A stretch of 64,000 bases of DNA, from NCBI GenBank assembly GCA_017479865.1, contig JAFVBS010000014.1, positions 4,532-68,531 on the forward strand, given 5' to 3'. The notes under the pieces are model-generated. The model was not told the origin of the DNA. It saw only the letters and a program-made list of their open reading frames with translations, and searched no databases. Below, in pieces: positions 1 to 64,000 of the stretch. The stretch is from Clostridia bacterium (GTDB lineage Bacteria; Bacillota; Clostridia; TANB77; CAG-508). The position numbers were made by a program, and so were the translations under genes. Positions within the stretch are counted from its first letter, which is position 1, and every line of letters begins with the position of its first letter.

Positions 1-17215: not shown

Positions 17216-17497
17216 ATGCAAATTACAGATGTACGTTTAAGAAAAGTAAATTCAGAAAACAGAATGAAAGCTGTTGCTTCTGTAACATTCGATAATGAAT
17301 TTGTTGTTCATGACATCAAAGTTATCGAAAGTCAAAATGGATTATTTATTGCTATGCCAAGCAGAAAAACTCCAAACGGAGAATTCAAGGATATAGCTCA
17401 TCCAATCAATGCTGATACTAGAGAAAAAATTCAAGCAGCTATCCTAGAAGCTTATGAAGCTCCAGATGCTGAAGTAGATACAGAATCAGCAGAATAA
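17216..17497 (+). CDS. spoVG: Septation/sporulation regulator SpoVG
   Basis: [11 protein letters not shown]...[49 protein letters not shown]. Confidence 0.95.
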
Positions 17498-17510
17498 TAA
17501 ATGTAAATGA

Positions 17511-17542
17511 AAAGAAATGCTCTTAGGAACATTTCTTTTTTC
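17511..17542 (+). terminator. spoVG rho-independent terminator
   Basis: AAAGAAATG (17511-17519) pairs with CATTTCTTT (17530-17538), and a T-run follows. Confidence 0.65.
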
Positions 17543-17549
17543 AATATAC

Positions 17550-17578
17550 TTGCTTTTTTAAAAGAACTATGTTACAAT
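17550..17578 (+). promoter_or_regulatory. Sigma-A promoter for rpsO
   Basis: TTGCTT (17550-17555), a 17-nt spacer, then TACAAT (17573-17578). The leader contains the hairpin GTTAC..GTAAC before the RBS, so S15 autoregulation is possible. Confidence 0.5.
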
Positions 17579-17674
17579 ATTATAGGTTAGAAAAATTTAC
17601 CTTTTACTTGGTTACGGAATGAAAACACCACTGTAACTCAGTTGAAGTCATATTAAATTATAGGAGGTGTAAAT

Positions 17675-17938
17675 ATGACAAAAGAAAGAAAACAAGAAAT
17701 CATTGAAACTTATAGAAGAGACGAGAAAGATACTGGTTCACCAGAAGTTCAAATTGCTCTTTTAACAGAAAGAATTAATGAATTAACAGCCCATTTAAAA
17801 GTTCACACAAAGGATAACCATTCAAGACGTGGACTATTAAAAATGGTAGGTTCAAGAAGAAGCCTATTAAACTACTTAGCTAAAAAAGATATCCAAAGAT
17901 ATAGAGACATCGTTGAAAAATTAGGATTAAGAAAGTAA
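17675..17938 (+). CDS. rpsO: 30S ribosomal protein S15
   Basis: 87 aa, with [49 protein letters not shown]. Confidence 0.95.
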
Positions 17939-17939
17939 G

Positions 17940-18110
17940 ATAATTGTTGCTTAGCGAAAGCAAAGCTTTCGAGCAACCAATGCCACGTGCTTCGCACGGG
18001 CGAACCAAGGTAAATTAACCTTGTTATTTTGAAAAGTCCTAAAGAACTTTTCAAAATAATAATATAATTGTTGCTTAGATGTTGGACGTTTAGAATATTA
18101 AACGTCCAAT
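17940..18110 (+). promoter_or_regulatory. Highly structured rpsO-pnp intergenic region (five consecutive hairpins)
   Basis: Hairpins lie at 17946-17977 (nested CGAAAGC/GCTTTCG), 17986-17998, 18006-18023, 18027-18056 (11-bp stem) and 18082-18109. A 15-nt direct repeat ATAATTGTTGCTTAG occurs at 17940-17954 and 18064-18078. Confidence 0.5.
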
Positions 18111-18264
18111 TTCAAGGTTTAACATGCATAATATGTCAAAAAATTAGAAAAAATAATACAAACAATACTTTCCGTTGAAATGTAGCTTGTATGATGAGTT
18201 ATCAAACAATAATTTATCATAGAGGTTACGTCAATAGAGGTATTGAAAAGAAGGAGAAAAATTT

Positions 18265-20385
18265 ATGTTTAAAATTTACGAAACTGAATTAGCAGGAAGA
18301 AAACTGAGCATTGAAACTGGCAAAATTGCAGAACTTGCCAATGGTAGCGTCATGGTACGCTATGGAGAAACTGTTGTCATGGTAAACGTTACAGCAGCAA
18401 AACAACCAAAAGAAGGGGTTGACTTTTTTCCATTATCTGTTGATTATGAAGAAAAATTATATGCTGTAGGAAAAATCCCAGGCGGATTTGTGAAAAGAGA
18501 AGGAAAACCAGCAGATAAAGCAATTTTAACATCAAGAGCAATCGATAGACCATTAAGACCATTATTCCCAAAAGATTTTAGAAATGATACTTGTGTGGTA
18601 GCAACTGTGCTTTCTGTAGAGCCAGACAATAGCCCAGAAGTATGTGCCATGATTGGTGCATCTGCTGCACTTTCAATTTCTGATATTCCATTTGGAGGAC
18701 CAACAGCAGCAGTTAATGTAGGATATGTGGATGACCAAATTATCATTAACCCAACATTAGCGCAAAGAGAAAAAAGCAGATTAACTCTAACTGTTGCAGG
18801 AACATTAGACAAAATCACTATGATTGAAGCGGGAGCAGACGAGATTCCAAATGATACAATGTTAGAAGCAATTAAAACTGCTCATGAAGAAATTAAGAAA
18901 ATTTGCAACTTTATTTCAGACATCAAAGCAGAAATTGGAAAACCAAAATTTGAATATCAATCTTTTGCTACAGATCCAGAAGTATATAGAGAAATTGAAG
19001 CAAACTTCCAAGAAAGAATGTACCAAGATGTACAGGCTACTGACAAAACAGTAAGGGATAGCAACATTGAAAAAATTACTGAGGATATTACAGCATATTT
19101 TGTAGAAAAATATGGAGAAGAAGTAGCTGAAGAGAAGAAAACGTCGATTAGCGACAGTGTTCATGATTTGGAAAAAGCATGTGTTAGAAAAATGATTTTA
19201 GAAGAACATAAACGCCCAGACGGAAGAAAAATTGATGAAATCCGTCCACTTTCTTGTGAAGTAGGTATTTTACCAAGAGTTCATGGTAGTGCTATTTTCA
19301 CAAGAGGACAAACGCAAGTGATGTCAGTTGTTACATTAGGAATGAAAAGCGAAGAACAAGTACTAGATGGACTTGATGAAGAAGAAGCAAAAAGATACAT
19401 GCACCAATACAATTTTCCATCCTATAGTGTTGGAGAGGCAAGACCTTCGAGAGGTCCAGGAAGAAGAGAAATTGGTCATGGTGCCTTAGCCGAAAAAGCA
19501 TTAGTACCTGTCATTCCTTCAGAAGAAGAATTTCCTTATGCTATTCGTGTGGTATCAGAGGTACTTTCTTCTAATGGTTCTACTTCACAAGCAAGTATTT
19601 GTGGAAGCACTTTAGCATTAATGGATGCAGGCGTTCCAATTAAAAAGCCAGTAGCTGGTATTTCAACAGGATTAATTACTGATAAAAATGATCCAAGCAG
19701 ATATATTATGCTAACTGATATTCAAGGAATCGAAGATTTCTTTGGAGACATGGACTTTAAAGTTGGTGGAACAAAAGATGGAATTACTGCCATCCAAGTA
19801 GACATCAAAATTGATGGACTAACATATGATATTATTAAAGAAGCTTTTGAAAGAACCAAAATCGCAAGAGACTATATTTTAGATAATATCATGTTACCAG
19901 TAATTAGTGAGCCAAGGCTAGAAATTTCAAAATATGCTCCAAGAATCTTGACAGAAACAATTAGTATCGATAAAATTAAAGATGTCATCGGACCTGGTGG
20001 AAAAATGATTAATAAGATTATAGATGCAACAGGTGTTAAAATTGACATTGAAGAAGATGGAAAAGTTTGCGTATATTCAACTGATACTGAAAGCGGCAAA
20101 AAAGCGATGAAAATGATATTAGACATTGCCAAAGATATTGAAGTAGGTGGAATCTACGATGGAACAGTCACAAGAATTATGCCATTTGGCGCTTTTGTCG
20201 AAATTGGAGCTGGAAAAGAAGGATTACTTCATATCTCAAAAATTTCTAGCAAACGAGTAGAAAAAGTAGAAGACGTATTAAGCGTAGGAGACGAAGTAAC
20301 AGTAAAAGTTTCTGAAATTGACCCTCAAGGACGCATTAATCTAAATATGAAAGACTTAGAATCAAAAAATGAGGATAATAAATAA
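18265..20385 (+). CDS. pnp: Polyribonucleotide nucleotidyltransferase (PNPase)
   Basis: 706 aa with two RNase PH domains, a KH domain (GPGGKMINKIIDATG) and an S1 domain (GTVTRIMPFGAFVEI). Confidence 0.95.
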   Translation: MFKIYETELAGRKLSIETGKIAELANGSVMVRYGETVVMVNVTAAKQPKEGVDFFPLSVDYEEKLYAVGKIPGGFVKREGKPADKAILTSRAIDRPLRPLFPKDFRNDTCVVATVLSVEPDNSPEVCAMIGASAALSISDIPFGGPTAAVNVGYVDDQIIINPTLAQREKSRLTLTVAGTLDKITMIEAGADEIPNDTMLEAIKTAHEEIKKICNFISDIKAEIGKPKFEYQSFATDPEVYREIEANFQERMYQDVQATDKTVRDSNIEKITEDITAYFVEKYGEEVAEEKKTSISDSVHDLEKACVRKMILEEHKRPDGRKIDEIRPLSCEVGILPRVHGSAIFTRGQTQVMSVVTLGMKSEEQVLDGLDEEEAKRYMHQYNFPSYSVGEARPSRGPGRREIGHGALAEKALVPVIPSEEEFPYAIRVVSEVLSSNGSTSQASICGSTLALMDAGVPIKKPVAGISTGLITDKNDPSRYIMLTDIQGIEDFFGDMDFKVGGTKDGITAIQVDIKIDGLTYDIIKEAFERTKIARDYILDNIMLPVISEPRLEISKYAPRILTETISIDKIKDVIGPGGKMINKIIDATGVKIDIEEDGKVCVYSTDTESGKKAMKMILDIAKDIEVGGIYDGTVTRIMPFGAFVEIGAGKEGLLHISKISSKRVEKVEDVLSVGDEVTVKVSEIDPQGRINLNMKDLESKNEDNK

Positions 20386-20449
20386 ACTAAGGCGTGAACA
20401 ACGATGCAAAAAGACAATTATTGTTCAAGCTAAATAAAAGGAGAATATC

Positions 20450-21700
20450 ATGGAATATCTATACATCATACAACAAGCATTAGTATGGTTAATTACAATA
20501 TTCTGGCTATATCAATTATCGATTAGTATTTGTTCATTAGTCAAATTAAAAGATAAACCATTATTGGTTAACAAAAATCATCGCTTTATGGCAATTATTC
20601 CTGCTCATAACGAAGAGGCTGTTATCAGGGAATTAGTAGAAAGCTTGCAAAAGCAAGATTATCCAAAAGAATTATTGGATATTTATGTGATTGCAGATAA
20701 CTGTGATGATAACACTGCTCGCATTGCGAGAGAAGCGGGAGCCATTGTTTATGAAAGATTTGACCCAGAAAAGAAAACAAAGGGATATGCATTAGATTGG
20801 TTTTTAAAACAAAAAATCGAAGAGAATGCTCCATATGATGCTTTTTGCGTATTTGATGCCGATAATATTGTAGACCCTAACTTTATCAAAAATATGAACA
20901 AAAAGCTTTGCCAAGGTGAGGATGTTGTTCAAGGATATAGAGACATTAAAAACCCAACAGATAACTGGATTACAGCAGGATATGCTATTTTCTACTGGAC
21001 CATGAACCGCTTTTACCATTTGGCAAGATACAATGTAGGATTATCTCCATTAATTAATGGTACAGGATTTATGGTAAAATTTGATGTAGTAAAACCTGAT
21101 GGATGGGATACCAAAACATTAACAGAAGACATTGAATTTTCACTAAAAAGAATTATCAAAGGTAAAAAATTAGGTTGGGCAGTGGATGCCATTGTATATG
21201 ATGAACAGCCTTTAGGATTTAAGCAAAGCTGGAAACAAAGAACCAGATGGACAGTAGGACATATGCAATGCATTAAAGAATATACCAAACCATTAGCTGT
21301 TGCAGTAAAAGAAAATAAAACATTAATGAACTTTGATGGATTTTTATATATTATTGGAAGTATTCCAATGTTTGTAGCAACCATTGTTTTATTATTGTTC
21401 AACTTTGTAATGTACTCAGCAAACGGAATGAGTGAACTAGACCTTGGAATTAACATCGCGCGTTATGTTGTTCCAACATTTTTCCTGCCAATTTTAACAG
21501 CAGTATTTATTATGTGGCTTGATAAAAAGCCAATCAAACCTATGATAAAAGGATTACTCTGTTATCCATTATTCTTAGGCTCATGGCTTTTGATTAACTT
21601 TAAATGTTTATTCAAACGTGACACAAGTTGGGATAAAATAGAGCATGTAAGAAAAATTGCTATTCAGGAAGTATCTGAAACGGAAAAAGTAGAAAATTAA
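20450..21700 (+). CDS. Membrane-integrated family 2 glycosyltransferase (processive synthase-like, QxxRW)
   Basis: 416 aa with an N-terminal TM, a GT-A core (IIPAHNEE, FDADN), the QRTRW motif and four C-terminal TM helices. Confidence 0.8.
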   Translation: MEYLYIIQQALVWLITIFWLYQLSISICSLVKLKDKPLLVNKNHRFMAIIPAHNEEAVIRELVESLQKQDYPKELLDIYVIADNCDDNTARIAREAGAIVYERFDPEKKTKGYALDWFLKQKIEENAPYDAFCVFDADNIVDPNFIKNMNKKLCQGEDVVQGYRDIKNPTDNWITAGYAIFYWTMNRFYHLARYNVGLSPLINGTGFMVKFDVVKPDGWDTKTLTEDIEFSLKRIIKGKKLGWAVDAIVYDEQPLGFKQSWKQRTRWTVGHMQCIKEYTKPLAVAVKENKTLMNFDGFLYIIGSIPMFVATIVLLLFNFVMYSANGMSELDLGINIARYVVPTFFLPILTAVFIMWLDKKPIKPMIKGLLCYPLFLGSWLLINFKCLFKRDTSWDKIEHVRKIAIQEVSETEKVEN

Positions 21701-21706
21701 TAATAG

Positions 21707-21750
21707 AAAAACACTACATTATGCTTTGACAAGCAATGTAGTGTTTTTTT
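21707..21750. terminator. Bidirectional terminator
   Basis: AAAAACACTACATT (21707-21720) pairs with AATGTAGTGTTTTT (21734-21747), with T-runs and A-runs on either side. Confidence 0.65.
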
Positions 21751-21811
21751 AGCATATTGTGGTAACACACATTTTGATGATTTGTTTTCTCATATTTATT
21801 TTAAGTATTTG

Positions 21812-23317
21812 TCAAATCTTTTTGGCGAATTTGTTAATCCAAATTGATGCTACAGGAATTAATACTACAATATATGGAAGAATATATCTTGACTTTGCTT
21901 CCCATAAAATGTGGAATGCGAATCCACCAATAAAAATGGTAATTAAAAATATGACATCTAATGAAAGATTTTTTCTGTTTTGAAGTAACACTATCAAGCT
22001 ACAAAAACAGGTAATAATCAATAACATCTTCTGATAAAATGTTAATGGTTCAATCATATTTTCAAAATGATACTGTCCACCATCCATATTAACTCTTACT
22101 GCTGCATAAGTATTTTCTGTCCACATAGAAGCGATTTTATTAATGTAAAAATCAAAAGTATATTCAAAATTTTGCGAAAAATAAGTTAACCTTTGTTTGA
22201 TTTTTTCAGCATATTCGCTTTGAATTGCTTTTTTGTCATCTGCCTTTAATGCTGGCTCCCCAATACCTTCGTTATACCATCCGTTTGCTCTTGGACCTTC
22301 CTCCATTGCCATCAGAAAATAACTGATATTAGGATATGCCTTATTCTTATCCAGTTCGTATTTATTTAAATAATAATTTTTTACCAAGGAAGAGGGAAGA
22401 ATGGCAATAGCAATGTATATGATAATGATGAATAAGTTAAAAACATTCTCTTTTCCAGTCTTTGTGGTAATATTTTTGAAGAGATTTAATAGTAAGTATA
22501 TCACAGTGGCAATTATAAAAATTAAGCTATTCATTCGTAGCATATAAGCTAGCATTGTCAAAATTGAGGCAAAGATAGGATAACTCACATTTTTTGTTTC
22601 GGTATATCTCATCATAAAATATACTGACCATAAGCACAGAGCTAAAGCTGGAATATCTCCATAGATAAAGGTAGCAAGCATAGGAAGTGAGATAAACGTC
22701 AGGATCAATGTAAACAATAGCACTTTGTTGGTTCGGTATGTTTTTGATAATTGAACAGTAATTTTATATAATGCAAAAACAATGAGAATGTTACCAATGA
22801 CGTTTAATACTCTTAACACGCCAATTCCATCAAACTGAATCAATCGAAAGAACATACTAAACACAAATGCTAACGAAATTTGCTGATGATATGCTTGCAT
22901 ATATTCACTAAGTGGAATTCCTGCATATGTTAAATTAGGTAAAAATTCTTCTGCATTGTCACGATAAAAAGTTTGTGCTAAATTGCAGGCGTGAATTTGA
23001 TCTCCGACAATTGCAGGTCTTACTACAATCACCCAGAGAATACTAAATGCAACATAAATTATCAAGGCAATCATCAATAAAATTTTTCTTAATCTCTTTT
23101 TAGATTTCAAGTTCATGTCATTGTTAAGACGTTCATCGATAATTCTTGCTATAAAAAATAGCAAACCGCTAGACACGATTAACGCTAGCATAGTTCCAAA
23201 GTTGTGAAAGCGAATGGTAATATGCTCAGAACCATCTAAATTTGCTGTCAATAATACATTTAAAATCAACACAATTGCTAGAAATAGTATTCCAAATAAA
23301 TAAATAATTTTCTTCAT
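21812..23317 (-). CDS. Polytopic GT-C-fold glycosyltransferase (ArnT/PMT/GT39-like), putative
   Basis: About 501 aa with 12 or more TM helices and a C-terminal extracytoplasmic domain. RBS GGAGAA favours the MKKIIYLFG start at 23317 over the track start at 23374. Confidence 0.5.
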   Translation of the reverse strand: MKKIIYLFGILFLAIVLILNVLLTANLDGSEHITIRFHNFGTMLALIVSSGLLFFIARIIDERLNNDMNLKSKKRLRKILLMIALIIYVAFSILWVIVVRPAIVGDQIHACNLAQTFYRDNAEEFLPNLTYAGIPLSEYMQAYHQQISLAFVFSMFFRLIQFDGIGVLRVLNVIGNILIVFALYKITVQLSKTYRTNKVLLFTLILTFISLPMLATFIYGDIPALALCLWSVYFMMRYTETKNVSYPIFASILTMLAYMLRMNSLIFIIATVIYLLLNLFKNITTKTGKENVFNLFIIIIYIAIAILPSSLVKNYYLNKYELDKNKAYPNISYFLMAMEEGPRANGWYNEGIGEPALKADDKKAIQSEYAEKIKQRLTYFSQNFEYTFDFYINKIASMWTENTYAAVRVNMDGGQYHFENMIEPLTFYQKMLLIITCFCSLIVLLQNRKNLSLDVIFLITIFIGGFAFHILWEAKSRYILPYIVVLIPVASIWINKFAKKI

Positions 23318-23473
23318 CTTTTTTTCTCCGTTTATTTTTTCTACATCATAGCACATATGAGTATGATTGGTCAAGCGAATTTTAGTAATTGCTATTAAAA
23401 AACAAACTTGCTATTGAGAAAAATAATTTAATGTGATAAAATGTGTAAAACAAACGAATAAGGAGAGAAAAAA

Positions 23474-24946
23474 GTGAAAAAAATTAATTTCAAATATTGC
23501 CACATTGCTATCCTCATTTTAGGAACCATTTTTATTGCATTATCGATTTTTCATACTAATATGTGGTTTGACGAAAGCTATTCAGTAGCAATCGTAAAAC
23601 ATTCTTTTTCAGAAATTTGGCAAATAGGGAGCAAAGATGTTCATCCTATTTTGTATTACTTTTGCCTACATGCATTAAATTTAATCTTTGGAAATAATCT
23701 AATAGTATACCGAATTTTTTCGGCGACTACAATTGCTCTGTTGGGTCTACTGGGATATACCCATATTCGAAAAGATTTTGGAGAAAAAACAGGAATTTTA
23801 TTCTCGTTTTTTGCATTATTCTTACCAGTAGCTGCACAATATGCAGGAGAAATTAGAATGTATTCCTTAGGAATGTTGCTAGGTACGATTATGGCTATCT
23901 ATGCATATCGCATTTATATAGGAAATATTCATAAAACTACTTATCTTTTCTTTGGATTAAGTAGCTTGGCTGTTGCTTATACTCATTATTATGGATTAAT
24001 GCTAGCTGGAATTGTCAATTTATTGCTATTGATTTACCTATGCAAAAATCACAAACAAAGAAAGAGTGACTTGAAGAAATTCATCATTACTGCAGTTTTG
24101 CAAGTACTTGGGTATCTGCCATGGTTGTTACATTTTATAAAACAAGTAAGTGGAGTTTCAAAAGGATTTTGGATTACACTTTCGTTTCCGGGTACACTCT
24201 ATGATATTTTAACAATACAATATCAAGGAAATTTAAAATATGCTCCCATCATTCTATCAACACTACTATATGCTTATCTCATTTATTTAATTTCACGAAC
24301 AGAAAAGAAAGAGAGAAAGCCGGCAATATGGTGCTTAGAAATTTATGTTTCGATTATTTTAGCGGCATTGCTCATTTCATTGGTAATGCATAGTGCTATT
24401 TTGCTAAGCCGTTATTTATTAATTAGCACAGGTTTACTCATTTTTGCACTCGCATTTTTTATCGCAAGAGATAAAAAGAGTTGGAGAGCAATTTTGGTTT
24501 GTGCTATTGTTTTAGTAATGTCTGGCATTAGCAACCGCAAAATTGTTCAAGAAAATTATGCTGTAGCAAATCGTGAATGGTTTCAATACATGCAAAGCAC
24601 AATTCAAGCGGATGATATCATTGTATATCGCAATGCCATTAATGGAGCAGTCGTTACAACGGAACTTTCAAATATATGCAATAATCAATCGTATTTCTAT
24701 GATAAAGAACATTGGAATGTAGACGAACCATACAAATCATATGGCCCATATATGCAAATTAAAGACACCTTAGAAGAAATTTTAGAAAATTATAAAGGAA
24801 GAATTTGGCTCATTGAAAGTGGTAATATGCATGAACTAAAAGATGAAATTGCAGAAAAATATGATATTACAGTGATCGAGGAAAAACAATTTGAAGTACC
24901 ATATAGAAATTATGCATATACCATTGAATTGATTGAAAAAAGATAA
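23474..24946 (+). CDS. Polytopic GT-C-fold glycosyltransferase (GT39/83-like), putative
   Basis: 490 aa with a GTG start after AAGGAGAG. The first-loop motif is NMWFDESYS. It has multiple TM helices and a C-terminal soluble domain. Confidence 0.55.
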   Translation: MKKINFKYCHIAILILGTIFIALSIFHTNMWFDESYSVAIVKHSFSEIWQIGSKDVHPILYYFCLHALNLIFGNNLIVYRIFSATTIALLGLLGYTHIRKDFGEKTGILFSFFALFLPVAAQYAGEIRMYSLGMLLGTIMAIYAYRIYIGNIHKTTYLFFGLSSLAVAYTHYYGLMLAGIVNLLLLIYLCKNHKQRKSDLKKFIITAVLQVLGYLPWLLHFIKQVSGVSKGFWITLSFPGTLYDILTIQYQGNLKYAPIILSTLLYAYLIYLISRTEKKERKPAIWCLEIYVSIILAALLISLVMHSAILLSRYLLISTGLLIFALAFFIARDKKSWRAILVCAIVLVMSGISNRKIVQENYAVANREWFQYMQSTIQADDIIVYRNAINGAVVTTELSNICNNQSYFYDKEHWNVDEPYKSYGPYMQIKDTLEEILENYKGRIWLIESGNMHELKDEIAEKYDITVIEEKQFEVPYRNYAYTIELIEKR

Positions 24947-24960
24947 AAGGAGAGAGAATA

Positions 24961-26507
24961 TTGCAATTGTTTAATAATCTTGCTCAAAACGAAGAGATAA
25001 AAGTATATGCTTTTATCGGACCATCAGGAACTGGCAAGAGTTACCGTGCACAGATGGTAGCCAGTGAAAACAATATTAATTATATTATTGATGATGGCAT
25101 TTTAATTAAGGATAATGGAATCATTGCGGGAAGTTCTGCCAAAAAGCGCCTACTAAAGTAGAAACTGTGAAAAAAGCTATTTTTTTAGATGAAAAAGAAA
25201 AAAATGAAATGAGAAGAGCTATTAGAAAATGCAAACCAGAAGCAATTCTCATTTTAGGAACTTCGGATGGAATGATCGACAAAATTACAGAAAATTTAGG
25301 ATTACCAAAGCCGGAAAAAAGAATTTATATCCAAGAAGTAGCAACAGAAGCCGAAATGGAAACAGCAAAAAGAATTCGTACCACACAAGGAAAACATGTT
25401 ATTCCTGTGCCTACCTTTGAAATCAAAAAAGACTTTTCGGGATACATTTTAGATCCACTTCAAATTTTTAAATTCAAGGGAAATGGAAATAACCCATATA
25501 TCGCAGAAAAGTCAATTATTAGGCCAACTTTTAGCTATTTAGGTAATTTTACCATTTCGGACACAGTGTTTAGACAAATTGCAGAATATTTAGCAAAAAA
25601 GTCAGATGCCATTTATAAAGTGGTGAGAAACAGGGTAGAAAGTACGCCAGAAGGACCTAACATTTATATGGAGGTTTCCATTAATTATGGATACAACATT
25701 CTTCAATCGTTAAGAAATTTTAGAACAAGAATTAAAAAAGAAATTGAAATACTCACAACCATGAATGTAAAAGAAATCACCATTGTTGCCAAAGGATTAC
25801 ATATGCCAGAAAAAGAAGAAGTAAAAGAGAAACAATCTCAAAAAACATTTATTGTAGCAATGGATGGACCAGCAGGCACGGGAAAGGGGACCATTGCCAA
25901 GCTCATTAGTCAGGAGATGAATTTAGTCAACATCGATACAGGAGCAATGTACCGTTGCGTAGCCCTAAAGGCACTTCAAACAAATGTGAAATTAGAAGAA
26001 ACAGAAAAATTAATTGCAATTTCGAATCATATCAAAATAGAGATAGAGAATAAAGAAGGAGTTCAAAAATTCTATTTAGATGGAAAAGATGTGACAGAAG
26101 AGATTCGTAGTAAAGAAGTGACAGCAATTGTTTCGCAAGTTTCAACAATTCCTGAAGTGCGTGAAAATATGGTTGCATTACAAAGAAAAATGGCAGAGGG
26201 AAAAAATGTAATTATGGAAGGAAGAGATATCACAACAGTGGTATTTCCCAATGCAAATGTTAAAATTTATTTAGATGCTGAAGTAGAAGAAAGAGCAAAA
26301 AGAAGATATGAAGAAAACATTGCCAAGGGAATGAAAACTACTTTGGAGGAAACGTTAGAGGCAATGAAACAAAGAGACTACAATGATATGCATAAACCAG
26401 TAGGAGCTTTAAAAATAGCAGAAGATGCAATTGTAGTAGATACCACCAAAATGACAATTGAAGAAGTAAAAAATAGAGTAAAAGAAATGATTAATAGTAA
26501 AAAATAA
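24961..26507 (+). pseudogene. cmk: P-loop NTPase / Asp23-like / cytidylate kinase composite gene with an apparent frameshift in an A5 run
   Basis: ORF 24961-25161 carries Walker A (FIGPSGTGKS) and stops at the TAG at 25159. The next frame is open from 25116 and continues into ORF 25167-26507. Adding one A to AAAAA (25141-25145) gives ...GSSAKKAPTKVETVKKAIFLDE.... The middle region is Asp23-like (IRPTFSYLGNFTISDTVFRQIAEY...). The C-terminal 220 aa is Cmk (IVAMDGPAGTGKGTIAKLIS, NIDTGAMYR). Confidence 0.7.
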
Positions 26508-26522
26508 GAAGGAGGAATTATT

Positions 26523-27536
26523 ATGGCAATCTTATTACCAGGAGGAGCAGGATACATTGGAAGTCATACTGCAGTAGAATTATTAAATCAAGGAAAGGAA
26601 ATTGTGATTGTTGATGATTTTTCAAACAGCAAATCAGAAGTGTTGGACAAAATCAAACAAATCACGGGAAAAGATTTTAAATTTTATGAGCTCAATTATT
26701 TAGATAAAGAGAGCTTAGAAAAAGTATTTGAAGAAAATGATATTGAAGCGGTTATCAATTTTGCAGGATATAAAGCAGTAGGAGAATCAGTAAAAAAGCC
26801 AATTGAATATTATATCAACAATGTTTCAGGAGCATTAGTTCTTTTAGACACTATGAAAAAATATGGTTGCAAAAGGTTTATCTTTAGTTCTTCTGCAACA
26901 GTATATGGAGAACGCAAAGAAGTTGAATACACTGAAGAAATGAAAAGAGGAGAAACCACAAACCCATATGGAACTACTAAAGCAATGATAGAAAAAATAT
27001 TAGAAGATATTTATACCTCCGACCCAGAATGGAGTATTGGAATTTTAAGGTACTTTAACCCAGTAGGAGCACATGAAAGCGGGTTGATTGGGGAAAACCC
27101 TCAAGGGATTCCTAATAACTTAATGCCATTTATTATGAAAGTGGCTAACAAAGAATTAGACCATTTAAATATTTTTGGGAATGACTATCAAGAAACGAAA
27201 GATGGAACAGGAGCAAGAGACTTTTTACATGTGGTAGATTTAGCCATTGGACATATCAAAGCTTTAGAAAAATTAGAACAAGAAAAAACGGGAATCTATG
27301 TATATAATTTAGGAACAGGAAACCCATATACGGTGCAAGAAATGGTAGATACTTTTCAAAAGGTCAATCATGTGGTAGTACCATATCAATATACTGCGAG
27401 AAGAGCAGGCGATTTGCCGATTTATTATGCCAATTCAGAAAAGGCAAAAAAAGAACTAAATTGGGTGGCAACGAAAACGTTAGAAGATATGTGCAAAGAT
27501 TCTTGGAATTATGTTCAAAAAAATAGCAATAAATAA
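26523..27536 (+). CDS. galE: UDP-glucose 4-epimerase
   Basis: 337 aa with GGAGYIGSH, SSSATVYG, the YGTTK catalytic motif and RYFNPVGAH. Confidence 0.88.
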   Translation: MAILLPGGAGYIGSHTAVELLNQGKEIVIVDDFSNSKSEVLDKIKQITGKDFKFYELNYLDKESLEKVFEENDIEAVINFAGYKAVGESVKKPIEYYINNVSGALVLLDTMKKYGCKRFIFSSSATVYGERKEVEYTEEMKRGETTNPYGTTKAMIEKILEDIYTSDPEWSIGILRYFNPVGAHESGLIGENPQGIPNNLMPFIMKVANKELDHLNIFGNDYQETKDGTGARDFLHVVDLAIGHIKALEKLEQEKTGIYVYNLGTGNPYTVQEMVDTFQKVNHVVVPYQYTARRAGDLPIYYANSEKAKKELNWVATKTLEDMCKDSWNYVQKNSNK

Positions 27537-27547
27537 TGGAAAGACAT

Positions 27548-27585
27548 ATCCTAAAATAGTAATTCTATTTTGGGATAGTTTTTTT
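27548..27585 (+). terminator. galE terminator
   Basis: ATCCTAAAATAG (27548-27559) pairs with CTATTTTGGGAT (27565-27576), and a T7 run follows. Confidence 0.6.
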
Positions 27586-27657
27586 AGAAAATTAGAAAAT
27601 ATTGTTGAAAAATGTAATAGAGTGATATATAATTAAAACAATGAAAAAAATGGAGTA

Positions 27658-29529
27658 ATGACAATGAATTTTTTGAAGTTGTGGGGAAAATATACAAAGC
27701 TAATATTAGGAATTATTGATATTATTATCATTTTTATTTCCTATTGTATTGCACAGGTATTTATCAAAGTAAATTACATTAATATTCATACCGTAATCAC
27801 GCAGCAACTAATTAATTCTGTGTTGGTTTCTATTTTTGTGTATGAAATATTTTTTCATTTATTTGATTTATATAAAAATATTACAAGCTATGAGGGCGCC
27901 AAGGAATATTTTTGCTATGCCTTAGCTTGCATGGTTTCTTGTGATATTGTTTCTATGTTAGGCATTCTATTAAACCTAAATCTAGTCACACCAAAGCAAC
28001 ATATATTAGCAGGCATTTTTGCTTCTATCATACTAGTATCTTACAGGGTTATCATACGTTTTTTATTAACCAATAAAATTACCAAAGGTCCAGAACTAGA
28101 AAGAAAAAATCTTCTAATTATTGGGGGAGGAGAAGCTGCCACTGATATTGTAAAAAGCATTAAGGCACATCAAATGGATCACTACGATATTGTTGGAATT
28201 ATTGACGATAACTCTAAAAAGAAAAATCGTAATATTAGTGGTGCAAGAGTAATTGGAAATCGCAATGATATTGTCAAGGCTTGCAAAGAGAGAAAAGTTG
28301 ATATTATTTTCTTTGCAATTTCTAATATTTCCGCGAAAGATAGAAAAGAAATTTTGGCTATCTGTCAAGAAACAGGAATTAAATTAAGGGTTCTTCCTGG
28401 ACTTCAGGATTTAATCAACGAAAAAAACATTTTACAAAGCTTAAGAGATGTAGAAATAGAAGATATTTTAGGAAGGGAACCTATTGTATTAGATAACCAA
28501 AATATTGCCACGTTAATTAAAAACCAAGTTATTATGATTACAGGGGCAGGAGGTTCTATTGGCTCAGAACTATGCAGACAAATTGCAAAATTTGAACCAA
28601 AAGAAATGGTGCTTTTGGATATTTATGAAAACAATTTATACGATATAGAATTAGAATTAAAAGAACAATATAAAAATATCAAAATAGATGCAGTGATCGC
28701 AAGCATTCGTGATAAAAATAAAATGGACAAGGTATTTGAAACATATAAACCTTATCTAGTATTCCACGCAGCAGCACATAAACATGTTCCACTAATGGAA
28801 GGAAGCCCATTAGAAGCAATTAAAAACAATGTATTTGGAACCTATCATGTGGTAAATTGTTGCGATAAGTATCATGTGAAGAGATTTGTTTTGGTCTCTA
28901 CTGATAAAGCAGTTAATCCAACCAATATTATGGGCGCAACCAAAAGAATGTGCGAAATGATTATTCAAGCAAAGGATAAAGTGAGTGAAACAGAGTTTGT
29001 TGCAGTTCGTTTTGGTAATGTATTGGGTAGCAATGGGTCAGTTGTTCCTTTATTCAAAAAACAGATTGCCAAGGGAGGACCCGTTACTGTAACCCATAAA
29101 GAGATTACAAGATTTTTTATGACCATTCCAGAAGCAGTACAATTGATATTACAAGCTACTACTTATGCAAAAGGTGGAGAAATTTTTGTACTTGATATGG
29201 GAGAACCAGTTAAAATTTATGACTTGGCAGTCAGCTTAATCAAATTGTCTGGCTTAGAGCCTAATGTGGATATTCCAATTGAAATTACAGGCTTGCGTCC
29301 GGGAGAAAAGCTATATGAAGAAATTTTGATGGCAGAAGAAGGGTTAAAGAGCACAGAACATGACAAAATATTTATTGCAAAGCCATCAAAAATAACAATG
29401 GAACAGCTAGAAAAGAAATTAGATGTGTTAAGAGAAACCATTCAAGATGAAAATATTTCATTAAAGAATATTAAACAAAATATGAAGGCAGCAGTGCCAA
29501 CTTATCAAGAAGAAAAAAGAAGTGAGTAG
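27658..29529 (+). CDS. Membrane-bound CapD/PglF-type UDP-N-acetylglucosamine 4,6-dehydratase
   Basis: 623 aa with four N-terminal TM helices and two Rossmann regions (IIGGGEAA; ITGAGGSIGSEL). It also has the SDR-type dehydratase motifs STDKAVNPTNIMGATK. Confidence 0.85.
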   Translation: MTMNFLKLWGKYTKLILGIIDIIIIFISYCIAQVFIKVNYINIHTVITQQLINSVLVSIFVYEIFFHLFDLYKNITSYEGAKEYFCYALACMVSCDIVSMLGILLNLNLVTPKQHILAGIFASIILVSYRVIIRFLLTNKITKGPELERKNLLIIGGGEAATDIVKSIKAHQMDHYDIVGIIDDNSKKKNRNISGARVIGNRNDIVKACKERKVDIIFFAISNISAKDRKEILAICQETGIKLRVLPGLQDLINEKNILQSLRDVEIEDILGREPIVLDNQNIATLIKNQVIMITGAGGSIGSELCRQIAKFEPKEMVLLDIYENNLYDIELELKEQYKNIKIDAVIASIRDKNKMDKVFETYKPYLVFHAAAHKHVPLMEGSPLEAIKNNVFGTYHVVNCCDKYHVKRFVLVSTDKAVNPTNIMGATKRMCEMIIQAKDKVSETEFVAVRFGNVLGSNGSVVPLFKKQIAKGGPVTVTHKEITRFFMTIPEAVQLILQATTYAKGGEIFVLDMGEPVKIYDLAVSLIKLSGLEPNVDIPIEITGLRPGEKLYEEILMAEEGLKSTEHDKIFIAKPSKITMEQLEKKLDVLRETIQDENISLKNIKQNMKAAVPTYQEEKRSE

Positions 29530-29546
29530 AGGAAAGAAGGCATATT

Positions 29547-30755
29547 ATGAAAATGAATATTCCATTTTCACCACCAGATATTGGGGAAGAAGAAATTAAA
29601 GAAGTAACAGAAGCTTTAAGATCCGGTTGGATTACAACAGGACCCAAAACGAAAGAATTTGAAAAAGAAATTGCAAATTTTTGTCATACAGAAAAAGCAG
29701 TTTGCTTAAACTCAGCAACAGCAGCATTAGAATTAACATTGAGAGTACTAGGAATTGGAGAAGGAGACGAGGTTATTACTTCTAGCTATACTTATACAGC
29801 ATCCGCTAGTCCAATAGCACATGTAGGAGCAAAAATTGTCTTAGTAGATGTGAAAAAAGATTCGTGGGAAATGGATTATGAGCAACTGGCTAATAGCATT
29901 ACAGAGAAAACAAAAGCAATTATTCCGGCAGATATTGCAGGAATTTTATGCGATTATAATAAAATATTTAAAATTGTAGAAGAAAAGAAGGATTTATTCC
30001 AAGCAAGCAACGAAATTCAGAAGATATATAACAGAATTGTTGTAGTGGCAGACTGTGCACATGGCTTTGGAGCACAACAAAATGGAAAACTGGCAGGAGA
30101 ACTTGCGGATTTTACGACATTTTCTTTCCATGCAGTTAAAAACTTAACAACAGCAGAAGGAGGAGCTGCTACATGGAAAAAGAAGGAAGGGTTGGATAAC
30201 GAAGAAATTTATCATCAATATCAACTATTATCTTTGCATGGACAAACCAAAGATGCTTTACATAAAAATGGATTAGGCGCATGGGAGTATGATATTGTTG
30301 CTCCATATTACAAATGTAATATGACAGATATTATGGCTGGAATTGGTTTAGCTCAAATGAAAAGATATCCTGACTTATTAAAAAGAAGGCAAGAAATAAT
30401 TGTTAAATACAACAAAGCTTTTGCTGACTTACCAATTGATCTATTAAATCATCATGATGAAAATCATACATCTTCAGGACATTTATATTTTACCAGGATC
30501 AAGGGCATTACTGAACAACAAAGAAATGAAATTATTATCAAAATGGCAGAACAGGGAATTGCTTGCAATGTGCACTACAAACCACTTCCAATGTTAACGG
30601 CTTATAAGAACCTAGGATTTGATATTAATCATTATCCAAATGCCTATGACTTTTATCATAATGAAATTACATTACCACTTTATACAAAACTAACGGATGA
30701 ACAGATAGACTATATTATTGAAAACTTTAAGAACATAGTAAGGGAGTTTATATGA
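29547..30755 (+). CDS. DegT/DnrJ/EryC1/StrS-family (PglE/WcfR-like) sugar 4-aminotransferase
   Basis: 402 aa. It has IPFSPPDIGEEEI..GWITTGPK, and the PLP-Lys context FSFHAVKNLTTAEGG. Confidence 0.85.
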   Translation: MKMNIPFSPPDIGEEEIKEVTEALRSGWITTGPKTKEFEKEIANFCHTEKAVCLNSATAALELTLRVLGIGEGDEVITSSYTYTASASPIAHVGAKIVLVDVKKDSWEMDYEQLANSITEKTKAIIPADIAGILCDYNKIFKIVEEKKDLFQASNEIQKIYNRIVVVADCAHGFGAQQNGKLAGELADFTTFSFHAVKNLTTAEGGAATWKKKEGLDNEEIYHQYQLLSLHGQTKDALHKNGLGAWEYDIVAPYYKCNMTDIMAGIGLAQMKRYPDLLKRRQEIIVKYNKAFADLPIDLLNHHDENHTSSGHLYFTRIKGITEQQRNEIIIKMAEQGIACNVHYKPLPMLTAYKNLGFDINHYPNAYDFYHNEITLPLYTKLTDEQIDYIIENFKNIVREFI

Positions 30756-31450
30756 TTTTCAAAAAGTGGGATGCAATACCAGAAAACTTAAAAAATGAAG
30801 AAACAAAGAAATATTATGATATTCTTTCTAGAAAAAAAATACAATTATGCTTGAAAAGAATATTTGATTTTATGATATCTTTTATTATGCTAATTTTATT
30901 ATCACCTTTTTTGCTTATTATGGCAATCATCATTAAAATTGATTCAAAAGGCCCAGTATTTTACAGGCAAGAAAGAATAACACAATATGGTAGAATGTTT
31001 AAAATTTTTAAGTTTCGAACCATGGTACAAAATGCAGATAAAATAGGAAGTTTAGTAACACTAGGAGAGGATCCAAGGATTACAAGGGTTGGCAAGAAAA
31101 TAAGAAAATATCGTATTGATGAAATCCCTCAATTAATTAATATTTTGATGGGAGACATGTCTTTTGTAGGAACAAGACCAGAGGTAAAAAAATACACAGA
31201 CTTATATACTGATGAAATGAAAGCAACTTTGCTTATGCCAGCAGGAGTAACCTCAAGAGCAAGTATTGAATATAAGGATGAAGATCAAATGATTAATACT
31301 TACCTAAATAAAGGTGAAAAAGTAGATGACATCTATGTTAACAGAGTTTTACCAGAAAAAATGAAATGGAACTTGAAATATATTGAAGAATTTAATATAT
31401 TGAAAGATATCAAAATTATGTTAGATACAGTGATAGGAGTAATGAAATAA
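30752..31450 (+). CDS. Small monotopic phosphoglycosyl transferase (PglC/WcfS-type initiating sugar transferase)
   Basis: 232 aa with one re-entrant helix. It has GPVFYRQERI...FKIFKFRTM and DEIPQLINILMGDMSFVGTRP. Confidence 0.88.
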   Translation: MIFKKWDAIPENLKNEETKKYYDILSRKKIQLCLKRIFDFMISFIMLILLSPFLLIMAIIIKIDSKGPVFYRQERITQYGRMFKIFKFRTMVQNADKIGSLVTLGEDPRITRVGKKIRKYRIDEIPQLINILMGDMSFVGTRPEVKKYTDLYTDEMKATLLMPAGVTSRASIEYKDEDQMINTYLNKGEKVDDIYVNRVLPEKMKWNLKYIEEFNILKDIKIMLDTVIGVMK

Positions 31451-31465
31451 AAGGGAGGAACGGCT

Positions 31466-32209
31466 TTGGAAGATTTAGTGTCTATTGTAACACCTACGTA
31501 TAACTGTGCTAAATTTATAGCAGAGACGATAGATTCTGTATTACAACAAACTTATTCAAATTGGGAAATGATTATTGTTGATGATGCTTCAAAAGACAAT
31601 ACAGAAGAAATAGTAAAAAGATATGATGATAATAGAATTAAATATATTCGATTAGAAGAAAATGGTGGGGCTGCTGTTGCAAGAAATACAGCGATGCGTG
31701 AAGCAAAAGGAAAATATATTGCATTTCTTGATAGTGATGATTTGTGGAAGCCTGAAAAATTAGAAAAGCAAATTGCATTTATGAAACAACATAATTATAA
31801 CATTACAGCCACTGATTATGAACAAATTAGTGAAGAGGGAGAGTCACTTCACAAAATTATTAGAACAAAGAAAAAAGTAAATTATAATGGAATTTTGCTA
31901 AGTTGTCCTGTGGGAAATTCAACAGTAATGTATAATGTAGAAAATTTAGGAAAATTTGAAGTGCCTAATATTAGAAAACGCAATGATGATGCTTTATGGC
32001 TTCAAATGTTAAAAAAAGAAAAATATATTTATGGAATGCCAGAAGTATTAATGAAATATAGAGTAAGGGCCAACTCTATTTCAAGCAAAAAGATAGATTT
32101 GGTAAAATATCACTGGTATTTGTATAGAAAAATAGAGCACCTGTCGTTCATTAGATCAACATTTCATATATTTTGGTGGGGAGCGATTAAAATTTTACAT
32201 ATCAAGTAG
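31466..32209 (+). CDS. Family 2 glycosyltransferase
   Basis: TTG start after AAGGGAGG. It has VSIVTPTYN and the DD/DSDD motifs. Confidence 0.8.
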   Translation: MEDLVSIVTPTYNCAKFIAETIDSVLQQTYSNWEMIIVDDASKDNTEEIVKRYDDNRIKYIRLEENGGAAVARNTAMREAKGKYIAFLDSDDLWKPEKLEKQIAFMKQHNYNITATDYEQISEEGESLHKIIRTKKKVNYNGILLSCPVGNSTVMYNVENLGKFEVPNIRKRNDDALWLQMLKKEKYIYGMPEVLMKYRVRANSISSKKIDLVKYHWYLYRKIEHLSFIRSTFHIFWWGAIKILHIK

Positions 32210-32220
32210 GAGGAAGTGCT

Positions 32221-33006
32221 GTGAAAGTTCAGGTTCTAGTGGCAACAATGAATCAAGAAAATATAGAAGAATTATTAAATAATATAAATATTTCAACGGA
32301 AGCAATTATTGCAAATCAAACCAATAATTTTTCGTACAATTACTTAATGCATAAACAAAAAAAGATAGATATATATAATTTTAATGAAAGAGGAGTGGGC
32401 TTAAATAGAAATAATGCCTTAATGAGAGCAAATGCTGATATTGTATTATTTGCAGATGACGATATAGAATACAGGGATGGATACGAACAAATAATATTAG
32501 ATGAGTTTAGGAATAATCCTAAAGCTGATATGATATTTTTTAATTTATGTAATAATGATGATTTACGAACCAGATATATGATAAAAAAATGCAGAAGAGT
32601 ACATAGATACAATTGCTTAAGATATGGTGCAGTGAGGATTGCCGTTAAATTAGATAAGATAAAAGAAAATAATATATTTTTTTCGTTGCTATTTGGTGGT
32701 GGAGCAAAATATGGATCGGGAGAAGACAGTATTTTTATCTATGATTGTATTAAATCTGGATTAAAGGCATATTCATCTCCAAAGGAAATACTCACGCTAA
32801 AGGAAAGTGAATCGACATGGTTTAAAGGATATAACGAAAAATATTTTTATGATAAAGGAGCATTGCTTAGATGTATATTTGGTAAAAAAGCAAGAATTGT
32901 AATATTTTTATTTATATTAAAGCATTATAAAAATATGATAAAGGTTGGAATTAATAAGGCATATCGACAAATGATTAAAGGATATAAAGAGTTTTCCAGC
33001 AAATAA
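32221..33006 (+). CDS. GT-A-fold glycosyltransferase (putative)
   Basis: GTG start after AGGAGGAAG. It has VLVATMNQ... and FADDDIEY. Confidence 0.6.
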   Translation: MKVQVLVATMNQENIEELLNNINISTEAIIANQTNNFSYNYLMHKQKKIDIYNFNERGVGLNRNNALMRANADIVLFADDDIEYRDGYEQIILDEFRNNPKADMIFFNLCNNDDLRTRYMIKKCRRVHRYNCLRYGAVRIAVKLDKIKENNIFFSLLFGGGAKYGSGEDSIFIYDCIKSGLKAYSSPKEILTLKESESTWFKGYNEKYFYDKGALLRCIFGKKARIVIFLFILKHYKNMIKVGINKAYRQMIKGYKEFSSK

Positions 33007-33024
33007 CATGGAGGAAATAAAAAT

Positions 33025-34248
33025 ATGGTTATATATATAGAAATTATTGCTATTATGTTATTGGCTATATTTTTGGATGAAGAAAAATTTAAAAAATATG
33101 GTATACCGATAATATTTATTTCATTAATACTCATAGTTGGTTCGAGAAATTACCTGGGACTAGATGATGTGAATTATATTGAAGTTTATAATAACGTGAG
33201 TATGGGTAATTTATCGGAGACCAGAAATATGGAGCAGACATACATATGGATATCGAAGATTCTTTCAATGATGGGATTGAATTATAAGGCATTATTTTTA
33301 CTATATTCTGCATTAACTTTCTTTTTTATAGCAAGTGCCTTAAAAAAACTTGAACTTAAAAAATATAAATATGTTTTATTTTTATTATCATATCTTGCTT
33401 TTAACTTTTTTCCGTTTTTAACAACAATGCGCCAAGCTCTAGCTATGAGTATGGTATTTTTAGCAGCAGTTTTATGTTATAAAAATAAAATAGTGAAATC
33501 TATGATACTTGTTGTTGTTGCTGGTTTTTTTCATAATAGTGCTTGGCTAACATTACCATTTATACTTCTATTCGTAAAAAACGTAAAAATAAATAAAACA
33601 ATAAAGATATTTATTCCAATTATTTGCTTAATAATAAGTAAGACTAACATGATTTACTTTATTGTTGAAAAACTTAATGATATATTAAAACTTGGATATG
33701 ATAGTTATATTTTAAGTATAAAAGAAACTGGATTTATCACAAAGGGAATTGTTACTACGATTATGTTTTTATTATATGCAAGTCAATGCTTTATCAATAA
33801 CATTACTCAGTTAAAAACAGATATTATTACGCAAGATAATAATAATAAAGAGATAGCTGATGTAAACAAGATGGCTTTTCTTCAAAGACAAAAAGATATA
33901 ATATATAATAAATTGATTAAGCATATAAAAAAATGGTTTATATGCAATGACAAAGAAACAGAAAATGAAAAAGATGAATTTTTTGAAAAAGGAGAATTAT
34001 TATTCTTTTCAATATTTATATTGACATATAGATTGGGATTTATAGCACGATTTGCCTATTATTTTATTATATATGAAAATTTTATATTATTAAATATAAT
34101 AGAAAAATTAAAAGAAGAAAAAATAAAAAAAGTGGCAATAGCAATTGCCTTGATAATGTTAGTATTATTAGATATATACACAATAAACACAACAACTCTA
34201 GCGGGAAATTTAAGTTTTGATAATTTTTCGTTTAATATTATATTTTAG
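33025..34248 (+). CDS. EpsG-family / Wzy-type repeat-unit polymerase
   Basis: 407 aa with about 11 TM helices and an EpsG-like N-terminus (GSRNYLGLDDVNYIEVY). It is extremely AT-rich. Confidence 0.6.
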   Translation: MVIYIEIIAIMLLAIFLDEEKFKKYGIPIIFISLILIVGSRNYLGLDDVNYIEVYNNVSMGNLSETRNMEQTYIWISKILSMMGLNYKALFLLYSALTFFFIASALKKLELKKYKYVLFLLSYLAFNFFPFLTTMRQALAMSMVFLAAVLCYKNKIVKSMILVVVAGFFHNSAWLTLPFILLFVKNVKINKTIKIFIPIICLIISKTNMIYFIVEKLNDILKLGYDSYILSIKETGFITKGIVTTIMFLLYASQCFINNITQLKTDIITQDNNNKEIADVNKMAFLQRQKDIIYNKLIKHIKKWFICNDKETENEKDEFFEKGELLFFSIFILTYRLGFIARFAYYFIIYENFILLNIIEKLKEEKIKKVAIAIALIMLVLLDIYTINTTTLAGNLSFDNFSFNIIF

Positions 34249-34256
34249 GAGTAAGT

Positions 34257-35204
34257 ATGATAAAAATTAGTATTATAGTTCCAGTATATAATGTAGAACA
34301 ATATTTAGCAAGATGCTTAGACTCATTAGTAAATCAAACTATGCAAGAAATTGAGATAATAGTAGTTAACGATGGCTCAACTGATAATTCAGAGAAAATT
34401 ATAGAAAAATATAAACAAAAATATAGCAATATTATATACTATGTAAAAGAAAATGGAGGACTTTCAGATGCAAGAAATTATGGCTTATATAGAGCAAAAG
34501 GAGAGTATATTATATTTGTTGACTCCGACGACTTAATAGAAACAAGCACTTGTCAAGAGCTGTACCAAAAGGTCACTAAGCATAATTTAGATATATTAAA
34601 ATTTAATTATTATGATGAAAAGAACAATAGAAATGGTCTTAATGAGAGATTAAATTATTTAAATAAATTATACACGGGTGAAGAATATTTAAAACAAGTT
34701 TTGTCTCAAGGAGAAGTTTCAATAGTAGCTTGGAATGCAATATATAAAAGAGAATTTTTACAACAAAATAATTTTTGGTTTAAAAAAGGTATTTTGCATG
34801 AGGATGAGTTGTGGACACCACAAGTAATGATAAAAGCAAAAAGAATTATGCAAATTCCAGAGGTTTATTATTATTATAAATCTAATCCAACATCCATAAC
34901 TGCCAAAAAAGATAAAACAAAAAATGCATTAGATATTATAAATTCTTGTTATGAATTAGATAATGTATACAAAGATATATATGATAAAAAATTAAAGAAA
35001 ATGTTAGAAAATACATTAGTAACAAAATATCTAGAGGCCTTTGTCATGGGAAAATTATATAGAAATGAGACAATAAAATATGTTAAGAAACAATTTCTTG
35101 TAAAAAAAAGCTATACATTAAGAAATAAATTAAAGGTTGCGTTATTTTTGATAAGTGATAAACTTTATTATAAATTGAATGTGATGAAAAATAAGGAGAA
35201 GTAA
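34257..35204 (+). CDS. Family 2 glycosyltransferase
   Basis: ISIIVPVYNVEQYLARCLDSLVNQT..IIVVNDGSTDNS and FVDSDD. Confidence 0.85.
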   Translation: MIKISIIVPVYNVEQYLARCLDSLVNQTMQEIEIIVVNDGSTDNSEKIIEKYKQKYSNIIYYVKENGGLSDARNYGLYRAKGEYIIFVDSDDLIETSTCQELYQKVTKHNLDILKFNYYDEKNNRNGLNERLNYLNKLYTGEEYLKQVLSQGEVSIVAWNAIYKREFLQQNNFWFKKGILHEDELWTPQVMIKAKRIMQIPEVYYYYKSNPTSITAKKDKTKNALDIINSCYELDNVYKDIYDKKLKKMLENTLVTKYLEAFVMGKLYRNETIKYVKKQFLVKKSYTLRNKLKVALFLISDKLYYKLNVMKNKEK

Positions 35205-35205
35205 A

Positions 35206-36300
35206 ATGAAAATATTATTTGCCATAGATACTATGACAAAGGGCGGGGCAGAAAGAGTAATTTCAAATTTATCAAATTACTTAATAGAAGATAATAAAGT
35301 TGAAATATTGACATTACTTGATAGAGAATGTGCATATGAATTAAATGAAAAAATTAAATTTCATTCTCTCAAAATTTCGGAAAAGAAGAAAAATATTTTT
35401 GAAAAAGTAATTTATACATTAAAAAATGTAAAAAAATATATCAAACAAATTGAACAAATAGAGCCAGATATCATAATATCCTTTTTACCAAGGTCTTCTT
35501 ATTATGCAATAATTGCATCTATGAAAAATAAAATTAAAATACTTGTTTCAGAAAGAAATGATCCAAATGAGGAATACAAAAATGCTGTAGATAGGCTCTT
35601 GATGAATATATTATATAAAAGAGCCACTGGATTTATTTTTCAAACTGAACAAGCACAGCATTATTATAATAAAAAGATACAGCAAAGATCAGTTATTATT
35701 CCAAATCCAATTGATGAAAAATTTTTATGTGAGCCTTACAAACATAATCGTAGAGATGAAATTGTCACTGCAGGAAGGCTAACAGAACAAAAAAATCAAA
35801 TAATGTTAATAAACGCATTTGAAATTGTAAAACAGAAATATCCACAATATATTTTAAAAATATATGGAGATGGACCATTGAAAGATGAATTACAAGAAAT
35901 TATTTTTGATAAAAAGCTTGAAAAGAGTGTATTTTTATCTGGAATTACAAATAATCTTAAAGAAGATATATATGAATCCGGTATTTTTGTAATGTCTTCT
36001 AATTATGAAGGTATGCCGAATGCACTAATGGAGGCTATGGCTATGGGAATACCTGTTGTATCTACAGATTGCCCATGTGGAGGACCAAAATTTTTAATAG
36101 GTAATAACGAAAATGGGTTATTAGTAAAAGTGAATGACACAAACAATATGGCTAATGCCATAATTAGGCTTATTGATGATAAAGATTTAGCCCAACAACT
36201 ATCAAACAATGCACATAAAAAACTGGAAACTATGCATCCAAATATAATTAATGATAAATGGAAAAAATATATATATTCTATAGAAAATAATAACAACTAA
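35206..36300 (+). CDS. Family 4 (GT-B) glycosyltransferase
   Basis: EGMPNALMEAMAMGIPVVSTDCPCGGPKFLI, an E-x7-E-type motif. Confidence 0.85.
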   Translation: MKILFAIDTMTKGGAERVISNLSNYLIEDNKVEILTLLDRECAYELNEKIKFHSLKISEKKKNIFEKVIYTLKNVKKYIKQIEQIEPDIIISFLPRSSYYAIIASMKNKIKILVSERNDPNEEYKNAVDRLLMNILYKRATGFIFQTEQAQHYYNKKIQQRSVIIPNPIDEKFLCEPYKHNRRDEIVTAGRLTEQKNQIMLINAFEIVKQKYPQYILKIYGDGPLKDELQEIIFDKKLEKSVFLSGITNNLKEDIYESGIFVMSSNYEGMPNALMEAMAMGIPVVSTDCPCGGPKFLIGNNENGLLVKVNDTNNMANAIIRLIDDKDLAQQLSNNAHKKLETMHPNIINDKWKKYIYSIENNNN

Positions 36301-36322
36301 AATTGTTAAAAAGGGAGAAAAA

Positions 36323-37255
36323 ATGATAAAGTTAAATGAGATGATACATTATATATTAAATCCTAAATCTATGTTATTAAAACTAGACAATAGAAGGATA
36401 ATTACTCTAAACGATAAGAAATATCTAAATATTGTATATGAGAACGCTTTTAATAAAACAATAAATTGGAATAATCCACAAACATTCAATGAAAAACTAC
36501 AATGGCTCAAATTATATGATAGAAATCCTGAGTATACAAAAATGGTGGACAAATATGAGGCAAAAAAATATGTGGCTGACATTATTGGAGAAGAATATAT
36601 TATTCCAACATTAGGTGTATGGGAAAGATTTGAGAATATTAATTTTGAAGAATTACCAAATCAATTTGTACTCAAATGTACTCATGATTCTGGGGGATTG
36701 GTAATATGCAAGGATAAAAAAGAGTTTAATATAGATAAGGCCAGAAGAAAAATAAATGAATGCATGAAAAAAAACTACTATTACGCAGGAAGAGAATGGC
36801 CATATAAAAATGTAGAACCTAGAATTATAGCAGAAAAATATATGGTAGAGGAAAATAGTGAAGAACTAAAAGACTATAAATTTTTATGCTTTAATGGAAA
36901 AGTTAAATGCTCTTTTGTATGCACAGAAAGATATTCAAAGGAAGGACTGAAAGTTACATTTTTTGATTTAGATTGGAATAGAATGCCATTTCAAAGACAC
37001 TATCCTGCATCAGAAAAACCAATTAATAAACCAATAAATTATGAACAAATGATTCAAATTTCAGAAACATTATCTAAAAACGTACCATTTGTTAGGGTAG
37101 ACCTATATGAAATAAATAATAAAGTGTATTTTGGAGAGTTAACATTCTTTCCTGGATGTGGATTCGAAGAATTTACACCAGAAGATTGGGATAAAAAATT
37201 AGGAGATTGGATACAATTACCTGATATAAAATTAGAGGAATCATATGAGAAGTAA
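36323..37255 (+). CDS. TupA-like ATP-grasp amidoligase family protein
   Basis: NPQTFNEKLQWLKLYDRNPEYTKMVDKYEAKKYV, FVLKCTHDSGG and VRVDLYEINNKVYFGELTFFPG. Confidence 0.75.
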   Translation: MIKLNEMIHYILNPKSMLLKLDNRRIITLNDKKYLNIVYENAFNKTINWNNPQTFNEKLQWLKLYDRNPEYTKMVDKYEAKKYVADIIGEEYIIPTLGVWERFENINFEELPNQFVLKCTHDSGGLVICKDKKEFNIDKARRKINECMKKNYYYAGREWPYKNVEPRIIAEKYMVEENSEELKDYKFLCFNGKVKCSFVCTERYSKEGLKVTFFDLDWNRMPFQRHYPASEKPINKPINYEQMIQISETLSKNVPFVRVDLYEINNKVYFGELTFFPGCGFEEFTPEDWDKKLGDWIQLPDIKLEESYEK

Positions 37256-39734
37256 AAAAGCTATTTTAAATATTGTAGTATCATTAGTGCTACAAATCGT
37301 AACACTAATCTGTGGTTTTATTGTGCCAAAACTACTAATTAAAAACTTTGGCTCAGATGTTAATGGGTTAACATCATCCATTACACAATTTTTAGCATAT
37401 ATTACGTTACTAGAAGCGGGATTTGGTCCAGTAGTAAAAGCAGCACTATATAAGCCAATTGCAAAAAAAAATAAAAAAGAAATTGACAATATATTAAAAG
37501 CCAGTGAAAGGTTTTTTAGAATTATTGCTCTCATCTTTGTTATTTATTTAGTTGTTTTAGCAATTATATATCCAATGTTTGTAAATACTCAATTTGACTA
37601 TTTATTTACGATGTCGTTAGTACTCATTATTTCAATTAGTACTCTTGCAGAATATTACTTTGGTATGACATATCAATTATACTTGCAAGCAGAGCAAAAG
37701 ACATATGTTACTGCAACAATACAAATTATTGGATATATTTTAAATACAGTTGCAATATTGATATTAGTGAAATTTAATTTTAGTATACAGATAGTTAAAC
37801 TAGTAAGTGGAATCATCTTTGTATTAAGACCATTAGCACAAAATATGTATGTAAAGAAAAAATACAAATTAAATTTAAAAGAAGCAGATAAGAATTACCA
37901 ATTAAAACAAAAATGGGATGGACTAGCTCAACATATTGCAGCGGTAGTACACAATAATACAGACATTACAATTTTAACTATTTTTACAGAAATGACTGAA
38001 GTATCAGTATATTCAGTTTATTATTTAGTAGTTAAGGGAATTAAAGCAATTATCCAGGCCTTTACTGGAGGAATTGATGCTTCTTTTGGAGATATGATAG
38101 CAAGGGGCGAGAAAGAACAGTTAAATAAAAGTTTTAATGCATATGAATTATTTTATTTTACCATTACAACCATTGCCTATACATGTACTCTGATATTAAT
38201 AGTTCCATTTATTAAGGTTTATACGGCAGGAATTACAGATGCCAATTATATTAGACCGCTATTTGCATCTTTGTTGGTAATTAGTGAGTTTATTTGGGCA
38301 GTTAGATTACCGTATAGTGGGCTAACATTAGCTGCGGGGCATTTTAAACAAACAAGAAAAGGAGCATGGGTAGAAGCAATTAGTAATATAGTAATATCGC
38401 TCATTCTAGTTTGGAAATTAGGAATTACTGGAGTTGCAATTGGCACTCTTGTAGCAATGGCTATTAGAACTGTAGAATTTATGTATCATAGTTCAAAGCA
38501 TATATTAGATAGAAGCATTTTGAATAATGTAAAAAGGGTTCTAATTATTTTTATCGAAGTACTAACAATAGTAGGAATTGTCCAATTATTACCAGAAATG
38601 GTAATAGAATCGTATACTTCATGGATAGTTTATGCAATTTATGTAGCAATGATAGCAACGATCGTGACAATTTTATTTAACTTTATTGTATATAAAAGGG
38701 ATGTCAAAGGATTAATTTCAATTATCAAAAGGAGCTTAACAAGAAAGGAAAATAAAAGCATGAAAACATATTTCGTAACTGGTGGAGCTGGATTCATAGG
38801 CTCTAGTCTATGTGAAAGACTATTAAAAGAAGGTAACAAAGTAATAGCAATTGATAACTTTTGTGACTTCTATTCGCCAAAAGTAAAAGAGCATAATATA
38901 AAAGGGTTATTAGAAAATAGTAATTTTAAATTATATCGAAATGACATTAGAGACAAAGAAGCAATCAAAAAAATATTTGATGAGAATCATATTGATGTGG
39001 TAGTTCATTTAGCTGCGATGGCAGGAGTAAGGCCTTCTATTGAGAACCCAGTGCTATACCAAGAAGTAAATTGTATGGGAACGCAAAATATTTTGGAAGA
39101 AATGAAAGCACACAATATAAATCAATTAGTTATGGCATCTTCTAGCAGTGTGTATGGTAATTGCAAAGAAGTACCTTTTAAGGAAGATATGATTGTCGAC
39201 TTTGCCATTAGCCCTTATGCGGCAACCAAAAAAGCTAATGAAGTGATGACACATGTATATCACCAATTATTTAATATGAAAGTGATTATGCTAAGGTTTT
39301 TTACTGTATATGGTCCAAAGCAAAGGCCTGATTTAGCCATTAATAAATTTACCAGATTAATGCTAGCAGATGAAGAAATTCCAATGTTTGGCGATGGAAC
39401 CACCTCAAGAGATTATACTTATATTGACGATATTGTAGATGGCATTATCAGGTCATGTGACTATGTAGAAAAAAATGAAAACGTGTATGAAATTTTAAAT
39501 TTAGGAAACTCTTCACCGGTATCATTAAAAGAAATGATTGAAACCATTGCAAAGGTAATAGGAGTAACTCCAAAAATTAATCAATTACCAATGCAGCCAG
39601 GTGATGTAGAAAGAACTTTTGCAGATGTATCAAAGGCAAAGCAATTGATTGGATATAATCCAAAAACAAGTTTTGAGGATGGCATTAAAAGTTTTGTGAA
39701 TTGGTATCAGCAAAATAGGGGACTATATCAATAA
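37245..39734 (+). CDS. Single 829-aa ORF joining a Wzx-type flippase (aa 1-505) and an NAD-dependent UDP-glucuronate 4-epimerase-like SDR (aa 506-829)
   Basis: The N-terminal 14-TM MOP/Wzx-like region runs in frame, with no stop, into MKTYFVTGGAGFIGSSL...YAATKKANE. The internal ATG at 38760 is preceded by GAAAGGAAA. Confidence 0.7.
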   Translation: MRSKKAILNIVVSLVLQIVTLICGFIVPKLLIKNFGSDVNGLTSSITQFLAYITLLEAGFGPVVKAALYKPIAKKNKKEIDNILKASERFFRIIALIFVIYLVVLAIIYPMFVNTQFDYLFTMSLVLIISISTLAEYYFGMTYQLYLQAEQKTYVTATIQIIGYILNTVAILILVKFNFSIQIVKLVSGIIFVLRPLAQNMYVKKKYKLNLKEADKNYQLKQKWDGLAQHIAAVVHNNTDITILTIFTEMTEVSVYSVYYLVVKGIKAIIQAFTGGIDASFGDMIARGEKEQLNKSFNAYELFYFTITTIAYTCTLILIVPFIKVYTAGITDANYIRPLFASLLVISEFIWAVRLPYSGLTLAAGHFKQTRKGAWVEAISNIVISLILVWKLGITGVAIGTLVAMAIRTVEFMYHSSKHILDRSILNNVKRVLIIFIEVLTIVGIVQLLPEMVIESYTSWIVYAIYVAMIATIVTILFNFIVYKRDVKGLISIIKRSLTRKENKSMKTYFVTGGAGFIGSSLCERLLKEGNKVIAIDNFCDFYSPKVKEHNIKGLLENSNFKLYRNDIRDKEAIKKIFDENHIDVVVHLAAMAGVRPSIENPVLYQEVNCMGTQNILEEMKAHNINQLVMASSSSVYGNCKEVPFKEDMIVDFAISPYAATKKANEVMTHVYHQLFNMKVIMLRFFTVYGPKQRPDLAINKFTRLMLADEEIPMFGDGTTSRDYTYIDDIVDGIIRSCDYVEKNENVYEILNLGNSSPVSLKEMIETIAKVIGVTPKINQLPMQPGDVERTFADVSKAKQLIGYNPKTSFEDGIKSFVNWYQQNRGLYQ

Positions 39735-39802
39735 ATATTTCTTGCACTTTAAGATATATTGATATATAATGGGTCAAGAATATAAAATATAGGAGGATAA
39801 AA

Positions 39803-41104
39803 ATGAAACAATATAAAATAGCAGTAGCAGGAACAGGTTATGTAGGATTAGTTGCTGGAGTGTGCTTTGCAGAAAAAGGACATCAAGTAATTTGTGTTGA
39901 TGTTGATGAGAAAAAAGTGGAAACAATGAAAAAGGGAATTTGCCCAATTTATGAACAAGATCTAGAAGAATTAATGCAAAAAAATTATCAAGCAGGAAGA
40001 TTAAACTATACCACAGACTATAAAGGAGCTTACAAAGATGCAGATGCTATTTTTATTGGTGTTGGTACACCAGAACAACCAGATGGTTCTGCTAATTTAA
40101 GTTATGTAGCAACAGTTTCAAGACAAATTGCAGAAACGATTGAAAAAGATTGTTTAGTAGTAGTGAAATCAACAGTACCAATTGGTACCAATGACAAAGT
40201 GGAACAATTTATTAAAGATTCTTTAGTCAATAATGTTAAAGTAGAAGTAGCAAGTAACCCAGAATTCTTAGCACAAGGAACAGCAGTAAGAGATACTTTA
40301 GAAGCAAAAAGAATTGTGATAGGAACAGAAAGCAAAGAAGCAGAGAGAAAATTATTAGAAATTTATGAACCATTTCATTTACCAATTGTTTCTGTCAATA
40401 GAAGAAGCGCAGAAATGATTAAATATGCTTCTAATGATTTCTTGGCATTAAAAATTTCGTACATGAATGATATTGCAAATCTTTGTGAATTAGTAGGAGC
40501 TAACATTGAAGATGTGGCAAAAGGAATGAGCTATGACCCAAGAATTGGAGCAAATTTCTTGAAAGCCGGAATTGGTTATGGTGGATCTTGCTTCCCAAAA
40601 GATACAAAAGCATTGAAGTATTTAGCAAAACAAAACGGGTATCAATTAAAAACTGTAGAAGCGGCAGTTGATGTTAATAAAGAACAAAAGATAAAATTGT
40701 ATCAAAAAGCATGCGATAGGTTAATTACATTTCATGATTTAAAGGTAGCAGTTTTAGGACTAGCCTTTAAACCAGGAACAGATGACTTAAGAGAAGCTCC
40801 ATCATTAGATAATGTAGAGTTATTGTTAAAACAAGGAGCAAAAATTTACGCTTATGACCCTGTTGCAATGGAAAACTTTAAAAGAAAATATCCAGAACAA
40901 ATCACATATGTTAACTCTCCAGAAGAGGCATTAAAAATGGCAAATGTATGCTTCATTTTTACTGAATGGAATGAAATTAAATCTGTTAAGCCTAGCAAAT
41001 ATAAAGAATTGATGAAAACACCATTAGTGTATGATGGAAGAAACATTTATGATTTAAAAGAGATGAAAGATGCAGGTGTTGAATATTATTCAATTGGTAG
41101 ATAA
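39803..41104 (+). CDS. ugd: UDP-glucose 6-dehydrogenase
   Basis: IAVAGTGYVGLV, and the catalytic Cys context GYGGSCFPKDTKAL. Confidence 0.92.
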   Translation: MKQYKIAVAGTGYVGLVAGVCFAEKGHQVICVDVDEKKVETMKKGICPIYEQDLEELMQKNYQAGRLNYTTDYKGAYKDADAIFIGVGTPEQPDGSANLSYVATVSRQIAETIEKDCLVVVKSTVPIGTNDKVEQFIKDSLVNNVKVEVASNPEFLAQGTAVRDTLEAKRIVIGTESKEAERKLLEIYEPFHLPIVSVNRRSAEMIKYASNDFLALKISYMNDIANLCELVGANIEDVAKGMSYDPRIGANFLKAGIGYGGSCFPKDTKALKYLAKQNGYQLKTVEAAVDVNKEQKIKLYQKACDRLITFHDLKVAVLGLAFKPGTDDLREAPSLDNVELLLKQGAKIYAYDPVAMENFKRKYPEQITYVNSPEEALKMANVCFIFTEWNEIKSVKPSKYKELMKTPLVYDGRNIYDLKEMKDAGVEYYSIGR

Positions 41105-41128
41105 CTTGCATAATGGGGAGGAAACAAA

Positions 41129-42604
41129 GTGAGCGAAGAGAGAAGAACAAAAAAGAGCGATACCAATAAACTAAATTCAAAGAAAAGGTCAGGAGCATTA
41201 GATGCTATTTTAAAATTAATGGCATTTGTATATGTGGTTATCACAATAATCTTTTATATTTCTGTTATCAAAATGAACTTATTGCCAGGAATGTATGTTA
41301 CTATTTTTACAGTTGCAGAAATAGTATTAACATTTGCAATAGTGATAGGTTTAGTAAAGAAACATAAAAAAGCTACATTGAATGTGATTTGCTTAATTGC
41401 AATTCTTCTAATTTCAATAGTATATGTATATGTATCTAATTATGCTTTTGCAACATCCAACTTTTTAAGCAATGTATTCACAAAATTTTCAGAAACAGAG
41501 GAGTATTATATTGTAGTTAAAAGTGATAGCAAATATCAAAAGGTAGAAGATATTAAGGGACAAGAGGTATATTTATTTCAAATAGAAGATGATATTAAAA
41601 CCGAAATTGCTGGTAAAGCAAGTATTACTTTCAAATCAACCAATGGATTAACAGAAATTGGTGACCAATTAGTAAATAGCAAAATACAAGCAATTGTAGT
41701 AAGTTCTGCACAATATAGTATGCTATCAGAAGAAATCAAAGATTTTCAAAAGAAGACAAAAATTATTTATACAGTAACGCACAAAATTGAAACTAAAGCA
41801 ACGATAGCAGATCAAAATTCAACAGCAAAAGTACAAAATGGCGTATTTAACGTATATATTAGTGGTATTGATACAGCGGGTAAAATTACCAATGTTTCAA
41901 GAAGTGATGCTAATATTCTTGCCACCGTCAATACGAAAACACATGAAATCTTATTAACTTCTATCCCAAGAGATTACTATGTTACTTTGCACAGCAAAAG
42001 GGCAAAGGATAAATTAACTCATTCTGGTATTTATGGTGTTAATGAAACAGTAACAACAATAGAGGACTTGTTAGGTATTGATATTAATTATTATGTAAGA
42101 GTTAACTTTACAACAGTCATTAAATTGGTAGATACATTAGGTGGAATTGATATTAATTCAGATTATACATTTACAGCGTGGGATGGTACTTATTTTCAAA
42201 AAGGATATAATCATTTAGATGGAGCAAAAGCACTATCATTTAGTAGAGAAAGAGAATCTTTTGTTGCAGGAGATAATCAGAGAATCAAAGACCAGCAAAT
42301 TGTCATTGAAGCAATTATTAATAGGGTGATGGACAGCAAAACAATTTTGACAAAATATACTAGTATTTTAAACTCCTTAGAAGGTACCTTCCAAACCAAT
42401 ATTAGTCAAGACGAAATTAGCAGTTTAGTAAGAGATCAATTAAGCAATATGTCTTCTTGGACAATTAAGACCTATTCTTTAACTGGTACAAATGCGACTG
42501 CAACTACTTATTCAATGGGAAGTCAAAGACTATATGTTATGATTCCAAATAGTAGCTCTGTACAAGAAGCAAAGAGCAAAATTAGTCAAGTAATGGGAAA
42601 ATAA
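41129..42604 (+). CDS. LytR-CpsA-Psr (LCP) family glycopolymer transferase with an extended N-terminal region
   Basis: GTG start after GGGGAGGAA. It has three TM helices and the LCP core NILATVNTKTHEILLTSIPRDYYV...LSFSRERESFVAGDNQRIKDQQ. Confidence 0.85.
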   Translation: MSEERRTKKSDTNKLNSKKRSGALDAILKLMAFVYVVITIIFYISVIKMNLLPGMYVTIFTVAEIVLTFAIVIGLVKKHKKATLNVICLIAILLISIVYVYVSNYAFATSNFLSNVFTKFSETEEYYIVVKSDSKYQKVEDIKGQEVYLFQIEDDIKTEIAGKASITFKSTNGLTEIGDQLVNSKIQAIVVSSAQYSMLSEEIKDFQKKTKIIYTVTHKIETKATIADQNSTAKVQNGVFNVYISGIDTAGKITNVSRSDANILATVNTKTHEILLTSIPRDYYVTLHSKRAKDKLTHSGIYGVNETVTTIEDLLGIDINYYVRVNFTTVIKLVDTLGGIDINSDYTFTAWDGTYFQKGYNHLDGAKALSFSRERESFVAGDNQRIKDQQIVIEAIINRVMDSKTILTKYTSILNSLEGTFQTNISQDEISSLVRDQLSNMSSWTIKTYSLTGTNATATTYSMGSQRLYVMIPNSSSVQEAKSKISQVMGK

Positions 42605-42614
42605 ATAATTCTAA

Positions 42615-42658
42615 AAACGCGAAATAAAATCTATCAAAATAGAAATTATTTCGCGTTT
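42615..42658 (+). terminator. Terminator of the polysaccharide locus
   Basis: AAACGCGAAATAA (42615-42627) pairs with TTATTTCGCGTTT (42646-42658). Confidence 0.65.
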
Positions 42659-42694
42659 GAAAATAAGTATGAGAAGGAGCATGAAAAGGAATAA

Positions 42695-43216
42695 ATGAGT
42701 AAAACAAAGCTAATTTTAATTAGAATTTTATTTTTAGGCCTACTAATAGCAACCTTTGCACTTATTTTTCACTTTTCTTCGCAAATTGCAGAAGAATCTG
42801 ATGGAGTAAGCAAGGGCTTATTAACTAAACTAATTAATGTTTTTCCTTATACTAAGCATTTGAGTGTAGAAACAAAATTAAAACTTGTTGAGCATGGCAA
42901 TCCAATTATTCGAAAGTTAGCACATTTTTCCATTTACGCTGCCGTAGGTGTTTGGATTATGGCATTTATGAGTACCTTTCAAATAAGACTATATAAAAAG
43001 TGGTTTGCCAGCATGGCTGTTGGAGTTGCTTATGCAGCCTTAGATGAGTACCATCAAAGTTTTGTTGCAGGAAGAGGACCACAATTGATGGATGTTGGAA
43101 TTGACAGCTTAGGAGTATTAACAGGAATTTTTGTTGTGTTAATAGTTATTTCAATTTATAGGGCACTGAAAGGTGATAAAGAAAATAATCAAAGAGAAAG
43201 GGTGCATACTTTATGA
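42695..43216 (+). CDS. VanZ-family membrane protein
   Basis: RKLAHFSIYAAVGVW and DEYHQSFVAGRGPQLMDVGIDSLGVLTG. Confidence 0.8.
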   Translation: MSKTKLILIRILFLGLLIATFALIFHFSSQIAEESDGVSKGLLTKLINVFPYTKHLSVETKLKLVEHGNPIIRKLAHFSIYAAVGVWIMAFMSTFQIRLYKKWFASMAVGVAYAALDEYHQSFVAGRGPQLMDVGIDSLGVLTGIFVVLIVISIYRALKGDKENNQRERVHTL

Positions 43217-43801
43217 TGAGAGCAATTGTTGTAGGGCTGATACATATTTTTTGCTTAGCTGTATTTCGTGTCAAAACAGTAGGAGCAAAAAACGTACCAA
43301 AAAAGGGAGCATATATTATGTGTGCCAACCACACATCAAACTGGGATCCACCGATTTTGGTATCTTCGACCAAACGAAAAATGTATGTCATGGCGAAGCA
43401 AGAGTTATTTAAAAATAATTTTATTAAATGGTTTGCTAAAAAAATGCGGAGTATTTCCTGTAAAAAGAGGTGGAAAGGATATCGAATCTCTTAAGTTTTC
43501 ATTAAAAATTTTAAAAGAAGGAAAAATTCTTATGATTTTCCCAGAAGGCACAAGACATGGCATGGCAAAAAACGGAAAAGCACAAAACGGAGCAGCATTT
43601 ATGGCATTGCGTGCAGGAGTGCCAGTCATTCCTGTGGGAATTCAAGGAGAGATGAAACCATTTCACAAAGTAAAATTAAATTACGGAAAACCATTGGACT
43701 TTAGCAGGTACCAGAGTAATAAGCCAGAAAAAGAGGTACTAGACAAAGTTAGTAAAGAAATTATGGACAATATTATTATGTTGACAAAACAAAATATTTA
43801 G
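43213..43801 (+). pseudogene. plsC: 1-acyl-sn-glycerol-3-phosphate acyltransferase with a frameshift in an A7 run
   Basis: The HX4D motif (ANHTSNWD) is in ORF 43213-43494, and FPEGTR plus the rest is in ORF 43322-43801. Reading AAAAAAA (43438-43444) as A6 gives ...FIKWFAKKCGVFPVKRGGKD..., a 195-aa protein. Confidence 0.85.
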
Positions 43802-43809
43802 AGTATAAT
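43781..43809 (+). promoter_or_regulatory. Perfect consensus sigma-A promoter inside the 3' end of plsC
   Basis: TTGACA (43781-43786), an exact 17-nt spacer, then TATAAT (43804-43809). Confidence 0.6.
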
Positions 43810-43841
43810 GAAATACAGCGTTTTTGAATTAGTTATTGAGC

Positions 43842-43970
43842 AAAGAAATATAGTTAATTTGCAGTCACCGCGCAGCGCCCAACCGGAGCGAAGCGAAGGG
43901 CGGTTGAAGCAGCCGTCAATAATTCAGATTGGCTGCGACAGCAAGGTGCGCAAATTCACTATATTTTTTG
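43842..43970 (+). ncRNA. Candidate structured RNA (independent sRNA or typA leader), unclassified
   Basis: A GC-rich island lies in an AT-rich background. A 20-bp closing stem pairs 43843-43862 with 43950-43969 (one mismatch, one G-U) and ends in a T6 run. Inner helices are CACC/GGTG (43866-69/43945-48), CGCAGC/GCTGCG (43871-76/43932-37), GCCC/GGGC (43877-80/43898-901) and CAAT/ATTG (43917-20/43928-31). Confidence 0.35.
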
Positions 43971-44007
43971 CGGAGGATAAAAATATCAAATTAAAAAGGG
44001 GAAGAAA

Positions 44008-45831
44008 ATGAAGAACGAAAATATTAGAAATATTGCAATTATTGCACACGTTGACCATGGAAAAACTACATTAGTAGATGCTTTACTAAGACAAAGCCAT
44101 GTTTTTAGAGAAAATGAACAGGTATCAGAAAGGGTTATGGACTCGGGAGATATTGAAAAAGAAAGAGGAATTACCATTCTTTCGAAAAATACATCTGTTA
44201 TGTACAATGGAATTAAAATCAATATTGTTGATACTCCGGGACATGCTGACTTCGGAGGAGAAGTAGAACGTGTTTTAAAAATGGTGGATGGCGTTCTTTT
44301 ATTAGTGGATGCATTTGAGGGACCAATGCCACAAACCAGAGAGGTTCTCAAAAAATCATTAAGTTTAAATTTAAAGCCAATTGTTGTCATTAATAAAATT
44401 GATAGACCAGGTGCTAACCCATTAAAGGTGGTAGACCAAGTGCTAGAGCTATTTATTGAATTAAATGCCAATGATGAACAATTAGACTTTCCAGTCATTT
44501 ATGCTTCTGCTAAAAATGGAATTGCCAAAATGAATTTAGAAGATGAAAGTGATAATATTACTTGCATTTTTGATACCATTATCAAAGAAATTAATCCACC
44601 AGCTTGTGAGCAAGATGGTCCAATGCAATTATTAATTTCTAATATCGACTATGATGACTATTTAGGAAGAATTGGCGTTGGTAGGGTAGAACGTGGAACA
44701 GTTAATACTGGTATGACAGTGGCAGTATGTAAAAAAGATGATAAAATTGTACAAGGAAAAATTGCTAAGTTATTTACTTATGAAGGGTTAAAGAGAACAG
44801 AGACTGAAACAGTTGGAGCAGGTGATATTGTTTGCATTTCTGGTATTAGCGATATTAATATTGGAGAAACCATTTGTGATGCTAACCACCCAGAAAAAAT
44901 TGACTTTGTTGATATTGATGAACCAACCGTATCGATGACATTTAGCGTTAACAATGGACCATTTGCAGGAAAAGAAGGACAATTTGTAACCTCAAGGCAT
45001 ATTCGTGATAGATTATTCAAAGAACTATAAAGAAATGTCAGCCTAAGAGTAAAAGAAACCGATACTCCAGATAGTTTTGAAGTATGTGGTCGTGGAGAAT
45101 TACACTTGTCAGTGTTAATTGAAACCATGAGAAGAGAAGGATTTGAGTTATTGGTTTCTCGTCCAAAGGTTATTATTAAAGAAATTGACGGTGTAAAATC
45201 AGAACCAATCGAAAGATTAGTAGTGAATGTTCCTGATGACTGCATTGGTAATGTCATTGAAAAACTTGGTAGAAGAAAAGCAGAAATGATTAACATGGAG
45301 CCACTTGATACAGGACATACCAAAGTAGAATTTAAAATTCCTGCCAGAGGCTTGATTGGTTACAGAACAGAATTCTTAACCGATACCAAGGGTGAAGGAA
45401 CCATGAACAGCATTTTTGACTGCTATGAACCATACAAGGGAGAAATTCAAGCAAGAACAAGGGGAGTATTAGTAGCTTTTGAACAAGGTACTTCCATTAC
45501 TTATGGATTATACAATGCACAAGAAAGAGGAGAACTATTAATTGGTGCAGGGGTAGATGTGTATGAAGGAATGATTGTGGGAATCAATTCTCGTAATGAA
45601 GACATTTCCATCAATGTATGTAAAGAAAAGCATTTAACCAATACCAGAGCTTCTGGTTCAGACGATGCCCTTCGTTTAGTACCACCAGTTCAAATGTCAT
45701 TGGAAAAAGCAATTGAGTTTATTGCAGAGGATGAACTAGTAGAAGTAACTCCAAAAAATATTCGTTTAAGAAAGAAAATTTTAGATAATAAAACAAGAGA
45801 AAGAATGGCAAGAAGAAATAGTAACGAATAG
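44008..45831 (+). pseudogene. typA: Translational GTPase TypA/BipA with one in-frame TAA
   Basis: AIIAHVDHGKTTLVDALL, DTPGHADFGGEVER and NKIDR. ORFs 44008-45030 and 45106-45831 are in the same frame. The TAA at 45028-45030 sits where [41 protein letters not shown] would be expected. Confidence 0.9.
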
Positions 45832-45850
45832 ATAAAAAAGAGAGAGAACT

Positions 45851-46447
45851 ATGAATCAAGTAGAATTAGAAAAAATTAAGAAAAAAGCATTAGAAGATCA
45901 CATTCCCATTATTATGGATGATACCTTACAAGAAGTTGCTAAAATTTTACAAGAAGTAAAGCCAACAAAAATATTGGAAATAGGAACAGCAGTAGGCTAT
46001 TCAGCCATCTGCTTTTCTCAATATTTGGCACCAGAAGGTAAAATTGACACCATTGAAAGGGACGAACAAAGAGTATTAGAAGCAAGGGAAAACATCAAAA
46101 AAGCAGAAGTAGAAGATAAAATTAACATATATGAAGGAGATGCAGTCGAAATTTTGCCAACCTTGCAAGAAACTTATGATGTGATTTTTATTGATGCTGC
46201 AAAGGGAAAATATCCATTCTTTTTAGAACAGGCATTACGCATGGCACATGAAAAAAGTGTGATTATCGCTGATAATGTTCTGTATAAAGGATATGTGATG
46301 AGTGATTATAATAAGCATAAACAAAGGACAGCGGTAAGAAATTTAAGAGAATATGTTGCACAAATTACAACGCAAGCAAATTTAGAAACGACCATTTTAG
46401 AAGTAGGAGACGGGTTAGCTGTTACTAAGGTTAAAAATAGAATTTAA
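45851..46447 (+). CDS. Class I SAM-dependent O-methyltransferase, family 3 (YrrM/TrmR-like)
   Basis: ILEIGTAVGYSAICF, DTIERDE and VIFIDAAKGKYPFFLE. A U32 peptidase gene is nearby, as in the B. subtilis yrrMNO region. Confidence 0.7.
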   Translation: MNQVELEKIKKKALEDHIPIIMDDTLQEVAKILQEVKPTKILEIGTAVGYSAICFSQYLAPEGKIDTIERDEQRVLEARENIKKAEVEDKINIYEGDAVEILPTLQETYDVIFIDAAKGKYPFFLEQALRMAHEKSVIIADNVLYKGYVMSDYNKHKQRTAVRNLREYVAQITTQANLETTILEVGDGLAVTKVKNRI

Positions 46448-46462
46448 TAAGCAGAATATAAA

Positions 46463-46499
46463 ATGTCCAAACATAACTATTTGGACATATCATTTTTTT
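46463..46499. terminator. Bidirectional terminator
   Basis: ATGTCCAAA (46463-46471) pairs with TTTGGACAT (46480-46488), and a T-run follows at 46494-46499. Confidence 0.65.
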
Positions 46500-46507
46500 A
46501 TTTATTT

Positions 46508-47089
46508 TTACCTTAATAAATAGCGCACAGAAGAAGCAATGGTGTCAATGACAACAGAAGTCAATAATACATATACAGTTACTACTTGAACTTTATAAGG
46601 AATTTTTGCTAATAGCCATTTTAACTTTTTTTCCACGAAAGGGTAAAGATGATTAATAAATAAAATGGCAATCATTCCCCAGGCAAGAAAATAGAAAACG
46701 CTGATACGACCATTTAAATTCATAAACTCACCAGTGTAATCCCACCAATGCATGGCAAATAAAGCTTCTAAAACATAACTTACTACATATTCAAAAGCAG
46801 AAAATGCAACGGCAGAATAGAAAAAGAGCTTTGCATTATTTTCCTTATATTTTCCTAGAAATGCAATCAACAATAAAGCGCCCCATCCGTAAATAGGGCA
46901 AATGGGACCATATAAAAATCCTCTCTTGGTAAAATAATGTAGAGTATATAAGCAAAATAACGTCTCTAGAATCCATCCAACAAAAGAAAATAAAACGAAA
47001 TATAGAACGAAAAGCTGCACTTTTGTAAGTTGCTTTTTGGGTGCTTCAACATTTAAAACATGTTCTTGTTCCAATTGAGTTTTTTCCAT
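46508..47089 (-). CDS. DUF1113 / 'putative ABC-transporter type IV' (CmpB-like) membrane protein
   Basis: 193 aa with FSFVGWILETLFC...KRGFLYGPICPIYGWGALLL and six TM helices. Confidence 0.65.
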   Translation of the reverse strand: MEKTQLEQEHVLNVEAPKKQLTKVQLFVLYFVLFSFVGWILETLFCLYTLHYFTKRGFLYGPICPIYGWGALLLIAFLGKYKENNAKLFFYSAVAFSAFEYVVSYVLEALFAMHWWDYTGEFMNLNGRISVFYFLAWGMIAILFINHLYPFVEKKLKWLLAKIPYKVQVVTVYVLLTSVVIDTIASSVRYLLR

Positions 47090-47143
47090 TCAAATATCCC
47101 TCTTTCATTTATTGTGTATATCTTATCAGAAATTTGAAATATG

Positions 47144-47169
47144 TCAATGGGGGACGGAGAATTTTGACA
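47144..47169. repeat. Copy 1 of a 26-nt GC-rich intergenic repeat
   Basis: TCAATGGGGGACGGAGAATTTTGACA. Its ends coincide with divergent -35-like boxes: TGTCAA at 47143-48 and TTGACA at 47164-69. Confidence 0.6.
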
Positions 47170-47263
47170 CAAAATATAGCAAAGTAATGAAAAATATGGT
47201 AATATGTTGTTATAGAAAATATAGAATCACAAAGCAATGCAGTGAAAAAGAAAGGAATTAATC

Positions 47264-48499
47264 ATGAAAAAACCAGAATTATTAGCACCAGCAGGGTCAT
47301 TTGAAAAGGCAAAAACTGCTTTTTTATATGGCGCAGATGCCATTTACTGTGGCACGGGAAAGCTATCGTTACGAAGCAGAGCAGAGGTTGACGATAACGA
47401 TTTAGCAAAAACAATTGAATATGCACACAGTATTGGTAAAAAAGTTTATGCTGCTATTAACATTTATGCTTGGGACAGTTATTACGAAGAAATAAAAGAA
47501 CAAGCAAAAATGCTAAACAAGTTAAAAGTAGATGCCATTATTGCCTCAGATGGAGGAGTGATTGAAATTTTAAAGGAATATGCTCCAGATGTTGCCATTC
47601 ATGTGAGCACACAAGCCAACACGGTTAGCTACCACAGTGCTAACTTTTGGTATAAAAATGGCGCCAAAAGAGTTATTTTAGGAAGAGAAATGAGCAAAGA
47701 CCAAATCAAAGAATTAATAGCTCATAAGGAAGAGAACCTAGAGGTGGAAATGTTCGTACACGGTGCTATTTGTTTTGGCTATTCTGGCAGATGTTTTTTA
47801 AGTGACTTTCTAGCGGGAAGAAGTGCTAATTTAGGGGATTGTGCTCAAAGTTGCAGATGGGCGTACAATATTTATGTAGAAGAAACAAATAACCCTGGTA
47901 ATCTAATGCCAGTAGAGCATGACGAAAAAGGAACTTATATTTTTTCTTCCAAAGATTTATGTTTAATTAAGGAAATTCCAGAAATTATCAATATGGGAGT
48001 AGATAGCCTAAAATTAGAAGGAAGACTCAAAACGGAATATTATCTTGCCTCAATAGTGAATTGCTATCGTAATGCCATTGATGATTATTTTAAAAATCCT
48101 GATGAATATGATGCCTCTAAGTATTTAACAGAAATTGAAAAAACAAAAACCAGAGGATTAACCACCTTCTATTTTAATGATAGAAATAATAAGGATTTTC
48201 AGGAATATGAAGGAAAACAATATAACCCTAATTATGAATTTGGAGGAAAAGTATTGCACTTAGAAACAGAGAAAACATTAGTTGAAATCCGTAATAAACT
48301 CACAGTAGGAGATGAAATGGAAATTATTATTCCAAACAAGCTACAGCCAGTTAGCTTTGTGATAGAACATTTATGGGACTCTGAAACAGGAGAATCCATT
48401 CAAACTGTCAATCCAGGAAAATTGGGTCAAACTGTTCTCATGAAACTGCCTATCCCAGTAGAAGAAGGATGGATTTTGAGAAGAAAAAAGGGCTTCTAA
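47264..48499 (+). CDS. Peptidase U32 family protein (YrrO/TrhP-like; tRNA ho5U synthesis family)
   Basis: MKKPELLAPAGSFEKAKTAFLYGADAIYCG, and the E..VHGA.C..YSGRC motif (EMFVHGAICFGYSGRCFLS). Confidence 0.85.
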   Translation: MKKPELLAPAGSFEKAKTAFLYGADAIYCGTGKLSLRSRAEVDDNDLAKTIEYAHSIGKKVYAAINIYAWDSYYEEIKEQAKMLNKLKVDAIIASDGGVIEILKEYAPDVAIHVSTQANTVSYHSANFWYKNGAKRVILGREMSKDQIKELIAHKEENLEVEMFVHGAICFGYSGRCFLSDFLAGRSANLGDCAQSCRWAYNIYVEETNNPGNLMPVEHDEKGTYIFSSKDLCLIKEIPEIINMGVDSLKLEGRLKTEYYLASIVNCYRNAIDDYFKNPDEYDASKYLTEIEKTKTRGLTTFYFNDRNNKDFQEYEGKQYNPNYEFGGKVLHLETEKTLVEIRNKLTVGDEMEIIIPNKLQPVSFVIEHLWDSETGESIQTVNPGKLGQTVLMKLPIPVEEGWILRRKKGF

Positions 48500-48556
48500 T
48501 TTAGAAACCCTTTTTTGAGGCTAGCATTCTGGTATTACTAGGTGATGTTTAGAAAC

Positions 48557-48790
48557 TTAATCACCAGAAGCCATTTTCCTATACTTTTCAACGATTGCTT
48601 TAATGTCTGAAGTAGGACAAGTAATGTTGGGGAATTCGTATTGCTCATATAAGCCCTCTTTCAAAGTTTCTTCCAAGAGAGGAAAATTCCTTCTTTCGAT
48701 GGCAAGCATTAATGAGCGTTTCCACTCCGCTTCGTCTTTTTGTCTTTCCCAGACAGAAAGACTTTCACCATAGGTTTTCCGCCGGGCCAT
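48557..48790 (-). CDS. Small hypothetical protein (77 aa)
   Basis: AGGAGG RBS and a perfect consensus promoter upstream. It has no recognisable motif (MARRKTYGESLSVWERQKDEAEWKRS...). Confidence 0.55.
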   Translation of the reverse strand: MARRKTYGESLSVWERQKDEAEWKRSLMLAIERRNFPLLEETLKEGLYEQYEFPNITCPTSDIKAIVEKYRKMASGD

Positions 48791-48824
48791 ATAGGACGCC
48801 TCCTTTTTTATTGGTAATAATTAT

Positions 48825-48853
48825 ATTATACGCCATTATTAATTTTATGTCAA
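48825..48853 (-). promoter_or_regulatory. Perfect consensus sigma-A promoter for the 77-aa gene
   Basis: On the reverse strand: TTGACA (48848-48853), a 17-nt spacer, then TATAAT (48825-48830). Confidence 0.6.
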
Positions 48854-49667
48854 TTATAAATTCTCTAACTTTTCTAATTTTAATCCAACTAAAAATCCAA
48901 ACAATAATAGTAAAATGGAGAATAGGCTTTGTAGATTAAATGAAAAGCATGGATATAGTACAAGAACAGAGCCTAATACAAAACCAATAATACTATAAAA
49001 AGTTTGCGTAAAATATTTTTGCAGGCACCATTGGATAAGTTTTAACAGAATCAGGCAACCTACTATTATTCCAATTCCCATAGGAAGCAAGACGGCAAAA
49101 TTTAAGTCAGAAATTGCCTGTAAATAAGTAGAATACACACCAAGTGTCATTAGAATAACAGTGCTACTAACTCCAGGAATAACAATTCCGGCAAGACATG
49201 GCAAAACCAGCCAACACCAAATAAACAAAGCTATAATTTATGCTCTGAGTGCCAATAAAAGAAGGAAGGATTATTTCTAATCGAATAGATAGAAGGCCAA
49301 TGAAAAAAGCAACTAAAAGATAAATCAAGTAGTGCAATCGAAAGCCATTTTTTCCATTGGCTTTTTTGAATAGAATTGGAATACTCCCTATAATAAAGCC
49401 AATAAAAAGAGACTTAGTAGGCATCGGAAACGTATGAAAAAAGTAATTGAGCAATTTTCCAAACAAAAATACACCAATGACACCTCCTAAGGCAAAAGGT
49501 AACAAAAACAAAAAATTCTCTTTAAAATTCTTTTTTAAATTTAAGATGCTATCTACTAATTTTTCGTAAATACCAAAAATTACGCAAAACACACCACTGC
49601 TAATACCAGGTAAAATGGCCCCTGCTCCAATAAAAATTCCTTTCAAAAAATTCGTAAAAAAAATCAT
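48854..49667 (-). pseudogene. DUF368-family membrane protein (undecaprenyl-phosphate recycling family) split by a 1-nt frameshift
   Basis: The N-terminal half (49167-49667) carries GAGAILPGISSG. The C-terminal half (48854-49228) carries the repeat motif AGIVIPGVSS. The span is 814 nt (3n+1), and the frame switch must lie at about 49190-49200. Confidence 0.75.
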
Positions 49668-49932
49668 TTTACTTTATTTTCCCTTCATCTCAATTTCTTC
49701 TAACATATTCAAAACTAGTTCAAATATGACTGTAAAGAAATGTTACAATTGTATAAAATTTTTTGGAAAGTATCGGCAATGTTGGAATTCCAATGGAACA
49801 ATCGAAAAAAGAAAAGTAATAAGAGGAAAATGAAGGAAAAATGAAAGAATGTATAAAAAATGGTGCGTAAATTAAAAGTACATCATATTATACAAGATCA
49901 TTACTTTAATCAATTAATAAAGCAAAGAAATC

Positions 49933-49977
49933 AAAAGCACTTTGAATTTATATGTAGAATAAATTCAAAGTGCTTTT
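49933..49977. terminator. 18-bp perfect hairpin terminator
   Basis: AAAAGCACTTTGAATTTA (49933-49950) pairs with TAAATTCAAAGTGCTTTT (49960-49977). It lies downstream of the minus-strand gene that ends at 50005. Confidence 0.7.
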
Positions 49978-50004
49978 TGGAATGGGAATTTTGTTCTATA
50001 AATA

Positions 50005-51131
50005 TTACTTTAAATGCCATGCTGTATCATATGTTGTATGAGTTTTATCATTATTACTAGCTTCCACCATAACTGTTGATTTTAAAGTAACAATTGGTCT
50101 CAATCCAAACCATGACATAGTTGAATTCCTTTCCGACAAAAAGCTGCCATTTCCAGAAACATGCATAAGTGTTCCATTCTCAGCAGAAGCCCCCGCAATT
50201 GAGCCCTCAGTATCTGTGACATAAGGAAGATAATAGGAAGAACCTATTGCTCTTAAAGGGTCATTTTGAGATAAACTATTAATTTCTTCATAAGAAACCA
50301 AACGAGCAGAACCAACTTTAGCCATATCATTTTCATACATTGACCAATTCCTAGACTTCAAATTAGATGTATTATAGCTAGCCTTTGATACACTGCCTTT
50401 TAAAACAAACTCACCCTCAAACCCACCGTCCACTATGCCAGCACCAGCATAGAAAGCCTCAGGAATTCCTGCATGAATAATAGTAACTTCATTATTATTA
50501 TAATCTATTTTAAATACTCTCCATCCCTTTGGCTCTTTAGCATGGTTATCTTGAAACATAATATAAGAAGAATCTTTGCTATCACCAGACTCAAAACCGG
50601 CGAATACGAACCTTTTTAGTACGCCTTTTGGATTTTTTGTATAATATAAATCTCCTAGTAATGCTATATCTTTGTTAGTCCAGTCTCCCGCTTTATAATC
50701 TACATAGTCTCCTATATTTACACATTCTGTTATTGATTTTTCTACTTCTTTAAATACAACTGTTCTTTTTCCTATTGTTACTTGTCCAGTCTTCTTAATT
50801 TGCTCCACCTCATCGGCTGTTAATATATTTTTTCATTTGGTCCTAGTTTTTCTAATAATTCATCTAGGCTTTCTGCAATTTCAGTTTCTGATTGTTTGTC
50901 TATATCTTGGTTCATTTTCCATAAATCTCTTTCATCTTGTACTGTTGCCACTCTTGATTCTTCTTTACTTTCTGTTGCTCTTGCTAATAATCCATCATCT
51001 CCAGTCAATATTGTAATACTTATTGCTGCTAATATTAGTAACACAATAATAGTAACCACTACAGCTATCAAAGTAATACCAGCATTCTTATTTTTTTGAA
51101 TTCCTTTCTTTAGCATTTGTAAATCTTTCAT
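50005..51131 (-). pseudogene. Prepilin-type N-terminal domain protein with a roughly 270-aa C-terminal domain, split at a homopolymer
   Basis: The class III signal is MKDLQMLKKGIQKNKNAG|ITLIAVVVTIIVLLILAAISI, from the ATG at 51129-51131 after AAAGGTGGT. ORF 50820-51170 stops in GAAAAAATATATTAA. One extra A in the run (plus-strand T6 at 50828-50833) gives ...GPNEKNILTADEVEQIKKTGQ..., joining it to ORF 50005-50808. Confidence 0.65.
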
Positions 51132-51381
51132 TGTTACCACCTTTCTTATCTTTTGTTTCAAAGATATCATAAATTTAACATATTTTAAGCTCCTTTGTTC
51201 TTTAGAGCTTATATTTATAATAGCATTTTACTATTTTTCTTGCAACAATTTTTACCATTTTTTTATATAAAATTTTAAAAAAATTCTTTTGAAAATAAAA
51301 CAAAAACCATGGTAAAAATAGGAAAAGTATGATATAGTGATAATAAACTGATTTTACTTTGAGAAAGGGGGTTCAATCAAA

Positions 51382-54129
51382 TTGAGTAGATTAGTATTAA
51401 TCGATGGAAATAATATTTTAAACCGTGCATTTTATGGTATTATGGGATCAAAAATGCTCATGACGCCAGATGGAAAATATACCAATGCTGTATATGGCTT
51501 TTTAGCAATTTTATTCAAAGTATTAGATGATTTACAACCAGAATATTTAGCAGTTACATTCGATTTAAAGGCACCAACTGCAAGGCATAAAATGTATGAG
51601 GGATATAAAGCAAATCGTAAAGGAATGCCAAATGAACTTGCAGAGCAAATGCCAATTGTAAAAGAAATTTTACGTGATATGAATATCATGATTATTGAAA
51701 AAGAGGGCTATGAAGCAGATGACATTATGGGAACCTTAGCTAAAAGGGCAGAAAAAGAGGGATTGGAAGTCACTATTGTTTCAGGGGATAGAGATACATT
51801 TCAACTTGCTTCTGAAAAAATTACAATTCGTATTCCACATACCAAATTAGGAAAAACAGAAACCGATGAGTTCGATAAAGCAGCAATTATTGAAAAATAT
51901 GGTGTTACACCAAAACAGCTGATTGAAGTAAAAGGACTCATGGGAGATAATTCAGATAATATTCCAGGGGTACCAGGAATTGGAGAAAAAACGGCATTAG
52001 AGCTGATTAAAAAGTATCATAGCATTGAACAACTTTATGAGCAAATTGAAAAAAATGAGGATGACTTAAAAGGAAAAATAAGAGAAAAAATTGCAACCAA
52101 TAAAGAACTTGCAGAGCTTTCAAAAACATTAGGAACGATTAATTTGCAAGTACCAATCGAACAAACTATTGAAGATTTACTTAAACAAGAATGGAATCAG
52201 GAAAAAGTGTTAGCAAAATTTCAAGAGCTTCATTTTAACCGTTTTATTGAAAGATTTGGCTTAGAACAACAGGCAAAAGAACCACAAAAAACATTAGACC
52301 AGCTTTTTACTATTGAAACTATCAAGGCAGATAATGTTGACAAAATACAAGAAATTATACAAAACATCAAAGCTAGCAAAAAGATGATTTATTTTTTAGG
52401 AAAAAAAGAGGTAACACAAGAAAAAAATGTTTTACAAATTATTCCAAAAAGGATTACTTCACTTAGCATTTATATACCAGAAAAAAACTTAGTATACTTC
52501 ATCAAAATAGAAAATGAAAAAAGTTTGAAAAACTCCTTCGCAGGAGTATTAGAAGATAGTACTATCCAAAAATATGGACACCACTTAAGTGAAGATTACT
52601 GCCTACTTCAACAAGAAAATATCGCGTTAAAAGGAATTTACTTTGATAGCGAAATTGCAGCTTATGACTTAAACCCATCTAATAATCATTATGACTTAGA
52701 AGAGCTGGCAAGCCAATATCTTGGTATTGATACAAATACGTTGCTCTCTAATTTTGATGCTAAAACAGAGGAAACGCAACTGAACTTATTTCAAATGGAA
52801 GAGACAAAACAAAAGGAAACTGTCTTAGAAAAAAATCAAAATGCATTAATGGTATATATTATTGGAAATTTAATTGAACTTACCTTCAAAAAGCTAGAAA
52901 AAATCAATTCGTTCAATCTATTCAATGAAATTGAAATGCCATTGGTAGAAGTGTTAGGAAGTATGCAATATACAGGAATTAAAGCGAATAAAGAGGAACT
53001 CATCAATTTTGGAAATCAATTAAAAGAAAAACTACAACACTTGACACAAGAAATTTATGGCTTATGTGGAGAAGAGTTTAATGTTAATTCTACCCAACAA
53101 TTAGGTAGCATTTTATTTGAAAAATTACAACTGCCAGTGTACAAAAAAACCAAAAAGGGGTACTCTACAGATGTTGATATTCTAGAAAAGTTAAAAGGGG
53201 AACACCCTGTTATAGAAAAAATTTTAGAGTATCGAAGCTTGACAAAATTAAATTCTACTTATGTAGCAGGGCTTATTCCTTATATTCATGAGCAAGATGG
53301 TTGCATTCACTCTTATTTCCATCAAACAATTACAGCAACAGGAAGAATTAGTTCTACAGAACCAAATTTACAAAATATTCCTGCACGTATGGAATTAGGT
53401 AAGCAAATACGCAAGGCATTTGTAGCAAAAGAGGGATATGTTTTTATTGATGCTGACTATTCTCAAGTTGAGTTAAGAGTACTAGCACATATTTCAAAAG
53501 ACGAAACCATGAGACAAGCATTTTTTCATGATGAGGATATTCATAGGCAGGTTGCCTCCAGAGTATTTGATGTGCCTTTTGAAGAGGTAACAAAGGAGCA
53601 AAGAACTGCAGCCAAGGCGGTAAATTTTGGCATTGTATATGGTATTAGTTCTTTTGGTTTATCAGAACAATTAAGTATTGGAAGAAAAAAAGCAGAACAA
53701 TACATTAATCAATATATGACCAAATATGAAGGCGTAAAAAAGTTCATGGATGACATTGTAGAGGAGGCGAAAGAGAAGGGATATGTAGAAACCCTATTTC
53801 ACCGTAGAAGATATATTCCAGAGCTTTCTTCTAACAACTATATGGTAAGGCAGTTTGGAGCAAGAGCTGCCATGAATACACCTATTCAAGGAACAGCAGC
53901 AGATATTATGAAAATAGCCATGATAAAAGTATTTCAAAAACTGCAAGAAGAAAAACTAGATGCAAAATTAATTTTACAAATTCATGATGAACTGTTAATT
54001 GAATGTAAAATAGAAGAAAAAGAAAAGGTAAAAACCATTTTACAAGATTGTATGGAAAATGCTATTCAATTAGAAGTGCCACTAAAAGTTGAGGTTTCGG
54101 AAGCTGATAATTGGTATGACGTAAAATAA
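51382..54129 (+). CDS. polA: DNA polymerase I
   Basis: 915 aa with a TTG start. It has a 5'-nuclease domain (LIDGNNILNRAFYG, GDNSDNIPGVPGIGEKTA) and polymerase motifs (DYSQVELRVLAH, QGTAADIMK, QIHDEL). Confidence 0.95.
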   Translation: MSRLVLIDGNNILNRAFYGIMGSKMLMTPDGKYTNAVYGFLAILFKVLDDLQPEYLAVTFDLKAPTARHKMYEGYKANRKGMPNELAEQMPIVKEILRDMNIMIIEKEGYEADDIMGTLAKRAEKEGLEVTIVSGDRDTFQLASEKITIRIPHTKLGKTETDEFDKAAIIEKYGVTPKQLIEVKGLMGDNSDNIPGVPGIGEKTALELIKKYHSIEQLYEQIEKNEDDLKGKIREKIATNKELAELSKTLGTINLQVPIEQTIEDLLKQEWNQEKVLAKFQELHFNRFIERFGLEQQAKEPQKTLDQLFTIETIKADNVDKIQEIIQNIKASKKMIYFLGKKEVTQEKNVLQIIPKRITSLSIYIPEKNLVYFIKIENEKSLKNSFAGVLEDSTIQKYGHHLSEDYCLLQQENIALKGIYFDSEIAAYDLNPSNNHYDLEELASQYLGIDTNTLLSNFDAKTEETQLNLFQMEETKQKETVLEKNQNALMVYIIGNLIELTFKKLEKINSFNLFNEIEMPLVEVLGSMQYTGIKANKEELINFGNQLKEKLQHLTQEIYGLCGEEFNVNSTQQLGSILFEKLQLPVYKKTKKGYSTDVDILEKLKGEHPVIEKILEYRSLTKLNSTYVAGLIPYIHEQDGCIHSYFHQTITATGRISSTEPNLQNIPARMELGKQIRKAFVAKEGYVFIDADYSQVELRVLAHISKDETMRQAFFHDEDIHRQVASRVFDVPFEEVTKEQRTAAKAVNFGIVYGISSFGLSEQLSIGRKKAEQYINQYMTKYEGVKKFMDDIVEEAKEKGYVETLFHRRRYIPELSSNNYMVRQFGARAAMNTPIQGTAADIMKIAMIKVFQKLQEEKLDAKLILQIHDELLIECKIEEKEKVKTILQDCMENAIQLEVPLKVEVSEADNWYDVK

Positions 54130-54166
54130 AGTACAAAAGAAAAACAAAAAAGAGGGAGAAAACAAG

Positions 54167-54730
54167 TTGAAAAGAACAGGTATAATTTTAGTGATATTGA
54201 TCATATTAGTAGTTAGCTTATATTATACATTAGATATTAAAACAATTATTTTGAGAAAAATGTATCCAAAAACCTATTCAGAATATGTGTATCAATATAG
54301 CGAAAAATATGAGGTGGATCCACTATTAGTATTTGCAATTATCAAAGCGGAAAGTAATTTTCGACCAAAGTCAAGCTCAAAAAGTGGTGCTATAGGGCTA
54401 ATGCAATTGGTAGTAAAAACAGCAACTGAAGTGTCTAATCAAGTAGAAAACATGGAAACTATTTCAATAGATGCTCTTTATGAGCCAAACATAAACATTC
54501 AATTGGGAGTAAAATATTTTTCGACATTGTTGCAAAAATACAATCACAACATTGCACTAGCACTAGCGGCCTATAATGCTGGAATGGGAAATGTAGACAA
54601 ATGGATAAAAGAGGGAATCATTAGAGATGATGGTTCCGACATTGAAAACATTCCTTATCGTGAAACTAATAATTATGTAAGAAAAATATTGAACAGTTAT
54701 CAAATTTATCAGCAACTTTATCAACAGTAA
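54167..54730 (+). CDS. Membrane-anchored lytic transglycosylase (SLT domain)
   Basis: AIIKAESNFRPKSSSKSGAIGLMQL and AAYNAGMGNV. Confidence 0.85.
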   Translation: MKRTGIILVILIILVVSLYYTLDIKTIILRKMYPKTYSEYVYQYSEKYEVDPLLVFAIIKAESNFRPKSSSKSGAIGLMQLVVKTATEVSNQVENMETISIDALYEPNINIQLGVKYFSTLLQKYNHNIALALAAYNAGMGNVDKWIKEGIIRDDGSDIENIPYRETNNYVRKILNSYQIYQQLYQQ

Positions 54731-54792
54731 TAATGAAAGAAAATGTTCTTGACCCTATCAATGTCTTTTGTCCTGTTCTAAATATATATAAT

Positions 54793-55932
54793 TTAGTCTG
54801 GCACAATGGGGTCAATTATCTCATACTTTCTCACATAATCCTTTGTCTCTGGATTTCCACGCATAATTTCACCGCGATTTTTCTTTAAAAAGTCAACTAA
54901 AGCATATAGGTCTAGCCAAATTTGGTTAGGCCCCTCTTTTTGTACCTCATCAAAAATCAATTGAATACCAAAATGCAAATGCGGAATATTAATATTGTTT
55001 ACGTTTTCCTTGGCACTATAGCCTGTCATGCCAAGATATCCAATGACATCACCAGCTTGAACTATCTTACCCTCATACATATTTTCTGCATAAGGGTGGT
55101 CCTTACGAAGATGAGCATAGTAATAATAACGTTTTTGGTCAAAGCTGCGAATTCCAATTCTCCAACCACCATACTGGTTCCAACCAAGTGCTTCTATTGT
55201 ACCTGATTCTACTGCAATAACAGGTGTACCAATGCTTCCCATCAAATCATTGCCAAAATGCAATCTTTTGTATCCGTAAGAACGAGAATTGCCAAAATCA
55301 TCATAATGACTATAACTATAGTTTTTAGCAATAGGATGAAAAGCTTTTAAACCATAAACAGTAGTAAAGCCAGTTCCCACTTCATCGGCTACGCTATTAT
55401 TAACAGAAGTAGAAGGAGGAGTACTTGCAGTTGTATTCTTTTGAATTTGGTATTCACCAATGAATTCGTGAAGGGCAGAGTCATATCCTTCAAAATAGTA
55501 AGAATAATATTTCATATCCTTGGTAATTTCGTCCATGGTCTCGCCAGCTTTTAAGCGTGCAACCACAGCATCTAAATCTTTTGACTTAAATTTGTCAAAG
55601 TTATTGCCATATTTACAAGCAAGATAGCTAATGAGCTCTATCCAATTGAATTTTACCTCTTCATTTTTTGTATGAGAGTTAATATCTAACTGTGAAGTTT
55701 TTACCAGAACATCATAAGAAACATTAAATTCAAACCATTTAATATAACTTTTTTTCTTTTCCTCTTCCTTTGAAGATGGCTCATTGTTATTAGACCATTC
55801 CATAATATGAAAACGACTTTCTCCTGCACTGACAAAAGTAATTAAAACAAAAGAAATGAGCAATACAAGTAAAATTAAAAACACCAATAATATGGTATGA
55901 AATTTGATTACTTTTATATTTTTTATTAACAA
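54793..55932 (-). CDS. M23-family metallopeptidase, membrane-anchored
   Basis: HFGNDL...GTPVIAVESGTI and PHLHFGIQL. Confidence 0.85.
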   Translation of the reverse strand: MLIKNIKVIKFHTILLVFLILLVLLISFVLITFVSAGESRFHIMEWSNNNEPSSKEEEKKKSYIKWFEFNVSYDVLVKTSQLDINSHTKNEEVKFNWIELISYLACKYGNNFDKFKSKDLDAVVARLKAGETMDEITKDMKYYSYYFEGYDSALHEFIGEYQIQKNTTASTPPSTSVNNSVADEVGTGFTTVYGLKAFHPIAKNYSYSHYDDFGNSRSYGYKRLHFGNDLMGSIGTPVIAVESGTIEALGWNQYGGWRIGIRSFDQKRYYYYAHLRKDHPYAENMYEGKIVQAGDVIGYLGMTGYSAKENVNNINIPHLHFGIQLIFDEVQKEGPNQIWLDLYALVDFLKKNRGEIMRGNPETKDYVRKYEIIDPIVPD

Positions 55933-56103
55933 AATTCGTCACCTATCAAAATATATGATGCGAGTAAAAAGAATATGAGAAATGAAAGAAAATAATATCT
56001 TTGAATAAATCCATGGGAAGCATCATATCATATACTATTAAAATTTTTAAAGCTACAAGATAAAAGAATATGCAAACATAATACTTCATAAAGGAGGACA
56101 AAA

Positions 56104-56307
56104 ATGTTTCTTGTATTTAATAAGCAAAAAATTGCTTCCTACTTAATTGCATTTAGTACTGTTGTTTTATTATTTATGGTAGCTTTTGCAACCACAAATC
56201 AGCAGAATACCGTAGTTACTTCAGCAAATCAAGTAGAGAAGCCAATTTCTTGCATACAAACAGAAGAAAGTTATCAAGCCAATAACAGCATAGATACACA
56301 AAATTAA
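56104..56307 (+). CDS. Small membrane-anchored hypothetical protein (67 aa)
   Basis: AAAGGAGGA RBS and a single TM (IASYLIAFSTVVLLFMVAFA). Confidence 0.5.
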   Translation: MFLVFNKQKIASYLIAFSTVVLLFMVAFATTNQQNTVVTSANQVEKPISCIQTEESYQANNSIDTQN

Positions 56308-56379
56308 TCCTTGATTTTGTATAAAATGGAAAAAAGGTGGAATACTAAACGTATCAAAATAAAGGAGCAGTAAAAAGGC

Positions 56380-64000: not shown

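Follow-up and report, generated by a model that had tools for sequence, protein, structure and literature searches.

Positions 27658–42604 of the 64,000-nucleotide stretch analysed here (the window) hold a genuine, if rather ordinary, operon for a cell-wall-attached sugar polymer; the host is a gut Clostridia bacterium with a tiny genome. Our best explanation is that one operon encodes the synthesis of a Wzx/Wzy-type heteropolysaccharide, which would start with AATGal (FucNAc4N), contain uronic acids, be amidated by a TupA-like ATP-grasp enzyme and be joined to the cell wall by an LCP-family protein; taken jointly, with all of these parts, we give it about an even chance of being correct.

Gene order and limits of the operon

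The locus consists of 12 closely spaced open reading frames (ORFs) on the plus strand (~15 kb, gaps of −11 to 68 bp), all of them intact and free of in-frame CGG. Its upstream boundary (27547–27633, plus strand) is marked by consensus matches only: a terminator-like hairpin at 27547–27577, 3′ of galE and upstream of the dehydratase gene, and a promoter-like TTGAAA-17-TATAAT at 27605–27633 (11/12 consensus) just upstream of the first gene. The original prediction had the coordinates exactly right and every gene that it named is present, but it omitted the TupA-like ATP-grasp gene, counted as two genes the flippase and epimerase that form one ORF, and had the locus end with Ugd and the epimerase, whereas the last gene encodes the LCP protein. 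The source genome is 1 Mb long in an assembly that is 93% complete. It is a strongly reduced genome.

The initiating sugar and its amine

The starting trio that had been predicted (CapD/PglF-type dehydratase, DegT aminotransferase and small phosphoglycosyl transferase, PGT) is present. The first gene (27658–29529) encodes a 623 aa PglF/CapD-type, membrane-anchored UDP-GlcNAc 4,6-dehydratase (PF02719, 1.7e-126) with an N-terminal CoA_binding_3 domain, whose nearest solved relative is C. jejuni PglF/WlaL (5BJU, 5e-99). The second (29547–30755) encodes a 402 aa sugar 4-aminotransferase (PF01041, 2e-96) that is predicted to form UDP-AATGal and that matches pneumococcal Spr1654 (PDB 6EWJ; 2.3e-167, 560 bits) well above PglE (just 97 bits) and PseC (137 bits). 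The alignment with Spr1654 runs without gaps over residues 3–399, takes in the stretches termed unique insertions in PMC5936713, and includes an identical SFHAVKN lysine motif. Spr1654 is itself the proposed AATGal-forming enzyme, and its own product has not been directly demonstrated (PMC5936713). The third gene (30752–31450), which overlaps the second by 4 nt, encodes a 232 aa small monotopic PGT (PF02397, Bac_transf, 4.7e-58; PglC 8E37, 2e-24) that is the genome's sole Bac_transf protein and sole glycan initiator. Of the 10 related loci with a Spr1654-type aminotransferase, 9 encode a PGT 52–66% identical to it, and PGTs this close are confined to loci with that aminotransferase; those of other loci are 29–43% identical. 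The small PGTs of S. pneumoniae, F. nucleatum and B. fragilis use UDP-FucNAc4N (PMC11257628). The module is thus probably of the AATGal (FucNAc4N) type, with the polymer starting with positively charged AATGal: the dehydratase and aminotransferase would convert UDP-GlcNAc to UDP-2-acetamido-4-amino-2,4,6-trideoxyhexose, most likely AATGal, and the PGT would transfer this sugar to undecaprenyl phosphate with its 4-amine kept free.

As had been predicted, the locus holds no PglD-like hexapeptide N-acetyltransferase, and the search for an unlinked enzyme also came out in favour of a free amine: CysE is the only hexapeptide protein in the 93%-complete, 1-Mb genome, in which no sugar N-acetyltransferase was found, no match to the PglD/NeuD or PseH types scores above cut-off, and the three GNATs are a RimI adjoining TsaB, a RimJ-like protein and one generic member (G000 C16, 189 aa). 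The Spr1654-type aminotransferase and the lack of a sugar N-acetyltransferase in the genome therefore make the predicted free-amine initiating sugar well supported.

Uronic acids, the TupA-like ligase and polymer charge

Between the PGT and GT4 genes lie those for a TuaG-like GT2 glycosyltransferase (31466–32209, 247 aa; PF00535, 1.4e-45; NCBIfam TuaG 298 bits, under its 400-bit cut-off), a divergent GT2-like protein (32221–33006, 261 aa) that matches PF00535 at just 1.1e-06 over residues 45–121 and has a homologue in 1 of 80 related loci, an EpsG-family membrane protein that is the putative Wzy polymerase (33025–34248, 407 aa; PF14897, 1.4e-34), and another GT2 enzyme (34257–35204, 315 aa; PF00535, 1.9e-41). 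With the retaining GT4 enzyme (35206–36300, 364 aa; PF00534, 4.9e-35; nearest solved relative PglH/WlaC, 6EJI, 2.7e-31) these account for the four further glycosyltransferases of the original prediction, and its EpsG-type polymerase and LCP ligase (41129–42604, 491 aa, CpsA-like; PF03816, 5.7e-38; NCBIfam Cps2A-type, 340 bits) are likewise in place.

The flippase and epimerase occupy one 829 aa in-frame ORF (37245–39734). The N-terminal 505 aa (37245–38759) have no Pfam match even at E ≤ 1 and are recognisable as a putative Wzx/MOP-like flippase solely through Atlas structural neighbours, which are ~500 aa proteins (TM 0.91–0.98), some with PF01943 (Polysacc_synt) or PF13440; both tails of this domain are basic. 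Residues 506–829 (38760–39734) form a UDP-glucuronate 4-epimerase domain that is nearest 5U4Q (1.6e-83) and then B. cereus BcUGAepi (6ZL6, 1.3e-65), well above the GalE, WbgU and WbpP types, and it keeps its own ATG, 9 nt after an RBS-like AAGGAA. Contigs of a second sample carry the same fusion junction, the X1 and X3 contigs show no indel, three genomes of the same genus have separate genes with stand-alone epimerase frames of 329–342 aa, and the fused frame was seen in this genome only (41 relatives searched). Downstream, Ugd (39803–41104, 433 aa) has three UDPG_MGDP_dh domains (TIGR03026 463 bits, TuaD 527 bits) and is nearest to solved UDP-glucose dehydrogenases (4A7P, 8.4e-118). These similarities support the predicted supply of UDP-GlcA and UDP-GalA by Ugd and the epimerase, and the polymer probably contains acidic sugars. 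In the pathway that we propose, the three GT2 enzymes and the GT4 would elongate the repeat unit with these uronic acids, the Wzx domain would flip it, the EpsG protein would polymerise it and the LCP protein would ligate the polymer to peptidoglycan.

The ninth gene (36323–37255) starts 22 bp after the GT4 gene, overlaps the flippase gene, and encodes a 310 aa TupA-like ATP-grasp protein, a predicted amidoligase, that matches positions 1–240 of the 241 in PF14305 (3.2e-84). It has more than 8000 homologues, and no solved structural relative was found by sequence. The one characterised TupA-like member, C. jejuni Cj1438C, converts the C6 carboxylate of GlcA to an amide (PMC11800379). In the 80 related loci a GT4 homologue neighbours 41 of 110 TupA-like genes and DegT, PGT or CapD genes adjoin none of them; the two are single ORFs in L012 and L016 (GT4-TupA) and L011 (TupA-GT4). 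Uronic-acid genes stand beside TupA in 14 of the 20 loci of its closest homologues, and 22 of the 43 full-length loci encode an NDP-sugar dehydrogenase no more than 10 kb away. At the genome level such a dehydrogenase is present in 33 of 40 TupA-positive and ~148 of 259 TupA-negative genomes, a modest enrichment that is confounded by relatedness and genome size. It is missing from seven of the 40 (96–99% complete) and from the 10 kb around about half of the TupA loci, and the family is therefore not strictly tied to uronic acids. The uronic carboxylate of the polymer is probably amidated, since Cj1438C amidates glucuronate and TupA-like genes lie beside or are fused to GT4 genes and are never neighbours of the aminotransferase or PGT genes. 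The ligase and the adjacent GT4 would act on a lipid-linked intermediate, the ATP-grasp enzyme activating the C6 carboxylate with ATP and then amidating it. The amine would probably be a free amino acid, since the locus has no amine-making genes; because the C. jejuni amine-supply enzymes likewise have no equivalent in it, this choice of amine is a guess.

It is established practice, including in genome mining, to predict a zwitterionic polysaccharide from a WcfR/WcfS-type pair (PMC10167101), and the AATGal-type module, free amine and uronic-acid supply of the original interpretation all stand. Its step from these to a zwitterion ignored the ligase, which may, like Cj1438C, turn carboxylates into amides. 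Because such an enzyme is present, the genes do not reveal the net charge: an amide with an amino acid could leave the polymer zwitterionic and one with an amino alcohol could make it net cationic, so that a zwitterionic polymer is plausible but unproven.

If the ligase acted elsewhere or substoichiometrically, free-amine AATGal and unmodified GlcA or GalA would make a classical zwitterionic polymer like the pneumococcal type 1 capsule. The AATGal module, the Ugd/epimerase pair and the failure to find an acetyltransferase all fit this, and the seven TupA-positive genomes without an NDP-sugar dehydrogenase mean that TupA-like enzymes can have other substrates; but the position of the ligase gene within the operon, the uronic acid amidated by its sole characterised relative and the uronic-acid genes beside its closest homologues make this a possible but unlikely outcome. 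It is improbable that the ligase instead acylates the initiating sugar at its 4-amine, using an organic or amino acid and leaving no free amine. B. cereus Pyl gives a precedent in UDP-yelosamine synthesis, joining 2-oxoglutarate to UDP-FucNAc4N (Hwang 2014, as cited in PMC11257628), the 4-amine should be available because the locus has no acetyltransferase, and loci L015, L024, L028 and L045 combine a Spr1654-type aminotransferase with TupA and have no uronic-acid genes within range; however, the B. cereus ligase gene is directly upstream of the PGT gene, whereas the ATP-grasp gene here is 5 kb downstream of the overlapping aminotransferase and PGT genes, TupA-like genes never adjoin those of the initiating enzymes (above), and 35 of the 43 full-length TupA loci have no Spr1654-type aminotransferase within 10 kb (8 do).

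An unlinked acetyltransferase, either a GNAT such as the generic one, which has no assigned role, or one encoded in the 7% missing from the assembly, might cap the 4-amine to give a neutral diNAcBac/FucNAc4NAc-type sugar and a plain acidic polymer. The missing part could hold such a gene since the 93%-complete assembly has no match even to GlmU; we nonetheless consider this very improbable, as a dedicated 4-N-acetyltransferase usually has its gene within the locus, which is contiguous here, PglD/NeuD- and PseH-type matches all fall under cut-off, and the pathways to which Spr1654-type enzymes belong leave the amine free. There is only a slight chance that the locus is decaying, with the fusion disabling one or both of its functions and little or no polymer made: the unique fused frame and the reduced genome would fit, but the 12 frames are intact, the junction recurs in two samples, the epimerase retains its own ATG and RBS-like AAGGAA, the basic tail that follows the final hydrophobic segment would place the flippase C-terminus in the cytoplasm, compatible with a fused cytosolic enzyme, and the PGT is the genome's only glycan initiator.

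Comparison with known systems

The preferred reading, an amidated polymer begun with AATGal, shares its three-enzyme start with S. pneumoniae teichoic acid (Spr0092 dehydratase, Spr1654 aminotransferase and a small PGT acting on UDP-FucNAc4N), the likeness being by sequence for the aminotransferase (2e-167) and by type for the PGT; free amine and LCP attachment are also common to both. Here, however, the three genes stand side by side as the first of a Wzy-type operon, and uronic acids and an ATP-grasp enzyme are predicted where the pneumococcus has ribitol phosphate and phosphocholine. The combination of Ugd and a UDP-GlcA 4-epimerase is that of the pneumococcal type 1 capsule, and this capsule and B. 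fragilis PSA (WcfR/WcfS) resemble the present system, by enzyme type and predicted sugar rather than by sequence, in an AATGal start and an acidic group. Their loci have no TupA-like ATP-grasp, the negative charge of PSA comes from a pyruvate ketal, and, in contrast to them, no CpsC/CpsD or Wzz-type regulator was found in the genome studied here. C. jejuni HS:2 Cj1438, a GT2 fused to a TupA-like amidoligase, likewise couples ligase and glycosyltransferase in a locus that encodes a UDP-glucose dehydrogenase, and such fusions also occur among relatives of the ninth gene, a likeness by family and not by pairwise sequence; the partner here, encoded separately, is a GT4, the pathway is of the Wzx/Wzy and not the ABC/Kps type, and serinol- and ethanolamine-phosphate supply genes are absent. 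The UDP-yelosamine system of B. cereus (Pdeg, Pat, the ATP-grasp Pyl and a small PGT) has in one locus the same set of 4,6-dehydratase, 4-aminotransferase, ATP-grasp and PGT without an acetyltransferase, but Pyl acts on the nucleotide sugar, whereas the present ligase is encoded distally, with a GT4 as its partner. B. subtilis teichuronic acid (tua) is also an anionic wall polymer attached by LCP, with TuaD-like Ugd and TuaG-like GT2 in common (both under their equivalog cut-offs); the present locus differs from it in its initiating sugar and in its Wzy/EpsG polymerase and ATP-grasp enzyme.

The gene cluster, its borders and its fused flippase

Twelve open reading frames (ORFs) lie on the + strand between positions 27658 and 42604 of the window, spaced by −11 to 68 bp, on a host contig of 72.7 kb within a 28-contig, 999-kb genome whose completeness is 93%. 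Upstream is galE followed by a terminator-like hairpin, and an 11/12 promoter-like site stands 5′ of the first ORF, so the start coordinate of 27658 in the original prediction is consistent with a transcription unit. No terminator-like site was found directly 3′ of the LCP gene that ends the series, and the VanZ and PlsC-like genes downstream of it may be co-transcribed with the locus. GC content, ~31% for the window, is 24–28% across positions 32000–38000, the glycosyltransferase/polymerase/ligase core, versus 30–33% in the flanks; a central dip of this kind is typical of exchanged serotype-specific regions.

In order, the genes encode a PglF/CapD-type dehydratase (gene 1), a DegT aminotransferase (2), a Bac_transf phosphoglycosyl transferase (PGT) of 232 aa (3), a TuaG-like GT2 (4), a weak GT2-like protein (5), an EpsG-family polymerase (6), a GT2 (7), a GT4 (8), a TupA-like ATP-grasp protein (9), an 829-aa ORF whose C-terminal 324 aa are an SDR epimerase (10), a UDP-glucose 6-dehydrogenase, Ugd (11), and a CpsA-like LCP transferase (12). 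The original prediction had omitted gene 9 and had taken gene 10 for two genes, and all the others it named are present; its observation is real yet incomplete, and its interpretation, a polymer of 2-acetamido-4-amino-2,4,6-trideoxyhexose (AATGal, or FucNAc4N) and uronic acid that is possibly zwitterionic, is supported in part.

In gene 10 (37245–39734) a Wzx-like domain reads in frame into a UDP-GlcA 4-epimerase; at the junction AAGGAA lies 9 nt 5′ of the epimerase ATG, and a TAA is found in another frame. A homopolymer error in the MAG was considered as the cause of the fusion and rejected: contigs of two public sequencing runs, X1 and X3, cover the junction without difference and have no indel, a check of limited independence, since both runs are samples of one study and X1 is possibly the source of the assembly. 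Three same-genus genomes have stand-alone epimerase frames (329–342 aa, 79–81% identity) followed by the same Ugd–LCP block, and in related loci of other taxa the Wzx and epimerase matches fall in separate frames. The fusion point is also where the variable upstream part meets the conserved epimerase–Ugd–LCP block. The Wzx-like domain has no Pfam match, and its assignment comes entirely from Atlas structural neighbours, which are stand-alone proteins of ~500 aa, some with Polysacc_synt. Both tails of the membrane domain, N- and C-terminal, are basic, as would suit ends that face the cytoplasm; counting by hydropathy gave 11 segments that overlap in part and is unreliable as a number of transmembrane helices. 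With the flippase so assigned, the locus contains the PGT, EpsG-family polymerase and Wzx-like domain of a Wzx/Wzy system.

Several features of the neighbouring DNA were recorded as well. A PlsC-like acyltransferase gene (43213–43801) has a +1 break in its frame, with a sequence that contigs of a further run, X7, reproduce, and the single CGG of the region, at 43447, is exactly at this break (ATG CGG AGT); the 12 locus genes have no in-frame CGG. BipA/TypA contains an in-frame TAA at 45028–45030, whereas position 45028 is G (GAA) in contigs of both X1 and X7; this makes the stop a variant or an error of the present assembly, and the gene is not broken in the population. On the other side of the locus, divergent genes at 21812–23374 (−) and 23474–24946 (+) encode two membrane proteins (520 and 490 aa) with weak PMT_2 (GT-C) matches, which may be extracytoplasmic glycosyltransferases that decorate a wall polymer. 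The cytidylate kinase ORF (25167–26507, 446 aa) has an N-terminal extension of ~225 aa with a weak Asp23-family match.

Predicted amino-sugar initiation and uronic-acid supply

The ~600-aa dehydratase has the PglF/CapD-type architecture, a Polysacc_synt_2 SDR domain (PF02719, 1.7e-126, residues 292–575) behind a membrane/CoA_binding_3 N-terminus (PF13727, 1.1e-10). Its best solved relative is C. jejuni PglF (5BJU, 5e-99, 335 bits), whereas the inverting PseB/FlaA1 type (2GN4) scores only 168 bits, far below PglF; from this greater closeness to PglF we infer that its product is probably UDP-4-keto-6-deoxy-GlcNAc, formed with retention at C5. The DegT-fold aminotransferase aligns without gaps to PDB 6EWJ (2.3e-167, 560 bits, residues 3–399 on 10–406) with the PLP-lysine motif SFHAVKN kept and an identity, judged by eye on the printed alignment, of roughly 60–65%, and the likeness to Spr1654, the protein in this structure, is full-length and includes the family-specific insertions. 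The runner-up solved relatives were ArnB (191 bits), PseC (137) and PglE (97). In S. pneumoniae, Spr1654 is an essential aminotransferase and has been proposed as the source of UDP-AATGal in teichoic-acid synthesis; its sugar reaction itself was not demonstrated, and the axial (galacto) 4-amine product is a proposal (PMC5936713).

The PGT gene starts within the last 4 nt of the aminotransferase gene, which it overlaps. Its product is of the small monotopic type (PglC/WcfS), a Bac_transf domain alone (PF02397 over residues 35–231; PglC 8E37, 2e-24) without a WbaP-type N-terminal membrane bundle; the solved structures do not discriminate the type, PglC and WbaP each giving ~89 bits. Among 80 related loci, PGT identity is 52–66% in nine of the ten whose aminotransferase is at least 61% identical, and 29–43% elsewhere. 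UDP-FucNAc4N is reported to be the substrate of small PGTs from S. pneumoniae, F. nucleatum and B. fragilis, the last being WcfS (PMC11257628). For the PGT of the locus, the gene overlap and the bimodal identity are indirect evidence that it may have this specificity.

Whether the 4-amine would stay free depends on the acetyltransferase that the original prediction had found missing, and no 4-N-acetyltransferase of PglD, NeuD or PseH type was found in the locus or, unlinked, in the assembled genome. The whole-genome search with the NeuD/PglD-family and Hexapep models returned one real hexapeptide protein, CysE, which lies above the CysE cut-off (243 vs 211 bits), and none of the three GNATs in the genome (RimI beside TsaB, a RimJ-like protein near rpoD and one generic protein) reached the PseH cut-off. 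A GlmU match is also absent from this 93%-complete assembly, in which only the hexapeptide repeats of CysE were hit, so the absent 7% of the genome matters for the acetyltransferase negative. At the level of genes in an assembly of this completeness, the locus would thus have the free-amine sugar of the zwitterionic type represented by PSA and Sp1, unless the ATP-grasp protein of gene 9 acylates that amine.

The predicted supply of uronic acid is supported. Among solved structures, Ugd is most similar to UDP-glucose dehydrogenases (4A7P, 8e-118), with a UDP-ManNAcA dehydrogenase at 152 bits, and the epimerase domain of gene 10 is closest to 5U4Q (1.6e-83) and then to the B. cereus UDP-glucuronate 4-epimerase 6ZL6 (1.3e-65); the GalE, WbgU and WbpP types gave 1e-42 to 1e-46.

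[quoted passage not shown]

The PF14305 match of gene 9 (3.2e-84) spans model positions 1–240 of 241, a full-length domain, and charged columns are invariant among 26 homologues. The family is very large, with over 8000 homologues at E<=1e-10, and no solved relative of gene 9 was detected by sequence. Only one member has been characterised, in C. jejuni: the C-terminal domain of Cj1438, fused to a GT2, is described as TupA-like and as amidating GlcA at its C6 carboxylate (PMC11800379). For other members, addition of amino acids to surface polysaccharides is a prediction only (PMC13419641). Gene 9 is predicted to use ATP to amidate the C6 carboxylate of a uronic acid, and the support for this is confined to genome co-occurrence with an NDP-sugar dehydrogenase. 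Of 300 genomes sampled evenly across the class, 40 carry the TupA family, and such a dehydrogenase is found in 33 of these (83%) versus about 148 of 259 TupA-negative genomes (57%; odds ratio 3.5, Fisher p 0.003, for genomes that are related and so not independent). Seven TupA-positive genomes have no NDP-sugar dehydrogenase, so the two tend to occur together but do not always do so.

Gene 9 begins 22 bp after the GT4 gene, and this neighbourhood recurs. Window proteins were mapped by tblastn/blastp onto 80 loci fetched around TupA homologues 49–68% identical to gene 9; a GT4 homologue adjoins 41 of their 110 TupA-like genes (upstream 29 times, downstream 13 times), the Wzx type of the window lies downstream of 18, and DegT, PGT or CapD is a neighbour of none. 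In two of these loci a single ORF of 660–665 aa comprises the full GT4 and TupA domains (L012, 10912–12894; L016, 8846–10843), and in a third the fused ORF has the reverse order, TupA and then GT4 (L011, 5755–7665). By this adjacency and these fusions, gene 9 is coupled to a glycosyltransferase in the manner of the Cj1438 C-terminal domain. Many of the related loci carry GT4/TupA cassettes in tandem, two to four per locus. Of the 43 full-length loci, 29 carry a GT4, 22 an NDP-sugar dehydrogenase and 8 an aminotransferase of the Spr1654 type.

A less likely alternative, that gene 9 N-acylates the amino sugar as B. cereus Pyl does, fits this gene order poorly. If it does amidate the uronic acid, the source of the amine has to be considered: C. 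jejuni HS:2 has dedicated amine-supply genes (PLP enzymes, HAD phosphatase), whereas none of that kind is among the 12 ORFs. The polymer's own AATGal 4-amine could in principle be the nucleophile, joined by the ligase to the activated uronic carboxylate to give lactam or inter-chain amide cross-links; we regard this as highly improbable, and if true, a polysaccharide would be cross-linked covalently without any peptide, in the sole wall glycopolymer of this 1-Mb genome.

By analogy, amidation by gene 9 may convert the uronic carboxylate to an amide, and its effect on charge would vary with the amine. A polymer bearing an amino-acid amide would keep a carboxylate and still be zwitterionic, a lysine amide would add both charges, and with an amino-alcohol amide the negative charge would be lost; gene content does not discriminate among the three. 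Prediction of charge from an aminotransferase plus Ugd is unsafe where a TupA-like ATP-grasp protein occurs.

Genomic setting and comparison with known systems

The PGT of the locus is the sole Bac_transf protein of the genome, and no TagO-type initiator was found there, its only PF00953 member being MraY-sized; the locus thus holds the genome's only glycan-initiating transferase, and the polymer made by this locus may be the chief one in the wall of the organism. No chain-length regulator was found (no match to PF02706, and none to Wzz/CpsC in an assembly that is 93% complete), so a wall polysaccharide fits better than a regulated capsule. Elsewhere in the genome, three TagF-like glycerophosphotransferase genes lie beside dnaE at a contig end (C14:1–4414), and the enzymes they encode may decorate the polymer of the locus with glycerol phosphate. 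A second sugar cluster (C18:4874–12244) encodes an NTP_transferase, an Fe-ADH_2 protein (glycerol-1-phosphate-dehydrogenase-like), a GT4, a second NDP-sugar dehydrogenase that shares 27% identity with Ugd, and a 646-aa fusion of radical-SAM and APH-kinase.

The aminotransferase is present in 7 of 24 other species of the genus and the epimerase in 3 of 24, and the TupA family is present in one of seven other genomes of the bacterial family; this patchy presence indicates that the locus is variable and not core. The public runs that contain the organism are animal gut metagenomes; runs X4–X6, which had only small shares, do not enter into this habitat assignment. AATGal-bearing polysaccharides (PSA, Sp1, pneumococcal teichoic acid) are immunologically active, so an example from gut Clostridia is of some interest.

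Among gut bacteria, however, initiation modules of the AATGal type occur commonly, and the method of predicting them is already established. The GT4–TupA pair, sometimes fused, is a widespread, putative "add and amidate" cassette from a family of which one member has been studied so far. The locus belongs to a known type, in which the pairing of ligase and glycosyltransferase is modestly interesting and the fusion of flippase and epimerase is unusual.
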